Shown one piece after another: positions 1 through 64,000 of a stretch of DNA of 64,000 nucleotides. The notes under the pieces are model-generated. The model saw only the letters and a program-made list of their open reading frames with translations, was not told where the DNA came from and did not search any database. Origin of the DNA: Thermoplasmatota archaeon (GTDB lineage Archaea; Thermoplasmatota; E2; DHVEG-1; B18-G2); contig JAPDJO010000029.1 in NCBI GenBank assembly GCA_029259115.1, positions 60,975 to 124,974 of the forward strand. Reading direction: 5' to 3'. Position 1 is the first letter of the stretch, and each line of letters begins with the position of its first letter. Position numbers and translations under genes: made by a program.

Positions 1-1
1 A

Positions 2-415
2 TCGATCGGGGTTTATCCTTACAGGATAGGACTTATTGCAAGCTCTATGGCTGATATAATCCTAGAAGAAGCAGAAAATAGAGATTTGGATGTAGATACT
101 ATCGTTGGAATAGCCATAAACGGGATACCCTATGCTACACTTATAGCTGAAGAGCTAGGATTAGAGTTAGCAATATTCAGACCTCACACAGAAAAGGTCG
201 GAGTATTTAGCTCAAACTATGCAAGTGTAAGAGATAAAAGCGTAGTGATAGTGGATGATGTCATAGGAAGTGGGAAAACTATGAGGAAAGCAATAACAGC
301 AACCAAGAAAGAAGGAGGAAAACCTGTTTTGTGTATAACTCTTGTTAACAAAAGAGCTCAGAATGATGTGGATGGTGTTCCTTTAAGAGCCTTAATAAGA
401 ACTAGAGTGATATAA
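2..415 (+). CDS. Orotate phosphoribosyltransferase-like protein (PyrE-like/GfcR family), 5'-partial
   Basis: PRPP-binding motif VVIVDDVIGSG; GIAINGIP. Frame is open upstream of the ATG at 47 to the window edge (SIGVYPYRIGLIASS-M). Confidence 0.8.
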   Translation, partial: SIGVYPYRIGLIASSMADIILEEAENRDLDVDTIVGIAINGIPYATLIAEELGLELAIFRPHTEKVGVFSSNYASVRDKSVVIVDDVIGSGKTMRKAITATKKEGGKPVLCITLVNKRAQNDVDGVPLRALIRTRVI

Positions 416-425
416 GGAGATATCT

Positions 426-1973
426 ATGCACTGGGCCGATGTTCTGGCTTCTCAGCTCGAAGAGGATAGAAGTCATGTTATTGCTACGGGCATAACGCCT
501 TCCGGCCCCATACACATAGGCAACATGAGAGAGATACTTACAGCCGATGCCATCTATAGGGCTGCCATAGATAGAGGGTTAGATGCTGAGCTTATTTATG
601 TAGCAGATGATTTTGATCAGCTTAGAAAAGTCTATCCATTCTTACCAGAGGAATACGAAAAATACGTTGGTATGCCATTATCGGAAATTCCTTGTCCATG
701 TGGAGATCATAGAAGCTATGCCGATCATTTTCTAGAAAGCTTTCTGGAAGCTTTGAAAGAGTTGGGTATAAAGCCAAAGGTTTACAGGGCCTCCAAACTC
801 TACAAGGATGGGAGTTACAACGAGTATATACAAATCGCCTTAGAGAAGAGTGAGGAAATAAAAGAAATCATAGAGAAAATATCAAAAAGAGATTTACCAA
901 AAAATTGGATTCCTTTCAATATACTATGTGAGAACTGCAAAAGATTAACCTCTACCGAACCTCTGCTATATGAGTATCCAAGGATAGAATACAAATGCAG
1001 TTGTGGATACGAAGGAGAGATAGACATAAGGAGAGGAGGGGTAGGAAAGCTGCCATGGAGGGTTGACTGGCCAGCTAGATGGAAGATGCTGGGAGTTACG
1101 TTTGAACCCTTTGGCAAGGATCATGCAGCGGCAGGGAGTTCTTGGGATACAGGAAAAGTAATTTCTGAGAAGATATTTGGATACCCTCCACCACACTACG
1201 TTGTTTACGAGTTTATACAGTTGAAGGGAAAGGGTGCCATGCATAGTTCTAAAGGTACAGCAATAAGTGCAGAGGAAATGCTCAACATGACTCCTCCAGA
1301 AGTATTGAGATTTTTAATAATGAAAAATAAACCTTCAAAACATATAGACTTTGATCCGGGTTTGGGGCTACTAGATCTAGTTGATGAATATGATGAAGAA
1401 GAGAGAGTGTATTTTGGGGTGGAAGAGGAAAAAAGAGGAATGAAAGATCTTAGAAGAATATACGAGTTATCTCAGCCATATAAGATTCCCGAAAAACTTC
1501 CTCTACAGATATCTTATCGTCATCTTGCAACAGTGGTTCAAATAACCAGAGAATGGGATGGAATTGTGAAGATTTTGAAGAGAACCGGTCAAATAAAAGG
1601 TGAACTGGAAAAAGAGGATGAGGAGAGATTAAAAAGTAGAGTGAAACACGTCATATACTGGCTTGATAGATTTGCTCCTGACAGGATAAAATTCAAGCTG
1701 CAAGAAAAACTTCCTAATGTAAATCTGGATGAAGATCAAAAGAAGTTTTTGGAAGAGTATCTAAAGATAGTAAAATCTGTGGAATGGGATGCAGAGAATC
1801 TGCATGAATCTGTATATACAGCAGCCAACAATCTAGGAATAAATCCAAAGATCGGCTTCAAAACGATGTACCAAATCTTACTGAACAAGGAATATGGTCC
1901 CAGACTAGGATACTTTCTGACAACTCTAGGAAGAGATTTTGTTTTGAGGAGAATTGAAGAAGCAATTAAATAG
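426..1973 (+). CDS. lysS: Lysine--tRNA ligase, class I
   Basis: N-terminal HWAD, PSGPIHIGN (HIGH motif), GKLPWRVDWPARW, FEPFGKDH. Confidence 0.97.
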   Translation: MHWADVLASQLEEDRSHVIATGITPSGPIHIGNMREILTADAIYRAAIDRGLDAELIYVADDFDQLRKVYPFLPEEYEKYVGMPLSEIPCPCGDHRSYADHFLESFLEALKELGIKPKVYRASKLYKDGSYNEYIQIALEKSEEIKEIIEKISKRDLPKNWIPFNILCENCKRLTSTEPLLYEYPRIEYKCSCGYEGEIDIRRGGVGKLPWRVDWPARWKMLGVTFEPFGKDHAAAGSSWDTGKVISEKIFGYPPPHYVVYEFIQLKGKGAMHSSKGTAISAEEMLNMTPPEVLRFLIMKNKPSKHIDFDPGLGLLDLVDEYDEEERVYFGVEEEKRGMKDLRRIYELSQPYKIPEKLPLQISYRHLATVVQITREWDGIVKILKRTGQIKGELEKEDEERLKSRVKHVIYWLDRFAPDRIKFKLQEKLPNVNLDEDQKKFLEEYLKIVKSVEWDAENLHESVYTAANNLGINPKIGFKTMYQILLNKEYGPRLGYFLTTLGRDFVLRRIEEAIK

Positions 1974-1996
1974 GTAATCTCTCCTATTATCATGTA

Positions 1997-4355
<2,359 letters not shown>

Positions 4356-4402
4356 AAATCATTTAAATGTTGCTCACTATTAACTTCTTTCGGAGGTAGA
4401 AC

Positions 4403-5620
4403 ATGGTAGATTTCAACACCTTGGATGATTTTGATTTTAATGAGAAGACCGTGTTGCTGAGGGTCGACTTCAACTTACCCTTGGATAAGGAAAGTCTCGA
4501 TATACTCGATACAACAAGGATAGAAAAGAGTTTACCTACAATAGAGGAATTAATTGAAAAGAATGCAAAGATCGTTATTCTCGCGCATCAAGGAAGACCT
4601 GGAAGCTGGGATTTTGTTTCCTTAGATAGGCACGCCAAAGCTCTATCAGATCTTCTCGGGAAAGACGTGAAATTTGTAAATGATGTATGCGGGGACAAAG
4701 CAATAGATGCTATAAAATCCCTAAAACCAAAAGAGATTTTGATGCTTGATAATGTAAGAAAGTTGCCTTATGAAATGGAGAAAAAGAGTGCAGAAGAGCA
4801 TGCAAAGACAGAATTGGTTCAAAGATTATCTAAAGTTGCAGATATATTTGTGAACGATGCATTCTCAGCAGCTCACCGAAAACAGTGCTCCTTGATAGGA
4901 TTTACAGTGGTTATGCCGTCATGCGCTGGAAGATTGATGGAAAGGGAAGTAGAAACCTTGGAGAAGGTTCTGAAAAATCCAGAAAGACCAAATGTATTCA
5001 TATTTGGAGGAGCAAAGTATTCTGATGTTGTAAAAACGATAAAAAAATCTCTTGAGGAGGGAAAGGTTGATTACGTTCTACTTGCGGGCCTTCCTGGAAA
5101 TGCTTTTCTCAAGGTTAAAGGGTACAATCTTGGGGAGATAAATGAAGACGCATTATCTGAAGAATGGAGCGATGATTTAGCAAAAGAAATGAAAGAGATT
5201 ATAGATAGATTCTCTTCAAGTATAATACTGCCGAAAGATTTTGGTATAGAAATAAATGGAACTAGGAGAGATATATTTCTTGAGGATCTCCCTGTGGATT
5301 ATCCTATTTACGATATTGGAGATAAAACCGTATCCGATTTTGTCGAGATCATAAAAGAAGGAAAAACGATATTCTTATCAGGACCTTGTGGCGTCTTTGA
5401 GAAGGAAGATTTCATGAAAGGAACCAAGGAAGTCTTTAAAGCTGTAGCTGAGAGTAAAGCATTTACAGTTGCTGGTGGAGGACACACTATAGCTGCATTA
5501 GATAAACTTGGATTGGTAGATAAAATATCTCATGTAAGTACTGGTGGCGGCTCTTTGGAAAGATTCATGATGGGAGAAAAGTTACCCGTAATCGAAGCTC
5601 TAAAAGCTGCAAAAAGATAA
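4403..5620 (+). CDS. pgk: Phosphoglycerate kinase
   Basis: LRVDFN, AHQGRP, NDAFSAAHR, GGAK, HVSTGGG. Confidence 0.97.
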   Translation: MVDFNTLDDFDFNEKTVLLRVDFNLPLDKESLDILDTTRIEKSLPTIEELIEKNAKIVILAHQGRPGSWDFVSLDRHAKALSDLLGKDVKFVNDVCGDKAIDAIKSLKPKEILMLDNVRKLPYEMEKKSAEEHAKTELVQRLSKVADIFVNDAFSAAHRKQCSLIGFTVVMPSCAGRLMEREVETLEKVLKNPERPNVFIFGGAKYSDVVKTIKKSLEEGKVDYVLLAGLPGNAFLKVKGYNLGEINEDALSEEWSDDLAKEMKEIIDRFSSSIILPKDFGIEINGTRRDIFLEDLPVDYPIYDIGDKTVSDFVEIIKEGKTIFLSGPCGVFEKEDFMKGTKEVFKAVAESKAFTVAGGGHTIAALDKLGLVDKISHVSTGGGSLERFMMGEKLPVIEALKAAKR

Positions 5621-5657
5621 AATGTTAAAATAAAGAATTTCATTTTCTCGGAAACAG

Positions 5658-5729
5658 GGGCCGGTAGATCAGGGGTAGATCGCTGGCTTCGCAAGCCAGA
5701 GGCCACGGGTTCAAATCCCGTCCGGTCCA
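5658..5729 (+). tRNA. tRNA-Ala(CGC); CCA not encoded
   Basis: Acceptor stem GGGCCGG/CCGGTCC with G3:U70 Ala identity pair; D stem GATC/GATC; anticodon stem CTGGC/GCCAG with loop TT-CGC-AA; T arm ACGGG-TTCAAAT-CCCGT. Confidence 0.96.
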
Positions 5730-6982
5730 TCAAATCTATAAGGAGAAAATCTGGTCAACAACCCCAAAAATCGCGTTTTGTTGATTTCGCTCTCCTTATA
5801 AAGGTCTATATAAACCTTTCTATCTCCTTTGCCGCCTGACTTTCCTGCCATCATCAAAGATGGTCTCAGGGCGGCGGCAATCCAGTCTATGGGTAGCTGG
5901 TTATAGTACTGCTCTGCATACCTGACATAATTCTCTGTGGTGGTTATTCTCTCATGACCCAACCAGTTTCTCACCGTATATATATCAAAGTTTCCAGTCT
6001 CTATCTTTGTCTTTATGAGTCTAGCTACTGCACACCAGTGGCGCATGTCGTAAGGCTGAAAATGTCTCCATACCTTCTTTCCGTGTTTACTCAGTTTCTG
6101 TCCGAGTTTTCTGACTGTAACTGGTCTTCCAGATGGCCATAGATAGAGAGCATTTCCAGAATACTGATTCTCAACCTTTGGTCTCCAGTAATCTATCCAG
6201 TTCTTGAATGATTTATGCACCCTTGATGTCATTATAGCCTTCTCAGGTATCAGGGTTCTTTGAGATCTGTGCTTTTTGGTTTCTGTCACGATCAGGTATC
6301 CCATGTCTCCATCCAGAACAACATCATCAACGGTCATGCTCACTATCTCGCTCGGTACCCTCCATCCTATGAGGAAGGAATGGAAGAACAGATACTGATA
6401 GAGAGCATTCTCATAGGGGTCATCCGAATATCTGTAGTTGAAGAATCTGTTTACGGTATTGGGATATGGGAGCATTCTTTTGTGCGAGTGCGGAACCGGT
6501 GGTAGCTTGTAATCCCATCTGGGAATCCCATAAGCCCTGAGGAACATCAGCATCGCCTTCCACTCGTTAGCCAAGGCGTTGGGTGTTGCTCCCTCAACCT
6601 GCTCTCGATAATCCATGTGCCTGATGAAGTTTTCATAATTCGGATTCCTGAAATCAACGGGAACAACTGGATGGGTTTCCATGAACCTTGCATACCTCAG
6701 ATTCTTCTCAACGGTAGATGGTGATAACCTTTGTCTCAGTAAAGCATGCATGGCAACATCATCAAAGGTTGCTTCTTTTGGGTTCAACCTGATGGGACAG
6801 CTGAGCCTGTTAAACTTCCTGAGCTGTTCATACAGCCCCACCATGTTTCTCTTCCATATCTCCTCTCCATTCCATGGTCTCCAGCCTCCATTCGGGAAAA
6901 ACCTTCCCCAATCTCTTCTCTCACCTCCCCCGTGTTTTGATGATGAAGACCTTTGATCCTTTAAATCGTTTTTCTTTCTCAT
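5711..6982 (-). CDS. Tyrosine recombinase/integrase
   Basis: Catalytic residues R (GWRVPSE), K (TETKK), xxR (DMRH), LGH and Y (TENY); 3' end runs through attL into the tRNA T-loop. Confidence 0.93.
   Translation of the reverse strand: MRKKNDLKDQRSSSSKHGGGERRDWGRFFPNGGWRPWNGEEIWKRNMVGLYEQLRKFNRLSCPIRLNPKEATFDDVAMHALLRQRLSPSTVEKNLRYARFMETHPVVPVDFRNPNYENFIRHMDYREQVEGATPNALANEWKAMLMFLRAYGIPRWDYKLPPVPHSHKRMLPYPNTVNRFFNYRYSDDPYENALYQYLFFHSFLIGWRVPSEIVSMTVDDVVLDGDMGYLIVTETKKHRSQRTLIPEKAIMTSRVHKSFKNWIDYWRPKVENQYSGNALYLWPSGRPVTVRKLGQKLSKHGKKVWRHFQPYDMRHWCAVARLIKTKIETGNFDIYTVRNWLGHERITTTENYVRYAEQYYNQLPIDWIAAALRPSLMMAGKSGGKGDRKVYIDLYKESEINKTRFLGLLTRFSPYRFDGPDGI
5718..5803 (+). repeat. attL core plus arm (copy 1)
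   Basis: Ungapped match to 20087-20172 (73/86 by manual alignment) and inverted match to 20024-20085. Confidence 0.9.
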
Positions 6983-6990
6983 TCCTCAAC

Positions 6991-7176
6991 TCATCTCCTC
7001 CTGTTGTTTGGAATCTTGTAATGGTACTTCAGGAAGATCAGAGCCATTCCCAGAACGATGGGAACAGCCCCCTCCTTTATCTTCCCAGCCTGAATCAGAC
7101 CAGCACCATAACTTATCAGCATAATAGCTACACTCATCAGACTCTGATCCTGATCGGGATTTCTTCTCTTCCTCAT
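6991..7176 (-). CDS. Small membrane protein with two hydrophobic helices (61 aa)
   Basis: ATG overlaps the upstream stop (TGATG) with a GGAGG SD; two hydrophobic segments, basic termini. Confidence 0.65.
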   Translation of the reverse strand: MRKRRNPDQDQSLMSVAIMLISYGAGLIQAGKIKEGAVPIVLGMALIFLKYHYKIPNNRRR

Positions 7177-8900
7177 CAGCCTCCCCTCCATACATCAAGT
7201 TTACCAGGGAATGGTTCAAGGAGTATGCGCCTGGCTTGCAGTTGTTTTATGAATTTAGTTGGCTGGGGTATTCCAAGGGATAAGCAGATATCGATGGCTC
7301 TTTCAAAATCGATCAATCCATCATCTCCTCTTTCCTGTTCCAGTTGCTGTATGAATTTCTGAACGGTTTCCTGTGTGACATGTGTGACATTTGTGACATT
7401 TGCATGTGGAAAGCTTTCATCATAATCTTCGAGCTTTCCGTTATTACTTGTCACACTCGTCACACTTGTCACAAACCCTGGAATGTATCTCTTTCCGAGT
7501 TTGTTCATCAGCTTTTCATCCCAGATGATGTATCTTTGATCACGATCTCTCTTTCTCTCTATCCCCAGACTCTTCAGATACTTCCCAACGGATTGAGGAG
7601 TTACCCTTTCAATGCCAAATCTTTCCTTTACCCTGTAGGCTATGTCACTACTCGTTATCCTCTCATAGCCTTCATCCTTCAAAGAAAAGATCGCATTGAC
7701 TATCATCCCCTCAATTGTCTCGCTTCTTTCTTCAACAAGCTCCTCGTTGTATCTTCTGAGAAAATCCCTGAACTCGCTAAGCATATCAGGAATTCCAGAG
7801 AAAAGGAAAGCAAAACTACGCGTCGCCTGGCGCAGTCTTGGTTCTATATCTCCGAGATCAATCTCCTGAATCTTTCTGGAATCTATGGAGTTGTAATTCC
7901 TGAGCCTGAACATCAGAAGCTTGTTTCTAAGTTCTTCCTGTTCCTCGTAGAACTCTGGAGGAAGAACATCAGGTATATCCTTCCTGCTGGTCTCTATCAT
8001 TCTCTCAGTTAAACATCTTGATTCCAGAGCCTTATCCTCGAATGGGCGCCTGGTGGCGATGACCTTCGGGCAGTAAGTTGGAAGAAATTGCAAGGTTTCA
8101 ACATCGTTCTGCCTGCATCTTATGACAGGTCTTCCCCTCTCAAATCCGCAGTTTAGAATTTTGATGACCTCGTTCTTCTCGTTGCTATCTCTGAAATCCG
8201 CTTCATCTAGGATTATCGTCCCCTTCCACTGCCTTATCATCCTGTAGATTGGCGCAGGCGTTACAGCTCCGCTCACCATGCAAGGCTTATAACAGAGACC
8301 GCCAACAACATCAAGGAATCTAGATTTTCCCGTTCCAGTATCTCCAAGAACCCTGAGATATGGAATGGTGTTGACTCTATCATAGAGCCATGTCAAGAGA
8401 ACATACCAGGCTGAGAATCTCTCAAATCTTGGAGAAACATCAACGTATCTATGAATGTGATCCTGGATCTCTCTGACTAAATCTTTCTCTGTTCCATAAT
8501 CCTCGCAGAATGTTGGAAGCTTCACGGCGCCGGTGGACAGGGGATCGTTATCATCGAGTGGAATATAGGGGATGTATTTCCTGATCCCATCTTTAACCTC
8601 GGTTACAATCTCTATGTCTCCATCATCTCCCAGACAGACGAAGACGCCTGGCGGGCTGTTTAATGGATCATAGATCTCCTCGTAGAGAACACCATCTAAG
8701 ACAAAGCCAGATGTTGAGATGATGATCTCCGCATCCTTTTCTCTTTTCCTTGCCATGTTATCCTTTGGCTCGAAATCAGGGCAGTTCTCGGCGCTATCAT
8801 CGCAGGAGATCACATCCATGTAGGGGCAATCCTTACCGTAGTGAGCGCAATCCCTACCGCAGATCAGCCTTGGTTTTCTCTTGCCTCCAGATGCTGACAT
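7176..8900 (-). CDS. Element replication ATPase/helicase-like protein (AAA+/SF3-like) with N-terminal Cys cluster and C-terminal wHTH
   Basis: Walker A GDTGTGKS, Walker B IILDEAD, arginine-finger-like LESRC; N-terminal CxxxCxHxxxxC...C...C; wHTH-like TPQSVGKYLKSLG. Confidence 0.8.
   Translation of the reverse strand: MSASGGKRKPRLICGRDCAHYGKDCPYMDVISCDDSAENCPDFEPKDNMARKREKDAEIIISTSGFVLDGVLYEEIYDPLNSPPGVFVCLGDDGDIEIVTEVKDGIRKYIPYIPLDDNDPLSTGAVKLPTFCEDYGTEKDLVREIQDHIHRYVDVSPRFERFSAWYVLLTWLYDRVNTIPYLRVLGDTGTGKSRFLDVVGGLCYKPCMVSGAVTPAPIYRMIRQWKGTIILDEADFRDSNEKNEVIKILNCGFERGRPVIRCRQNDVETLQFLPTYCPKVIATRRPFEDKALESRCLTERMIETSRKDIPDVLPPEFYEEQEELRNKLLMFRLRNYNSIDSRKIQEIDLGDIEPRLRQATRSFAFLFSGIPDMLSEFRDFLRRYNEELVEERSETIEGMIVNAIFSLKDEGYERITSSDIAYRVKERFGIERVTPQSVGKYLKSLGIERKRDRDQRYIIWDEKLMNKLGKRYIPGFVTSVTSVTSNNGKLEDYDESFPHANVTNVTHVTQETVQKFIQQLEQERGDDGLIDFERAIDICLSLGIPQPTKFIKQLQARRILLEPFPGKLDVWRGG
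7374..7473. repeat. Iteron-like concentric palindrome (putative element origin)
   Basis: TGTGACA at 7374, 7383, 7392; inverse (T/C)GTCACA at 7449, 7458, 7467; inner IR GGAAAGCT (7408)/AGCTTTCC (7432); all share one centre. Confidence 0.8.
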
Positions 8901-8915
8901 GGGTCTGCGCCCTGC

Positions 8916-9173
8916 TCAGCTAAAATCTCTTTTCCCTCCGTTGCTGTCCCTGTTTCTCTCACTGTAGCCATTGTTACCGTAGCCGTTACCATACTTGAGA
9001 TAGTAATAGAGAGGTTTGCATCTCTTCCTGAAGAATGCCAGAGCCAGGCGGAAGGCGTCCACGTTTATATCCCTTGAAGATATCTCCCTGGCATCCTCAA
9101 GGCACTCAAGGAAAATCCTCTTCTGGTACTCGCCATAAGGTCTCCTCCTACCGTTAAACCCATTCCCATTCAT
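8916..9173 (-). CDS. Hypothetical protein, first gene of the element core operon
   Basis: 85-aa ORF co-oriented with, and 15 nt upstream of, the ATPase; NG-rich termini. Confidence 0.6.
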   Translation of the reverse strand: MNGNGFNGRRRPYGEYQKRIFLECLEDAREISSRDINVDAFRLALAFFRKRCKPLYYYLKYGNGYGNNGYSERNRDSNGGKRDFS

Positions 9174-9278
9174 GTTTTGTTTTTCTGTTGATTCTGGGTT
9201 TTAAAGAAGTTGAGGGGTTAAGTGCGAGTAATAATTCAGGATAGCAAAGAAGGCAAGAAAACGGAGAGTATTAGAATA

Positions 9279-10184
9279 TCACCATTCGTAGCTATCTAAA
9301 ATATTCCCAAAATTATCTCTCAAATAGGCGGTATCATGATCGTTGTTCCAGACTGGAGAACCCCTGTTCCAGTATAGGTCTCCTTCTGTATCTGTTCCAT
9401 ATCCAGTATGAACTGTTACAGTAGAATTCACATCAAGAATAAAAGACAATGGAAAGGTGTAAACGTGATTTGCTTCATCACTCAAAGTAAAGCCTCCCAT
9501 ATAGACGGGTTCATATCCTTTGTTCTCTATCACAACATACTCATCATTTAGATTTTCTCTGTCATCACCCTCTGCATCGTAGTGAACATAGACTATATCA
9601 AGATGGATCTCCTCAGGACTGTAGCTATAATTCCACAATCCCACTTTGTTTTCCATGGCTTGATCCTGGAGAGTCAGGTAATAATCCTTCTTGTGAAAGT
9701 TTCCCTCTTCATAGACTCTAGCATATCCTCTCTTCAAAAGCTCGGCATTGAAATCTGTTCCATTCTTGAGGTAAACGTAACATAACCATCTTCCGTAGTA
9801 TCCTTTAAACCCAGCTAGATCATCAAACTGAATATAGACTTCTTTTCCTTCAAGCCATGATTCGGTGAAATTTGTAGCCTTCTCTGCCCAGAATGATAGA
9901 TGGTAAAGATTGTTGATACCATTATACTCGTTAAGCTTGTTCTTATTGGGATCTTTCTCTGGAGTATCCACTCCTAAAAGTCTTACTCTTCCTGTGCTTC
10001 CATCCGGAAACTTAGCATCAAATGTATCTCCATCTATGACGTATGTAACTGTGACAGTATAATTTACTCCGTACTGAAAACCTTCCGATACCGATGGAGA
10101 TTGGTTCTCCTTCTCCTCATTTATACAGCCTGAAAAAACTGCAAAAATGAATATGCTTAAGATTATGAATATTCGCAGTTTCAC
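9279..10184 (-). CDS. Thermonuclease (SNase) plus lamin-tail domain lipoprotein
   Basis: Lipobox VFSGC; VIDGDT, RVRLLGVDTPE, YGRWL, GLW; LTD motifs NDEYVVIEN and VWNNDHDT. Confidence 0.9.
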   Translation of the reverse strand: MKLRIFIILSIFIFAVFSGCINEEKENQSPSVSEGFQYGVNYTVTVTYVIDGDTFDAKFPDGSTGRVRLLGVDTPEKDPNKNKLNEYNGINNLYHLSFWAEKATNFTESWLEGKEVYIQFDDLAGFKGYYGRWLCYVYLKNGTDFNAELLKRGYARVYEEGNFHKKDYYLTLQDQAMENKVGLWNYSYSPEEIHLDIVYVHYDAEGDDRENLNDEYVVIENKGYEPVYMGGFTLSDEANHVYTFPLSFILDVNSTVTVHTGYGTDTEGDLYWNRGSPVWNNDHDTAYLRDNFGNILDSYEW

Positions 10185-10343
10185 ATGTGTAAAGAGATTA
10201 CTTGTATTTTAAACATAACATCTAGATTCACAAGGAAACAAATTTCTGAAATTTCAAAGAAGCTAATGTACAAGTAATAGTCTACGCGATAAATATCCAA
10301 AATTGAGGTAAATATAAAATTGATCTAAAATTTTATTCTTAAA

Positions 10344-10396
10344 TTTTTGATCAAAAAATTTAAAAACTCAAAATCTATACTCTTTTTGATCAAAAA
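10344..10396. promoter_or_regulatory. Paired 14-bp palindromes TTTTTGATCAAAAA flanking a TATA-like box upstream of the DGQHR gene
   Basis: Perfect palindromes at 10344-10357 and 10383-10396; TTTAAAAA at 10359-10366; SD AGGTGA at 10401. Confidence 0.65.
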
Positions 10397-10413
10397 AAGA
10401 AGGTGATAAAAAA

Positions 10414-11586
10414 ATGGATCTAAAAAATGTTATTAAGATAGAACAATGGGGTTATGGGAAAGGAGCTGGTGCAATGCCTATCTACCTATTCGCCGCCCCA
10501 TTGGACATGATAGCATCTAAGGCAGAAATATACAGGAGAACTCCTGGAAGAAAAGATGGTTATCAAAGGGAGTTGAAACAAAGTAGGCTCAGTACAGGAA
10601 AACTGGGCGTAGTTGGTTACATACTCAACCAGGCAGGCATCTTTCCAACATCAGTATTAGTAAACATAAGGAAAGATGAAGGAAGGTTAGAATTTATACC
10701 TCAAATGAAGCTTTTTGAGAAAGTCGAAATAGGTACATTAAAAATCCCTGATGATGTGAAGTGGTACATAATAGATGGGCAACATAGAATAGAAGCGTTA
10801 AAGAAAGTTTTACAAGAGAAGGAAGACATTCACAAATATCCTCTGATTGTATCCATGATGAACGAGAATAAATTCAATGAAATGTTATTTTTCTGGTTGG
10901 TGAATTCGAGAGCAAAAAGCGTAGAAACAGGGTTGGCCTATAGAATCCTCCAAAATATGCTCTACAACATAAAGGCGCCAGAGTGGGTCGAAAGTATAAT
11001 GAAAGGAGCTGATAGGCGAATAGGAATAGCGGCAACAATTGTAGATTATCTGAATGGAAGGGAGGATTCACCGTTTTATAGAAGAATCAAAGAGGAAGGG
11101 GAACCTACAAAATCGCATCATTTGACAACTGACCAGACGATGACACGATATATCTCTATTGTTTTGAAAGAACCTATATTCGAAGGTATGTACGATGAAG
11201 ATGTTGCAGATTTGCTTATAAGATATTGGAATGCTATAAAAAGGATCTACCCAGCATGCTTCGATAAACATGAAGAATATGCTCTTATGTCAACTATTGG
11301 TTTATCTGTGATGCATAGATTATTTCCAACGATTTATGGTTATTGCTCGCTAGACGGGAACATGTCATCTGAAAATATGGAAAAGTATCTTAGATACCTC
11401 CTGCAGGAGACCCCAAGACACAAATATCCAGATTTCAGGCGACCTATAGATGAAAGATGGTGGCATAAAACGGATTCTCCTGCTCTTGGAGTTATAATGG
11501 GTACCGGGGAGGGACATTATAAAAGTGTAGCATTGAATTTTACTGAGAAGATCAAAGAGGCGATTAGGATTGAGAGAGAAAAATGA
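10414..11586 (+). CDS. DGQHR domain protein (DndB/DpdB-like, ParB-related fold)
   Basis: GYQR, FPTSVLVN, IIDGQHR, FWLVNSRAKSV signature motifs. Confidence 0.9.
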   Translation: MDLKNVIKIEQWGYGKGAGAMPIYLFAAPLDMIASKAEIYRRTPGRKDGYQRELKQSRLSTGKLGVVGYILNQAGIFPTSVLVNIRKDEGRLEFIPQMKLFEKVEIGTLKIPDDVKWYIIDGQHRIEALKKVLQEKEDIHKYPLIVSMMNENKFNEMLFFWLVNSRAKSVETGLAYRILQNMLYNIKAPEWVESIMKGADRRIGIAATIVDYLNGREDSPFYRRIKEEGEPTKSHHLTTDQTMTRYISIVLKEPIFEGMYDEDVADLLIRYWNAIKRIYPACFDKHEEYALMSTIGLSVMHRLFPTIYGYCSLDGNMSSENMEKYLRYLLQETPRHKYPDFRRPIDERWWHKTDSPALGVIMGTGEGHYKSVALNFTEKIKEAIRIEREK

Positions 11587-11641
11587 ATTAAACCGGCTTT
11601 TCCCTTTTTATTATCTTTAACAATCATTGAGGTGTTCGGGT

Positions 11642-12163
11642 ATGGGGAAAAGAAAACTATACACAGACGAACATTTGCTCGATATTTTAAGAAAGGAAGC
11701 AAAAAAGTTAGGGAAGGCACCTTCCAGCATACATTTTGCTCGATCTACAGTATTACCTTCACCTTCATGCTATATTTACCGTTGGGGTTCATGGAATAAG
11801 GCCCTTAAAGCAGCCGGACTCAAACCAAACTTAAAAAATGAACAAAAGATAGATGAATTCACTTTACTTAGAGAGAAGCCTAGACTACACATCAACTTGG
11901 GCTCTATACCCAAAGAGAAGAGGAAAAAAATTAAAAAAATCTTCATTAGAGGCTATAAGACAATTTATTATCTGGAGGGAGATGAAATAAGAGCGGTTAG
12001 AGAGTTCTTAACAGCAAACATGAAAAAATTGAAAAAAAGAAAGTTGAAAGACATAAATAAGTACAATCTCCCGATAGAAATGGTTGATTTGATTAAGAAA
12101 ATGTATCATGAGCAAAAACTTACTGAAGTCTCAAAAACGGATGCTACCATTTATAATTTCTGA
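11642..12163 (+). CDS. Basic protein with a homing-endonuclease-associated repeat
   Basis: YTDEHLLDILR...LGKAPS...WGSWNKALKAAGL matches this repeat type; SD GAGGTG before ATG 11642. Confidence 0.7.
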   Translation: MGKRKLYTDEHLLDILRKEAKKLGKAPSSIHFARSTVLPSPSCYIYRWGSWNKALKAAGLKPNLKNEQKIDEFTLLREKPRLHINLGSIPKEKRKKIKKIFIRGYKTIYYLEGDEIRAVREFLTANMKKLKKRKLKDINKYNLPIEMVDLIKKMYHEQKLTEVSKTDATIYNF

Positions 12164-12298
12164 AATGTGTTAAATTTATCTCCTAGGTGGAGGGATGGTA
12201 TGATTATCACTATGTGCTTCTTCGGATATGAAACCAAATTTTATAAATGGAGTGGTTTTTTACATCATAGGATATGATAAAGATAACGAGGTAAATCT

Positions 12299-15181
12299 AT
12301 GACCGTACCAAGGATTGAGGAGAGAACATTATACCCACCTCTGATCAGTTATTTAGATAGTATCGGCTTTAAAGCCGTTGGTGAAACAAAGGTTATAAAA
12401 AAGCATCCCGACATCCTTTTCCGAACAGATTCTATTTCGTTTGTTATAGAAGTCAAAATCGGTAAACCTGAAGTCGGATTAGAAGCTGTCGCACAAGCAT
12501 CAGACTATGCTAGAAAACTAGGTACGCAAAATATTATTATCTTAATTTATCCTGAAAAATATAGAAACCAAATTATTCTGGATCCTAAAATCGTCTCCAA
12601 AGTGGCTCTAAATGAAAAAATAACTGCTCTGGTGTTAACCGAATATTGGACAGAAAGTTTAGATATAGAACCATATAAACTTTTTGAACAGCTTAAACAA
12701 CGGATTCATCTCAAAGAAATCAAGGTTGATTTCAGGACCATTGTTAGACTTATAGAACGATATGTAAAGGATTTGAATGCTATCATCTATCAAATAAAGA
12801 CTGAAGAATTGATATCAGAGGTAGTCGATAAGTTGGATCTATTTTCCTCCATAGGCGAGATAAAGGATAAAGAAACTGCAAAAAAGCAGGTGATAAATCT
12901 AGCTTCATATCTCCTCTTTAATCAACTCTTGTTTTATCATATTTATAAGAGAAAGTCAGGACGTGAAGAACTTCCAGAGCTAGACGAAATAACAAACGTC
13001 AGTGACCTCCAGAGATATTTCGACAGGATAACAGACATTGACTACCAGTCAATTTATAGAGTCAATATTCTCCGACATATACCAAATAGGGAAGTTGTCA
13101 TAGATACACTAAATGAGGTTATAAAAGCTATAAAACTTCTTAGAGCAGAGCACATAACCAGCGATCTTGCAGGAAGATTCTTCCATGATTTGATACCGTA
13201 TGAAGTGAGGAAGGTCTTGGCTGCGTTCTATACACATCCTGTTGCAGCTGAAATTTTGGCAGGTTTGACGATCGATTCATGGGATGAAACAGTTATAGAT
13301 CCTGCTTGTGGATCTGGTACACTCTTGGTTGCTGCTTACAAAAGAAAGATGGACCTTTACCGAAAACTCTACGGATACAGAGATATAGAAAGAATCCATA
13401 GACAGTTTATTGAGCATGATCTAACAGGCATAGACATAATGCCTTTTGCTGCACATATTAGTACAATAAATTTAACGATGCAAAATATAGAATATGAAAC
13501 TAATATAGTTAGGATTGGTACAAAAGATTCTCTAGATTTAGTAAAATCGTTAAAAACTCCAGATTTCAACAGACGGGGCATTAAAATATCACCCTATACC
13601 GAAACTATACAACAAACTCTTTTTGGAATAACAGGACAAAAAGTCAGAAAAGAAGGGGCAATTTCTCCAGAAGGGAAAGGCTATGAATTCTATATAAAGC
13701 CTGTGAATGTAGTCATAATGAATCCTCCGTTTACAGACAGACATAAAATGCCAGAAGATTACCGAAAGAAACTAAAATTATTGAATCTAAGGTCTATATG
13801 TGGAGGAGCTGTCGATCTCTGGGGATATTTCTTAGCTTTAGCCCATTATTTTGTCAAAGATGGAGGAAAAATTGGGGCTGTTATTCCTATAAATATCGCC
13901 CGTGGGAAATTTACAAAGAATATAAGAGAATTGATCTTCTCGCAATATCAGATAAAATATATTGTCAAATCTATAAAGGATATAGGATTTAGTGAAGCTG
14001 CAGGCTTTAGGGACATACTTCTAGTATTAGAGAAAAGAAATCCTACAAGTAACGATATAACCAAGATAATCTTTCTTAAAAAATCTATTCGAGCACTTTC
14101 TTTGAACGAAGCAAAACATATAGTTAATATTATAAAAGATGCAAACTCAGATTATTCCGACGAATTTGTGGATGTAAATATCATAAGGTTCAGAGACCTA
14201 ATAAAGTTCAAAGAAAACTTAATGCCGTTACTTTCAGGACACATTAAAGAATCAAGAAAGATGATAGAATCATTTGAAAAAGTTATTTTAAAGAAGGGGG
14301 AAGATAAGCTGATTAACATAACCGAAGATATGATATCCGTTGGTTTCATAACTGATAAGAAAGGTATAGCAGATCTGACATTTATTACTCGTCCATTTGA
14401 TAGACGAAGGGTATCTCGGGCCTTCTTGATTCTTGAGAATGACAACAATAAAGAAGTGATGGCAAAAATAAAAAATACCGGCATAACAATTAAAGTACAA
14501 AAAAGTATAACAAAACCTGCTCTGAGAACGCTCACAGGTGTGAAAACTTTAGATATTACAAATAATCATGATTATTTCATCATTGATAAATTTGATGACT
14601 TCGATATTGTTTTCAATTTGTCTAAATGGCAAAAAGGTAGGAAGTTTAGTTGGAATTGGATAAAAAACAAAATACCGACTTTAAGCTATGTAGTACTAGC
14701 TGAGAAAATTAATCCCTTCTCGCCAAACACGAGCTTAATTTCTGTTCATATGGAAAATAAATTTGTAGTCCCTCATGTATTTTGGATCTTCAAACACATA
14801 CGTAGCAAAGACGAAGGAAAGATGTTATGTCTTTATCTAAACAGCATTGCATTTTTTATCCAATATATGAGGAGAAAATCAGAAGCAACGGGAGAATATG
14901 CGCATATCTTAAAAGAAGATCTTATATTAACGAAAGTGTTAGATTTCGATACTTTAGCAGAAAATAAAAAAAGAGTTTTGTTAGAGTTGTTCGAAAAACT
15001 CAAAGATGTTGAATTTCCATCCATTTTAGAACAACTAGAAAACCGTTTCTGGGCTAGGGTTGAATTAGATAAAACAATACTAAAGATTCTTGGATTCTCA
15101 AATAAAGAAATTAACAAGTGGTTACCCAAGGTTTATGATGCTTTGGTTGAAGAATTGAAAGCTATGAAGGAAGTTAGATAA
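12299..15181 (+). CDS. Type IIG/IIL restriction-modification fusion (PD-(D/E)xK nuclease, N6-adenine MTase, TRD)
   Basis: HPD...VIEVK nuclease motif; AFYT; motif I DPACGSG; motif IV NPPF; long C-terminal specificity region. Confidence 0.9.
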   Translation: MTVPRIEERTLYPPLISYLDSIGFKAVGETKVIKKHPDILFRTDSISFVIEVKIGKPEVGLEAVAQASDYARKLGTQNIIILIYPEKYRNQIILDPKIVSKVALNEKITALVLTEYWTESLDIEPYKLFEQLKQRIHLKEIKVDFRTIVRLIERYVKDLNAIIYQIKTEELISEVVDKLDLFSSIGEIKDKETAKKQVINLASYLLFNQLLFYHIYKRKSGREELPELDEITNVSDLQRYFDRITDIDYQSIYRVNILRHIPNREVVIDTLNEVIKAIKLLRAEHITSDLAGRFFHDLIPYEVRKVLAAFYTHPVAAEILAGLTIDSWDETVIDPACGSGTLLVAAYKRKMDLYRKLYGYRDIERIHRQFIEHDLTGIDIMPFAAHISTINLTMQNIEYETNIVRIGTKDSLDLVKSLKTPDFNRRGIKISPYTETIQQTLFGITGQKVRKEGAISPEGKGYEFYIKPVNVVIMNPPFTDRHKMPEDYRKKLKLLNLRSICGGAVDLWGYFLALAHYFVKDGGKIGAVIPINIARGKFTKNIRELIFSQYQIKYIVKSIKDIGFSEAAGFRDILLVLEKRNPTSNDITKIIFLKKSIRALSLNEAKHIVNIIKDANSDYSDEFVDVNIIRFRDLIKFKENLMPLLSGHIKESRKMIESFEKVILKKGEDKLINITEDMISVGFITDKKGIADLTFITRPFDRRRVSRAFLILENDNNKEVMAKIKNTGITIKVQKSITKPALRTLTGVKTLDITNNHDYFIIDKFDDFDIVFNLSKWQKGRKFSWNWIKNKIPTLSYVVLAEKINPFSPNTSLISVHMENKFVVPHVFWIFKHIRSKDEGKMLCLYLNSIAFFIQYMRRKSEATGEYAHILKEDLILTKVLDFDTLAENKKRVLLELFEKLKDVEFPSILEQLENRFWARVELDKTILKILGFSNKEINKWLPKVYDALVEELKAMKEVR

Positions 15182-15182
15182 G

Positions 15183-16310
15183 ATGGTTCTTAGTGAAAAA
15201 CAGTACTTGCCCACTAAAGATGACCTAGAAAATGAAGAATTAAAAAGTTTGGCAAAGAGACTTAAAAAAGACACATATAGAGAAACGTTAACGAATATCG
15301 TCGAGTGGCAGGAGAGGAATTTGAGCTATTGGTTTGACAGAGCAGACATGTTTATTCTGGTATATGTTCTAGCAGCTATCTCGTTTTACTTCCAACCAAT
15401 ATCCCCTATCATAAAATGTGTATCCTCCATCGCCTTTTTGGCAGTACCAATACTTGTAAGTATCATAGATATCACCTTTATGCTCCTATTGACGACTTTC
15501 TTTTCAATTTTTGTTGTAACCATTTTCACTATTTTGTTTTTATATGGTTTTCCAACCTCTAATAACATCTTTCCAATCCATCAGTTGATCGTGCTATCCA
15601 TGGTTACTGGGGCGATGATATCCCTGTGGACTTATTTGGTATTGAGATATAGGCGACTTAAGCATATTCAACCGAGTTTCAGAATATCGGATGTCTTTGA
15701 AATGAGCTTACCTGTCAAAAAGATATTAGAATACCGTTTAGCAATCTGTAGAGACTATGCGAAATTAACCTCAGCTTTTCTCCTGAATATTTGTTCAGGG
15801 AACGAAATATACTTTGTAAGAATTCCCTGGCATGTTGCAGCAGCTATCAAAGTTAATAACAAGATTTATGTCTTAGATCAGAGATTGCCTATAACCTCTC
15901 TAGAAAAGTGGTTAGCTTATTGGAGAGAAAGATTCAAAAAAAGAAAAATTACGGCAACCATACTTAGTATATCTGTTGAAAACGGTAAAATCGAGACTAA
16001 AAAGATTAAAAAAGTGAACTTACAGGATTTTGAAATACCGAATGTAGATACGGAAAGATTATCTTCTCAATTAGCAAACCACATAGGATTAAAACGACCT
16101 CGATTGAAACAGAGTGGGCGACCAGATTTAAGTCTGCCCTTCAAAAATTATGCCATATATTATGAGAATGACGAAATAACGATCCATTCCATGCTAAAAT
16201 CCTTTAAAATATGTCTAGAAAAGGAACTCTGCGGAGATCTCGGGAGGATATCAAAGATTTTGATAGAACAAAGAGAGAAGGACTTGGTGTTGAATGTATG
16301 GACTACATGA
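15183..16310 (+). CDS. Membrane transglutaminase-like protein (DUF553/UPF0252-like)
   Basis: Cys-His-Asp triad ICRDYA / WHVAA / VLDQ; several TM helices inserted in the N-terminal part. Confidence 0.75.
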   Translation: MVLSEKQYLPTKDDLENEELKSLAKRLKKDTYRETLTNIVEWQERNLSYWFDRADMFILVYVLAAISFYFQPISPIIKCVSSIAFLAVPILVSIIDITFMLLLTTFFSIFVVTIFTILFLYGFPTSNNIFPIHQLIVLSMVTGAMISLWTYLVLRYRRLKHIQPSFRISDVFEMSLPVKKILEYRLAICRDYAKLTSAFLLNICSGNEIYFVRIPWHVAAAIKVNNKIYVLDQRLPITSLEKWLAYWRERFKKRKITATILSISVENGKIETKKIKKVNLQDFEIPNVDTERLSSQLANHIGLKRPRLKQSGRPDLSLPFKNYAIYYENDEITIHSMLKSFKICLEKELCGDLGRISKILIEQREKDLVLNVWTT

Positions 16311-16320
16311 AGTCAATTTC

Positions 16321-17553
16321 CTAGCACATTTCTCTTAATTTCTCTTCAATAACCCGAGCAGGAATATCAGGAAGAGATATCAGGTGAGAACGTCCTCTTT
16401 CGCCTGCGCCTGATATTTTCAGATCTATGAAACCGTATCCATGCAATCTTTTCAGATAATCCAGAAACTGCCTCTCCTTTCTTGGACTTTCTCCAAACTC
16501 CTCACATACCACATTATACACATCAAAAGCTTCTCCGGTCCTCAGGTAGGCTTTCCCTGTTTTTCTTAACTTCCTTGCTATTGCCAGTAAAACGAGTTTC
16601 TCATGTTTACCCAGATATTTCAGCTTGCTTTCTGTGATGACTGAATAGGTATCTGCCTTCGCTGCCCTGACATGTTCAGGTGTAACCTCTGGGTCTTCAT
16701 TCTCCTCAGCTATCTTTCCAGCCTTCCATAAAAGCTCAATCGCAAATCTTGCATCTCCCCAAACTGAAGCAATATCTGCTATGAGCTTGATGCTCTCATC
16801 ATTAACTTTTCCGCTGTAAAATGCAAGATTCACCCTTTGTTTGATTATCTCGATCAGCTCTTTGCATGTGTATCTGCTGAACTCGATCTTTGTGTGTCCA
16901 AATGAGCTTATGGTTGCTGGATTGAATCTTTCCAGGAGATTGTCATGAGAGATGAGGATCAGGGAAAGACCTTCATAACCTTTGAGCTTGAAGCTCTCGT
17001 TGAATCTTGTCAGAGAATAGATGAACCTGCAACCATATTTCTTGAAGTGAGCATCCACATCATCGAGAATCAGAATGAGATGTGCGGATCTGCTCTTCAG
17101 GTATCTCCTCAGATTATCAAGCATCTCCTCATCAGAGAATCCTCTCTCAGGGATCCTGATGTTCAGCTCTTCAAAAACAGCAGAGAGAATGGTGTTTGGA
17201 GATAGATGATCCATGCAGTTCACCCTTGCCCATTTTATCTCCTTTCCTGATTTCTTTGCATCCGCTGATATCATCTGGCAGAATCTCTTTGCTGTTACGG
17301 TTTTGCCTGTTCCTATGTCTCCATAGAGCAAAACATGCCTTGATATTCCCTGAGAAAGTGTTCCGCTGAAGTGATTTTTCAGTTTCTTCAGTTGCTTCTC
17401 TCGATTGGGTAGATCTCTTGGAACGTAACTCATGTCGAGCTTTGACTCGTCTTTGAAGATAGATGAAACTCCTTGCATCCTAGAAATTTCAAGGGATTCA
17501 TGGTATTTAAAAGTCTTTGGGGGTTGGGTGCGAGTGAATTTAAATTCGCTCAA
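16321..17553 (-). CDS. cdc6: Orc1/Cdc6 replication initiator family protein (element-borne)
   Basis: SIFKDESKL..YVP..LP.RE, Walker A GDIGTGKT, VNC, LILDDVD, GDARFAI, C-terminal wHTH. True start may be the internal Met (MQGVSS). Confidence 0.92.
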   Translation of the reverse strand: MSEFKFTRTQPPKTFKYHESLEISRMQGVSSIFKDESKLDMSYVPRDLPNREKQLKKLKNHFSGTLSQGISRHVLLYGDIGTGKTVTAKRFCQMISADAKKSGKEIKWARVNCMDHLSPNTILSAVFEELNIRIPERGFSDEEMLDNLRRYLKSRSAHLILILDDVDAHFKKYGCRFIYSLTRFNESFKLKGYEGLSLILISHDNLLERFNPATISSFGHTKIEFSRYTCKELIEIIKQRVNLAFYSGKVNDESIKLIADIASVWGDARFAIELLWKAGKIAEENEDPEVTPEHVRAAKADTYSVITESKLKYLGKHEKLVLLAIARKLRKTGKAYLRTGEAFDVYNVVCEEFGESPRKERQFLDYLKRLHGYGFIDLKISGAGERGRSHLISLPDIPARVIEEKLREMC

Positions 17554-18142
17554 CTACATAATTTGCTAACCATTGACCATATGTATCTTCCAACGAGAAG
17601 GGTGCCAGATATTCTTGTTCCAACTCGAGAAGTCTGCTTCTAACAAGCTTCATATCACGATTTGCAACTTTTACAATTTCCTTATAGGATTTCTCGCTCA
17701 AGATATCATGATATCGCATCTTCACATAAAACCACATACCATGAAGCAGGGGTATCTTTTCACAGAGTCTCTTGGCAGCTGTCTCATCGTTTATGAATCC
17801 TACACTCTTTTCACCATTCTGGATATACTTCTCAACACAAAGAGACATGGAAATCTCACCTTTACCTAAAGTCAACAATATATTTTCCCGTTGATATCGA
17901 TATATTTCGCTTTCTTGAACATCACAGATTTTTAGTAAACCTTCTCTCATGAATTCATCAAACATGGCCCTCTGATCCCTCTTGGTTAGTTCCTTCCCTT
18001 CTATGTAGGAAGGGACAGTAAGAACAAAGTTCTCTTTGCTTTGTAGCTCTTTCATATAAGTAAGTATCTCTCGGAATTTCAAGGCAGTATACAAGATATT
18101 AATAAGGACACTTGCATCAAGAACAGCGAGTATGGCTGACAT
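17540..18142 (-). CDS. PIN-domain ribonuclease (VapC-like toxin)
   Basis: AVLDASVLIN, LGKGE, FINDETA acidic PIN pattern; lies downstream of an antitoxin-like gene. Confidence 0.75.
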   Translation of the reverse strand: MSAILAVLDASVLINILYTALKFREILTYMKELQSKENFVLTVPSYIEGKELTKRDQRAMFDEFMREGLLKICDVQESEIYRYQRENILLTLGKGEISMSLCVEKYIQNGEKSVGFINDETAAKRLCEKIPLLHGMWFYVKMRYHDILSEKSYKEIVKVANRDMKLVRSRLLELEQEYLAPFSLEDTYGQWLANYVVERI

Positions 18143-18151
18143 CCTAACACC

Positions 18152-18781
18152 TTAATTGAGAAGATCCTTGAACTGTGATATCGATAGTCCTGCCAATTCT
18201 GCAGCTTTACCTAAACTTATTTTCCCCTTTTTGTATAATCTAAGAGCATATAACGTTCTATCTTTCTCTATCCGCCGTATTTCGGTAGATTTTGAAATAA
18301 ATTCTTTACCCAGTTCTGATTGGCCTAGAATGTCTAAATATATTATTGCTAGTATTTCATCATCAGTTACAACCTGATCGTTAAGATATTTCTTTATTTC
18401 CTCTAAAATCGAAATGTGTCTTTTCTGTGAAAGTTTATTTATTAATTCCTCGAAAATTTCTTTTCCTCTTGGAGTTAATCTTATGTTCCTTGCAGTTGTG
18501 GGATCTCCTTCAAAATCGATTAATCCTTCAAGAGCCATCTGGTTCATTTCTTCCTCTATCAACTCACTATAAGGTCCCTTCTTGTGGGGATAGAAACCTG
18601 CGTTCATGAGGAGATCTCTTCTCTCATTGTCATTTTCACCTAATATAAGCAAAAAATAGGTCAACATTTTTTGCAAACGCAGATGGTTCAGTACAGGTTT
18701 AAAAGAATTTACACCCAACAGGAGAAGAATTAGCTTCTGGGTAGAGGTTAACCCTTCTAGACTTTGGCTCATCATAGCCAC
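18152..18781 (-). CDS. Putative antitoxin: YwgA/Panacea-like wHTH domain plus C-terminal UPF0175
   Basis: LRLQKML...FYPHKKGPYS; C-terminal LYKKGKISLGKAAELAGLS is typical of UPF0175. Confidence 0.75.
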   Translation of the reverse strand: MAMMSQSLEGLTSTQKLILLLLGVNSFKPVLNHLRLQKMLTYFLLILGENDNERRDLLMNAGFYPHKKGPYSELIEEEMNQMALEGLIDFEGDPTTARNIRLTPRGKEIFEELINKLSQKRHISILEEIKKYLNDQVVTDDEILAIIYLDILGQSELGKEFISKSTEIRRIEKDRTLYALRLYKKGKISLGKAAELAGLSISQFKDLLN

Positions 18782-18827
18782 AAGTAGTAAAAGACTTTAT
18801 AACATTAACCTATTTAGCTCTACAGGA

Positions 18828-19958
18828 ATGGTAGAATTAAAGGTACTTTGTGAAGATACAGATGTACCTACCTCTATTTTCGAGATCAGATCAAAAGAGG
18901 GTACAATAACCTCTCCACTACGAGGGATTTCTAAATATCAGAGAGAATATTCCAAGAAATTGAAAGAGGGAAATTATATCATCGAAGTTCATCACTATCT
19001 GTCATCTACGATGATCAAGAGCATTTCTCTTTCATCAACAGCATCGGAGAGGTTCAACAGAAGGATAACGAGTAAGATGATAAAAGGAAAGTTACATTTG
19101 TTTGTTTTTGATCTAACAGAAGGGTATCCAAGTAAGAGAGAAGAACTGGAAAACCTTCTACATGTGTTGAATTTTGAGAGTATAGTAAACGATAATTTAA
19201 TATGTCTACCATTTTCTTCGTCTACTCTCCAATCCTTAGATGAGTATGAAAAGATATACAATATACTAGAGAACAAAGCAGATGATCTTATGGAAATTTT
19301 AAGTACATTTGTTATCAAGCAAAGGAACATTCTGGGCTATGTTCCTATATTCTGTCTTGGAGGAAAATACATAGAAAAATTGATTACTCTTTATGAAAAG
19401 GCGAACATCAATAGTTTTCTTTTTGATCTTGGCGGAAAACATATAGAAAGATTCAGGGGACAAATATCCCAGCTCATTAAGGTGCGTAGGAACTTGATGA
19501 AAGAGTACGGATATACTTTTTTCTATGCATTTAACACATTCAGTGGCAGAGTTAGCAAAAAAATTGATGTTATTCCAGCAAGAGACTTCCTCTCTATCTT
19601 TGTTGGATTTGATGGATTTGGCCCTTCGCACAAGAGATATAAGCTGCCCAAAGAAATTGCTGAATCTCTTATTCTGAAAGAGAAAAGATTTAGATTGTTC
19701 GATGAGGATGAATATGTTTACAGACTCTACAACAAAGAGGAAGTGAGAAAGATAACATCTCATCATGATCCTCAAATCGGCTGCAAGATCTACAATGCCG
19801 CACATCAAACAGCAGAGTTAGATAAGATCAAAGCAAAAATCAAAGAAGAAAATACATATCTGCGAAGTTTAGAAAAAAAAGAAACCGTCTTTCCTATTTT
19901 GTCAAATCTTCTGGATATTAGAAAGGAGAGTCTGTTGAACAAGAAATTATTCATATAA
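18828..19958 (+). CDS. Hypothetical protein, possibly a divergent TGT-like TIM-barrel
   Basis: 376-aa ORF; N-terminal EIRSKEGTITSP resembles the TGT 'G-x-I-x-T-P' start; late VGFDGFG strand; no canonical DSGG. Function is tentative. Confidence 0.55.
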   Translation: MVELKVLCEDTDVPTSIFEIRSKEGTITSPLRGISKYQREYSKKLKEGNYIIEVHHYLSSTMIKSISLSSTASERFNRRITSKMIKGKLHLFVFDLTEGYPSKREELENLLHVLNFESIVNDNLICLPFSSSTLQSLDEYEKIYNILENKADDLMEILSTFVIKQRNILGYVPIFCLGGKYIEKLITLYEKANINSFLFDLGGKHIERFRGQISQLIKVRRNLMKEYGYTFFYAFNTFSGRVSKKIDVIPARDFLSIFVGFDGFGPSHKRYKLPKEIAESLILKEKRFRLFDEDEYVYRLYNKEEVRKITSHHDPQIGCKIYNAAHQTAELDKIKAKIKEENTYLRSLEKKETVFPILSNLLDIRKESLLNKKLFI

Positions 19959-20023
19959 GACACCTCAAACAAAAAAATAAAAAGAGGGTTAATGAGAACA
20001 GACCCAACTGCCCCATCCGCTGA

Positions 20024-20172
20024 GATCAACAGACTGAAATTTTGAACTCTGTTGCCCTGATTTTCTCCTTGAGAGGTTGATGGACTCCGTCCGGTCCATC
20101 CAACTTATATGGAGAAAAATCAGTCAACAGACCCAAAAATCGCGTTCTGTTGATTTCGCTCTCCATATGAAG
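20024..20172. repeat. attR: core flanked by an inverted arm (copy 2) and a direct arm (copy 3)
   Basis: TTGATGGAC-TCCGTCCG-GTCCATC core; arms homologous to 5725-5803. Confidence 0.9.
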
Positions 20173-20194
20173 ATATATAAAAATGGAAAGAGGA

Positions 20195-20761
20195 TTACTG
20201 CTTTCCTATTGGAAGGATCTCTTTACCATAGGTTTCGTTTGTAACCTCCGCTATTGCTAGATATATTGCACTAAAGCCGCAGAAGATGCCCTCTATACCT
20301 GCTATCTTTGTTATGATTCCACTCCCTGTTATTTCTCCCAAGGCAAGTAACCAGAACAGGATCGCCAGTGTTAAAAATACAACCTGTAACGCTCTATTCA
20401 TTTTTAGCGTGGAGAAGAACATCATGAATGTAAACAGACCCCACATGAATAGATATGCAGCCATCGCAGCTGCATTCGGTGAATTTACTCCTAAGATATT
20501 CGGCATAACTATCAACCCAACGAGGGATAACCAAAATAGACCATAGGAACAAAATGCAGTTGTACCAAAGGTATTTCCCTTCTTAAACTCCAATATCCCA
20601 GCAAATATCTGAGCCAAACCTCCATAAAATATTCCCATCGCAAGGATCATTGAGCCCAGTTCAAACAATCCTGCATTGTGTAAATTCAAAAGTACGGTAG
20701 TCATTCCGAAGCCCATCAAGCCCAGAGGTGCCGGATTCGCAAATATATCTTTATTTACCAT
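20195..20761 (-). CDS. satP: Acetate uptake transporter (GPR1/FUN34/SatP family)
   Basis: Signature [11 protein letters not shown]; six TM helices; SYGLFW. Confidence 0.93.
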
Positions 20762-20820
20762 AATTCACCACCTCTCTTTAGTGAAAATGAAAAACGGATT
20801 TAAAATAGTGACGAAAAAAT

Positions 20821-21795
20821 TCAGGCTCTACATCTTATTATTACGAATATTAGAACTATTATTAGTACGATAATTACTAAGGCTTCTATGAAAGCTAGAT
20901 CAAATCCGGGAAATATTGATTTTGGTTCTCCCTTGACTCTGAGATTAATATCTAGATCTAGACTCTCTCCTTTTAAATTCTTGTAATCCTTCGCGTAGTA
21001 GGATAACTCCAAAGGTATAGAGTACTTTTCGTCTATCTTTTTGTCATATCTCTTTATTTCTACTTTTAATTTTACTGTTTTAGATTTCCCAGGCCCTATA
21101 TCTATGGATTTAGCCTCACTTAGATCTAAAAGAACAAGATCTGGCAATTCCTCAGTGGTATCTATACTTGCTATGATTTCCATGTTACCATTGTTCGTTA
21201 TCTCGATTGGTATTTCTTTTTCTTCACCAGGAGAAAGTTCTAATCTGAAGAAGTTTTCATTGACCTCAACATCTGGATAAAATCCCGGCTTTATCTTTAT
21301 CTCGCATTTGGCTTCAGATGAATTTATATTTCCATTGTCCAGAGCTTTCGCTCCTATTACTATCTTTCCTTCCTTGTAGCCTGGAGCATCTTTTGATGTC
21401 ACCTTTATTGTTACACCAACCTCCAGTGTAACATTTCCACCAAAGATAGACGTTAAAGGCATCTCAGCAGATAAATTCTCTTTTTCAAGTTGCACATCAC
21501 ACCACTTGGGCTTACTCATAACTTCCAGATTTATTTTCGTGGGAGATGGCGTCAGGAATAGATACCCAGATGGTATTGAAAATCTGCTGTAACTATAGAC
21601 AATGGTTAGATTCGTCTTGACCTCTCTGTTGAGAGATAGGTTCTCAAAATAGCTCTGATCGGGCTTTATAGATATCTCAGATGTTGCTTTGAAGAGTCTC
21701 AATCTTGCCGAAGATTCTTGGGGCACAACAAGGAATGCTAGTATGACTATAGATATGATACCCAAAGATGCGAAAGTTCTTTGAAGCGGGTTCAT
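20821..21795 (-). CDS. Secreted/surface protein with Ig-like domains and a C-terminal TM anchor
   Basis: Signal peptide; ITNNGN and LSPGE Ig-like motifs; PGF followed by TM helix and basic tail. Confidence 0.7.
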   Translation of the reverse strand: MNPLQRTFASLGIISIVILAFLVVPQESSARLRLFKATSEISIKPDQSYFENLSLNREVKTNLTIVYSYSRFSIPSGYLFLTPSPTKINLEVMSKPKWCDVQLEKENLSAEMPLTSIFGGNVTLEVGVTIKVTSKDAPGYKEGKIVIGAKALDNGNINSSEAKCEIKIKPGFYPDVEVNENFFRLELSPGEEKEIPIEITNNGNMEIIASIDTTEELPDLVLLDLSEAKSIDIGPGKSKTVKLKVEIKRYDKKIDEKYSIPLELSYYAKDYKNLKGESLDLDINLRVKGEPKSIFPGFDLAFIEALVIIVLIIVLIFVIIRCRA

Positions 21796-21933
21796 GGTTA
21801 TCGATTTAATTATAATCTTAATTATATAAAAATTTTGTCGTTCAAATATTGTAAAGGATTGTTACAAATACAGAAAATATGAGGATCATTATCACTATTA
21901 TAACGGCTAACTTGATCAGAATTTCCTTTGATT

Positions 21934-24612
21934 TCATTTTTCTTTCACTGGTATAGCTATGATGTTATTATCAACGCTTATGATGTCAACTTTCTTACCT
22001 TGTATAGAGTATGAAAACTCAAACTTCAAATCCTCTTTGGAAATTTCAAATCCTTCTACACTCGTTTTTCCTTCCTTTTCCAGTCTCATATAGATCTCGT
22101 TGGGATCTATCTCTTCTAATAACCTGTAAATCTCCTTTGCTTTTTCTCTATACTTTTTACCTATAGATGCATATACGGGTTTTAGAGACACGACTTTCCT
22201 TTCTATTTTTGCTACATCTGAGGAGATCTCGAGATTCTTGATATTCAATGTAGCTTTGATATCTTCTTCACACGCCTCTAGAATATCTAACCTATTTGAG
22301 AATATTTTCACATTTTCCATAGGAGCATTCAGTGCTATTCCTTTCTCTCCTTTCCACCTCCTCAGAGAAGCTATCACATTCTTTACAAGTTCTCCATCTA
22401 CCTCGGCTTTTTCATCTATCATTATCTCTGTAGGCCAATCAGATATATGTATGCTCTCTTTCCCCTCCTTATCCTTGTAATACCTGTGATATATCTCTTC
22501 GGTTATATGAGGAAAGAAAGGCGCAAACATCTTTGCGATTCCTAAACCTAAGTGATAAAGAGTATAGGTTATGCTATCCTTATACTTACCCTGATATAGG
22601 AGATTTTTCACCATCTCTATATAATGATCGGCTAACTCATGCCACAAGAAATATTCTACTTCCTTCATAGTTTGGGAGAAATTGAAGTTATCCATAAGTT
22701 CGGTGCATCTCCTGACGAGTTTGCTATATTTTGTTAGGATCCATCTGTCCATCAATCTTATCCTCTCTGGCCTATCAGGAATTTTATCTGGTAAGAATTG
22801 AGAGATGAATTTTTCGACATTCCACAACTTTTTAAGTAACCTTGTTCCCCTTACCACATCCTTCTTTCTAAATGGATTGTCTTCACCTAGAGAACAACTC
22901 GCAGCATAGCATCTAAATGCATCCGTGCCAAACTCCTCTATTATTTCTAAGGGATCTATAACATTTCCTAAGCTAGCGTGCATTGGGGTGCCGTCTTCAG
23001 ATAGTATAAAACCCCCCATCATTATGTTCTCAAAAGGTTTCTCACCAGTGAGTAGGGTGCATCTCAATATTGTGTAGAATGCCCATGTCCTTATTATATC
23101 GTGAGCTTGTGGTCTTAGGCTCATTGGATAGAGTTTCTTGAACAGTTTTTCGTCTCTATACCAAAATGTGTTATATAATGGAGATATAGAAGAATCCATC
23201 CAAGTATCAAATACTTCTTCACTTCCTTTGAGTTTGCCACCACATTTGGGGCATTTCTCTACAGGTGGAGGATCTCTAGTTGGATCAACATAGCAGTCTT
23301 CCTTTCTAGCTAAAATGATCTCCCCACAGTTCTGGCATTCCCATATAGGTATAGGAGTTGCAAAGTATCTTTGTCTCGAAATCACCCAATCCCATTCCAG
23401 AGAGTTTACCCATTCCTCCAATCTTTTCTTCATGAATTCAGGATACCATTTTATATCGTTACTAGTCTTAAGTACAAGATCTTTGAATGGTAGTGTCTTC
23501 AAGAACCACTGTTTTGTTAGTATAAATTCAACAGGTGTTTTGCATCTCCAGCATACACCAACATTCTGTTTCAGAGGTTCTTTCTTTATGAGATATCCTT
23601 CTCTTTCCAAATCTTCTATAATCTTCTTTCTCGCCTCTTCTATTTTCAAACCCTTGTACTTTCCACATATCTCTGTCATTCTTCCCTCTTCGTCTATGCA
23701 CATCTCCATTGGTAGCTTATACTTGAAGACCCATTTCAGATCCTCTTTGTCTCCAATAGTACATATCATTACTATACCTGTACCGAAGTTAGGATCTACG
23801 GATTCATCCTCAACGATTTTTACCTCCTTGTCAAAGAATGGTACCTTCAGGATCTGATCTACGAGCCAAGGGGCTCTCTCATCTTTTGGATGAACAGCTA
23901 CGATCTGGCAACTTGGAAGCATCTCTGGTCTCGTTGTTGCAATTTCTACATAGAAGCCTTTCTCATCCCTTCCTATACCATGGTATTTCAATATCTGTTC
24001 GGGTTGGTCATTCTTAAAATAAAACTTTATTGTATTGAGAGATGTCTCTCTCTCGACGTATTGAATTTCTGCATCAGCCATTGCAGTCATACATCTAGGA
24101 CACCAGTTGACAGGAAATTCTCCTCTGTAAATCAATCCTTTTTCATACATCTCTATGAATGATATCTGGGTTAACCTCCTGTAATACTCTGCATCCGTCT
24201 GATAATATATGGTTGGATCCATGCTCTCTCCGAGTTTGATATACTGCTCTATCATCTTCTTTATGTTCTTTTCAGCAAACTCTGAGCAGAGCTTTATGAA
24301 CTTATGCCTATCTATATCTTTTCTAGTTATACCTAGCTTTCTCTCAACCCTCTCCTCTATAGGTATCCCGTTAACATCAAAACAGAGGGGAAAAAAGACA
24401 TTGTATCCCTTCATTCTTTTATATCTGGCAACAAAATCTATGTGAGTATAATGAACCGCATGACCCGCATGTAGAGGACCGGATGCATATCTTGGGGGTA
24501 CGTCTATACTATAAACAGGTTTATCGCTCTCGAAATCAAAATGATATATCTTCATCCTCTGCCATTTTTCTTGCCATTTTCTCTCTATCTGTTTCTGATC
24601 ATAGTCTGTCAT
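21934..24612 (-). CDS. valS: Valine--tRNA ligase
   Basis: PPRYASGPLHAGH, VNWCPRC, TTRPE, DWVISRQRYFATPIP, VFDTWMDSS. Confidence 0.96.
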   Translation of the reverse strand: MTDYDQKQIERKWQEKWQRMKIYHFDFESDKPVYSIDVPPRYASGPLHAGHAVHYTHIDFVARYKRMKGYNVFFPLCFDVNGIPIEERVERKLGITRKDIDRHKFIKLCSEFAEKNIKKMIEQYIKLGESMDPTIYYQTDAEYYRRLTQISFIEMYEKGLIYRGEFPVNWCPRCMTAMADAEIQYVERETSLNTIKFYFKNDQPEQILKYHGIGRDEKGFYVEIATTRPEMLPSCQIVAVHPKDERAPWLVDQILKVPFFDKEVKIVEDESVDPNFGTGIVMICTIGDKEDLKWVFKYKLPMEMCIDEEGRMTEICGKYKGLKIEEARKKIIEDLEREGYLIKKEPLKQNVGVCWRCKTPVEFILTKQWFLKTLPFKDLVLKTSNDIKWYPEFMKKRLEEWVNSLEWDWVISRQRYFATPIPIWECQNCGEIILARKEDCYVDPTRDPPPVEKCPKCGGKLKGSEEVFDTWMDSSISPLYNTFWYRDEKLFKKLYPMSLRPQAHDIIRTWAFYTILRCTLLTGEKPFENIMMGGFILSEDGTPMHASLGNVIDPLEIIEEFGTDAFRCYAASCSLGEDNPFRKKDVVRGTRLLKKLWNVEKFISQFLPDKIPDRPERIRLMDRWILTKYSKLVRRCTELMDNFNFSQTMKEVEYFLWHELADHYIEMVKNLLYQGKYKDSITYTLYHLGLGIAKMFAPFFPHITEEIYHRYYKDKEGKESIHISDWPTEIMIDEKAEVDGELVKNVIASLRRWKGEKGIALNAPMENVKIFSNRLDILEACEEDIKATLNIKNLEISSDVAKIERKVVSLKPVYASIGKKYREKAKEIYRLLEEIDPNEIYMRLEKEGKTSVEGFEISKEDLKFEFSYSIQGKKVDIISVDNNIIAIPVKEK

Positions 24613-24677
24613 AACAGGTTCGTTGAAAGTATTATAACTTATAAAGATTGCTTTTTAAAAATAGTGAGAGATAGGAA

Positions 24678-25064
24678 TTATTGAAGGATTGGTTCTTCAG
24701 AATCGACTGGCATTGCTTTGCATATCGGTCTGGGAAATGTTAACCTGCACCAAATTCCACAATTTGTACAGAAGAAAGTTCCATAGCACTGCGTGAATCT
24801 GCATGTTCTACCCATGGTGACCAGCTCTTCATCACTGTTTGGAAAAGCGAGAGAGATTTCTGCAATCACGTCTTTTTTAGAGGATATAAATTTTGTTTCT
24901 ATAGTTGGCAATTTTTCGATTTCACCACTTACTCTTATCTTGTACAGGGGAGTCTCTGTATTTTTTTCTAGCCTGTTGTATACTGCTAACGATAGTGCAG
25001 AAACGGATAGCACAGCCAGCAAAAACCCTATAAGAATGTATCTTCCGAACTTCCTCTTTACCAT
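24678..25064 (-). CDS. Secreted protein with Cys/Thr-rich C-terminus
   Basis: N-terminal signal/TM helix; TPLY..R; C-terminal TCRFTQCYGTFFCTNCGIWC...C. Confidence 0.65.
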   Translation of the reverse strand: MVKRKFGRYILIGFLLAVLSVSALSLAVYNRLEKNTETPLYKIRVSGEIEKLPTIETKFISSKKDVIAEISLAFPNSDEELVTMGRTCRFTQCYGTFFCTNCGIWCRLTFPRPICKAMPVDSEEPILQ

Positions 25065-25142
25065 GGTATAGATAATATATTGTCAAGATTATAAATTTTA
25101 CTAAACTTTAAAAGTGGAGTCTGTTTTCTAGACCCTTAAGAG

Positions 25143-27440
25143 ATGGATGCAAAGGGATTGATTAAAGCGCTAAAAGAGGAGGCAGAGAAATATAATGAGA
25201 GGAGGATGGTTGTCCTATCTGGGAGTAGAGATAGAAGTTACAAGATAATAAAATCGTTTTTGAAAAAATTGGAAGGAAAATCTGTGTTAGTGGCCTATCA
25301 GCTGGATCAAGATATAGACATTGAAAAATATCATCTCAAGGACTGTTCAAAGCTACTTGGAACAACGTATGATTTACTTGTGATAGACCTCTATCACTCA
25401 TTCCAACCTTCAGATATAGGAAAACTTTACGGTGTTGTTCGTGGTGGCGGTCTAATTTTTCTTATAGTTCCTCCTCTGGATGAATGGAAGCATATGCTGA
25501 ACAAATACCACTACAGAATCCTCACACCGCCATACACAGAGGATGATGTGAGGAGAAATTTTATTCCATGGTTTGTGAGAAAGCTGGAGGAGCATGAAGG
25601 TATAGCTATAGTGGAAGATGGCATTATCAAGAAGAAAGGGTTTTTCGAGAGTAAAGTAGAAGAAAAGAAAGATTTGAAGTTTCCAAAGGATCACATCTTT
25701 GAAAAAGAGATCTATGAGTATGCATTGACTCAGGATCAGGTAGATTTCATAAGGTTAATGGAAGAATTGATCGAAAAACCAAATCCTGTAACAGCCATAA
25801 TATTAAAATCTCATAGAGGGAGGGGAAAATCCAGCGCGATAGGTATAGCATTGCCAGCGCTAGTAGAAAATTTACTAGAGTTCAAGAGGAGAGTAAGAGT
25901 AATAATCACAGCCCCTGAACTAGAGAATGCCCAAGAAATATTCAGATTCTCTGAGAAAGTATTGAAGGAGAAAGGTTATGAACTAAGGAAGAGGGATAGA
26001 GAAGGATTAATTTTCGATATCTCCTCAGAGAACTTTACCATAGAATATTTCAAACCAGCAGATGCAATAGAAAGATATGCGGATATTATCATCGTAGATG
26101 AAGCCGCATCAATACCTCCAAACCTCCTTTTATCTCTCCTAGACAGGACAAACCGCATAATCTATTCTTCTACAGTTCACGGATACGAAGGAGCAGGAAG
26201 AAGTTTTTCCATAAGATTTTTGCAAAGATTGAAGAAGAAAAATGTTAAAATCCTCGAGTTTGAGATGACTGAACCTATAAGGTATAGTATAAATGACCCA
26301 ATAGAAAGATGGGTATTTGATACACTTTTGCTCGATGCGGAGGCGCCTGACGTAAATGTTGATCGTGTAGATGATTTGGTTTACGAGAAATTAAAGATAG
26401 AAGATCTTCTGGAGAATGAAGATAAATTGAGAGAATATTTTGGAATTCTTATATTGGCACATTATAAAAATAATCCAAATGATTTTGCCATGCTGTGTGA
26501 TGCACCGAATCATATTGCCAGAGCTATGAGCTATAACGGGAAAATTGTTTGTTCTCTGCAGATTGCGTATGAGGGGAATCTTCGAGACGAGGATTGTAAA
26601 AGTGTTTACTATGGAGGCAAAATGATCTTAGGTAATGTTATTCCTCAGTTGATGATAAGACATTATAGAGAGATGAAATATGGCAAGTACAGAGGGATGA
26701 GGGTTGTCAGAATAGCTGTTCATCCCGATAATTTTGATAAGGGTATAGGTAGCAAGGCTTTAGAAAATATTTTAAAAGAAGCTGAAGAAGAGAATCTCGA
26801 TTATGTAGGAGCTAGCTTCGGTGCAACCTCTAAGTTAATAAGGTTCTGGCTCAAAAATGGCTTTTTGCCTATGCACATCTCTACGACCAGGAATGACGTG
26901 AGTGCGGAATTTTCTGTAACAGTAATGAAGCCTCTAAGTAAAGATTTCGAGAAGGAGCTTAAAACATTAAGAAAGAGATTTATGAGAAGATTCATGTACT
27001 GGCTATTCGAACCCTTGAGAGATCTCAACAGCAAGGTTGCTCTGGATATACTCGATTCATATGAAGGTGAAAATATAGATCTCGGATTGGATAAAGAAGA
27101 GATAAATAGGTTATTGGCGTATGCATTCGATGTTGGTCTAACTTACAGAACTGTAAAGGACTGTATATTCAAGATGAGCTACAACTTCTTCCTAAGTAAT
27201 AGAAAAAATGTGTTAAGCAGGAGCGAAAGAATGCTACTTCTGGTAAAAAATATACAATGTAAGAGTTGGGAAAGAACAGCCGAGATTTTAGATACTGATG
27301 AAGAAAGATGTAAGATTATGATGAGAAGGATAGTAGAGAGATTGATATTCGAGTTTTATGGTGATAGGAATGAAGTGCTTGAATTTCAAGAAAAAGTTCA
27401 AAGAATCCTTGCTGAAAGGCAGGAAGACATCGACTCTTAG
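25143..27440 (+). CDS. tmcA: tRNA/RNA cytidine N4-acetyltransferase TmcA/NAT10
   Basis: RGRGKS helicase motif, VDEAA, STVHGYEGAGR, EPIRY, AHYKNNPND, GNAT motif RIAVHP...GIGS. Confidence 0.95.
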   Translation: MDAKGLIKALKEEAEKYNERRMVVLSGSRDRSYKIIKSFLKKLEGKSVLVAYQLDQDIDIEKYHLKDCSKLLGTTYDLLVIDLYHSFQPSDIGKLYGVVRGGGLIFLIVPPLDEWKHMLNKYHYRILTPPYTEDDVRRNFIPWFVRKLEEHEGIAIVEDGIIKKKGFFESKVEEKKDLKFPKDHIFEKEIYEYALTQDQVDFIRLMEELIEKPNPVTAIILKSHRGRGKSSAIGIALPALVENLLEFKRRVRVIITAPELENAQEIFRFSEKVLKEKGYELRKRDREGLIFDISSENFTIEYFKPADAIERYADIIIVDEAASIPPNLLLSLLDRTNRIIYSSTVHGYEGAGRSFSIRFLQRLKKKNVKILEFEMTEPIRYSINDPIERWVFDTLLLDAEAPDVNVDRVDDLVYEKLKIEDLLENEDKLREYFGILILAHYKNNPNDFAMLCDAPNHIARAMSYNGKIVCSLQIAYEGNLRDEDCKSVYYGGKMILGNVIPQLMIRHYREMKYGKYRGMRVVRIAVHPDNFDKGIGSKALENILKEAEEENLDYVGASFGATSKLIRFWLKNGFLPMHISTTRNDVSAEFSVTVMKPLSKDFEKELKTLRKRFMRRFMYWLFEPLRDLNSKVALDILDSYEGENIDLGLDKEEINRLLAYAFDVGLTYRTVKDCIFKMSYNFFLSNRKNVLSRSERMLLLVKNIQCKSWERTAEILDTDEERCKIMMRRIVERLIFEFYGDRNEVLEFQEKVQRILAERQEDIDS

Positions 27441-27699
27441 AATGGGTATAAAAGATTACAAAGTTGGAGAAATAGTTAAAGTGCTTGCTGGAGATGAAGA
27501 AATAGGTCTAGCCAAAATAAAGGAAGTAAAACTTGTACAGTGGAAGGATATAGGAAAAAAGGATGTACTGAATGAGGGTATGAAAAGGAAGAAGGATCTT
27601 AAGAGGGAACTAAAAAATATATACGGAGACTTCGATGATGAAAGCGTCTTTACTCAAATCGTGTTTAAAATGCTCAAGGAAAGAAAAAGATGGGATTAG
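27370..27699 (+). CDS. ASCH domain protein (YqfB-like)
   Basis: GRKTSTLR, D..NEG, L..IY motifs; SD GGTGAT before ATG 27370; overlaps the tmcA 3' end. Confidence 0.85.
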   Translation: MKCLNFKKKFKESLLKGRKTSTLRMGIKDYKVGEIVKVLAGDEEIGLAKIKEVKLVQWKDIGKKDVLNEGMKRKKDLKRELKNIYGDFDDESVFTQIVFKMLKERKRWD

Positions 27700-27760
27700 A
27701 TTTATAATTCTTTTTAGCATTCATAAAATCGGATGGGATGCAAAGAAGGAGGTGTAACTT

Positions 27761-29689
27761 TTGACAAGAGAGATAGCATATGAATTGGCAAAAAAGCAAA
27801 GAGAAATTTCGGTTGCAGAATTCTTTGAGAGAAATAAACACATCTTAGGTTTTGGAAATCCAACGAGAGCTATAGTCACAGCAGTCAAAGAGGCTGTAGA
27901 CAACTCCTTGGATGCCTGTGAGGATGCAAGAATACCTCCGGACATAATTGTTGAAATTAGAGAAGGAGAGAGGGAAGGAGAGTATCTCATAGCAGTTGAA
28001 GATAACGGTCCAGGAATAGTTGAAAAACATATCCCGCCAATATTTGGTAAACTGTTATACGGATCTAGATTCCATGCCATCAGACAAAGTAGAGGTCAAC
28101 AAGGAATAGGGATATCTGCTGTTGTCTTGTATGGTCAATTGTCCACAGGAAAACATGCAAAGATTTTATCCAAGATAGGAGAAAATGAGCCAGCGTATCT
28201 ATACGAGATAGCCATAGATACTCAAAAAAATGCCCCTGAAATAATAAGGAAGGAAATCATAAATTGGGACAAAAAACACGGAACAAGAGTAGAGATCTGG
28301 ATTATCGGAGATTTTAGCAGAGGCAGAAGATTCCTGTATGAGTACCTGCAGAACACTTCCATAGTTAATCCTCACGCTCAAATAACATTCATAGAGCCTT
28401 CTGGAGAAAAACATGTATTCGAAAGGGTTACAGATGAATTACCGAAACCAACAACAGAACTAAAAAAACCCCATCCCCATGGAATAGAGATGGGTACACT
28501 TTTGAAGATGCTTAGATCTACAAAGGCCAGAAAACTCTCAACATTTCTAAAATCTGAATTTGTCTCTATGGGTGAAAGAACCACTCAGGCGGTTTGTAAG
28601 AAAGCCGATTTAGATCCTAATCTCGATCCAAAAGCTCTAACTAGAGAACAAGCGTCAAGACTCCTAAAAGCATTCAAAGAAGTAAAGATAATGGCTCCAC
28701 CTACAGATTGCTTATCTCCGATTGGTGAGCTTTTAATAAAAAGGAGTTTAAAGCATGAAACCAAAGAAATATCCCCAGAATTTATAGTCGCAACAACAAG
28801 ACCTCCCTCTGTTTATTCTGGTCATCCGTTCCAAGTTGAGGCGGGTATAGTTTATGGTGGAAATCTTGATAAAGAATCTCCTGTAAAGATCCTGAGATTT
28901 GCGAACAGGGTTCCTCTTTTGTATCAGCAAGGGGATTGTGTAACAACTATCGCGCTTTCGAATATAGATTGGAGAAGATATGGACTTGAACAGAGGGGAG
29001 GGAAAGGGATACCAGTTGGACCAGCCATATTTTTCATACATGTTGCATCGACAAGTGTTCCCTTCACATCAGAAAGCAAAGAAGCTATAGCAGACATACC
29101 AGAGATAGAGAATGAAGTAAAACTTGCTTTAAGAGAGTGCGCAAGGAAGATGCAGCAGCATATATCAAAGAAAGAAAGAAGAAAGAAAACAAGGGAAAAA
29201 TTCGTCCTTATAACAAAAATCCTTCCAGAGATAGCAAAGAAATCCGCTGCTATGCTCAATAAACCTGTTCCTAACATAGATGGAGTTATAACAAAGATAA
29301 TGGACGTTGTATGGATAGATGATAAGATAGAATATGAAAAAGTGAAAAGGCTTCAGACAACTTTAGATGGATTTGATGAATCTAGAGATTATGGATGTAT
29401 AACTAAAAGCAAGATAACTATTGTTAACTATAAGAGGAAACCAATGAAGTTTAATCTGTATGCAATAATCCCTCCAGAAGCCATAGTTGGCTTTGTAAAT
29501 CCTAAGCCAGAGAAGATCGAGAAAAGATATATAAAGTGGAATGTTCCGACTCTGAAACCTACTCAAAAGATTGAACTCTATTTCGAACTTGCTGGCCTAA
29601 ATGAGGGTGATTTTGACGAGAATGAAATCTATGTTGAGGGAATAAATCCTGAGTATGTTATAGGTGCAAATAAATGGGAGGGAGAATGA
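27761..29689 (+). CDS. top6B: DNA topoisomerase VI subunit B
   Basis: SVAEFF; GHKL motifs [23 protein letters not shown]; RFANRVPL. Confidence 0.97.
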
Positions 29690-29690
29690 T

Positions 29691-30782
29691 ATGAGTAGCG
29701 AGGTAGCATTGCAAAAACTTAGCGAGATAGCCCTTAAGGTGTATACCGATCTAGAGAATAATGAGATACCAAAGATAACTCTACCAACGAGAGCAAAATC
29801 AAATATAAGATTTGACGAAAAATTGAACGTCTGGAAATATGGAAAAAACAGAACATCAAGAAGCGCGAAAACCCTCGATGGTGCCTATATGTTACTCAGG
29901 ACTATGTATGTTGCTGAATTCATTAAAACAATGATAGAACAGAACAAATCATCTACACTGAGAGAGTTATATTATATATCAGAGGGGTGGGACCTTGCAA
30001 AGTTCAACTCCCAACAGGAATCTGACAATCTTGCAGAAGATCTGGAAACAATAACAGGTTGCTTAAGAGAAGACTTTAGACTAAGACCGGAAGAAGACGG
30101 AGCTAGGATAATTGGTAACATTGTTGTTGAGGAGAAAACAAGAAGTGGAGAAAAAAGGAGGATACACTGTCAAGATGATGTTGGGGATGCAGGATATTCG
30201 ATACCGTATAATGTTGAGAAGGAAAAGATAAGATTTGCTGAGTGTGATGCTGATTTTGTCTTAGCCATAGAGACTGGTGGTATGTTCGACAGATTGGTAG
30301 AGAATGGTTTCGATGAGAGTCATAGAGCGATACTGGTTCACCTTAAAGGACAACCTGCGAGATCTACAAGGAGATTCATAAAGAGGTTAAATGAAGAGCT
30401 CAGGTTACCTGTATTCGTATTTACTGACTGTGACCCGTGGAGCTACAGAATATACGCAAGCGTAGCATATGGAGCTATCAAAACAGCACACATATCTGAG
30501 TACCTAGCAACCCCCTCAGCCCAATTCTTAGGTGTCGCCCCGTCAGATATAGTTAATTACGATCTTCCAACAGATAAATTAACGAATGAGGACATAAAAG
30601 CTCTAAAAAGTGAGCTGACGGATCCGAGATTTAACACAAGATTTTGGAAAGATGAAATCAATCTGCAGCTAAAATTAGGGAAAAAATCTGAGCAACAGGC
30701 TTTGGCCAAGTATGGTCTGGATTACGTAACAGACGTTTACCTTCCCGAAAAGCTAACTGAATTTGGGGTGCTGAAGAAGTAG
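29691..30782 (+). CDS. top6A: DNA topoisomerase VI subunit A
   Basis: TLRELYY (catalytic Tyr), [14 protein letters not shown] motif DCDPW, EQQAL. Confidence 0.97.
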
Positions 30783-31229
30783 TTATTTCCAGATTTGCTG
30801 AGGTCTAATTACCTGACATCTTATATTCACCGCTGTTTTGTCATCAATTTCTATGATTGTCTTAGAGAATACTCCGCCCCTTGCGCCTTCAGGGTATGTA
30901 AAGGTGTACAATCTTTTTCCTTTGTAGAAAACCGGTTTCGGTTTAAGGGCTTCTTCCAGTTTTTTCTTTCTTATCTTAAAATCGAAGTGGAGGAGGATTA
31001 TCAGAATTATGAAAAAGGCAATAATTATGTCTATTATGACACAAAATGTAGAAAAGGAAACTGGTAGAGAATGCACAAAGGTGTAACCTACTTTGAGGTA
31101 ATATGTGGCAAATATAACAGATAAAACGAAGATAACGAGGATGAAAGTGATAACAAGAAGGATCTTTGTAATTAGTTTTCTCTTTGTTTTCATTGCCTCA
31201 ATCTTCTTTTCTACATCTTTCTTATCCAT
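30783..31229 (-). CDS. Hypothetical membrane protein
   Basis: Two TM helices and a soluble C-terminal domain; fills the gap between genes. Confidence 0.7.
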   Translation of the reverse strand: MDKKDVEKKIEAMKTKRKLITKILLVITFILVIFVLSVIFATYYLKVGYTFVHSLPVSFSTFCVIIDIIIAFFIILIILLHFDFKIRKKKLEEALKPKPVFYKGKRLYTFTYPEGARGGVFSKTIIEIDDKTAVNIRCQVIRPQQIWK

Positions 31230-31379
31230 TTCCCTTTATCTGTAAGATTGTTTGATATTAAATGTTTTTCTGTAATTAATATTGTTCAACAATTTATAAA
31301 AAATTTACAACAGAAAAATTTAAAAAGAAAAGATGATTCTCTCTGCTGGAACTATTTAAATCCACAGGGAGGGATCAAG

Positions 31380-31802
31380 ATGGTTTTAGAATACGCAAAC
31401 CAGGATATGGCAAAGGCTGGCCTTAATGCAATAGGCAGGCATCTCCTTGTGGAGATGAAAGGATGCAGTAATCTAAACGATCAAGACATTATCAGAGAGA
31501 TGCTCAAAGATGCTGTTGATGCATGTAATGCTACACTAATTGGTGTTGAGGTTCACAAGTTTAATCCATATGGTGTTAGCGGTATCGCCATAATAGGTGA
31601 ATCTCACCTATCTATACACACATGGCCCGAATTTGGATATGCTGCGATAGATATATTCACCTGTGGTTCAAGAGTGAATCCTTATGATGCTCTTCCTGTT
31701 TTCAAAAAGATCTTGAAACCAAAAGAGGTTTCTGTAGTGGAAATAAGAAGAGGTTTATTGTCTGATTTGGAAAGTAATAAAGTTTCGTGTGAAAGGAGAT
31801 AG
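31380..31802 (+). CDS. speD: S-adenosylmethionine decarboxylase proenzyme
   Basis: GRHLL, cleavage site ESHLSIHTWPE, DIFTCG; start set at the ATG after GGAGG. Confidence 0.9.
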   Translation: MVLEYANQDMAKAGLNAIGRHLLVEMKGCSNLNDQDIIREMLKDAVDACNATLIGVEVHKFNPYGVSGIAIIGESHLSIHTWPEFGYAAIDIFTCGSRVNPYDALPVFKKILKPKEVSVVEIRRGLLSDLESNKVSCERR

Positions 31803-31814
31803 AGGTGTTATTTA

Positions 31815-33080
31815 TTGGCTGTAAAGGCTGTAATAGGCACACAGTGGGGGGATGAGGGTAAAGGTAAGATAGTTGATTTTCTTTCAAAAGACGTAGACTA
31901 CGTTGTTAGATTTCAAGGTGGAAGCAACGCGGGTCACACTATAAAGATAGGAAATCAAACCTTCAAATTTCATCTTTTACCATCTGGGGTTATAAGGGGA
32001 AAGATTGGAGTAATAGCAAATGGTGTAGTGGTTGATCCTGAGGTTTTGATAGGAGAAGTTGAAAAACTCAAGGAAAAAGGGATAGAGCCAAAGTTGATGA
32101 TAAGCGATAGAGCAAACGTGGTCATGCCATATCACAAATTATTGGACGGAGCCGAGGAGACTTATCTTGGGAAGAAAAAGATAGGGACAACAAGGAGAGG
32201 GATAGGACCATGCTACAGTGATAAGGTCGCGAGGAGAGGGATAAGGGTAGGAGACCTCTTAGATAGATCCGTACTCAGAGAGAAACTTGAGATGATAGTT
32301 CCGATAAAGAAGAATCTGTTGAAGATATATGGTATGGAGGAGTCTCGCATAGATGTCGAAGATTTGATTGATAGATATTCCGACTATGGAAACAAAATCA
32401 GGGCATTTGTGAAGGATACAACCTTAGAACTCAACAGAGCCATAAAGGAGGGAAAGGAAATACTCCTAGAGGGTGCACAGGGCGTTATGCTAGATGTTGA
32501 TTTCGGTACTTATCCATTCACGACCTCATCCAACACCATCTCTGGAGGAGCATGTACCGGTTCAGGTATAAGTCCTAAATTGATAAATGAGATAATAGGT
32601 GTAGTTAAGGCATATACCACAAGAGTTGGCAGCGGACCTCTTCCAACAGAGTTGAAAGATGAGATAGGCAAACATCTTCAAGAAAAAGGAGGAGAGTTTG
32701 GTACAACAACCGGGAGAGCTAGAAGATGCGGCTGGCTTGATCTTGTTGTTGTAAAATATGCTTGCATGATATGCGGGATAGATAAGATAGCCATAACAAA
32801 GCTTGATGTTTTAGATGGGTTGAAAAAAGTAAAGATCTGTGTAGGGTATGACTATAATGGAGAAACCATAGAAAACTTTCCATCTGATATAAGAGTCCTT
32901 GAGAATATAAAGCCCATTTATGAAGAGTTTGATGGATGGGAGTCTACAAAGAATGTAAAAAGTTTCGAAGAGCTTCCAAAGAGTGCTAAAGATTACATAA
33001 GGTTCATAGAGGATTTTCTCAATGTTCCCGTAGAGATGATATCCGTAGGAGCGGAGAGAGAGAAAACTATATTTGTTTAG
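31815..33080 (+). CDS. purA: Adenylosuccinate synthetase
   Basis: QWGDEGKGK, GGSNAGHT, EGAQG, GTTTGR.R.GWLD. Confidence 0.97.
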   Translation: MAVKAVIGTQWGDEGKGKIVDFLSKDVDYVVRFQGGSNAGHTIKIGNQTFKFHLLPSGVIRGKIGVIANGVVVDPEVLIGEVEKLKEKGIEPKLMISDRANVVMPYHKLLDGAEETYLGKKKIGTTRRGIGPCYSDKVARRGIRVGDLLDRSVLREKLEMIVPIKKNLLKIYGMEESRIDVEDLIDRYSDYGNKIRAFVKDTTLELNRAIKEGKEILLEGAQGVMLDVDFGTYPFTTSSNTISGGACTGSGISPKLINEIIGVVKAYTTRVGSGPLPTELKDEIGKHLQEKGGEFGTTTGRARRCGWLDLVVVKYACMICGIDKIAITKLDVLDGLKKVKICVGYDYNGETIENFPSDIRVLENIKPIYEEFDGWESTKNVKSFEELPKSAKDYIRFIEDFLNVPVEMISVGAEREKTIFV

Positions 33081-33339
33081 ATTTTGTGAGAATATTTTTT
33101 ATTTCAATAACACTGGTTATCTTTCTACCATCCGGCATTAGCAAAATCGGAGCTGTTCTTTGGAGATCAGAATAAACCTCATAATAGCAAGCCTCTGCAA
33201 GCTGTTCAGGTGTCCAGTCTTTGATATCATGTGGATATGTTTTTATCTCGACTTCAACATCTTCTGGTATTTTCTTCTTCACGTATTCACATCTCTCACA
33301 GTTTTCTAAGCTAAATAGAATTGGCTTTTCCCTCATCAA
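33067..33339 (-). CDS. Glutaredoxin/thioredoxin-fold protein
   Basis: CERC motif and TAP cis-Pro motif. Confidence 0.7.
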   Translation of the reverse strand: MMREKPILFSLENCERCEYVKKKIPEDVEVEIKTYPHDIKDWTPEQLAEACYYEVYSDLQRTAPILLMPDGRKITSVIEIKNILTKSKQI

Positions 33340-33424
33340 AAACTTGTATCAAATCCATTGTTTTAAGTTTTGTTAGACAATTCCAAAGGAAAATCTAATT
33401 AAACATTTATTCGTTAGACAGGTT

Positions 33425-34912
33425 ATGTTCGATTCCCTTAAAATAGTATTAAGGGATCTTGGAGGTTTACTAATAATAGTCGGTTTTCTCACCTTTTTCG
33501 TCTTAATCATTCCATTGATTTTTCATGAATATGAAGCGATCAAGCCCATACTACTAACAGCAATGGTGTACTTTGGCACAGGGGCGCCGCTCTACTTTGG
33601 TCTAAAGAGGTCTGGAGAAACAAACCTTAGATTAGCTATGGCAACAGCAGCATTTGGATGGCTTGTTGTTTCTGTTATAGGGGCTATCCCTTTTCTCTAC
33701 ATGTCTGAATATGGGCTGAATATTGGAATGGATCCCGTATCTGCTATTTTCGAATCAGTGGCAGGATGGACGGGTACAGGTTTAACTATGGTTGTCAATG
33801 AAAGTAGATTGCCTTACACCTTACAATTCTGGAGGACAATAACCCAATGGGTTGGAGGAGTTGGAGTCATAGTTTTAACATTAGCTATACTGGCTAGACC
33901 AGGTACAGGTTCTTTTACCTTGTATAAATCTGAGGGTAGAGAACAGAAAATTCATCCATCCATAATAGCTACCGTTAGATCCATCTGGTGGATATACCTT
34001 TTGTACACTGGCATAGGTATAGCTATTCTCTCCATAATTGAAATACTTACGGAACATGGGATCCCTTACACAGATCTAATATGGAGATCCATAAATCACT
34101 GTATGACTGGGCTATCTACGGGAGGCTTCTCTGTAACCGATGATAGCATCGCATCCTACAACATATATTCACAGATAGTGATTATAATTCTCATGATCTT
34201 CGGTGCAATAGCGTTTGTCTCGCATTATGATCTGTTAAAGGGAAAGGTTAGGAAATTTTTTTCAGATCCTCAAACGAAAGCTCTCTTTTTCCTAATATTC
34301 CTAGGTGTGGTATTACTTGTGGCATTCAACTACCCCTTTAGATCAATCTACAAAGATCTAGAGACCTATATCTTTCAATTTGTCTCTGCAATAACGTGTA
34401 CAGGTTTTTCAACAGCAGACATATCGCAATGGAGTGAATCCTCGAAGTTTATCCTATCCTTTGCCATGATTATAGGAGGGGCTGCAGGTTCTACGGCTGG
34501 AGGAATAAAACTTTTCAGAGCGGTACTTTTAGCTAAAGGTGTAGGATGGAGAATAAAGAAGCTTGTTTCTACACCAAAGAGAGTTTTAGTCTATAAACTG
34601 GGAGAAAAGCCTTTATCGGCACAAGATGCTTTCGAAGAGGTAAACGAAGCTGCGATAATATCATTCCTATGGATGATATTTCTGTTTGTTGGGGTTTTAG
34701 TTGTATCATACTGTATGCCAAACGAATCTCTAGGAGATGTTATCTTTGAAGTCTGCTCAGCACAGGGGAATGTTGGTTTATCTGTAGGGATAACCTCTCC
34801 AAGTATGCCTATAATGGCTAAATTAATGCTTATCTTGAATATGTGGATAGGAAGGCTAGAGATAATACCCGTCGTGGTTATGATAAAGTGTTTGTTCGGT
34901 AGAGCTAAGTAA
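33425..34912 (+). CDS. trkH: Trk potassium uptake membrane protein
   Basis: Four selectivity-filter motifs (TGTG, STGGF, TCTGF, GNVGL); GSTAGGIK; GRLE. Confidence 0.93.
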   Translation: MFDSLKIVLRDLGGLLIIVGFLTFFVLIIPLIFHEYEAIKPILLTAMVYFGTGAPLYFGLKRSGETNLRLAMATAAFGWLVVSVIGAIPFLYMSEYGLNIGMDPVSAIFESVAGWTGTGLTMVVNESRLPYTLQFWRTITQWVGGVGVIVLTLAILARPGTGSFTLYKSEGREQKIHPSIIATVRSIWWIYLLYTGIGIAILSIIEILTEHGIPYTDLIWRSINHCMTGLSTGGFSVTDDSIASYNIYSQIVIIILMIFGAIAFVSHYDLLKGKVRKFFSDPQTKALFFLIFLGVVLLVAFNYPFRSIYKDLETYIFQFVSAITCTGFSTADISQWSESSKFILSFAMIIGGAAGSTAGGIKLFRAVLLAKGVGWRIKKLVSTPKRVLVYKLGEKPLSAQDAFEEVNEAAIISFLWMIFLFVGVLVVSYCMPNESLGDVIFEVCSAQGNVGLSVGITSPSMPIMAKLMLILNMWIGRLEIIPVVVMIKCLFGRAK

Positions 34913-34914
34913 AG

Positions 34915-35793
34915 TTAATTCTCTCTATTCACTTTTGATACAAACTCTTCCACTTCTCTCTTTAATTTATCATAAACTATATTTCCGGTAAAGGCATCTG
35001 CCTTTGCAGCCATTGATATCTTTGATGCTAGGAATCGAGATATCTTTCCTCTATGTTTAGATTTTGCCGATCTTACAATATGATGTCTAAATATTATTCC
35101 ATGTTTTGGTGGTGTGCCTTTTCCATGCTTGTATCTGAACAGAGCTTTCTCGGCTCCAAGTATCTGTATGCTCGAAGCTGGAAGTTTAGCTAATCTCTCT
35201 AAACCTCCTGCAAGTGATATCAGTTCAGCTCCTAAAATGGGACTCAAGAGATTTGACAGATTTGGTGCCACACTCTCCATCTTCTCTTCAAGTTTTGATT
35301 TGATCTCTTCTATAGACTTATCGACCTCTCTTTTAAGTTTCTCGACTATCTCGATTCCATGATGTATAGAGAGATTCTTCCACTCTCTTATCCTCTCAGA
35401 CAAGATATTTGATATCTTGACTAACTCATCTATATTCTTGACCATCTGAATTATCTGAAGATCTTCTCTCCCAAGTTCTTCATCTACTTTTTTTCCAGCA
35501 ATATCAAGAAGGATTTTTCTGAGATCGTTGTAATCAAATCCAAAATCTTCAGGTTGTATCTTCAGGAAAGGAATATTATCTGCATATTCAGATATAGAAG
35601 TTAATCTCCTATCGGATGAGATGACCTTTTTATTTTTAATCAGTCTCTTTTCCTCCTCAAGAATCTCTCCTCTCCATATCTTCTCTATTCTCTCTTTAAG
35701 TGATTCTCTATCTCTTGGAAACAGAACGTAATCCAACAATTTTTCTCCATCATGAAGAAATACACCAAACCATCTTGTTTGTAAATAAAGCAT
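34915..35793 (-). CDS. nop5: Nop5/Nop56-58 box C/D RNP protein
   Basis: APNL, AGGLERLAKLPASSIQILGAEKALF, PKHG, RGKISR. Confidence 0.93.
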   Translation of the reverse strand: MLYLQTRWFGVFLHDGEKLLDYVLFPRDRESLKERIEKIWRGEILEEEKRLIKNKKVISSDRRLTSISEYADNIPFLKIQPEDFGFDYNDLRKILLDIAGKKVDEELGREDLQIIQMVKNIDELVKISNILSERIREWKNLSIHHGIEIVEKLKREVDKSIEEIKSKLEEKMESVAPNLSNLLSPILGAELISLAGGLERLAKLPASSIQILGAEKALFRYKHGKGTPPKHGIIFRHHIVRSAKSKHRGKISRFLASKISMAAKADAFTGNIVYDKLKREVEEFVSKVNREN

Positions 35794-35842
35794 AAGAAAA
35801 CATCAAATCTCTTTATATATAGCATTTTCTATTTCTTTAGAG

Positions 35843-36745
35843 ATGCTTGAAGTCAAGATAGCAAATCTGAAATTGAAGAATCCTACCATTTTGGCATCCG
35901 GAATTATGGGTGAATCTTCGGGATCATTGATAAGAGTAGCTAAATCGGGTGCTGGAGCTCTAGTTACAAAATCTATAGGTTCTGATGCAAGAACAGGATA
36001 TCCAAATCCAACGGTTGTAGAACTCGAATGCGGTATCCTCAATTCCATGGGTCTCCCAAATCCAGGCATAGAAGAGTTTGGCAAAGAGATTGAGGATATC
36101 AAAGGCATAGATATTCCTATCATAGGGAGTATCTTTGGCAGAGATAAAGAAGAATTTTCCATGCTAGCTAAAAGAATGGAGGAATACGGTTTAGATGCGA
36201 TAGAGCTGAATCTAAGTTGCCCGCATGCAAAAGGCTATGGTTTGGAGATAGGCGGCGATCCAGATCTGGTAAAGTCAATAACACGAGAGGTGAAAAGAAA
36301 TGTATCTATCCCTGTCTTCCCGAAAATATCAGCAAATGTGAGAGATGTAGTCGAGATAGGCAAGGCGGTAGAGGAAGGGGGAGCAGACGGTATAGTCGCG
36401 ATAAACTCTGTAAAGGCTATGAAAATAGATCTTTCCACAAAGAAACCTATACTTCACAACAAATTTGGAGGGTATTCTGGTAGAGGTATAAAACCTATTG
36501 GGGTAAGATGTGTTTACGAGCTAGCAAGTGAGCTTAGTATTCCTGTGATTGGAGTTGGAGGTATAGAAACAGGAAAAGATGCTGCTGAGTATATTCTTGC
36601 TGGGGCAACAGCCGTAGAGATAGGTTCTGCTATATTTTACAGAGATGTGGATGTCTTTAGAAAGGTGTGTCAGGAACTGGAAGAGTGGATGAAGGATAAT
36701 GGTTATGAGAGTATAGAAGATTTCAGGGGGTTAGCTCTGCGATGA
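35843..36745 (+). CDS. pyrD: Dihydroorotate dehydrogenase 1B, catalytic subunit
   Basis: ASG, TKS, NSMGLPN, ELNLSCPH, GGYSG. Confidence 0.95.
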   Translation: MLEVKIANLKLKNPTILASGIMGESSGSLIRVAKSGAGALVTKSIGSDARTGYPNPTVVELECGILNSMGLPNPGIEEFGKEIEDIKGIDIPIIGSIFGRDKEEFSMLAKRMEEYGLDAIELNLSCPHAKGYGLEIGGDPDLVKSITREVKRNVSIPVFPKISANVRDVVEIGKAVEEGGADGIVAINSVKAMKIDLSTKKPILHNKFGGYSGRGIKPIGVRCVYELASELSIPVIGVGGIETGKDAAEYILAGATAVEIGSAIFYRDVDVFRKVCQELEEWMKDNGYESIEDFRGLALR

Positions 36746-37533
36746 ACTATCCAGATTTTGTAAGGATAAAAAAAGTGATTTCAGAAAATAAGAGTGTTAA
36801 AAGCATCTTTCTTCCATTTGACAAGGATATAGAGCCTGGGCAGTTCCTGATGATAACAATACCCGGGGTTGATGAGATACCGATGAGTGTTTCTAGAATT
36901 CTAGAAAATGAGATATCTATCACCTTCAAAAGGGTTGGAGATGCAACTAGTGAACTATTCAAAAAATCTGAAGGAGAAATTCTTGGTGTAAGGGGACCTC
37001 TTGGAAGAGGATTCGATATTCAGGGTGAAAGAATATTGTTCGTAGCCGGTGGAACAGGGATAGCACCGATAGCTCCGGCTGTGGAAAAAGCGAAGGAACT
37101 TGGAAAAGATATAACCACAATCCTGGGTGCCAAAACAAAGGATGATCTCTTTTTTGTAGAGAGGTTAAAAAGATGTGGAAACTTGATAATCACAACAGAT
37201 GATGGTAGCGCTGGAAAAAAAGGATTTGCATCTGATGCTGCTGAGGAAATCATGGATAAAGAAGATTTTGATCTTGTCATCACATGTGGACCTGAGATAA
37301 TGATGAAAAAGATCTTAGATATCTGTCTAGATAGATCGATAGATTTTCAGGCTTCAGTGGAAAGATACATAAAGTGTGGACTTGGGTTGTGTGGGCAATG
37401 TTGTATAGGGGAAGGACTAAGGGTTTGTAAGGAAGGACCTGTGTTCAGTGGAGAAATATTAAAGGGATGCAAAGATTTTGGATGTTACTCTAGAGACTCT
37501 GCCGGAAGGAGGGTATATCTGAGAGATGAGTAA
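36742..37533 (+). CDS. pyrK: Dihydroorotate dehydrogenase electron transfer subunit
   Basis: PGQF, GPLGRGF, AGGTGIAP, CGPE, 2Fe-2S motif CGLGLCGQC...C. Confidence 0.93.
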   Translation: MNYPDFVRIKKVISENKSVKSIFLPFDKDIEPGQFLMITIPGVDEIPMSVSRILENEISITFKRVGDATSELFKKSEGEILGVRGPLGRGFDIQGERILFVAGGTGIAPIAPAVEKAKELGKDITTILGAKTKDDLFFVERLKRCGNLIITTDDGSAGKKGFASDAAEEIMDKEDFDLVITCGPEIMMKKILDICLDRSIDFQASVERYIKCGLGLCGQCCIGEGLRVCKEGPVFSGEILKGCKDFGCYSRDSAGRRVYLRDE

Positions 37534-38557
37534 GAAATTGAGATTACTAGCGATTTTGTCTATACTCTTTCTCGCTCTGTTCAGCGGATGCATCTCGAAT
37601 GTCAAAAACGAATGGGCTTTAAGTGTTGTTCAAATAGACAAGTTACACGATCTCGGGTTTACCGGAAAAAACGTCAGAATAGGTCTGATAGATACTGGTT
37701 TAGATCTCAGAAAAGGAAACTTTGATGAGAGTAAATTTATAGCTTGGAAAGACTTGATAAATGGAAGAAAAGATTTTTATGACGACAGTGGTCATGGGAC
37801 GTTTATAGCCGGACTTCTTTTCTCGAGAGCTGATCTATTTGGAGGAATGAGGGGAATATGCCCAGATTCTGAAGTTATAGTTGTTAAAGCTGTATCTGAA
37901 ACAGGTGAATCGAACGATAGCCTTATAGCAGAAGCTATAGAGTTCTGTATACAATATGGAGCAGACATAATCCTCCTCTCTCTCTACAAGAATCAGGAGG
38001 GCATAGAGATCGGAGGAAAAAGCATAGAGGAATGTAGAGAAGCTGTAAAAAAAGGTATAATCGTGATAGCCCCAGCTGGTGATGATGGGCTTAATGATGA
38101 TGGAGATGTTTTTGATTTATCTGGCATAGATGAGGTTATCTCAGTTGGATCGGTAGGCAGAGATCTATATATCTCTCCTTTTAGCTCCAGAGGGAATCAA
38201 GCTGAGGTTCTAGGAAAACATAGTGAGAGATTAGATCCAAATAAGAAGCCCGAACTTGTTGCGCCTGGCGAGGATATCGAATCAATATATGGAGAAGGAT
38301 TTGCTCAGAGAAGTGAAACATCCATATCAGCTTCTTTCGTAGCTGGATCTATTGCTCTTCTCCTAGAGGCTTACCCTCATCTCAAAGACCAAGGAGAAAG
38401 TGGTGTAGCAATACTAAAAAATGTTCTTGCTGTAACCGCAAAAAAGATCGGTGATGAGAGTCTTTATAGCGGAGAGGATTTAAAACACAATGATAGATAT
38501 GGATATGGACTTATTCAAATTTATGATGCTTACAAGAGATTGGGGGAGATGATATGA
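37526..38557 (+). CDS. S8 subtilisin-like lipoprotein with a divergent active site
   Basis: Lipobox FSGC; IDTG, GHGT, FSSRG, KPELVAPG, ETSISASFVAG, YGYG. Confidence 0.85.
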   Translation: MSKKLRLLAILSILFLALFSGCISNVKNEWALSVVQIDKLHDLGFTGKNVRIGLIDTGLDLRKGNFDESKFIAWKDLINGRKDFYDDSGHGTFIAGLLFSRADLFGGMRGICPDSEVIVVKAVSETGESNDSLIAEAIEFCIQYGADIILLSLYKNQEGIEIGGKSIEECREAVKKGIIVIAPAGDDGLNDDGDVFDLSGIDEVISVGSVGRDLYISPFSSRGNQAEVLGKHSERLDPNKKPELVAPGEDIESIYGEGFAQRSETSISASFVAGSIALLLEAYPHLKDQGESGVAILKNVLAVTAKKIGDESLYSGEDLKHNDRYGYGLIQIYDAYKRLGEMI

Positions 38558-38973
38558 AAGTATATCAAGGAGAAATAGAGCTGGAGACTAAGGGAGAGAA
38601 TGATATGATAGATCTAACGGATGAGGTTCAAAGAGTGGTAAAAGAATCTGGGATAAAGGAAGGTATTGCTTGCATATTCGTTCCTGGGTCCACCGGAGCT
38701 ATAACCACAATAGAATATGAGCCTGGTTTGATGAAAGATATGCCAAGGGCTCTAGAAAGAATAGCACCTAAAAATGAATACTATCATCATCACGAAACTT
38801 GGCATGACTACAACGGGCATAGTCACGTCAGGGCTAGCATAATAGGACCAAGCTTGACGGTTCCAATAACCGATGGTAAAATAGTGCACGGAACTTGGCA
38901 GCAGATCGTGTTTATAGAGATGGATGTTAGAAGTCGTCACAGAAGGATTTTAGTAAAAGTGTTGGGTGAGTAG
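38554..38973 (+). CDS. yjbQ: YjbQ/UPF0047 family protein
   Basis: GSTGAIT..E.EP, NGHSH, GTWQQI. Confidence 0.9.
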   Translation: MKVYQGEIELETKGENDMIDLTDEVQRVVKESGIKEGIACIFVPGSTGAITTIEYEPGLMKDMPRALERIAPKNEYYHHHETWHDYNGHSHVRASIIGPSLTVPITDGKIVHGTWQQIVFIEMDVRSRHRRILVKVLGE

Positions 38974-39481
38974 TATGGATGTGTTTGATGCCATAAGGAA
39001 GAGAAGAAGTGTGAGATCATATCAAGATAGACCTGTAGAAAAAGAGAAGCTAGAAAAAGTTCTGGAAGCAGCAAGGCTAGCACCTTCGGCAAAGAATCGC
39101 CAGGAGTGGAGATTCATAGTTGTTACAGATGAAGAGAAAATAAAGATGCTTGTAGATGCTTGCAAGGGACAAAGATTCGTTGGAGAAGCTCCTGTGGTTA
39201 TCGTTGGTCTAGCAGATCCCTCTGTTAGCAGATGGTACAAGGTTGATATCGGAATAGCAATGGAGCATATGGCTCTCGAAGCTGTAGAACTTGGTCTGGG
39301 AACTTGCTGGATAGGAGCATTTTATCCAGAAAAAGTGAAAGAAATTTTAGATATTCCTGATGAAAAAGAGGTGGTTGCCCTTCTTACGTTAGGCTATCCG
39401 AAGGACGAGGGTAAACTTATTACATCTAGAAAAGGTCTAAACGAGATTGTTTGTTACAATAGATACTGTTTTCAGGATTGA
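38966..39481 (+). CDS. Nitroreductase family protein
   Basis: RRSVRSY, APSAKNRQEW, GLGTCWIG. Confidence 0.92.
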   Translation: MSSMDVFDAIRKRRSVRSYQDRPVEKEKLEKVLEAARLAPSAKNRQEWRFIVVTDEEKIKMLVDACKGQRFVGEAPVVIVGLADPSVSRWYKVDIGIAMEHMALEAVELGLGTCWIGAFYPEKVKEILDIPDEKEVVALLTLGYPKDEGKLITSRKGLNEIVCYNRYCFQD

Positions 39482-40308
39482 AGGAACTCTATGTAACTAT
39501 TTCCATAATTTATGTTGAAACTACAGAGAGGTATTCCTCTGACTTTTATCTCAAATCCCGAGATAGATACCTCTCTCTTTATCATTCCATTCAGCTCTAT
39601 TTCCCCAGTATCTAAAATATTTAATGTATTTTTGGCTAGGAGGATCTTTCCTCCTTCCTCACATAAAGCAAAGAGTTTTATCTCTCTGATACCAAAAGAG
39701 ATTCTTTTACCTGTATCGATGTGAAGTTTGACTTTGCACGGAGGGACTTTTATAGCTTCTGGTAGCTCATAGATCATGCTTATCTCCTTGGAAAGGGGGA
39801 GTCTTAATCTATCTTTTCCATATTTTGGTCTCAGCGAAATTTCTTCTCCTGACAGATAGAGTTTGTTTGGAAGGACTTTTATCAAGGCATCTTTCATCGC
39901 GGTATTTCCTGAATCATCAGTAACGCTCAGGGATAGATAGATAATAGGAAAACTTCCTTCATCAAGAGATTCTATCTCCTCATTTATCCTATAATTCAAC
40001 TCTCTGCCGTAGAAGGTTTCTTTCCCTATCTGCCATACAAAATCTACGACTCTCCCATCTCTATCATAGCTCTCAGATGCATCTAGATGGATGGTTTGAT
40101 CGTTGAAAACCTCTATAATATCTCCTTCTACACCTTTTATAACTGGCTGAGGCGGATCTCCTTTTGTGTAGGTTTCAAGTATAGTTATACCGGTTGCAAG
40201 TGGTGGTTGGGTAAGAGAGAAAAACATTACAGAGTACGAGAAAATTACCATAAAGATGGATAACGATAACAGGATCTTCAATTTCTTACTCGTGAATTTG
40301 TCTTCCAT
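39472..40308 (-). CDS. Membrane-anchored PKD-domain protein
   Basis: N-terminal TM helix; LDASESYDRDG...W, L.VTDDSG. Confidence 0.75.
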   Translation of the reverse strand: MEDKFTSKKLKILLSLSIFMVIFSYSVMFFSLTQPPLATGITILETYTKGDPPQPVIKGVEGDIIEVFNDQTIHLDASESYDRDGRVVDFVWQIGKETFYGRELNYRINEEIESLDEGSFPIIYLSLSVTDDSGNTAMKDALIKVLPNKLYLSGEEISLRPKYGKDRLRLPLSKEISMIYELPEAIKVPPCKVKLHIDTGKRISFGIREIKLFALCEEGGKILLAKNTLNILDTGEIELNGMIKREVSISGFEIKVRGIPLCSFNINYGNSYIEFLQS

Positions 40309-40370
40309 CCTCTTTAGAAGAAGATTCCAAATTTATAATATTTTCTAAAAAATAAAAGAGTTGGGAGGTT

Positions 40371-40559
40371 TTATCTCTTCTTTCTCAGGTATGGAAGTCC
40401 CGTTCTGTTGTTTACACCTACCTCGTAACCATCTGGCAAGTCACAGGGCTCTCCACTCTTTGGTGTCCTTCTGCTGAAGAAGTAAATGGTCTGCCACTTA
40501 CCTCCCTTAAGTTTTACATCCCTCTTATATAAGGTCCACTCACCGTGCTTGTATACCAT
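40371..40559 (-). CDS. Small basic conserved-type hypothetical protein
   Basis: 62 aa; SD GGGGTGA; motifs QTIYFFS and TGLPYL. Confidence 0.75.
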   Translation of the reverse strand: MVYKHGEWTLYKRDVKLKGGKWQTIYFFSRRTPKSGEPCDLPDGYEVGVNNRTGLPYLRKKR

Positions 40560-40635
40560 TTCTTCACCCCGTATATGGAATAGATATGGTGTAATTAAAA
40601 CTTTCTCTTCTTGTAATCTGGATATATAAATGGTT

Positions 40636-41592
40636 TTAGTCTCTTATACCTTCCTTCGTTATCGAGAATACGACTTCACCTTCTGGAAGATGTGGAGAAT
40701 CTATAAGTCTAGCTATCCTTTTCTCCCCTCTACTCTTTCTCAGATAGACTCTGAATGTTGCGGTATGTCCTACGATATGTCCTCCTATTGGCCTGGTAGG
40801 ATCCCCAAATAAAGCATCCGGCTTAGCTGATACTTGGTTCGTAACACAAACAACCCCATCATTGAGGTCGCTCCATCTGAGCAAATCATGCATATGCTTA
40901 TTCAATTTTTGTTGCCTATCTGCCAAAGCTCCTCTTCCGACATACTCTGCCCTGAAGTGAGCGGTCAAAGAATCCACTACCAGAAGTTTAGCAGGTATCT
41001 CTCTAGATAATTCTTTGACTTTTTCTACAAGCAGCATCTGGTGGCTTGAATTGAAAGCTCTTGCGACGTGTATCTTTTTCAAAGTTTCCTTTGGATCCAA
41101 TCCCAGAGCTGTGGCCATCTGAGTTATCCTCTCTGGTCTGAATGTGTTCTCTGTATCTATGTAAAATGCATGACCTTCTAGACCTCCTTTCTCCTCTGGA
41201 AGTTGGACTGTTACACATAACTGGTGTGCTATCTGAGTTTTTCCCGATCCAAACTCACCGAAGAATTCTGTTATTGCCTGCGTTTCTAATCCTCCCCCAA
41301 GAAGCTCATCTAAAGATTTTGATCCTGTCGTTAAATGTCTGAGCCTTGATCTTCTTTCGAATATAACATCTCCTGTTTCAAAATCACCTATATCAGCTAA
41401 TTTTCTTGCTGCTAGAATTATCTTCGCAGCCGTGCTTTCTCCTATGTCTGCAGCATCCGCAAGTTCTTTTGGTGATGATACCGCTATAGTCAAGAGATCA
41501 TCATAGCCAGCTTCTCTAAGCTTCTCTGCAGTAGCAGGTCCTACTCCAGGTAAATTTTCTATAGTTACTTCCTCCTCCATCCTAAAACCCAA
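40636..41592 (-). CDS. radA: DNA repair and recombination protein RadA
   Basis: Hh[32 protein letters not shown]. Confidence 0.97.
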
Positions 41593-41614
41593 ATAGAAAA
41601 TAGAATTATACTTA

Positions 41615-42331
41615 TTAAGATTTGGTGATGATTTTACTTGCAGCTCTCACCTCTATCTCAGCCCTACCATTTATAACTCTTCTAACAGGATTCTCTATTT
41701 TTATAAAATCACCTTCTCTCAGTTTGTTTGCAAGTTTCACATGATTATCCCATACATTGACATGAAATATGGTACCATTTTCTTTTAACCATATTCTTTT
41801 GAAGAATCTTACATCTCCATTATCATCAAATTTAACTTCCGTATCTTCTTTTTCTACCAGAGTGCCATGTACTGGTCTAATTTCTATAGAGGGGGCATCC
41901 TTTGGATTTGCCTCTACATAACCCCATTTTCCGACGTTAACTTCCAGACCTTCTCTTCCTAATCTGGAATAACCGTTTACAATCTTCAGCACATCTCCAA
42001 TCTCCACGCTTTCTCCGATATCTGCATTACGACCCCACAGGTTCAAAAAACATGAAAGGGTGTTATCAGAAATTATCAGTGAGAGGTGTTTCTCTCTAAC
42101 CAGTTTTTCCATAACTTTGCCAAATATAGTGCAGCTTTGATTTGGTTTGATTTCAGATATCGGGACAATAAATTTCTTATTTCTTCCCATCTCGTCAATT
42201 AGAATGTACTCTAAGATCTCTCTACTAAGAAGGTTACCGAATTCAATATCCAGTTTATTAACCAATTTATCAAATTCCTCTCTGGTAACGAGATCGCTCA
42301 CAAATTTGTAATAACTATATTTGGAGTGCAT
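41615..42331 (-). CDS. RPA-like OB-fold ssDNA-binding protein (divergent)
   Basis: Two OB-fold-like repeats (ISDNT...LWG; VNVWD); directly upstream of radA. Confidence 0.7.
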
Positions 42332-42673
42332 CCCGTAAAATGTAAAGAATCTAAAGATTAAAAAGTTTTAGTGGAAAGATGTCTCTGGACTTTCCAGATT
42401 GCTATTTGATATGAAACTACCGCTCCTTTTAAGCACAGATCTACATTCTATGATAGCATCTCTCCAGCCTGTCTATATATTTTCTCTGTCTCGGATTTGA
42501 ATTTCTCTCTACTTGCTGTAATTTTTGGATATTCTTTAAGCGGAAGTAAAGGTTATAGATATAGGTGCAATAGTCCGTTCAATCCGCTAAGTTCTAAAGG
42601 AATGGTCGCTCCTGCCAGTTACTACTACATTGGCCGAAGCTACAGGAGTGTTCGATGTTGTTCTGACATAACC

Positions 42674-43786
42674 TTATATTATAATAATCTGGCTAGACGA
42701 TACGGAGATACCTTTGGTGCTTTTATTACAAGATGTCTTGACTATGGATTTGCTCTGAAGTGGTTTAAATGTAAATATTTTCATTAGTCTAACCGATTTG
42801 ATATTTGCAAAAATTTTTTTCATACTGATTAGCAGATTTTTGCTATCCAATTTAACTGGATACTTCGATTTTTTAATCGAAGAGTGAGTATCAGGGTAAG
42901 TATTGATGTTATCTACATCTCCAACACTATGATCATCTTTCTCGACCTTTATATAGATTGGATCTGACCAGTCACTTTTGATTCCGTACTTATCAGCAGC
43001 CTGCGCCCTGATGGCATAGGTTCCTGTGCTACTGTAACTATGAGAAAACTCGACATTGTACCATCCGTCATTGATAAGACCTTCATCTGCCTGTTTGTAC
43101 TCATCTGCTATCATATCCCCATCGTAATCTATATAAACTGTAGCAGGCCAATCCTTTTCACAGTCTATTTCTCCTCTTATCCAAAACTTAACAACTTTAT
43201 TCACTTTAACTGTAGATTTTGATGGAGTTATCTCTGCAGGTTTTGGTGGAGAGAAATTAAAATCTATCCACTTCTCATCCGATTTTTTACCAGTTGTCTT
43301 CTTATGGTAACAGTAAAGTTTTATGTAATTCTCTCCCTCGTTACAACCGTGCTCCATAAGTTCTATGAGTTTTAATGGTGGTTTAGATAGATCTGGCAGG
43401 TAGAGATCACCCTCTTCATGCTGCCCCTTGAACCACTCATCCGTTATCTTTTTAGAAGTTGAATGTCTTAGAGTTCCAACCCAGTTGTATAGCGCTATTC
43501 TGAAATACCATTCCTCGAAAGGATCTGAACTTTTCTCCGTCATCTCATAGTGCACTTTGAATCTATACTCTCCCTTACAAACATTTATACCGATCTCCTT
43601 AGGTGCATTTATTGTTATCCTATCCCCATCTATGATCATCTCTCCAACATATATTGCATCATCCCCTAGTGTGCTGCCAGATTTGGCTCTATAGGGGGTA
43701 TTAGAACTTACACCAACCATCGAATTCATCAAAAAGGCTATCGCAACAAACACCGAAAATAGATATGCTTTCTTCATATAGATCAC
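42674..43786 (-). CDS. Secreted PKD-like domain protein, possibly C-terminally truncated
   Basis: Signal peptide; HSYSSTGTYAIRAQA.D..G..SDWS PKD-like motif. Confidence 0.7.
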   Translation of the reverse strand: MIYMKKAYLFSVFVAIAFLMNSMVGVSSNTPYRAKSGSTLGDDAIYVGEMIIDGDRITINAPKEIGINVCKGEYRFKVHYEMTEKSSDPFEEWYFRIALYNWVGTLRHSTSKKITDEWFKGQHEEGDLYLPDLSKPPLKLIELMEHGCNEGENYIKLYCYHKKTTGKKSDEKWIDFNFSPPKPAEITPSKSTVKVNKVVKFWIRGEIDCEKDWPATVYIDYDGDMIADEYKQADEGLINDGWYNVEFSHSYSSTGTYAIRAQAADKYGIKSDWSDPIYIKVEKDDHSVGDVDNINTYPDTHSSIKKSKYPVKLDSKNLLISMKKIFANIKSVRLMKIFTFKPLQSKSIVKTSCNKSTKGISVSSSQIIII

Positions 43787-43848
43787 GATATTAAAATATA
43801 AAAGTAACTAATAAATATTACTGCTGATATTAATGTCTAGAGAGGTTA

Positions 43849-45132
43849 TCACCTCATTTTTCTCATCACTAACCCAGACAACATCTTTGGTAAGAAATAT
43901 GTCGATTTCTGTGGCATGTGTTCGCCGGCGCTTGCTACGTCCTTTAACTGCTCTATCTTTGTTGGATTTAGCAGGATTGAAAGGTTGAATTTTCCTTTAT
44001 CAACAACTTCTATAGCTTCTCTCGGGTCTCTCGTGTACTTAACATGATCTTCGAGATCATGTTCCCCTATACCCATTATCCTTTCTATTACTATCTTATG
44101 GAGGATGGAGACATCCAGAGTTCTCCATGTTTTTGATCTGTCGGGAGCCAAAGAATCCATTACGCTTTCATCTTTTAAAGTTAAAACGTAGCATCCTTTG
44201 TTGTGATACATTGCAAATTTGTGCTCCTTTTCCGTTTTTATCGCATCAGATAACTGCTTGGCTATTTCTTCTGGAGAGAGATCTCTATTTATCTGAATCT
44301 CCTCGACATCAAAGTATTCCCTGCAATTTTCTATCAACCCTCCTAGATCGATATCCTTCTTTATCAGTCTATGGGTAGGGAGAATTGTTAGACCTTCATC
44401 GAACATGTTCGCTAAGATAACCATGATGTAGTTTTCTGGGTCGTTTTCCTTTGCACCAATCTCTCTGGCATAATCTATAGCTGTCTGATACCTGTGATGA
44501 CCATCTGCTATGTAGAGTATTTCGTTCTTTAACTTCTCCTGGATAAATCCTATGGTATCTTCATCCTCTATCTTCCATAACCTATGCCTAAACCCATCGT
44601 ATCCGATAACATCTATCTCAGGCTCACCTAGATTTTTATCTATCTTTTCCTGAATTTCATTTCTTTCGTCCATGTACAAAAGCTCTATAGGCTCTAGATT
44701 TGCTTTTGTTGCTCTCATGAGATTCAACCTATCTTCCTTTGGCTTTGATAACGTTCTTTCGTGAGCTTTGACTTCCTTGTAATCATGGTCTAATTTAAGC
44801 AAGATGAAAAAACCATTGAACGTCTTCTTTCCATCATACTCGTAATCGATTCTATAAGGATATATAGCAGGCTTGTCAGACTCTACCAATATGCCTCTTT
44901 CTAACCAGTTTTCGAAATCTCTCTTGGCTCTAGTGTACCTATTGTTATTCTCGTCATCATCCGGATAGATTTTACCAAGAATTAATCTAACAACATTATA
45001 CTCATGCCTTTTGTAAAGTTCTTCTTGCATTTCTGGAGATATTATATCATAAGGCGGCGACATTACCTTGTCAAGCTCTCCTACTTTTTCTTTATTGTAA
45101 GTTATCCCCCTGAAAGGCTCTACAACAACCAT
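43849..45132 (-). CDS. DUF1015 family protein
   Basis: PPYD, HERT, IADGHHRY, PTHR, MPQKSTYFLPK. Confidence 0.92.
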   Translation of the reverse strand: MVVVEPFRGITYNKEKVGELDKVMSPPYDIISPEMQEELYKRHEYNVVRLILGKIYPDDDENNNRYTRAKRDFENWLERGILVESDKPAIYPYRIDYEYDGKKTFNGFFILLKLDHDYKEVKAHERTLSKPKEDRLNLMRATKANLEPIELLYMDERNEIQEKIDKNLGEPEIDVIGYDGFRHRLWKIEDEDTIGFIQEKLKNEILYIADGHHRYQTAIDYAREIGAKENDPENYIMVILANMFDEGLTILPTHRLIKKDIDLGGLIENCREYFDVEEIQINRDLSPEEIAKQLSDAIKTEKEHKFAMYHNKGCYVLTLKDESVMDSLAPDRSKTWRTLDVSILHKIVIERIMGIGEHDLEDHVKYTRDPREAIEVVDKGKFNLSILLNPTKIEQLKDVASAGEHMPQKSTYFLPKMLSGLVMRKMR

Positions 45133-45220
45133 AATACCCCTCTGTCTTGTATGCGAAGATGTATTAAAAATGTAATCCTTTGCTCGTTATAGTTATAAGA
45201 GCATTTATACATTAGAAATC

Positions 45221-46186
45221 GTGAAAAAGATTGTTGTTACAACTAGAAAGGAAGATGCAAAAGAGATCGAGAAGATTTTTGGAAAGAGATTGCACGTCAT
45301 GGAGAAGAAAGGAGGTCTTGTGATAGTAACTGCCTATATTCCTGACGAAGAACTCGAAGAGATAATCGCTAAGCTTGATAAATGCATAGATTTTAGGTTC
45401 AAAGACAGTTTAATTGAGGTCTCTTCTCCATACTTTGTTAAATCTTCGGTACTGGAAAGGATCGAGAAAAAGGAGAAAGTTGTAGAATCTGCACCTGTAG
45501 AGAAACTTCTAGACTCAGTTAGGATCTATACGAAGTTTGACATCGGTAAACTAGGATTAACATCTATAGCTGGGATCATAGCTATGATAGGCTTATTCAT
45601 GAATAATGTAGCCGTAGTTATAGGAGCTATGCTCCTCTCACCTCTACTGGGACCCATATATGCATTTGCTATAAACACAGCAGTCGGAGATGTAAAAGAT
45701 GCATTCAAAAGTATTGGAAACTTGGCACTTATGATACTAGTGGTGATTTTCTTATCATTTACATTCAGCTGGATCCTATCAGGATTTATATCCCTACCTG
45801 AAACACCCGAGATTGTATCAAGGACGATTGTCGATCCTATCTACGTTGTAATTGCTGTTTTGCTGGGATTTGCATCAATTCTTGCTCTATCGAAAGGTGT
45901 ATCAGAAAGTATAGCAGGAGTAGCAGTAGCAGCAGCGATTCTGCCCCCAGCAGTAGTAAGTGGGATAGCCTTAGTAGGATATACAGATAGATTTGTTGGT
46001 CCTCTTGTTATAACCTTAGATAACCTTGCAGGTCTTATGGCTGGAAGTCTTCTGGCAACCTTGATACTGAATATAGGTCCACGCAAGTACTATGAAAAGG
46101 CAGTAGCAAAGAGATTTATCAAAAGAACCTCTATTCTGATAGTCATACTCCTAGTAATTCTTCTAATGGTATCGATATACCTGTAA
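45221..46186 (+). CDS. TIGR00341/DUF389 family membrane protein
   Basis: IGAMLLSPLLGP, GVAVAAAILPP; multiple TM helices. Confidence 0.88.
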   Translation: MKKIVVTTRKEDAKEIEKIFGKRLHVMEKKGGLVIVTAYIPDEELEEIIAKLDKCIDFRFKDSLIEVSSPYFVKSSVLERIEKKEKVVESAPVEKLLDSVRIYTKFDIGKLGLTSIAGIIAMIGLFMNNVAVVIGAMLLSPLLGPIYAFAINTAVGDVKDAFKSIGNLALMILVVIFLSFTFSWILSGFISLPETPEIVSRTIVDPIYVVIAVLLGFASILALSKGVSESIAGVAVAAAILPPAVVSGIALVGYTDRFVGPLVITLDNLAGLMAGSLLATLILNIGPRKYYEKAVAKRFIKRTSILIVILLVILLMVSIYL

Positions 46187-46220
46187 TAGGAAAGTTCAAA
46201 AGTAATGACTCGATCTGAGT

Positions 46221-46763
46221 TTGATGACTAGGGGCAAAATTCCTTCAGATGGAAGGCCTCCTAAAGACATCTATTATCTGAACATTGCAAAGGCTGTCGC
46301 TCAAAGATCACCATGCATAAGGAGGAGGTTTGGTGCGATAATAGTAAAGGATGATGCAATAGTTTCTACAGGATACAATGGTCCAGCTAGAGGTTCTATA
46401 AATTGCAATGAGGTTGGTTGTCTGAAGGATATAATGAATCTTCCTTCATATAGTGGTTATGATTACTGTCCTGCTGTCCATGCTGAGGAAAACGCTCTTT
46501 TAAATGCAGCGAGGCAAGGATCAAGCGTTATAGGAGGGGTGCTGTATCTCTATGGGGAAAAGGTAGATGGCAATATCACTGAGGAAGGTAGACCATGTGA
46601 TAGGTGTAAGAGAGCCTTGATAAACGCCGGGATAAAGGAGGTTGTAACACTTAAACCAGATGGAAGCGTGAAGAGATACAGGGTCTCTGATTGGGCAAAG
46701 GAAGATGCGGAAAACTATCTCAGAATGCTGGAAGAGGAGAAAAGGAAACAGAAGGAAAAGTAA
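46221..46763 (+). CDS. dCMP deaminase (ComEB-like)
   Basis: TGYNG, HAEENA, PCDRC zinc ligands. Confidence 0.9.
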   Translation: MMTRGKIPSDGRPPKDIYYLNIAKAVAQRSPCIRRRFGAIIVKDDAIVSTGYNGPARGSINCNEVGCLKDIMNLPSYSGYDYCPAVHAEENALLNAARQGSSVIGGVLYLYGEKVDGNITEEGRPCDRCKRALINAGIKEVVTLKPDGSVKRYRVSDWAKEDAENYLRMLEEEKRKQKEK

Positions 46764-46796
46764 CCTAAATAAAACCCTCTTTGTTTATCTAATCGC

Positions 46797-48056
46797 ATGG
46801 GTCTCACTATAATAGAGAAGATACTTTCCAAAGCATCTGGAGAGAGTTCGATATCTCCAGGAGACAAGGTATGGGCAAAGGTTGATCTTGTTGCTATGAG
46901 AGACTTTGGAGGACCAAACGTTATTCTGAAATATGAAAAAGAATTTGGAGATGAACCTGTTTTTGATCCAGACAAGATAGCGATAACTTTCGATCTACAT
47001 ATACCTCCCAGACAAATAAAGGAAGCAGAGAATCAGAAGATATGTAGAGAGTTTGTGAAGAAACAAGGGGTTAGGCTCTTTGATATAAACAAGGGAATAG
47101 GACAGCATACTTTGTTGGAGCATGGTCTAGTGAGACCTTACGATGTCATAATCGGAACAGACAGTCATATGAATCTTTTAGGCGTCGCTCAAGCATTCGC
47201 TACGGGAGTTGGAATAACAGATATAGTTGCTGCTATGAGATATGGTAAACTATGGTACAGGGTTCCAGAAACAGTAAAGATAAATATAGATGGTGAGCTG
47301 AGAAAATTTGTTACTCCAAAGGATGTCATCTTGAATCTGGTTGGATACCTCAAAGCCGATGGTCTATCTTACAAAGCTGTAGAATTTTATGGTAATTTTA
47401 TAGATGATCTTGGTCTGGATGGCAGAATAACTATGACTAGTATGGTAACAGAAATGGATGGAAAGATTGGATTCATGGTCCCTAATGAGAATGTTCTGAA
47501 ATTTTTGAAAGAAAAGATCGGAAAAGATGTCAAACCTATACTCCCAGATAAGGATGCTGAATATTTAGACAAATACAATTTTGATATATCTGATCTTGAA
47601 CCCATGATAGCATGTCCTCACTCTCCAGACAACGTAAAAGCTGTCAGAGAAGTTGAGGGCAAAGAAATAGATCAAGTTTTCATAGGATCGTGTACAAATG
47701 GTAGAATAGAGGATCTAAGAGTGGCTGCAAAGATACTGAAGGGTAAAAAGGTCAAAGAAGGTTGCAGATTGATTGTAACTCCAGCGACTACAGAGGTTTT
47801 GAAGAGGGCAATCGATGAAGGTTTGATAAAGATATTTATAGAGGCAGGAGGTGTAGTTACAAATCCAAGCTGTGCTCTATGCACAATAGGTCATCCAGGA
47901 GTTTTAGCTAAAGGAGATGTAACTCTCTCTACAAGTAATAGGAATTATCCTGGAAAGATAGGTAAAGGTGGAGAGATATACCTAGTTAGTCCTGCTACAG
48001 CAGCAGCAAGCGCGATATATGGTAAAATTACAGATCCGAGGGATGTTGGTGAATAA
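46797..48056 (+). CDS. 3-isopropylmalate dehydratase/homoaconitase family large subunit
   Basis: GTDSH, IGSCTNGR, SCALC, STSNRNY, SPATAAAS. Confidence 0.9.
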   Translation: MGLTIIEKILSKASGESSISPGDKVWAKVDLVAMRDFGGPNVILKYEKEFGDEPVFDPDKIAITFDLHIPPRQIKEAENQKICREFVKKQGVRLFDINKGIGQHTLLEHGLVRPYDVIIGTDSHMNLLGVAQAFATGVGITDIVAAMRYGKLWYRVPETVKINIDGELRKFVTPKDVILNLVGYLKADGLSYKAVEFYGNFIDDLGLDGRITMTSMVTEMDGKIGFMVPNENVLKFLKEKIGKDVKPILPDKDAEYLDKYNFDISDLEPMIACPHSPDNVKAVREVEGKEIDQVFIGSCTNGRIEDLRVAAKILKGKKVKEGCRLIVTPATTEVLKRAIDEGLIKIFIEAGGVVTNPSCALCTIGHPGVLAKGDVTLSTSNRNYPGKIGKGGEIYLVSPATAAASAIYGKITDPRDVGE

Positions 48057-49296
48057 GGAGAATTTCAAAATAGTCAGAGATCCTATTCATGGGAATATAA
48101 GATTTAGTGGAATATTTGTTGATCTTTTGGAAAGTCCTGAGTTGCAGAGATTACATAACATCAAACAATTAGGATTTGCTTATATGGTTTTTCCAGGAGC
48201 AAATCATACAAGACTAGAGCATTCCATAGGGGCATATCATATGGCAAGACGTGCAGGAGATGCGTTATCGCTAGATGAAGATGAGAGGATTTTATTAGAG
48301 TGTGCAGCTTTGCTTCATGATATTGGGCATGGGCCCTTTTCTCATACTCTAGAATCTATACTGAGAGAGAAATTTGGGATAGATCATGTCGATCTTACAG
48401 AAAGGATACTGAGAGGAGAAGAAGGTATTTTAAAAGAGGATGAAAAGAGGTTTGTGGATAGTAAATCTGTTGTGAATATTCTTGAGGAGAACGGAATAGA
48501 CAAATCAAGAATTGTAGATATTATAAGGGGTAGATGCAGGAAGGAAAAATATCTCTCCCAACTCCTGAATAGTCCCATCGACGTGGATCAACTTGATTAC
48601 TTACTTAGAGATGGCTATTACACTGGCGTAGCCTACGGTACCGTAGATGTTGATAGGTTTTTTCATACCTTGACTTTGCATAACGATGGACTAGCCATAA
48701 ATAGAAAAGGTGTAAGTGTTGTCGAAAACATCCTGATCTCTAGAGAGTTGATGTACTCCTCTGTTTATTTTCATAAAACTGTTAGAATAGCTGAGCTTAT
48801 GCTGTCAAAGGCGATGGAGCTTATTGATGATGTCTTTGAATTTTACAAACTAACAGATGGAGAGATGTTGTCCGAGCTTAGAGAAAAGGGAGAGCTCCAG
48901 AGAGAAATGGTTGTTAGATTAAAGTATAGAAGATTATTCAAACAGGTTTATTCTGTTCCTGCGGTTGATGAAGAAAAAGTGGAGATCCTAGATTATCTAG
49001 AAGATCCGAGGAAGAGGAGTGAAAAGGAAGAAGAGCTCGAGGATGAGCTAAATATACCCAGAGGACATATAATCATAGATGTACCGAAAAGGGAACTTTT
49101 TCTCTCTGAACCTAGAATAGATAAAGTCGAGATACCGGTTATATACGATGGAGAGATTATCGATCTTCGAGAGGTTACACCTATAGCTGGAGCTATAAAA
49201 GAGAAGAAAATACCTGATTGGTATCTAATGGTAATCGTTGATGAGAGGTATAGAGAAAGAGTAGCCGATCGTATAGAGAAACTGATCTTGGGATAG
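48043..49296 (+). CDS. HD-domain phosphohydrolase (SAMHD1/dNTPase-like)
   Basis: RDPIHG, HTRLEHS, LLHDIGHGPFSH, DQLDYL.RD, VYFHK. Confidence 0.9.
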   Translation: MLVNKENFKIVRDPIHGNIRFSGIFVDLLESPELQRLHNIKQLGFAYMVFPGANHTRLEHSIGAYHMARRAGDALSLDEDERILLECAALLHDIGHGPFSHTLESILREKFGIDHVDLTERILRGEEGILKEDEKRFVDSKSVVNILEENGIDKSRIVDIIRGRCRKEKYLSQLLNSPIDVDQLDYLLRDGYYTGVAYGTVDVDRFFHTLTLHNDGLAINRKGVSVVENILISRELMYSSVYFHKTVRIAELMLSKAMELIDDVFEFYKLTDGEMLSELREKGELQREMVVRLKYRRLFKQVYSVPAVDEEKVEILDYLEDPRKRSEKEEELEDELNIPRGHIIIDVPKRELFLSEPRIDKVEIPVIYDGEIIDLREVTPIAGAIKEKKIPDWYLMVIVDERYRERVADRIEKLILG

Positions 49297-49334
49297 ATTT
49301 AATTAGTTGAGAGTGGTTTCAGGTCTCGGATGCT

Positions 49335-49547
49335 ATGGTAGTAAAGGAATTTTCTGGAGGAAGCATAGTAATAAAGGTGGATTATGATAAGTGTACCGGA
49401 TCTGGAGAATGTGTCACAGCTTGTCCTGTGAATATCTATGAAGTAGTGGATGGCAAAGCAGTAGCAAAGAATGTTGAGGAATGCGTAGAATGTTGCGCCT
49501 GTGTGAGTGCTTGTCCAAATAAAGCTATAGAACACAGTTCGTGCTAA
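49335..49547 (+). CDS. Ferredoxin (dicluster type)
   Basis: CTGSGECVTACP (second Cys replaced) and CVECCACVSACP. Confidence 0.9.
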   Translation: MVVKEFSGGSIVIKVDYDKCTGSGECVTACPVNIYEVVDGKAVAKNVEECVECCACVSACPNKAIEHSSC

Positions 49548-49648
49548 GGAAATATAGTCAGCCACATTGAGATCATCACAGCAATAAGCATGTACAAAAT
49601 AGCAGTGGCAATATCACTTCCTATACTCCTTCTCCCATCCCTACCCAT
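49544..49648 (-). CDS. Putative 34-aa single-TM microprotein
   Basis: MGRDGRRSIGSDIATAILYMLIAVMISMWLTIFP*; fills an intergenic gap; TTTAAATA upstream. Confidence 0.4.
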   Translation of the reverse strand: MGRDGRRSIGSDIATAILYMLIAVMISMWLTIFP

Positions 49649-49823
49649 CTTACCACGGTAGCGTTGCGATTCTACAATGTAGTATTTAAAATTTGTTATT
49701 TCGATTTCGACAAAGTGCGAAGCTATAGAATCACAAACCTTATAAAGGGTTATCAGATACGCAATCGAAGAGGAAAAATTCTAAATACCTCTACGAGATT
49801 TGGCTGAAGGAGGAGGTATAATT

Positions 49824-51098
49824 ATGGCAGAAAAACCACACCTGAACTTGGTAGTGATAGGTCACGTCGACCATGGTAAATCAACGCTAGTAGGAAGGCT
49901 ACTGCTAGACACAGGTCAGTTCCCAGCACATCTGTTAGAGAAATTCAAAGAGGAAGCAAAAGCGAAGGGTAAGGAAAGTTTTGCTCTTGCATGGATCTTT
50001 GATCAACTCAAAGAAGAGAGAGAAAGGGGTCTAACAATAGATGTCGCTCACAAAAGGTTCGATACTGACAAGTATTATTTCACAATAATCGATGCTCCTG
50101 GGCACAGGGACTTCGTAAAGAACATGATCACTGGTACCAGCCAGGCGGATGCGGCTATCTTGGTAGTAGCTGCTCCAGATGGAGTTATGGCACAGACAAA
50201 GGAGCATGCTTTCCTAGCAAAGACTTTGGGCGTAGACCAAATGGTCGTAGCGATAAACAAGATGGATGAAGTTGGCTATAGCAAAGAGAAGTTCGAGGAG
50301 GTTAAGGCTGAAGTTGATAAGCTCCTAAAGAGCATAGGTTACAAGGATGATCAACTACAGTACGTTCCTGTCTCGGCATTCAACGGAGATAATGTTAAAG
50401 AGAAAGGCAAACTCGACTGGTGGGACGGTCCAACGGTCCTAGAAGCTGTCAATAACTTCAAGGTTCCTGAAAAACCAGTGGATAAGCCATTGAGATGGCC
50501 GATTCAGGATGTCTATTCCATAACTGGAGTAGGTACAGTTCCAGTTGGAAAGGTAGAGACTGGAGTAATGAAGCCAGGAATGAAGCTGATATTCTTACCT
50601 AGCAAGAAGCCTGGTGGGGTGGTAGGAGAGGTAAAGACAATAGAGATGCACCATGAACAGATTCAGCAAGCTATGCCTGGCGACAACATAGGAGCCAATA
50701 TTAGAGGTGTAGCAAAGAATGATATAAGGAGAGGAGATGTCGCAGGACCTGTTGACAATCCTCCAACAGTAGCGAAGTCATTCATAGCCAGAATAATAGT
50801 TCTGAATCATCCAACAGCAATAACAAAAGGTTATACTCCCGTATTCCATTGCCACACCGCTCAAGTTGCGTGTAGATTCGAGGAACTGCTCAAGAAATTC
50901 AATCCAAGAACCGGAGAAGTAATAGAGGAGAATCCACAGTTCTTAAAGACCGGAGACGCTGCGCTGGTAAAGATAGTTCCAACAAGGCCAATGGTCATAG
51001 AGCCTGTAAGCGAGTTCCCACAGCTAGGAAGATTTGCAGTGAGAGACATGGGTCAAACAGTAGCCGCTGGCGTATGTGTAGAGGTGGAAAAAGCATAA
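49824..51098 (+). CDS. tuf: Translation elongation factor EF-1A
   Basis: [37 protein letters not shown]; SD AGGAGG. Confidence 0.98.
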
Positions 51099-51137
51099 AA
51101 ACACCTTCCTTATACTCTTTTTCTTTAAGGGAAATAT

Positions 51138-51449
51138 ATGGCTCAGAAAGCTAGGATCTCTTTGACAGGAACTGATCCAAAAAAACTAGACGAGGTCTGC
51201 AATCAAATAAAGATGATAGCGGAAAGAACAGGAATAGCTTATAGTGGTCCTATTCCTCTGCCAACCAAAAGGCTTAGAGTTCCCTGTAGGAAGAGTCCAG
51301 ATGGTGAAGGGTCAGAAACTTGGGATCACTGGGAGATGAGAATCCACAAAAGATTAATTGATCTTGATGCAAGCGATAGAGCATTGAGACAACTCATGAG
51401 AATACAAGTCCCAGATGGTGTACATATAGAGATTGTTTTAAAATCTTGA
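51138..51449 (+). CDS. rpsJ: 30S ribosomal protein uS10
   Basis: [26 protein letters not shown]. Confidence 0.97.
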
Positions 51450-51451
51450 TT

Positions 51452-51990
51452 TTACAGGTAGCGCATTTTCAACATAAGCTCTTTTGCAATATCTATAAAT
51501 TCCTCTCTTATAGGTATACTCACGAAAGGATAGGTGCATACGATAGTTACGACAATTGGTCTCTCTTTTACTACTAAATTCTCCAATCCCTTTTTCCTTT
51601 CTATTATATAAGTTTTGATTTCATCGAATGGTGCAACCACCTTGCCAGTCATAAAAGCCAAACTCACGAATGTTCTCCTAATTATACTTTTAATCCTACG
51701 CAAAAGTGTTTCATCTTTCTCAATGAGAGAGCGTAATTTCTTAGAAGTTTTGGTGTAAGCTTCGTATACTCCTATAAGCTCTTTCAAAGGTTCTAACCCT
51801 TTACTGGTAAAGGAAATATAAAATTCCTCTCCTTGATACCCATATCTAACAAACGTTAATTTTCTAGGAGAGACTATAATTTCATGAATATCCTTATCTT
51901 CCACTTTGCATATCGCTATTTGTGTTTGTTTTCCTGAGAGTTCGCCATGATAAAGTGGGATGAGAGAGATTTCATACCATCCAAAGAACA
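51452..51990 (-). pseudogene. Hypothetical protein whose 5' end is cut by IS6
   Basis: Frame of ORF 51452-51904 stays open upstream exactly to the IS end at 51990/51991. Confidence 0.55.
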
Positions 51991-52020
51991 GAGACTGTCA
52001 ACTTTTTGACTCGAAGATCA

Positions 52021-52053
52021 ATTCCCTCCTAGGGGGAAGCCCTAGGAGGGGAT
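52021..52053 (+). promoter_or_regulatory. Hairpin sequestering the transposase SD
   Basis: CCCTCCTAGGG-GGAAG-CCCTAGGAGGG perfect 11-bp stem (extendable) containing GGAGG, just upstream of ATG 52060. Confidence 0.7.
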
Positions 52054-52059
52054 GTAAAA

Positions 52060-52692
52060 ATGGGTAAACATCTCGTAGAATTGCTCAACGAAAAAAGAAT
52101 TTTTCGGTGGAATAGGAAGAATCTGCTTACAAAGTCCCTTGCTATATTGATCTATCAGGCAGGTCTATCTTATAGAAAGACAAGAAGGGTGTTGAATCTG
52201 ATGGAGGAATTCTCCCATGAATCAGTGAGGAAGTGGTATACAAGGTGTAAGAGCCTGTTTGATGTAAGGAAGAGGTGGAGAAGAGCAATTGCCGTTGATG
52301 AGACAAAAGTCAAATTGGAGAACAAACAGATCTATATCTGGAATGCAATAGATGTAGATAGCAGAGTTATTTTGGCAGTCCATGTATCGGAAACAAGAAC
52401 AACCCTAGATGCAATATATTTTCTTAAGAGAGTTCTGGAATGTTGTGAAAATAAGCCACTGATCTTGGTGGATAGAGGTCCATGGTATAGATTCGCTCTG
52501 AAGAGGCTCGGTCTGGAATGCAAGCATCAGAGGTTTGGGGAGAGGAATGCAATAGAACAGTGGTATGGTTTATTGAAATCCAAGTTGAAATCGTTCTGGA
52601 AGAGATTTCCATACCACAGTTCTTTACAATCAGTAAAGAGCTGGATTGTAGCTTGGTGTGCAATCTACAATCTGGAAGTGAGAAATTGTTGA
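52060..52692 (+). CDS. IS6-family DDE transposase
   Basis: AVDETKVK, WNAID, VDRGPWY, RNAIEQW. Confidence 0.93.
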   Translation: MGKHLVELLNEKRIFRWNRKNLLTKSLAILIYQAGLSYRKTRRVLNLMEEFSHESVRKWYTRCKSLFDVRKRWRRAIAVDETKVKLENKQIYIWNAIDVDSRVILAVHVSETRTTLDAIYFLKRVLECCENKPLILVDRGPWYRFALKRLGLECKHQRFGERNAIEQWYGLLKSKLKSFWKRFPYHSSLQSVKSWIVAWCAIYNLEVRNC

Positions 52693-52747
52693 CAGTCTCG
52701 AGATAACAAATCCAAAAGCCTAAATAAGATCTCGTCTATCTGAAATC

Positions 52748-53614
52748 ATGTATGTGGTTCCAGGATCTGCATCTAAGAGCATAGCCAGTCATCTCGTCAG
52801 AGAGCTCTCAGCTGATACAGCTGATGTTGAGATAAGGAGGTTTATAGATGGAGAATGCTACGTTAGAGTGAAAAGCGATCTTAAAGGAGAAGATGTTATC
52901 ATCGTGCAAAATACATACCCTGATGAAAATATCATAGAGACTATACTCCTCAAGTCTGCTGTGAAAGATATGGAACCAAAGAGCATAACTCTTGTAATAC
53001 CTTACCTTGGTTATGCTAGGCAAGATAGGAAATTCCAAGATGGAGAAGCTGTAAGCGCAAAAGCCCTAGCAAGAATCTTGAGTATAGATGTTGATCTAGT
53101 GATAACTGTGGATCCTCATAAGAATTATATCGTTGATTTCTTTGAGACCAAAGCTTCTTTCTGCTCAGCTGTTCCAGAGATAGTAAAATATCTCCTTCCT
53201 AAAGATATAGATGTTGTGCTTGCGCCAGATAAGGGAGCCGTTGAGAGAGCAGAAGAAGCTGCCAAAATCCTCGGTTGTGAAAGCGACTTCTTAGAAAAGA
53301 AAAGAATAAGTGATGAAATTGTCGAGATGAAGCCCAAAGAGATAGAGGTCAAGAAGAAGACGGTAGCAATCATAGACGACATCATCTCAACTGGAGGAAC
53401 GATGGCAAAAGCCGTGGAAGAAATAAGGAAACAAGGCGCTAAAGATGTATACGTTGCATGTACCCATGGTTTGTTCATAGGAAATGCCATAGACAAGATA
53501 AATAGAGCTGGGGCAACAGAAATAATATCTACAGATACGATAGAAAATGCCTACAGCAAGGTTAAGGTTGCTCCTCAGATAGCAAAAACACTGAAAGAGA
53601 ATTTTCCAAACTAA
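52748..53614 (+). CDS. prs: Ribose-phosphate pyrophosphokinase
   Basis: FIDGE, PYLGYARQD, APDKG, IIDDIISTGGT. Confidence 0.96.
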   Translation: MYVVPGSASKSIASHLVRELSADTADVEIRRFIDGECYVRVKSDLKGEDVIIVQNTYPDENIIETILLKSAVKDMEPKSITLVIPYLGYARQDRKFQDGEAVSAKALARILSIDVDLVITVDPHKNYIVDFFETKASFCSAVPEIVKYLLPKDIDVVLAPDKGAVERAEEAAKILGCESDFLEKKRISDEIVEMKPKEIEVKKKTVAIIDDIISTGGTMAKAVEEIRKQGAKDVYVACTHGLFIGNAIDKINRAGATEIISTDTIENAYSKVKVAPQIAKTLKENFPN

Positions 53615-53662
53615 AGGTATTTATAAAGAAAACTTTTTACGCTTTGGAAGTTTGGTGATAGT

Positions 53663-56600
53663 ATGCTGAAGAAAGCTAAGATAGAAAAAAAGGACTTAGT
53701 AATAGCTACATCTCTGGCATTCATAGTCTTCCTGACCCTATTCCTAGCATCATATTTCAACGCTACATCTGGGGAAGCTATAAATCCAAACGCTACTGAT
53801 CTCGAGGACAAATACTATCTTTCTGGTCCTGACCCTTACTATAATATGAGGGTTGTTAAGAAAGAGTTTGAGACAGGTCATTATCCATATTGGAGTAAAG
53901 ATAATCCAGATCCTCTGTTGAATTATCCTATAGGAAAAGCCAATTCGAGACCCCCTTTATTCAATACTCTATTCGTAATTTTGGCTAAATTCCTCTCTCT
54001 ATTTATGAGTGACATAGATGCAATAGGTTTATCAATGCAGTTTCTACCCTCTCTCTACGGTGCACTCTTGGTTATACCAGTTTATTTGATAGCGACGTTG
54101 TTATTTAATAGAAAAGTAGGTCTACTAGCAGCTTTGATGATTCCTCTTATTCCAATTCACCTCGGATCTGGTCACGGATCAGCTTATTCTCTTGCAGACC
54201 ACGATTCTTTCATACTTCTGCTGGGAACAACACTATACTTCTTTGTTTTGAAAAGTCTTCATGAAAATGAATTAAAGAAATCGATGATATTTGCCGGAAT
54301 AGCTGGAGTCTTTCTAGGTATGGAAGTCTTGTCTTGGGCTGGAGCCTATTTCTATTTTGCGTTTCTCGCGTTGTACTTTGTTCTATTGATGTTTGTAGAT
54401 ATAGTGAGGTATAATGCCAATCTCAAGAATTTCCTTACAGCTGTAATAACAATGTTCGTTGGCTTAGCCTTGGCTTTTCCATCCTATCTTGCTAAAGGGT
54501 ACATACATAGCATCACCCTCTTCTCGTCTATAGCGGTTATGCTTTTCGGTTCAATCTACATATTTCTATCAAAAAAGAAATTACCATGGCTCATAACAGT
54601 TCCATCTATCATTGGACTAGCTGTGATAGCTCTAGGTGCATTATATTTGGTTAAAGATTCGACTAATCCAGCTTTGTATCCTCTTGCCAGATTTGCAAAT
54701 CACATATTTGGAGGATTGGCATACGTTCAAAAGAGCAAAGTCTACCTTACTATCGCAGAGGCATCGACATTTGGAATAAGCAGAACCATAATGTCTTTTG
54801 GTCCAGCATTATATCTCATAGCGTGGGCTGGCTTTCTATATCTTATAATCTGGAAAAGACTGGTTAGAAAGTGGGATGGGGTATCGTTATTCATAACAGT
54901 TTGGTTTATTGTTGAGGTATACCTCACAGGCTCAGCAGGTCGTTTCATCAACGATCTCGTTCCTCTCGTTGCATTTCTCTCAGCTGGAGCCATATGGTCT
55001 TTGATTGATAAGCTAAACTTCAAGCAGATGATAAGATCCTTGAGAAATGTTAGAGACTTTAGAGGTCTGAGGAAAGCAATTAAGATATCTCATGTTTTGG
55101 GTATAATATTTCTTGCATTTGTTGTTGTGATACCCAACTCTTTCCTATCCTTGGATGCAGCAGTACCATCTGCAGAGAAGGGTAAGATGTTTGGAAAGGA
55201 TTATCAGGGAGCTTTTGGCTTAGGTCTACATACAGAGAAATACTGGGAAGATGCCTTTAAATGGATTAGACAGCAGGATAGAGAAATTAAGGAGGAAGAA
55301 AAAAGGCCAGCCTTCATATCATGGTGGGACTATGGATTTTACTGTGTAGCTATGGGAGAGCATCCAACAGTAGCGGATAACTTCCAGAGCGGTATAGAGG
55401 CTGCAGGAAACTTCCACACAGCAGAAAGTGAAAAAGAAGCCATAGCCGTTCTGGTAGTAAGGTTAGCAGAAGGAGATATGGCCAAGCACGATGGAATATT
55501 ATCAGAAGGTGTTAAAGCTATATTTGACAAATATCTCGGAAACAATTCTACAAAACTTGTAGATATATTGGAAGATCCTATACATCACAGAGGCACATCA
55601 AACTCATCTTACGGAAAAATCATTGGAGAAAAGTATGGTGGAGAGAAGTATAGAGTGAGAGAAAAGAATGCCATGTATCATGATGCCGTGAAACTACTAA
55701 CAGATCTTCTGGACGAGGAACAAATGGTCATGCTATATAGAGATTTACAACTCAAAACAGGATGGAGCATAAGATACTATGGAGTTGAGGGTTACGATGT
55801 GAATATTTTTAACGTGTTCACTTTTCTATCTGACAAGGGAGTTTTCGGATTCGAGACCAGCGAGGACGATTACTTTAAGTTGCATTACAAAGACAAGTAC
55901 GGCAGGCTACATACGCCCGAGGAAATAGAAAATCTGAGCCAGCAGTTAACCAGAGAGGACATAGAAAATCTACAACTAGTTCCTTGGATACAAAGAAAAG
56001 ATCCATTTTATAAATCCATGGTTTACAGGGTATATCTTGGAAGCACTCCAAGAGATCTCTTTGAGATGGGAGTAAATGGGACTGTTAGCTTTGGAATAAT
56101 ACCATTTCTATCAGATAACAAGACAGATCCATTCGGAAAAGGGAATTACTATTATCAGCCAACTGCAGGACTAAAGCATTTTGTGATAAAATATCTGTCT
56201 CCATTAAATCTGACAAAATCTTTATATTTCCATAGAGGAAGTCTGTGTCTTGGGATGCCTGCTGTTGTTATTGCCAAGTATTACGAGGGAGCAAAGATAA
56301 ATGGTACAGTAAGGTGTATGAATAGACCTATGGCCTTTGTAATTGCTACTGTTAGGGATGATTTCAGACAAACTCTACAAACAAAACTTGTGAATGGTAG
56401 GGTAGTTAACAGAACCGTAGAGAAGATACCTCACGATGCCACATTTACAGACACAAACGGAAACTTCAGCCTGATAGCCCCGGCTGGAAATATAACGATA
56501 TCCATAGAAGTGGCTGTAGACCAGTATCATAGATATAAGCTAAAAGAGATAACATTTAACTCAACAACAGACCCTGAGCTATATCCCATATCAGAAGAGG

Positions 56601-57541
56601 AAGCTATGCGTATGCCAGGCGTTGACTACAATAGAACCATAAACATAACCATAGATCCTGCAAGTCTCGAAGGCATAATATTTGACGATGTTAATGGAAA
56701 CGGGAGTTATGAGAAGGGTATAGACCAACCTCTCTCAAATGTTGAGGTAAGACTGAGGAATAGACTCACAAGAGAAAGCTACACTCTCTTCACAAACTCA
56801 TCAGGTTATTACAATATATCAGACATATTTCCAGGTATATACGAGATAAAAGCATACTATCAGACCTTCGAGATACATAACAGCTCTATTCTTTTCCTTG
56901 CGCCTGGCGAAAATTACTATAACATAACCAAGCCAAAACCATCTGGAGTGGAGGGAATCGTGTACTATGATAAGAATAACAATGGAAGCTATGATAAAGG
57001 AGAGGAAATGGAGGGAGTGAACGTGAAAATCATTTATAGCAGAACGAATTTAACCGTGGCAACAACTATAACAAATGAAACTGGACATTACAAGTTTACC
57101 GATATCGTACCCGGAGAGTATAAGCTGAATGCAACCTTAGTAAACTCAACAACAGGAAACCTTGCTTATGTTGCTGATGTTGATGTACTATTAGAGGAAA
57201 ATGAAACAACAGAAGTAAACGTAGCATTGAACCTAGCTAAGATAAAAGTATCAGGTCATACACTCTACAATAATAGCGCCCTGGATAATGTAACTATAGA
57301 TTTCACACCATCAAAAGATGTTGAAGACAATACTGCACAATATGAATCTGTAAAGTCTAACGAAACAGGATACTTTGAAGTATACTTAACGCCCGGCGTA
57401 TACAACATATCTGCATACAAATATGAGTTTGTAAACCAGACTAACGAATCCATATACTACAGCTATGAAGGAAGAATAGAAATCAAGATAGCTCAATCTC
57501 CGGTGACGAACTACAATATAGCTTTAACCAGAAAGAAGTGA
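53663..57541 (+). CDS. aglB: Oligosaccharyltransferase AglB/STT3 with C-terminal beta-sandwich repeats
   Basis: DPYY, multi-TM N-terminal half, DHD, TIAE, WWDYG; C-terminal carboxypeptidase-regulatory-like repeats. Confidence 0.93.
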   Translation: MLKKAKIEKKDLVIATSLAFIVFLTLFLASYFNATSGEAINPNATDLEDKYYLSGPDPYYNMRVVKKEFETGHYPYWSKDNPDPLLNYPIGKANSRPPLFNTLFVILAKFLSLFMSDIDAIGLSMQFLPSLYGALLVIPVYLIATLLFNRKVGLLAALMIPLIPIHLGSGHGSAYSLADHDSFILLLGTTLYFFVLKSLHENELKKSMIFAGIAGVFLGMEVLSWAGAYFYFAFLALYFVLLMFVDIVRYNANLKNFLTAVITMFVGLALAFPSYLAKGYIHSITLFSSIAVMLFGSIYIFLSKKKLPWLITVPSIIGLAVIALGALYLVKDSTNPALYPLARFANHIFGGLAYVQKSKVYLTIAEASTFGISRTIMSFGPALYLIAWAGFLYLIIWKRLVRKWDGVSLFITVWFIVEVYLTGSAGRFINDLVPLVAFLSAGAIWSLIDKLNFKQMIRSLRNVRDFRGLRKAIKISHVLGIIFLAFVVVIPNSFLSLDAAVPSAEKGKMFGKDYQGAFGLGLHTEKYWEDAFKWIRQQDREIKEEEKRPAFISWWDYGFYCVAMGEHPTVADNFQSGIEAAGNFHTAESEKEAIAVLVVRLAEGDMAKHDGILSEGVKAIFDKYLGNNSTKLVDILEDPIHHRGTSNSSYGKIIGEKYGGEKYRVREKNAMYHDAVKLLTDLLDEEQMVMLYRDLQLKTGWSIRYYGVEGYDVNIFNVFTFLSDKGVFGFETSEDDYFKLHYKDKYGRLHTPEEIENLSQQLTREDIENLQLVPWIQRKDPFYKSMVYRVYLGSTPRDLFEMGVNGTVSFGIIPFLSDNKTDPFGKGNYYYQPTAGLKHFVIKYLSPLNLTKSLYFHRGSLCLGMPAVVIAKYYEGAKINGTVRCMNRPMAFVIATVRDDFRQTLQTKLVNGRVVNRTVEKIPHDATFTDTNGNFSLIAPAGNITISIEVAVDQYHRYKLKEITFNSTTDPELYPISEEEAMRMPGVDYNRTINITIDPASLEGIIFDDVNGNGSYEKGIDQPLSNVEVRLRNRLTRESYTLFTNSSGYYNISDIFPGIYEIKAYYQTFEIHNSSILFLAPGENYYNITKPKPSGVEGIVYYDKNNNGSYDKGEEMEGVNVKIIYSRTNLTVATTITNETGHYKFTDIVPGEYKLNATLVNSTTGNLAYVADVDVLLEENETTEVNVALNLAKIKVSGHTLYNNSALDNVTIDFTPSKDVEDNTAQYESVKSNETGYFEVYLTPGVYNISAYKYEFVNQTNESIYYSYEGRIEIKIAQSPVTNYNIALTRKK

Positions 57542-57571
57542 TATCTTTTTAATAATCAAGCCTATTAATCA

Positions 57572-58183
57572 GTGATGCTCACAAAGGAGGAAGGCGAAAA
57601 GGCTGTTAAATTTGCTAGGGAAACTGTCGATAGGTATGTTAAAGGAGAGAAGATAGAAGATAGAGATCTGGGGAAAAAATTTAGAGAGAAATCTGGAGCT
57701 TTCGTTACTATACTAACTTACCCTGATAGAGATTTAAGAGGATGTATAGGCATACCTGAGCCGATATACGATCTAAAAACATCCATAATCGAGTCAGCAA
57801 AGTCCGCAACAAGAGATCCGAGATTTCCTCCTCTCACAAGAGAAGAACTACCAAACATAATCATAGAAGTAACCATACTTACTCCACCGAGATTGATAGA
57901 GGTTAGAAGTCCAAAAGAATATCTCGAAAAAATAAAGATAGGTAGAGATGGCCTAATTGTTGAGAAAGGATTTTACAGAGGATTGTTACTACCTCAAGTT
58001 CCGGTTGAATGGAAATGGGATGTTGAAGAGTTTTTATCCCAAACATGCATCAAGGCAGGCTTACCCCCAGATGCTTGGATAGATGAGGATACAAAAGTAT
58101 ACAGTTTTCAGGGTCAAATATTTGCTGAAAGAGAACCTTATGGAGAGGTAGAGGAGAGGAAAATTGATAGAGAAGGTAATTGA
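57572..58183 (+). CDS. AMMECR1/TIGR00296 family protein
   Basis: GAFVT, LRGCIG, DPRF, GLLLPQV. Confidence 0.92.
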   Translation: MMLTKEEGEKAVKFARETVDRYVKGEKIEDRDLGKKFREKSGAFVTILTYPDRDLRGCIGIPEPIYDLKTSIIESAKSATRDPRFPPLTREELPNIIIEVTILTPPRLIEVRSPKEYLEKIKIGRDGLIVEKGFYRGLLLPQVPVEWKWDVEEFLSQTCIKAGLPPDAWIDEDTKVYSFQGQIFAEREPYGEVEERKIDREGN

Positions 58184-59450
58184 GGGGAAAGTCTACACAA
58201 GAGGAAAAATCTTGGAGTGCTGTGTAGGGATAGAGAGAGGAAGGATAGTATCTTTAAAAAGAATACTTGATGGAGAAGAGAAAATAAAGATAAGAAGAGG
58301 TATTATACTCCCTGCTGGAATAGACATACATGTTCACTTCAGAGAACCAGGATATGAATATAAGGAAGATTTTTCCACAGGCTCTCTATCAGCACTTTAT
58401 GGAGGGATAACGTGTATAGCTGATATGCCCAATACCAACCCTCCAACTTTAGATACAATCTCGTTTAAGGAAAAGTTATCTATGGCAAAAAGAAAATCCT
58501 ATGTTGATTTTGTTCTCTATATCGGTGTAACTGAGAGCAATGTGGATAAACTTGATGAAATATCTAAACTATCTAATCTACTAAAGATATATCTGGGAGA
58601 AAGTACGGGTTCATTATTCCTTGATTCAAGCAATTTAGAAAAATTGAAGGAAATAGAAGAAAAAAAACTCATTGTTTTCCATGCAGAAGATAGAAAATGC
58701 TTGGACAAGAATAGATTTCAAGCTAGAAATCTAAAGGAATATGCAAAGTCAAGGCCCTCTGCATGCGAAAGTATAGCTATAAGGAAAATCATGGAAAATT
58801 TAGGTGGTACAAATCACAGAATCCATATAGCTCATATCTCTTCTCTGTCTGGTTTGAAAGAGCTAGAGCATAGAGATGATAACACAACTATCGGAATAAC
58901 TCCCCACCATCTATTTTTCAATATTGAGCAAGATCTTGAGGAAGAATCTCTCTACAAAGTAAATCCGCCGATAAGAGGAAGAATAAACCAGGAAGGACTT
59001 ATTGAGGCATTTCTAAACAAAGAAATAGATATACTTGAGTCTGATCATGCTCCGCACAGCTTGGATGAAAAGGAGATGAGTTTTGAAGAATCTCCTGCCG
59101 GTATACCAGGCGTTGAGACCATGTATCCGATAATGATGTATTACTTTGTTAAAAAAAATCTGCCACTTAGCAGGCTAATCAATGCTATATCTGAAAAACC
59201 TGCAGACCTTCTGGGAGTTAACAAAGGAAGAATAGAAGAGGGTAGAGATGCAGATATGGTGATATTTGATCTTAAGAATGTAAAAAGAATAGACGATCAA
59301 GATGTACATTATAAATGTGGATTTACACCATTTAAAGGATTTAAGGCAATATTTCCAGAGAAGGTTTTCATAAGGGGAGAAGAAGCTATAGATGGTGAGG
59401 AGTGCTTGATAGAGAAAGGATTCGGCAAATATCTAGGAGAGATTAGATGA
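58164..59450 (+). CDS. pyrC: Dihydroorotase
   Basis: DIHVHFREPG, DMPNTNP, HAED, PHHL, KVNPPIR, SDHAPH. Confidence 0.92.
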   Translation: MIEKVIEGKVYTRGKILECCVGIERGRIVSLKRILDGEEKIKIRRGIILPAGIDIHVHFREPGYEYKEDFSTGSLSALYGGITCIADMPNTNPPTLDTISFKEKLSMAKRKSYVDFVLYIGVTESNVDKLDEISKLSNLLKIYLGESTGSLFLDSSNLEKLKEIEEKKLIVFHAEDRKCLDKNRFQARNLKEYAKSRPSACESIAIRKIMENLGGTNHRIHIAHISSLSGLKELEHRDDNTTIGITPHHLFFNIEQDLEEESLYKVNPPIRGRINQEGLIEAFLNKEIDILESDHAPHSLDEKEMSFEESPAGIPGVETMYPIMMYYFVKKNLPLSRLINAISEKPADLLGVNKGRIEEGRDADMVIFDLKNVKRIDDQDVHYKCGFTPFKGFKAIFPEKVFIRGEEAIDGEECLIEKGFGKYLGEIR

Positions 59451-60310
59451 GGTCATTAAGACTCTTTCTAAAAGGACTATGCATGGGATCTGCAGATATA
59501 ATACCAGGAATATCCGGAGGAACTATAGCTTTGATCCTAGGTATATATGAAGAGCTTGTTTTTTCGATAAAATCAATAGATCTGAAGATTGTCCCATACG
59601 GCTTTGCTGCGATATTTAGAAAAGAATACAGGAAGAAAGTCAAAGAGCTCTTTCTTTCCATAAGGTTTGATTTTTTAGTACCATTGCTCATAGGTATAAT
59701 AACAGCTTTTCTTTTACTTGCCAGAATCATAAGCGAGATATTATTGCATTACAGACCTCTGATATACTCTTTCTTCTTAGGCTTAATCCTAGCATCTGCT
59801 GTAGTTGTATATTTGAGAATCGGTAAATTCAAGCTGATGTATATACTCCATCTCTCCATCGGAGTAATCTCAGCTTACCTCTTTCTCAGTTCTACAGGTA
59901 TCTATTTGAACCACTCTTTGCCTGTAATATTTTTGTCCGGAGTGGTATCGATCTGCGCCATGATACTTCCTGGAATATCAGGGGCTTTCATCATGGTATT
60001 TCTTGGGCAATACGAGTACATGATAACAGCTCTGAAAAACTTCTATCTACCTCCTCTTGTAACCTATGTAGTTGGAGCATTTATTGGAATAATAGCCTTC
60101 TCTCACGTTCTCTCTAGACTCTTGAAGAGATACAGAAATGCTGTTTTGTCTTTCCTAGTTGGACTCATGATAGGTGGTCTCAAAGTTCCTATAAGTAAAG
60201 TAGGGTCGATAAATCTATTTACGATATCCTGTTTTATGGTGGGTCTGTTCCTTGTGATATTCGTAGAAATATACGCGTCGAGGAGGAAAAGGAGATGGAT
60301 CCAGAGCTGA
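59447..60310 (+). CDS. DUF368 family membrane protein (polyprenyl-phosphate translocase-like)
   Basis: MGSADIIPGISGGT and AMILPGISG repeats; many TM helices. Confidence 0.9.
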   Translation: MRSLRLFLKGLCMGSADIIPGISGGTIALILGIYEELVFSIKSIDLKIVPYGFAAIFRKEYRKKVKELFLSIRFDFLVPLLIGIITAFLLLARIISEILLHYRPLIYSFFLGLILASAVVVYLRIGKFKLMYILHLSIGVISAYLFLSSTGIYLNHSLPVIFLSGVVSICAMILPGISGAFIMVFLGQYEYMITALKNFYLPPLVTYVVGAFIGIIAFSHVLSRLLKRYRNAVLSFLVGLMIGGLKVPISKVGSINLFTISCFMVGLFLVIFVEIYASRRKRRWIQS

Positions 60311-61062
60311 TAAGATTGGCGAATGATATAGCAAACTCGATAGCTAATAAGATTAGAGGTGAAGACAAGAATAGATTGAGAAAAAACATCGGAGTAGGAG
60401 CCGATGGAACACCAACCAAGCTTATTGATAAGATGGCTGAGGATATAGCTATAGAAAAGATACAGGAATCACCCCTTCCCGTCAACCTTCTAAGTGAGGA
60501 GATAGGTTTCATGGATTTTGGTGGAATCTACACCATAATCCTAGATCCAATAGACGGAACAAGAAATGCTGTTAGAGGAATACCTTTTTATGCCGTATCT
60601 GTAGCTATAGGGAAGGACAGGTTAAAAGACACTGAGTATGGAATAGTTATAAACATACCAACCGGAGATACATTCTTTGCAGAAAAAGGGAAAGGGGCGT
60701 ATCTCAATAATCATAGGATAATATCTCCCCAGTACATTCCAAAAAAACCTCTTTATTCTATAATGATGAGCGAGAATATCCCAGAGTTTATATTTGATAA
60801 TCACATAAGATCTCTCGGGGCTGCATCCCTTGAGCTATCCTTGGTTGCTATGGGTGCTATAGACTGTTTTGTATGTACAAAAGAATACCTTAGGATTACC
60901 GATCTAGCTGCTGGAACTTTGATAGTCAGAGAGGCTGGAGGTTTTGTCTATGATATCGAGGGTAGAGAGCTGGATATGAATCTAGATGTTACAGAGAGAA
61001 CCAGTGTGATAGCTTCAACCAATGAGAGAATGATATTTGAGATACTCGAGGTAATCAAATAA
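60295..61062 (+). CDS. Inositol monophosphatase/FBPase family protein
   Basis: GADGTPT, SEE, LDPIDGT, RSLGAASLE, D.AAG. Confidence 0.92.
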   Translation: MDPELIRLANDIANSIANKIRGEDKNRLRKNIGVGADGTPTKLIDKMAEDIAIEKIQESPLPVNLLSEEIGFMDFGGIYTIILDPIDGTRNAVRGIPFYAVSVAIGKDRLKDTEYGIVINIPTGDTFFAEKGKGAYLNNHRIISPQYIPKKPLYSIMMSENIPEFIFDNHIRSLGAASLELSLVAMGAIDCFVCTKEYLRITDLAAGTLIVREAGGFVYDIEGRELDMNLDVTERTSVIASTNERMIFEILEVIK

Positions 61063-61103
61063 AATTATATTTCCAGCAAGTATTCTTCATTTGAGGAGGT
61101 AAA

Positions 61104-62357
61104 ATGTGTAAAATAGATTATCTTAAGGCTAGGCAGATTTTGGATTCCAGAGGTAACCCAACTGTTGAGGTTGAGGTAGGATCAGGAAAATTCAGGGCAT
61201 CTGCATGCGCACCATCTGGAGCATCCACAGGAAGCAATGAAGCTTTAGAGTTGAGAGATAAGGGTAAAGAGTATCTGGGAAAATCTGTCAAGAAAGCGGT
61301 AGAAAATGTTAACAACATAATAGCTCCAAAACTGAGAGATATAGACCCTAGAGAGCAGAGAGAGATAGATAAGATGATGATAGAGTTGGATGGGACAGAA
61401 AATAAATCAAGGTTAGGAGCGAATGCTATAGTTGCATGTTCCATGGCATGCTCGAGGTTAGCTTCTCTATGTGAGGGTAAAGAACTGTATGAACATCTTG
61501 GTGAAGTTTTTGGCTTTGATCCAAAAATATTACCGGTGCCTGCCATGAATGTGATAAATGGCGGTAAACATGCTGGAAATGATTTGGATATTCAGGAGCA
61601 TATGATCATGCCTGTTAATGCTGAGAATTTTTCCGAGGCTTTAAGGTATGGGACGGAAGTTTATCATATCCTAAAGGAAAAGATACTTTCAAAGTATGGA
61701 AAATCTTCAATCAACGTTGGAGATGAGGGTGGATATGCTCCTCCACTAAAAGAAACCAGAGAGGCCTTTGATTTGATAGTAGAAGCTATAGAAGAGTTAG
61801 GATATCAAGATAATGTGAAGTTAGCTTTTGATGCTGCTGCTAGCGAATTCTTCGATGGAGAGAGTTACAAATTAGGTGGCAAAATTTTCTCATCCAGTGA
61901 GCTAGTTGATTTCTATGGCGAATTGATAGAAACATATGATATAATATCTGCAGAGGATCCCTTTGGCGAAGAAGATTGGGATGGATTTATAGAATTCACA
62001 AAAAGGTTTGGAAGCAAAATTCAGATAGTTGGAGATGATCTTTTTGTTACAAACATCAATAGACTGAGGAAAGGAATAGATCTTGGAGCATGCAATGCAC
62101 TGCTTTTGAAAGTTAATCAAATTGGAACAGTTAGCGAAGCCATAGATGCTGCAAAAATGGCTTTTGATAATGGATACAGAGTCATGGTATCTCACAGATC
62201 CGGAGAGACTTGTGATGATTTTATTGCAGATTTAGCAGTTGCTATAAACTGTGGACAGATAAAAACTGGGGCACCAGCCAGAGGAGAGAGAGTTTCTAAA
62301 TATAATAGGCTGTTAAAAATAGAAGAAAAAGAAGGATTTATTTACGGAGTCGGATAA
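61104..62357 (+). CDS. eno: Enolase
   Basis: DSRGNPT, PSGASTG, GDEGG, SHRSGET, IKTG. Confidence 0.97.
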   Translation: MCKIDYLKARQILDSRGNPTVEVEVGSGKFRASACAPSGASTGSNEALELRDKGKEYLGKSVKKAVENVNNIIAPKLRDIDPREQREIDKMMIELDGTENKSRLGANAIVACSMACSRLASLCEGKELYEHLGEVFGFDPKILPVPAMNVINGGKHAGNDLDIQEHMIMPVNAENFSEALRYGTEVYHILKEKILSKYGKSSINVGDEGGYAPPLKETREAFDLIVEAIEELGYQDNVKLAFDAAASEFFDGESYKLGGKIFSSSELVDFYGELIETYDIISAEDPFGEEDWDGFIEFTKRFGSKIQIVGDDLFVTNINRLRKGIDLGACNALLLKVNQIGTVSEAIDAAKMAFDNGYRVMVSHRSGETCDDFIADLAVAINCGQIKTGAPARGERVSKYNRLLKIEEKEGFIYGVG

Positions 62358-62929
62358 TTCGGTATCTTTGGTCCCACTAATAGCATTGCGATGCCCACGA
62401 TTATTCCTATGATTATCCCTGGCAGAATGACTGCAAGAACCGCCTTACCGGTGGACATCTCCTGCAATTCTCTTATACCGATTATCTCGACAATCAGTGC
62501 CCATATGCCAGCTATAATACCTATAAATGGTATCCATCCCAATAGTAGCGATGGTGTCATTCCATAACCTATAGCTTTTACCGTTTGTGTGTATCCTTTT
62601 CTACCACCTAACAGGTATACGAATATATGCACTATCGCTGCACCGATGAATAGACCGATTATTAGTAGAATCAGATAACTTATAAACATTGTAACCGCTG
62701 CTAGTCCACCAGCAGCTGCACCCATGAAAGGCATTTTTATTGGCATCATAGCTGTCATCGCCGATGCCATAGCTGCGAATATTATTGCCCAGAGTATGGA
62801 GAATATGACTGCGAGCACAACGAAATATTTCATCAGCGGACCGAGATCTTCATCTTTGACTTTCTGGAAAGTCTCTACCGGGCTTATTAAAAAGCCTTTT
62901 ATTTTCTCTCCAAATCCTACTTCCGCCAT
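62342..62929 (-). CDS. Yip1 family membrane protein
   Basis: LISP..TF start, five TM helices, LGG.KGY, WIP. Confidence 0.85.
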   Translation of the reverse strand: MAEVGFGEKIKGFLISPVETFQKVKDEDLGPLMKYFVVLAVIFSILWAIIFAAMASAMTAMMPIKMPFMGAAAGGLAAVTMFISYLILLIIGLFIGAAIVHIFVYLLGGRKGYTQTVKAIGYGMTPSLLLGWIPFIGIIAGIWALIVEIIGIRELQEMSTGKAVLAVILPGIIIGIIVGIAMLLVGPKIPNYPTP

Positions 62930-62974
62930 CTCCTCACCAGGTGTTTAAAAGAGATAAGGAATTTATATACTTTT

Positions 62975-63787
62975 TTGCATTTTGTGAGCGATATGGCAAA
63001 GGAGGATCTCGCTCCAAAAATTGTTATCAAAGCAGCTAAGATGACTTTTAGAGATTTGGGCTATATAGGGCTGTATATCCTACCATTTATAGTAGATATA
63101 GTTTTTATCGCCCTTATCCATGATAAGCTACACTATTTTAAAGCAGCAGAAGCGGGCAAACTTAACTTTACTGATGTTCATTCTTTCCTAATATGGTTTG
63201 GCACATTTTTCTTAGTAAGCTGGATAGTTGGGTTAATCTCAGCATCTGGAGTGATAACTAAGGTTAATGAGGAGAGAAGGGGGAACAAGATATCAGCGAT
63301 AGATGCTTTGGGAGAAGGTCTCATTTTCGTTCCAAGATTGATTGGCGCGAGTATACTCTATGCGATTATAATTCTTGCAATTGCAGCTCTCCCTGCTACG
63401 TTACTGATCTTCGGCATTTACACGAAAAATCCACCTCTTATCGGTTTATCCGTTATTATCTTACTATTTGCACTAGTTCCAGTAATTTATGTATCACTTC
63501 GACTTACACTATTTGCTCCTGCCTGTATCATAAAAGACATAGGCTGTTTAGAATCTCTAAGAGAGAGTTGGAAAATTACTAAAGGCAATCTTTTATTCAT
63601 ATTTGTAGCTTTGATCTTCCTTCTGATACTATCAATACCTTTCATAATACTGAATTATGCATTACCAGATATCCAGATAGGTTCTCTTCTCTCTATACTC
63701 ATAATGGGACCTATCTACAATATAGCTATAACGCTAATATTCTTGGAATTAACCGGACAATCACAATCATTTTCTACCCCCTTTTAA
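62975..63787 (+). CDS. Membrane protein (GDPD membrane-domain-like)
   Basis: About six TM helices; SLRESWKITKG motif. Start may be ATG 62993. Confidence 0.7.
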   Translation: MHFVSDMAKEDLAPKIVIKAAKMTFRDLGYIGLYILPFIVDIVFIALIHDKLHYFKAAEAGKLNFTDVHSFLIWFGTFFLVSWIVGLISASGVITKVNEERRGNKISAIDALGEGLIFVPRLIGASILYAIIILAIAALPATLLIFGIYTKNPPLIGLSVIILLFALVPVIYVSLRLTLFAPACIIKDIGCLESLRESWKITKGNLLFIFVALIFLLILSIPFIILNYALPDIQIGSLLSILIMGPIYNIAITLIFLELTGQSQSFSTPF

Positions 63788-63807
63788 ATACGGAAATGGG
63801 GTGATTT

Positions 63808-64000
63808 ATGATGAAGGTGTTAGTTACGGACAAGCTCGCAGATGAAGCCCTAGAGTTGCTGAAAAATAACGGTTTTGAAGTTAAGTATGAAGAGTTAGAT
63901 CACGATGGTTTACTAAAAGAGATAGCAGACTATGATGCTCTGATAGTAAGAAGCAGAACAAAGGTCACAGCAGATATAATAGAAAAAGGGGCATCTGGAA
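63808..64000 (+). CDS. serA: D-3-phosphoglycerate/D-2-hydroxyacid dehydrogenase, 3'-partial
   Basis: Translation MMKVLVTDKL...DYDALIVRSRTKVTADII runs off the window; SD GGGGTGA. Confidence 0.8.
   Translation, partial: MMKVLVTDKLADEALELLKNNGFEVKYEELDHDGLLKEIADYDALIVRSRTKVTADIIEKGASG

Follow-up and report, generated by a model that had tools for sequence, protein, structure and literature searches.

Inverted hairpin modules flank the reconstructed attachment site of a tRNA-directed tyrosine integrase family in uncultured Thermoplasmata

At tRNA hot-spots, integrated elements accrete into tandem arrays and decay. In the Myxococcus phage Mx8, as Tojo et al. reportedly described in 1996, attP targets a tRNA 3′ end and integration replaces a long C-terminal stretch. 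Among archaeal elements, the SSV type carries attP inside the int reading frame (accessible text of PMC8371274 and PMC7253208), and SNJ2 combines a 14-bp core with conserved P and P′ arms (accessible text of PMC5861418). The Mx8 integrase ORF (IntP/IntX) extends across attP and integration changes its C-terminus (cited in the available part of PMC4383910). In ICEKp1, transcription is attenuated by stem-loops next to the tRNA, whose terminator is displaced on integration (available part of PMC13023037). Arm-type sites and hairpins are not mentioned in the accessible portion of the archaeal recombinase review.

The window analysed here is a stretch of 64,000 nucleotides from a Thermoplasmatota archaeon (GCA_029259115.1, JAPDJO010000029.1:60975-124974). 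In this uncultured Thermoplasmata archaeon, the 3′ end of tRNA-Ala(CGC) is occupied by an integrated, plasmid-like element of 14.4 kb (Table 1), which belongs to a large, uncharacterised family with a two-domain (Xer/Cre-like) tyrosine integrase. All features that a first-pass annotation had listed for the locus were found where it had placed them. The two copies of the 14-nt att core were the only exact matches in the 64-kb window (0.13 matches expected), and no further exact copy was present in the whole 1.40-Mb genome. An exact reverse-complement check bore out the perfect 9-bp inverted repeat around an 8-bp spacer that had been proposed: the reverse complement of TTGATGGAC (20077-20085) matches GTCCATCAA (5725-5733) exactly, with an 8-nt spacer between the half-sites (20086-20093). 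The element boundaries given here assume a core crossover; population data allow an exchange point anywhere inside a 97-nt repeat that includes the core. The stop codon of the neighbouring host gene lies 12 nt from the end of this repeat. Integrase relatives were not found among IMG/VR viral contigs, either with the single protein or with an alignment, and therefore no viral identity is claimed for the element. Neither an element-spanning join nor a circle junction was found in runs X1 and X2, the best DNA holders; these are contigs, from which absence cannot be inferred.

Table 1. Features of the integrated element and its flanks in window coordinates (R1, arm model built from three copies)
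Feature	Position	Strand	Remarks
tRNA-Ala(CGC)	5658-5729	+	integration target; last 12 nt within core; ARAGORN
Tyrosine integrase ORF, 423 aa	5711-6982	-	stop codon inside tRNA gene
att core, left copy (attL), 14 nt	5718-5731	+	exact match
Int-side arm module (P′, copy 1)	5725-5814	+	fold z = -4.0; R1 E = 3e-24; family alignment
Copy 1, half-site	5725-5733		
Copy 1, GGAGA box	5742-5746		
Copy 1, outer stem	5737-5746 / 5791-5800		
Copy 1, inner stem	5755-5761 / 5778-5784		followed by TTT
Integrated element, ~14.4 kb	5732-20086	.	boundaries assume crossover in core
Cargo, part 1			574-aa P-loop/wHTH protein; SNase+LTD nuclease; DGQHR (DpdB/DndB-like) protein; HNH-repeat protein
Cargo, part 2			type IIG-like methyltransferase; transglutaminase-like protein; Orc1/Cdc6; UPF0175 protein
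A-rich run and TTAATGAGAA-type motif	19976-20003	+	deeper within P arm; by eye only
P arm, inverted module (copy 2)	20024-20085	-	42/62 ungapped positions identical to copies 1 and 3; shared 12-mer; weak R1 match, E = 7.5
Copy 2, half-site	20077-20085		
Copy 2, box	20064-20068		TCTCC on + strand
Copy 2, inner stem	20027-20033 / 20048-20054		
att core, right copy (attR), 14 nt	20087-20100	+	exact match
Outside module beyond attR (copy 3)	20094-20183	+	fold z = -6.1; R1 E = 4e-25
Copy 3, box	20111-20115		
Copy 3, outer stem	20106-20115 / 20160-20169		
Copy 3, inner stem	20124-20130 / 20147-20153		
Host GPR1/FUN34/YaaH-family gene	20195-20761	-	convergent on outside module (copy 3)

The integrase matched PF00589 (E = 1.3e-9; 38.5 bits against a cutoff of 27.1; residues 208-357), and its matches to NCBIfam XerC, XerD and XerA were weak and far below the cutoffs. 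Columns R208, K236/K237, R314, H343 and Y352 were invariant in an alignment of 16 homologues, and we take them to be the tyrosine-recombinase catalytic positions. The AlphaFold2 model (residues 46-375; block pLDDT ~58-96, mostly >80) was most similar by Foldseek to XerA, XerH, Tn1549 Int and Cre (E = 1e-7 to 1e-5), and XerA was the sole sequence match to a solved structure. The model thus indicates a two-domain CB + CAT protein of the Xer/Cre-like kind. Residues 1-45 were modelled as disordered (pLDDT below 50), with no extra folded domain and no arm-binding domain; the separate N-terminal arm-binding domain of lambda-type heterobivalent integrases is therefore absent from the prediction. Pfam did not detect a Phage_int_SAM domain, and the N-terminal helical domain superposes on Xer/Cre CB domains. 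PF16795 (Phage_integr_3) was not found either, PF00589 being the only match at E ≤ 0.01. Besides the predicted fold, the core with 9-bp half-sites around an 8-bp spacer is shared with XerA, XerH and Cre; the window integrase differs in acting on tRNA 3′ ends and in having ~60-bp structured arms on both sides, which are absent from lox and dif. Of 118 genomes from the same Thermoplasmata order, 81 contained the integrase, and it was also found in 259 metagenome stretches. A convergent tRNA adjoined int at 23/30 genome loci and 55/80 metagenome loci, together covering ~14 isoacceptors. No conserved small or helper gene was found beside int beyond close relatives.

An arm in three copies, with the middle one inverted, had been described in the first-pass annotation, and alignment confirmed it. 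The direct repeat holding copies 1 and 3 (5718-5814 and 20087-20183) is ungapped over 97 nt with 84% identity (81/97; BLAST against its own genome, E = 6.7e-24), and the hand count of 73/86 for these copies including the core was exact on recount. The 12-mer common to the inverted copy and copies 1 and 3 occurred nowhere else in the 64-kb window, and a gapped comparison of P with P′ gave z = 9.0 against shuffles. Copies 1 and 3 form nested hairpins (Table 1); the fold of copy 2 alone was not outstanding (z = -0.8 and +0.7). Both mismatch pairs that had been called compensatory are present, of which the inner (A-T vs G-C) is backed by family-wide covariation and the outer (A-T vs T-A) is weak. 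Among 14 close copies, the inner pair was GC in 5, AU in 3 and A.C in 6, and the outer pair AU in 6, UA in 2, UG in 1 and unpaired in 5. For these 14 copies of the window-type subfamily alone, covariation was marginal (reached by 11/500 shuffles). The long imperfect palindrome seen at attR also held for the reconstructed attP, both consisting of two inverted arms around a conventional core. By eye, the A-rich run and motif of the P arm appeared common to other elements as AAAAAGAAAAAAAGA..TTTTAGTGAGA.

Homologous elements carried the arms as well. Distinct int-side arms, 68 in number and located at ~14 kinds of tRNA, could be aligned nearly without gaps, and they define a module made up of the core half-site, ~8 bp, a GGAG box, a hairpin (7-8-bp stem, 14-16-nt loop) and a T-run. 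Model R1 missed distant arms (11 matches in 27 int loci). Three of the four box positions were at least 90% conserved across the 68 arms; with regard to lambda-type arm sites, the box occurs in nearly all of these P′ arms and in 11/13 P arms. The inner stem covaries: 73.3% of cells paired, compared with 57.9% in shuffles (reached by 0/500) and 37-52% with slid partners, and these percentages are lowered by the Val/Met 'GAAAC' subfamily, whose stem is shifted off the single register and whose rows were kept. One inner-stem pair was AU in 33 arms, CG in 20, UA in 9, GC in 2 and other in 4. T3-T6 followed the stem in most arms, and T3-T4 in the window's own subfamily. The tRNA-sense (+) strand was favoured for pairing in 51/68 arms (-9.1 vs -7.4 kcal/mol), a preference that is about half compositional (-0.84 in shuffles). 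Counts of G.T and A.C (63 vs 24) are confounded by one register-shifted subfamily and by composition. Rfam matched nothing except the tRNA at L005, a locus with a module behind tRNA-Arg(CCG).

Six further complete elements had direct repeats of only 12-20 nt, situated at the tRNA 3′ end. Including the window element, a far-end inverted arm with a box was found in 7/7, and the box stood 12-18 nt from the core in 11/13 P arms scored. Similarity of P to P′ reached z ≥ 2.5 in 5/7 elements, and five metagenome contigs contained a contiguous P-core-P′ beside int with no tRNA. The P-arm hairpins were modest (z from +0.1 to -4.3). P and P′ stems were alike within the window element, L059, L063 and L070 and unlike in L064 and L074, and stem sequences diverged widely among integrases that were 50-60% identical.

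The last ~30 codons of the window int are read from the arm module and the core. Across the family, the int ORF is open through arm and core into the tRNA at 56/68 loci: from ~residue 383 to the tRNA, the Int frame was open at 18/23 and 38/45 loci in two sets, compared with 6 and 7 of 23, and 7 and 13 of 45, for the two other frames. The remaining 12/68 loci were closed before the tRNA end, the stops in the genome set then lying just after a conserved DWI motif. The family thereby shares with the SSV 'suicidal' type an attP inside the int frame. It differs from that type in the position of attP in a dispensable-looking 3′ tail and in the lack of a PF16795 match. Since attP lies in the 3′ tail after Y352, integration does not split the window integrase, and its integrated ORF is intact, not divided into Int(N) and Int(C). 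An intact catalytic part after integration and a short core at the extreme tRNA 3′ end are also found in the pNOB8/SNJ2 types; these differ from the window family, which has covarying inverted hairpin arms, no Phage_int_SAM by Pfam, no conserved helper genes seen and an ORF that crosses attP, as opposed to the attP outside the int ORF of pNOB8/XerA-like integrases. As in Mx8, the ORF runs through the attP core and the integrated and excised C-termini are predicted to differ, although Mx8 is bacterial and exchanges a long stretch, whereas only the last few residues would differ in the window family. The att architecture, which the first-pass annotation did not recognise from SSV1- or pNOB8-type integrases, is likewise not described in the accessible parts of the archaeal recombinase review and the SNJ2 paper (PMC5861418).

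The outside copy is not required, and a three-copy design is no part of the system: the B′ flanks of the other elements contained a box or P′-type module in 0/6 cases, and the module was present in an empty site. That site was found on a contig of run X20 (depth 3; library labelled RNA), which joins 5799 to 20171 and retains one module; the RNA-labelled runs X19 and X20 are contigs that may hold DNA. Because this contig, from another sample, already holds one module, copy 3 is regarded as a resident relic, which most likely stood behind the tRNA before the present integration as the remnant of an earlier family element. The window attR resembles an internal attP-type junction (P-core-P′) of a tandem array, and differs from tandem arrays and ICEKp1 in that only one module is left of the second member of the array and int is convergent with the tRNA, not downstream of it. 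Modules stood directly after 3/41 tRNAs of this genome, and most other tRNAs were followed by plain T-runs. Decayed relics were found with the box kept and the stem lost (G002), with the hairpin kept together with ~25 nt resembling the int 3′ end (L018) and with a broken stem (L028). Over 2.6 kb, locus L112 and the window had 97.1% identity, but the int-side module of L112 matched copy 3 at 95.9% identity; L111 was a mosaic of the two copies, 1 and 3. With ~97 bp in common, resident and incoming modules exchange sequence, so that the element's 'own' copy (1 or 3) differs among near-identical genomes. Points against this account are that the empty site comes from one contig of depth 3 in an RNA-labelled library, and that relics trimmed so cleanly would require selection or another mechanism.

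On balance we favour, with some reserve, a reading that combines core recombination on double-stranded DNA, inverted hairpin modules flanking attP, a relic copy 3 and arms for which a terminator or insulator role is the likeliest. Strand exchange would occur in a short core, in which the 9-bp inverted half-sites flank a 7-8-bp overlap derived from the 3′ strand of the tRNA acceptor. The attP site carries inverted copies of one module on either side, copy 1 next to int and copy 2 at the far end, with a stem that is under selection for pairing and a GGAG box that is a putative protein-binding site. The arms are probably terminators/insulators or accessory binding sites. Their specific role as bidirectional terminators or insulators, by which an arm would replace the tRNA terminator displaced by integration and keep transcription out of the core, is a tentative proposal to which we give somewhat less than even weight; ICEKp1 offers a bacterial analogue. 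Against this reading, hairpin-plus-T sites were not in excess (8 found, 12.8 expected; window 1-20000, loops of 3-8 nt only), the T-runs of the window's subfamily are short, half of the + strand preference is compositional, P-arm hairpins are modest, and the int ORF reads through the int-side hairpin in 56/68 loci, which is hard to reconcile with termination of int transcripts there. A dimeric DNA-binding protein that co-evolves with its site would also account for covarying inverted half-sites spaced by about two helical turns, and it is possible, though we think it rather unlikely, that the arms are accessory sites on double-stranded DNA. Box and stem half-sites would then be occupied by the integrase itself or by a protein of the element or host, such as an RDF-like or architectural factor; in the bound state the arms would give the synapse its symmetric shape and determine directionality, and covariation would reflect co-evolution of a dimer with a palindromic operator. 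The near-invariant box, whose spacing to the core is fixed in both arms, half-sites ~22 bp apart centre to centre, and the frequent likeness of P and P′ stems within one element are consistent with such sites, as is the occurrence of conserved P/P′ arms and wHTH helper proteins with SNJ2-type integrases (accessible text of PMC5861418). Against them stand the modelled integrase with no arm-binding domain, the lack of a conserved small gene beside int outside close relatives, stem sequences that vary widely and differ between P and P′ in L064 and L074, and the excess of G.T over A.C, which is unexpected for a double-stranded site and is subject to the confounding by register and composition described above. 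The first-pass annotation had suggested that recombination may use folded (cruciform or attC-like) substrates or symmetric arm sites. On the folded reading, the arms would be extruded as cruciforms or form single-stranded folds comparable to integron attC or CTX phage sites. Conserved pairing in imperfect palindromes is common to those systems and the long attR and attP palindromes, and low-affinity binding of stem-looped att sites has been reported for archaeal XerA (accessible text of PMC8371274). In attC and CTX, however, the folded stem is the recombination site, whereas the exchanged core here lies between the hairpins in a classical inverted repeat-8 bp-inverted repeat. Six other elements repeat just 12-20 nt of tRNA, 14-16-nt loops are unfavourable for extrusion, integration is into ordinary tRNA genes of the double-stranded chromosome, most of which have no B′ module, and the integrase is of the two-domain kind. 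With the core outside the hairpins and the usual double-strand layout, attC-like folding is therefore unsupported; the hairpins are not the recombination substrate, and we regard the folded-substrate mechanism as highly improbable.

The conservation of the modules could also have other origins. One is that the int-side module is conserved mainly as coding sequence for a functional C-terminal tail, in which case integration would swap the tail end between a tRNA-encoded form in the chromosome and a P-arm-encoded form in the circle, as in Mx8 IntP/IntX, and make the integrase state-dependent. The Int frame is open to the tRNA far more often than the other two, its phase relative to the module is common to 30/35 informative rows although linker lengths vary, and the stop falls 16-17 nt inside the tRNA at 30/45 loci. 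We nevertheless consider this explanation unlikely: arm variability had no codon-position periodicity (entropy 1.20, 1.20 and 1.30; p = 0.28), the tail was modelled with pLDDT below 50, the frame is closed before the tRNA end at 12/68 loci, the reading frame of reconstructed circle forms continues for 12 to >90 codons with predicted tails that are not conserved, and the structure is retained in P arms and solo modules, which do not encode Int. Alternatively, the module may be a native terminator or processing hairpin of the host tRNA 3′ flank, captured with the tRNA end, which would make copy 3 host DNA. Solo modules directly behind tRNA-Arg(CCG) and tRNA-Arg(TCT) in compact core-gene surroundings of this genome, modules that follow three tRNAs in G005, which yielded no integrase, and the empty site with one module agree with a host origin. 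We hold it to be improbable, given that only 3/41 tRNAs of this genome have a module, that elements in relatives have integrated at the tRNAs which bear solo modules here (G002 and G016 at Arg-CCG, G002 at Arg-TCT), that 6/6 other B′ flanks lack one and that the same hairpin sequence type forms the P arm of the unrelated element L142. Capture would also leave the inverted copy inside the element unexplained.

More speculatively, and in our estimate with little likelihood, the family might represent a third archaeal integration-module design beside SSV and pNOB8, with attP in the int 3′ tail inside a symmetric pair of structured arms. The Int C-terminus would be encoded by the tRNA when the element is in the chromosome and by the P arm when it is a circle, and an antisense transcript from the tRNA promoter, terminated at the hairpin, would enter the int tail only after integration. 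Both state effects could bias directionality without a separate excisionase, and relic arms behind tRNAs would act as ~97-bp landing pads that permit crossovers off the core.

The comparison establishes how att sites are built in an integrase family of sediment Thermoplasmata that is very common but undescribed (81/118 genomes), and this anatomy provides precise rules to locate the ends of elements and relics. The family also supplies an archaeal example of an integrase that is not destroyed by integration although the 3′ end of its ORF crosses attP. If the arms are terminators or insulators, they would offer a compact, portable part for archaeal genetics; should they instead be bound by proteins, they would represent the first symmetric accessory arms for an archaeal integrase within the accessible portions of the literature consulted. 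Archaeal att sites can thus bear conserved, covarying structured arms.

The element was bounded by an exact 14-nt core, consisting of the last 12 nt of tRNA-Ala(CGC) and two further nucleotides, with no third copy in either the window or the whole genome (1.40 Mb, 94 contigs). From the core, the direct repeat (copies 1 and 3) ran ungapped for 97 nt at 84% identity, and a recount reproduced exactly the 73/86 identities counted by hand in the first-pass annotation. The proposed 9-bp inverted repeat was perfect, TTGATGGAC (20077-20085) being the exact reverse complement of GTCCATCAA (5725-5733) with a spacer of 8 nt. The inverted arm (copy 2) matched either direct copy at 42/62 positions without gaps and shared with them a 12-mer that was unique in the window. 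Copies 1 and 3 folded into nested hairpins (fold z = −4.0 and −6.1); copy 2 folded alone gave no nested-hairpin signal.

Features of the integrated element and its flanks
Feature	Position	Strand	Remarks
GAPDH, PGK			host genes, left flank
tRNA-Ala(CGC)	5658-5729		target of integration
Core, int side	starts 5718		14 nt
Integrase (int) ORF	5711-6982	-	423 aa; PF00589 match
Copy 1	5725-5814		int-side module (P')
P-loop/wHTH protein			cargo; 574 aa
SNase+LTD nuclease	within 9279-15181		cargo; PADLOC C3a212 candidate
DGQHR (DpdB/DndB-like) protein	within 9279-15181		cargo
HNH-repeat protein	within 9279-15181		cargo
Type IIG/PglX-like methyltransferase	within 9279-15181		cargo; 960 aa
Transglutaminase-like protein			cargo
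Orc1/Cdc6	16321-17553		cargo
UPF0175 protein			cargo
Copy 2	20024-20085		inverted far-end arm (P)
Core, far end	starts 20087		14 nt
Copy 3	20094-20183		outside module
YaaH-family transporter, class I aminoacyl-tRNA synthetase (tRNA-synt_1)			host genes, right flank

The cargo between 9279 and 15181 looks like a small defence island. Since no capsid-like gene was recognised in the element, it was named plasmid-like; its G+C content did not differ from that of the flanks (0.383 vs 0.385). A contig of metagenome run X1 (depth 56.6) joined 10347 to 15229, omitting 4.9 kb of cargo. The shorter side of this join was 22 letters, and it probably represents another organism or a repeat.

Integrase relatives were present in 81/118 genomes of the order, often in multiple copies, and a metagenome scan yielded 259 relatives, of which 80 were kept; viral contig collections contained none. 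A convergent tRNA gene adjoined int at 23/30 genome loci and 55/80 metagenome loci, from which 78 int-side arms (68 distinct) were obtained. The targets of the 68 arms were tRNAs for Pro (three anticodons), Val (three), Met, Arg (two), Ala (two), Ile and Lys, plus one tRNA without resolved identity, and complete elements added Arg-CCT. By eye, some int-adjacent targets in metagenomes (L127, L186, L187) resembled intron-containing tRNA genes uncalled by ARAGORN. At two further loci (L152, L166), the arm was adjoined only by the 3' half of a tRNA-Pro.

The 68 distinct arms aligned nearly gap-free, with a common order from the tRNA end: a spacer of 8-14 nt, a GGAG box (three of four positions conserved at ≥90%), approximately 8 nt, a stem and a T-run. 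The stem comprised 7-8 bp with a loop of 14-16 nt, and its sequence varied by subfamily (CAACAG, GATAGA, AAGAGA, CAGAGTT and CAGTAC types). In about one third of the arms, a TCTCC pairing back to the GGAG box was found. The inner stem covaried in the test that the first-pass annotation had suggested for the att flanks of integrase homologues: 73.3% of cells were paired, compared with 57.9% after shuffling and 37-52% for slid partners, and the covariation score was 0.473, compared with 0.238 and ≤0.245, respectively. None of 500 shuffles reached either observed value. All rows were retained, including a Val/Met subfamily whose shifted stem depresses the figures. One inner-stem pair was AU in 33 arms, CG in 20, UA in nine, GC in two and other in four. 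Of the two compensatory pairs reported for the window, the inner one was real among the 14 copies of the window subfamily (GC 5, AU 3, A.C 6; inner helix 90.8% paired), whereas the outer one was weak (AU 6, UA 2, UG 1, unpaired 5).

The same hairpin of approximately 65 nt was located directly behind tRNA-Arg(CCG) (contig 22) and tRNA-Arg(TCT) (contig 10) of the same genome, with no integrase near either. A covariance model built from three copies detected the hairpin in 13/41 related genomes, the window's own included. Among the matches listed, 14/20 lay 1-8 nt behind a tRNA gene, and many different tRNAs were represented; the remaining matches were P arms without a tRNA in the locus or lay inside coding-looking sequence. 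In seven cases, the hairpin was followed by an integrase 3' end on the opposite strand. Within the window's genome, the module stood behind only 3/41 tRNAs, and plain T-runs followed most others. Behind tRNA-Arg(CCT) at locus L074, the host flank beyond the far core (B') carried its own native hairpin followed by T6, which may mean that native tRNA terminators of the hairpin-plus-T kind also exist in these archaea.

Repeats of only 12-20 nt at the tRNA 3' end delimited six more complete elements of 7.5-11 kb, and each element had an inverted-orientation box inside its far end, usually with a hairpin. The box lay 12-18 nt from the core in 11/13 P arms. Gapped comparison of P with P' gave z = 9.0 for the window element, and the values over seven elements were 9.0, 5.2, 2.9, 2.8, 2.5, 1.7 and 1.0. 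Five metagenome contigs (L121, L122, L142, L161, L179) contained int followed by P'-core-P without a tRNA and are contiguous attP-type junctions. The three-copy arrangement claimed earlier thus held across the family for the inverted arm but not for the outside copy: neither a box nor a P'-type module occurred in the B' flanks of the six other elements (0/6), one of which (L068) carried a box-like motif pointing the other way. Farther inside, the P arms of the window (19976-20003), L059, L068, L070, L074, L122 and L142 had in common an A-rich run with a TTTTAGTGAGA-like motif behind it. On the int strand this run is a long T-run, and it could serve to terminate int transcripts when the element is circular, or belong to a promoter. 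The P-arm hairpin of L142 had nearly the same sequence as that of window copy 3, while its P' hairpin was of the GATAGAG type; arms appear to have been shuffled among elements as modules.

An empty tRNA-Ala locus, which had been suggested as a check, was found in a 785-nt contig of another sample (run X20), with a depth of 3 and from a library labelled as RNA. This contig joined window position 5799 to 20171 in the order PGK-tRNA-Ala, single module, yaaH, and is thus an empty site already holding one module. Decayed modules were found elsewhere: an outside box without a stem in the attR of genome G002 at tRNA-Arg(TCT), a hairpin plus approximately 25 nt resembling an int 3' end (L018), and a broken stem (L028). 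Because of the occupied empty site and these decayed modules, copy 3 is interpreted as a relic, resident at the site, that an earlier element left behind. The window attR would therefore be an attP-like P-core-P' junction, as inside tandem arrays. In a genome of the same genus (G003:C26, L079), neither module nor yaaH followed tRNA-Ala(CGC); a ACAGGAAAAG-like remnant and different genes were present, and the flank is therefore a variable hot-spot.

Two loci with the same tRNA target as the window element encoded integrases 96-98% identical to its own. Across 2.6 kb of PGK-tRNA-int, L112 shared 97.1% identity with the window, yet its int-side module was 95.9% identical to copy 3; in L111, the int-side module combined variants of both copy 1 and copy 3 as a mosaic. 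This sequence pattern implies recent exchange, or crossovers at differing points of the 97-nt repeat. The X20 contig agreed with copy 1 at the four listed variant positions (5735, 5736, 5745, 5753). Taken together, most of the int-adjacent copy in the window may derive from the resident module and most of the outside copy from the element itself, which would place the exchange towards the distal end of the 97-nt repeat instead of the core; we consider this and later gene conversion about equally probable. Under either reading, the exchange point is not settled by the window sequence by itself.

The int ORF remained open through module and core and ended inside the tRNA gene at 56/68 loci (window 5711-5830; L029-L058, L111-L190), so that integration alters the predicted C-terminus. 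At 30/45 metagenome loci, the stop codon lay 16-17 nt inside the tRNA. The available text of the Islander study likewise describes Mx8 and SSV integrases that extend across attP (PMC4383910). A less probable reading is that the arm encodes a functional Int C-terminal tail. From approximately residue 383 up to the tRNA, stop codons interrupted the Int frame much less frequently than either of the other frames (open at 18 vs 6 and 7 of 23 genome loci; 38 vs 7 and 13 of 45 metagenome loci). However, the arms had no codon periodicity, the tail was modelled with a pLDDT below 50, and at 12/68 loci a stop closed the frame before it reached the tRNA; among the genome loci, this stop directly followed the DWI motif. 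The box on the int strand was read mostly as Ser-Pro. In reconstructed circles, the Int frame extended by 12 to >90 codons, and these extensions were not conserved.

Strand exchange would be carried out within the core by a Xer/Cre-like tetramer acting on double-stranded DNA. The folded-substrate reading of the first-pass annotation was not upheld: since the hairpins flank the core and most attB sites are without them, we infer that they are not the recombination substrate. We favour a role of the arms as a bidirectional terminator or insulator, which would take the place of the tRNA terminator moved away by integration and protect core and int against transcription from the tRNA promoter. This reading is supported by the T-runs that follow the stems, by a mild pairing preference on the tRNA-sense strand, by solo modules having been kept behind tRNAs although the genome is compact, and by an analogue described for ICEKp1 in the accessible part of one report (PMC13023037). 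Two observations count against a strong terminator: the int ORF reads through the hairpin, and a scan of window 1-20000 gave no sign that hairpin terminators are in general use. The main rival is that an accessory protein binds the box together with the inverted half-sites, which could hold alongside the terminator or insulator role.

The enzyme is a tyrosine recombinase. An AF2 model (16-sequence alignment) was confident for residues 46-375, with residues 1-45 and 376-423 disordered, and superposed on XerA, XerH, Tn1549 Int (CB+CAT) and Cre; the sole sequence match to a solved structure was Thermoplasma XerA (E = 8.6e-4). Unlike lambda-type integrases, no arm-binding domain was predicted in this model. 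In contrast to the SSV type, a PF16795 match was absent and int was unsplit, and the pNOB8 type was no clean fit, as the int ORF crosses attP. The accessible portion of a review of archaeal recombinases contains neither 'arm-type' nor 'hairpin' (PMC8371274), and that of a study on SNJ2 describes conserved P/P' arms but not hairpins (PMC5861418). Literature searches on Thermoprofundales integrases and on archaeal attP sites with stem-loop terminators returned nothing on this integrase family. The arm system is real, widespread and tidy, with no sign of new recombination chemistry.

Follow-up and report, generated by a model that had tools for sequence, protein, structure and literature searches.

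A tmcA gene overlapped by a YqfB-type ASCH gene in Thermoplasmatota, a predicted pair for writing and clearing N4-acetylcytidine

Whether the acetylation of cellular RNA (N4-acetylcytidine, ac4C) is reversible, and what removes or recycles the mark, is an active question. As described in PMC6972931, the E. coli amidohydrolase YqfB is inactive when carrying K21A, T24A or R26A, becomes 100- to 1000-fold slower with E74A, and is about 10-fold slower but still active with H70A. According to a preprint of February 2026 (bioRxiv 10.64898/2026.02.27.708502), the archaeal GKTR-type proteins Afu2ASCH, Afu3ASCH, Pku2ASCH and Pku4ASCH hydrolyse ac4C, both as the nucleoside and in tRNA. In a preprint of August 2026 (bioRxiv 10.64898/2026.08.01.741249), YqfB-clade ASCH genes are placed in a conserved operon with TmcA/Nat10. 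The same preprint favours a role in the salvage of free ac4C, with structured RNA being protected.

Here, a stretch of 64,000 nt (the window) from an uncultured vent-sediment archaeon of the phylum Thermoplasmatota was analysed. Based on its open reading frame and Pfam matches, tmcA (25143..27440, + strand) encodes an RNA cytidine N4-acetyltransferase of 765 aa. At its 3' end lies a YqfB-type ASCH gene (27370..27699, +) encoding a protein of 109 aa with a pI of 9.8, which is predicted from Pfam, NCBIfam and an AF2 model to be an N4-acetylcytidine amidohydrolase. The sequence of both genes gives a dual-coding overlap of 71 nt (27370..27440, +), in which frame 0 encodes the C-terminal tail of TmcA and frame +1 encodes ASCH residues 1-23. 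The codons of the ASCH octapeptide GRKTSTLR, which contains Lys19, Thr22 and Arg24, are found at 27418..27441 (+), and the tmcA stop codon TAG (27438-27440) falls within its Leu-Arg codons. As listed in the preliminary description, GRKTSTLR (residues 17-24), DVLNEG (65-70) and L..IY (81-85) are all present in the 109-aa translation.

Counted from its first ATG, the small ORF (27358-27699, +) has 113 aa. This upstream ATG sits on Tyr-Gly codons of tmcA and is absent from the DHVE2-type orthologues. The second ATG, at 27370, yields the 109-aa protein and coincides in the alignment with the start of every orthologue, while the gene callers in the public data start at TTG 27379 (P0001, 106 aa). 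A Shine-Dalgarno-like GGTGAT (27360..27365, +) was read in the sequence 4 nt 5' of the ATG at 27370, and the earlier claim that the ASCH gene starts 71 nt inside tmcA with its own ribosome-binding site is hereby borne out. An SD-like tetramer is found at positions -17 to -4 of the ASCH start in 33/33 linked loci. However, GGTGAT doubles as the codons for a conserved Gly-Asp of the TmcA tail, and therefore its conservation cannot be ascribed to an SD role alone. The overlap is in frame +1 in all 33 loci, with a length of 20-95 nt, and is exactly 71 nt long in 14 of them. Behind the ASCH gene, a 61-nt spacer (27700..27760, +) precedes top6B, which starts directly after it at TTG 27761. Read from sequence only, three elements lie in this spacer: a TTTATAA-like box rich in A/T at 27701-27707, a run of T at 27711-27715, and the GGAGGTG at 27748-27754. 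The spacer may be the end of the tmcA-ASCH unit. The gene downstream of ASCH varies among relatives, and tmcA-ASCH is therefore the conserved unit.

The small ORF is under purifying selection and represents a genuine gene. In the ASCH-only part of 14 loci, the entropy at codon position 3 is 1.26, whereas position 1 has 0.45 and position 2 has 0.29. Within the overlap of 14 loci, the mean pairwise amino-acid identity is 0.78 in the ASCH frame versus 0.59 in the TmcA tail, and the ASCH frame is the dominant constraint there. A chance ORF, which was also considered, is ruled out by the codon-position pattern together with the conservation.

The writer itself has the expected order of a TmcA_N domain (PF08351, E 7.7e-35), a helicase/ATPase domain with Walker A and B motifs (PF05127, NAT10_TcmA_helicase, E 2.8e-55) and a GNAT domain (PF13718, GNAT_acetyltr_2, E 7.6e-40), all three passing their cut-offs. 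The tRNA-binding C-terminal part matches weakly (PF13725, E 0.006, below the cut-off). Across 19 TmcA orthologues, the Walker A residues R225-S231 as well as D319/E320 are invariant. The NCBIfam model NF041296, which was built on haloarchaeal TmcA proteins, spans residues 6-741 of 765 and gives 580.4 bits against a cut-off of 700 bits.

The ASCH ORF matches Pfam PF04266 with an E-value of 2.5e-11 (44.6 bits, cut-off 21.2). Its nearest NCBIfam model is that of YqfB (NF003443 / PRK04980), with 28.8 bits and a 93-bit equivalog cut-off that is not reached, and judged by this model the protein is a distant YqfB relative and not an equivalog. An AF2 model (pLDDT 90.2) was compared to known structures using Foldseek, which returned YqfB first (9kyf_B, 9kyh_B), followed by other ASCH structures. 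YqfB is the best PDB match, with an E-value of 1.5e-7, a TM-score of 0.79-0.85 and an rmsd of 1.6-1.7 A over 101 columns at 25% identity. In a HMMER alignment to 1te7, K19, T22, R24, E69 and Y85 correspond to YqfB K21, T24, R26, E74 and Y89. The Glu69 codon (27574..27576, +) hereby encodes the equivalent of the acid in the proposed triad, and the Tyr85 codon (27622..27624, +) that of a substrate contact. Lys19, Thr22, Arg24 and Tyr85 are invariant in 19 linked orthologues as well as in 30 relatives, and the acid position is always Glu or Asp. The YqfB-like catalytic Lys/Thr/Arg and Glu that had been proposed at the outset thus hold up in both the alignment and the conservation. Asp27 and His70, which are 100% conserved in bacterial YqfB-like proteins, are replaced by Met25 and Asp65. 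The genome has no ASCH gene other than the one overlapping tmcA. A HMMER scan for homologues gave 257 hits at E<=1e-3, of which 31 also pass E<=1e-10, and a word-index search for close relatives gave six.

In E. coli, yqfB and tmcA are not known to be linked, whereas here the ASCH gene overlaps tmcA. The pairing of tmcA with a YqfB-like ASCH gene is real and conserved. A true TmcA is encoded by 18 of 301 Thermoplasmatota genomes, and in 14 of these an ASCH gene is found on the same strand at the tmcA 3' end. A profile of the ASCH clade matches 14 of the 301 genomes, all of them with TmcA, whereas the 283 genomes lacking TmcA give no hit. No ASCH was found in the four remaining TmcA-bearing genomes of the phylum, nor in three archaeal control genomes with TmcA. 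ASCH overlaps tmcA in 30/30 informative loci of named MAGs, a 31st being uninformative because its contig begins inside the ASCH gene. On metagenome contigs, which carry no taxonomy, tmcA is directly upstream of ASCH in 30 of the 50 loci of divergent relatives, with gaps of up to 82 nt between the two genes. Across the loci of the named MAGs, the identities to the window proteins drop in parallel, from 87/88% down to about 40/40% for TmcA/ASCH. The survey of linkage called for in the preliminary description therefore gave a conserved arrangement, and one which is not unique to this genome. That such a predicted deacetylase gene stays locked to the writer gene over many lineages of archaea strongly supports, on genomic grounds, that both enzymes work on a shared chemical mark.

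Since the ASCH gene starts 71 nt inside tmcA, both genes are most likely on one transcript. Of four runs compared with the window, all stored as contigs, two RNA libraries made from one sample do span the junction (X9, 26839-27980; X17, 27237-27891). Contigs, however, cannot prove a single transcript, DNA carry-over is possible, and the gaps in X17 and the shared contig start at 25185 are uninterpretable.

We lean towards a reading in which tmcA and ASCH form a two-gene unit, consisting of the ac4C writer and a YqfB-type amidohydrolase that clears or recycles the ac4C made by this writer, mainly as free nucleoside or nucleotide; this is somewhat probable. The ASCH enzyme would very probably remove the acetyl group of ac4C. 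We infer this activity from homology and the published assays of relatives, and its physiological substrate by inference as well. The ASCH protein would be translated from its own ATG and SD inside the tmcA tail, and the output of the hydrolase would track that of the writer. By analogy with YqfB, Lys19 would act as the base, Thr22 as the nucleophile and Glu69 as the acid, with Arg24 forming the oxyanion hole and Tyr85 holding the nucleoside. Cytidine and acetate would be the products. As its main substrate, the enzyme would take ac4C as free nucleoside or nucleotide, perhaps also short unstructured fragments, arising from the decay of acetylated RNA; exposed, off-target ac4C may be stripped too. 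The idea of a coupled writer and YqfB-like deacetylase or salvage enzyme, as put forward in the preliminary description, is supported by the residues, the YqfB fold match, the linkage and the two 2026 preprints. Regarding the fate of the cytidine, the sole gene of the cytidine/dCMP-deaminase family in the genome (46221-46763) resembles a dCMP deaminase, scoring 63.6 bits with the ComEB model, which is below the cut-off. Of the kinase and phosphoribosyltransferase families, the search covered PRK/uridine kinase and UPRTase, which have genome matches only below their cut-offs. Judged from these matches, the genome would offer no clear route for cytidine use, which we count against recycling, and salvage is neither supported nor excluded by them.

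An alternative is that the ASCH protein acts as an eraser or proofreader at the RNA level. It would bind tRNA or rRNA and remove ac4C in place, either reversing acetylation on changed conditions or cleaning up off-targets of TmcA, gripping the RNA by the lysine-rich surface seen in the window's clade. We regard this as possible but doubtful. The protein had been described as very basic and as one that may act on RNA rather than on the free nucleoside. The first part stands, whereas the argument for RNA is weakened. A pI of 9.4-10.2 is found in 17 of the 33 linked loci, all in the window's clade, and extra lysines in helix 1 adjoin the catalytic loop (KKKFKESLLKGRK versus SEDFMEKIKRGEK in DHVE2-type orthologues). 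However, the 16 orthologues of the DHVE2 type, which are equally linked to tmcA, have a pI of 4.8-8.9. The basic surface is thus not part of the conserved pair, and since almost half of the orthologues are acidic to neutral, the conserved function needs no basic, RNA-binding surface. As an observation on its own, the strongly basic window clade (pI 9.4-10.2) is compatible with nucleic-acid binding. According to the February preprint (10.64898/2026.02.27.708502), 19 of 19 assayed ASCH proteins, including those of the archaeal GKTR type, strip ac4C from tRNA in vitro, and some basic ASCH proteins bind tRNA; yet in the same text charge is no predictor of tRNA binding among ASCH proteins. The window's protein, with its 109 aa, also lacks the C-terminal HTH extension reported there to be behind the strong tRNA binding of Afu3 and Pku4, and the August preprint (10.64898/2026.08.01.741249) describes structured RNA as protected and YqfB as being without RNA binding. 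If the enzyme efficiently stripped the cognate RNA sites, making it constitutively alongside the writer would set up a futile cycle, and obligate co-expression of this kind would waste acetyl-CoA and ATP. In a narrower form, the tmcA-linked deacetylase might have switched its substrate in the window's clade, from a nucleoside recycler to an RNA-bound eraser or proofreader made together with TmcA. The Lys substitutions in helix 1, all encoded in the overlap, would then have shifted the pI from about 5, as in the DHVE2-type orthologues, to about 10. Cognate sites, being buried, would be spared by the enzyme, and ac4C that is exposed or off-target would be trimmed. This we consider unlikely.

The two other explanations concern the overlap itself. 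Eukaryotic Nat10 requires an adaptor for tRNA, and the ASCH protein might likewise be a non-catalytic partner of TmcA, namely a subunit that binds ac4C or RNA as an adaptor or reader, is made in step through the overlap and remains bound to TmcA. Gene overlap and strict co-occurrence are typical for the subunits of one complex, and the parallel fall of the identities of both proteins would fit as well. This explanation is nevertheless quite improbable, as all catalytic residues of YqfB are kept under selection, which would be needless for a mere binder, and as TmcA works without ASCH, judging from the four genomes of the phylum and the three archaeal controls that have TmcA and no ASCH. A programmed +1 frameshift, in which the ribosome slips in the overlap to produce a TmcA-ASCH fusion and the small ORF is read as part of this fusion, instead of or besides being a gene of its own, is the least credible explanation and can hardly be expected to hold. 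The constant +1 frame in 33/33 loci and the long overlaps would agree with it, and in 10.64898/2026.08.01.741249 ASCH domains of another clade are reported to be fused directly to NAT10-like acetyltransferases. Common descent, however, explains the constant frame, and an ATG aligned among orthologues with an SD-like site is present in every one of these loci. Moreover, the overlap length is variable (20-95 nt), no conserved slippery site was noticed, and in divergent relatives the genes can be separated altogether. No longer, fused TmcA-ASCH homologue was seen among 8000 scored database candidates, which speaks weakly against a fusion.

Compared to known systems, the window's protein resembles E. 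coli YqfB (PDB 1TE7, 9KYF, 9KYH; PMC6972931) in consisting of a lone ASCH domain with a length of about 100 aa. Its Gx-K-xx-T-x-R octapeptide, as well as its acid (E74/E69) and tyrosine (Y89/Y85), align with those of YqfB and are conserved. It differs from YqfB in having only 25% identity, a score below the equivalog cut-off and replacements of both Asp27 and His70. Its pI is 9.8, while YqfB is reported in 10.64898/2026.02.27.708502 not to bind nucleic acids. With the archaeal GKTR-type proteins assayed in that preprint it shares the Thr in the octapeptide, but unlike Afu3, Pku2 and Pku4 it has no C-terminal HTH domain. A term search of the text of this preprint gave no discussion of linkage to the tmcA gene. 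For the operon of 10.64898/2026.08.01.741249, the main text refers to 'several prokaryotes', with zero occurrences of the word 'archaea', and the passages matched by a term search do not mention the distribution in Thermoplasmatota, a long +1 overlap over the catalytic motif or a split in pI. The central idea of a writer-deacetylase pair is already contained in these two 2026 preprints, and the gain here is incremental. Added to them is the phyletic picture in Thermoplasmatota, with an ASCH clade that was found in no genome lacking TmcA and whose gene invariably sits at the 3' end of tmcA. The unusually long dual-coding overlap enclosing the catalytic motif is specific to the present description of the locus. 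Finally, the basic and acidic orthologues provide a pair for bench comparison of RNA versus free nucleoside as the substrate.

The putative RNA cytidine N4-acetyltransferase gene tmcA (25143-27440, +, 765 aa) encodes a complete TmcA/NAT10 domain set, with TmcA_N, NAT10_TcmA_helicase and GNAT_acetyltr_2 above the Pfam cut-offs and a weak match to tRNA_bind_2. The small ORF at its 3' end (27358-27699, +, 113 aa counted from the first ATG) is matched by Pfam ASCH (E 2.5e-11), and among NCBIfam models YqfB ac4C amidohydrolase is the closest, at 28.8 bits versus a cut-off of 93. GGTGAT lies 4 nt before the ATG at 27370, the aligned position of the start in every orthologue. Starting here, the ASCH protein has 109 aa and its gene overlaps tmcA by 71 nt in the +1 frame, in agreement with the preliminary description, which had placed the start 71 nt inside tmcA with its own SD. 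The alternative ATG 27358 coincides with Tyr-Gly codons of the TmcA tail and is missing in the less basic DHVE2-type orthologues; public gene calls start at TTG 27379 (P0001, 106 aa). As the octapeptide GRKTSTLR is encoded at 27418-27441 (+), the ASCH catalytic motif spans the last codons of tmcA and its stop codon. Upstream of tmcA, valS lies on the opposite strand. The 128-aa ORF between them (24678-25064, -), hydrophobic over an N-terminal segment and rich in Cys towards its C terminus, has no Pfam or NCBIfam match. Downstream of the ASCH gene, top6B (27761-29689) and top6A (29664-30782) form a second overlapping pair, sharing 26 nt at 29664-29689.

The small ORF is a real gene. Entropy per codon position was calculated for the 14 loci with a 71-nt overlap, anchored on the ASCH ATG. 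It peaks at ASCH position 3 in the ASCH-only part (1.26 vs 0.45 and 0.29) and at tmcA position 3 in the tmcA-only part (1.13 vs 0.55 and 0.38). Within the overlap, total variation is lower, and the remainder falls at ASCH position 3, equivalent to position 1 of the tmcA codons (0.66 vs 0.35 and 0.33). Together with the mean pairwise amino-acid identities there (0.78 for ASCH, 0.59 for the TmcA tail), this pattern indicates that the ASCH frame is under the stronger constraint.

The ASCH protein was modelled with AlphaFold2 from five orthologues (mean pLDDT 90.2). A Foldseek search of the PDB ranked the E. coli YqfB crystal structures 9kyf_B and 9kyh_B first (E 1.5e-7; TM 0.79-0.85, rmsd 1.6-1.7 Å over 101 columns, 25% identity), followed by the other ASCH proteins 3s9x, 1t62, ZmASCH, PH0355 and TTHA0113. 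In the HMMER alignment, K19, T22, R24, E69 and Y85 correspond to YqfB K21, T24, R26, E74 and Y89, so the proposed likeness to YqfB holds for both fold and catalytic residues. However, Asp27 and His70 of YqfB, conserved in bacterial YqfB-like proteins, are replaced by Met25 and Asp65. K19, T22, R24, D65, G70 and Y85 are invariant in 19 tmcA-linked orthologues, position 69 is Glu or Asp throughout, and K, T, R and Y are likewise invariant in a broader sample of 30 relatives. PMC6972931 reports no activity for the YqfB mutants K21A, T24A and R26A and a 100- to 1000-fold loss of rate for E74A; its authors propose a Thr-Lys-Glu triad in which Arg supplies the oxyanion hole.

The source genome (1.40 Mb in 94 contigs, completeness 98.7%) has one ASCH gene only. 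An orthologue was found in five of the seven other genomes of its family. In four of them the contig extends upstream, and in each of these the orthologue overlaps the 3' end of tmcA; the downstream gene is variable. When 301 Thermoplasmatota genomes were searched with the TmcA helicase family and ASCH, true TmcA (E<1e-47) was found in 18. In thirteen of these, ASCH is matched roughly 1 kb past the helicase domain, on the contig and strand that carry it. G135 is a 14th case: a contig end separates the two genes, and the tmcA 3' part is found on the contig with ASCH (L010). No neighbouring ASCH was found at tmcA of the remaining four (G048, G169, G084 and G129). The pair, conserved in 14 of 18 TmcA genomes, is thus not unique to this genome. 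The profile of the tmcA-linked clade (A6) matches 14 genomes, all with TmcA, and none of the 283 without it. TmcA itself is patchy, occurring in six families (f1, f4, f15, f19, f32 and f33) and in none of 35 genomes of f2, the sister family within the same order. Not every archaeon with TmcA has the pair: in M. jannaschii, H. volcanii and S. acidocaldarius, used as control genomes, the TmcA helicase family gave a match and ASCH gave none.

A scan of named loci, one genome per species, yielded 31 loci labelled Thermoplasmata, Thermoplasmatales, DHVE2, Aciduliprofundum or unclassified archaeon, with one Methanobacteriota. In 30, tmcA overlaps the ASCH start; the contig of the 31st begins within the ASCH gene. 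All 33 junctions compared overlap in the +1 frame by 20-95 nt (71 nt in 14) and carry an SD-like tetramer before the ASCH ATG, a motif that also codes for conserved TmcA residues. Among 50 metagenome loci of more distant relatives (28-43% identity to the window ASCH where tblastn found a match), tmcA lies directly upstream in 30 and 356 nt away in one; no tmcA was matched in seven with less than 700 nt of upstream DNA, nor in 12 with at least 900 nt.

Contigs of two RNA libraries from one sediment sample span tmcA and ASCH and reach into the beginning of top6B, which is compatible with co-transcription but falls short of proof. Those of X9 (record 19) and X17 (record 10) start at 25185, 42 nt inside tmcA, and DNA contigs at 25143; contig ends are not readable as transcript ends. 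The stretch was found in runs from 11 studies, whose labels are hydrothermal vent, marine sediment or marine metagenome. This fits a thermophile, in which ac4C is reported to increase with temperature (introduction of 10.64898/2026.02.27.708502).

Other ASCH genes occur in the phylum. Locus L008 (G169:C249, 300-2543, minus) is a 748-aa ORF, unrelated to tmcA, with an ABC/AAA_21-type ATPase region (~433-607) and a C-terminal ASCH (634-694), possibly a fusion with a role in defence. In all three genomes of family f19, a second YqfB-like paralogue lies away from tmcA (G052:C54:7785-8087, G062:C125:1406-1708 and G072:C101:2765-3067); its open frames of 193-195 aa have a length that would fit the ASCH-plus-HTH type described in 10.64898/2026.02.27.708502. 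The complete 1.9-Mb genome G247 (C1) has four ASCH matches in frames of 125-131 aa and no TmcA match; identical scores at 524210-524437 and 1075139-1075366 suggest a repeated element.

Conserved residues, fold and linkage support the earlier interpretation of a coupled ac4C writer and YqfB-like deacetylase or salvage module. On balance, tmcA and ASCH probably form a unit of writer and YqfB-type ac4C amidohydrolase, in which hydrolase output would keep in step with TmcA and ac4C freed by RNA turnover would mainly be cleared and recycled; exposed ac4C on RNA may be a further target. Beside the invariant residues, a non-catalytic partner of TmcA is improbable, and a TmcA-ASCH fusion produced by +1 frameshifting, for which no fused homologue was found among 8000 scored candidates, very much so.

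Action of the ASCH protein on RNA is a tentative alternative. The window protein has a pI of 9.8 (9.4-10.2 in 17 of 33 loci) and additional lysines in helix 1, adjoining the catalytic loop, and relatives deacetylate tRNA in vitro (10.64898/2026.02.27.708502). However, linked orthologues are acidic to neutral in the other 16 loci (pI 4.8-8.9), the window protein lacks a C-terminal HTH extension, and co-production of the writer with an eraser efficient on RNA would set up a futile cycle; all three were counted for a small substrate. Genome context favours neither role: uridine kinase and UPRTase gave nothing above cut-offs in the source genome, where a dCMP-deaminase-like gene is the only nucleoside-salvage context found. 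This sole cytidine/dCMP-deaminase-family gene (46221-46763, +, 180 aa) has ComEB and anti-phage dCTP deaminase as best NCBIfam matches, both far under cut-offs.

Among the matches listed for ASCH and TmcA, ASCH-domain proteins are treated only in two preprints, 10.64898/2026.02.27.708502 (February 2026) and 10.64898/2026.08.01.741249 (August 2026); for ASCH domain, acetyltransferase and gene neighborhood, only the latter covers the pair. According to 10.64898/2026.02.27.708502, 19 ASCH proteins, archaeal GKTR-type included, strip ac4C from tRNA in vitro and most hydrolyse the nucleoside, the octapeptide Lys and Thr/Glu are essential in those assayed, and overall charge is no predictor of tRNA binding; a term search of its text gave no discussion of linkage to tmcA. 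In 10.64898/2026.08.01.741249, ASCH genes of the YqfB clade are described as forming a conserved operon with TmcA/Nat10 in several prokaryotes, and YqfB and EOLA1 are argued to serve free-ac4C salvage, structured RNA being protected; the word 'archaea' is absent from the main text. Both the pairing and the activity shown by relatives have thus been reported before. This lineage stands out by its long +1 overlap, which encloses the catalytic motif, by strict co-occurrence with a TmcA that is itself patchy in Thermoplasmatota (18/301 genomes), and by the division of the orthologues into basic and acidic ones, a natural experiment for telling RNA from nucleoside substrates.
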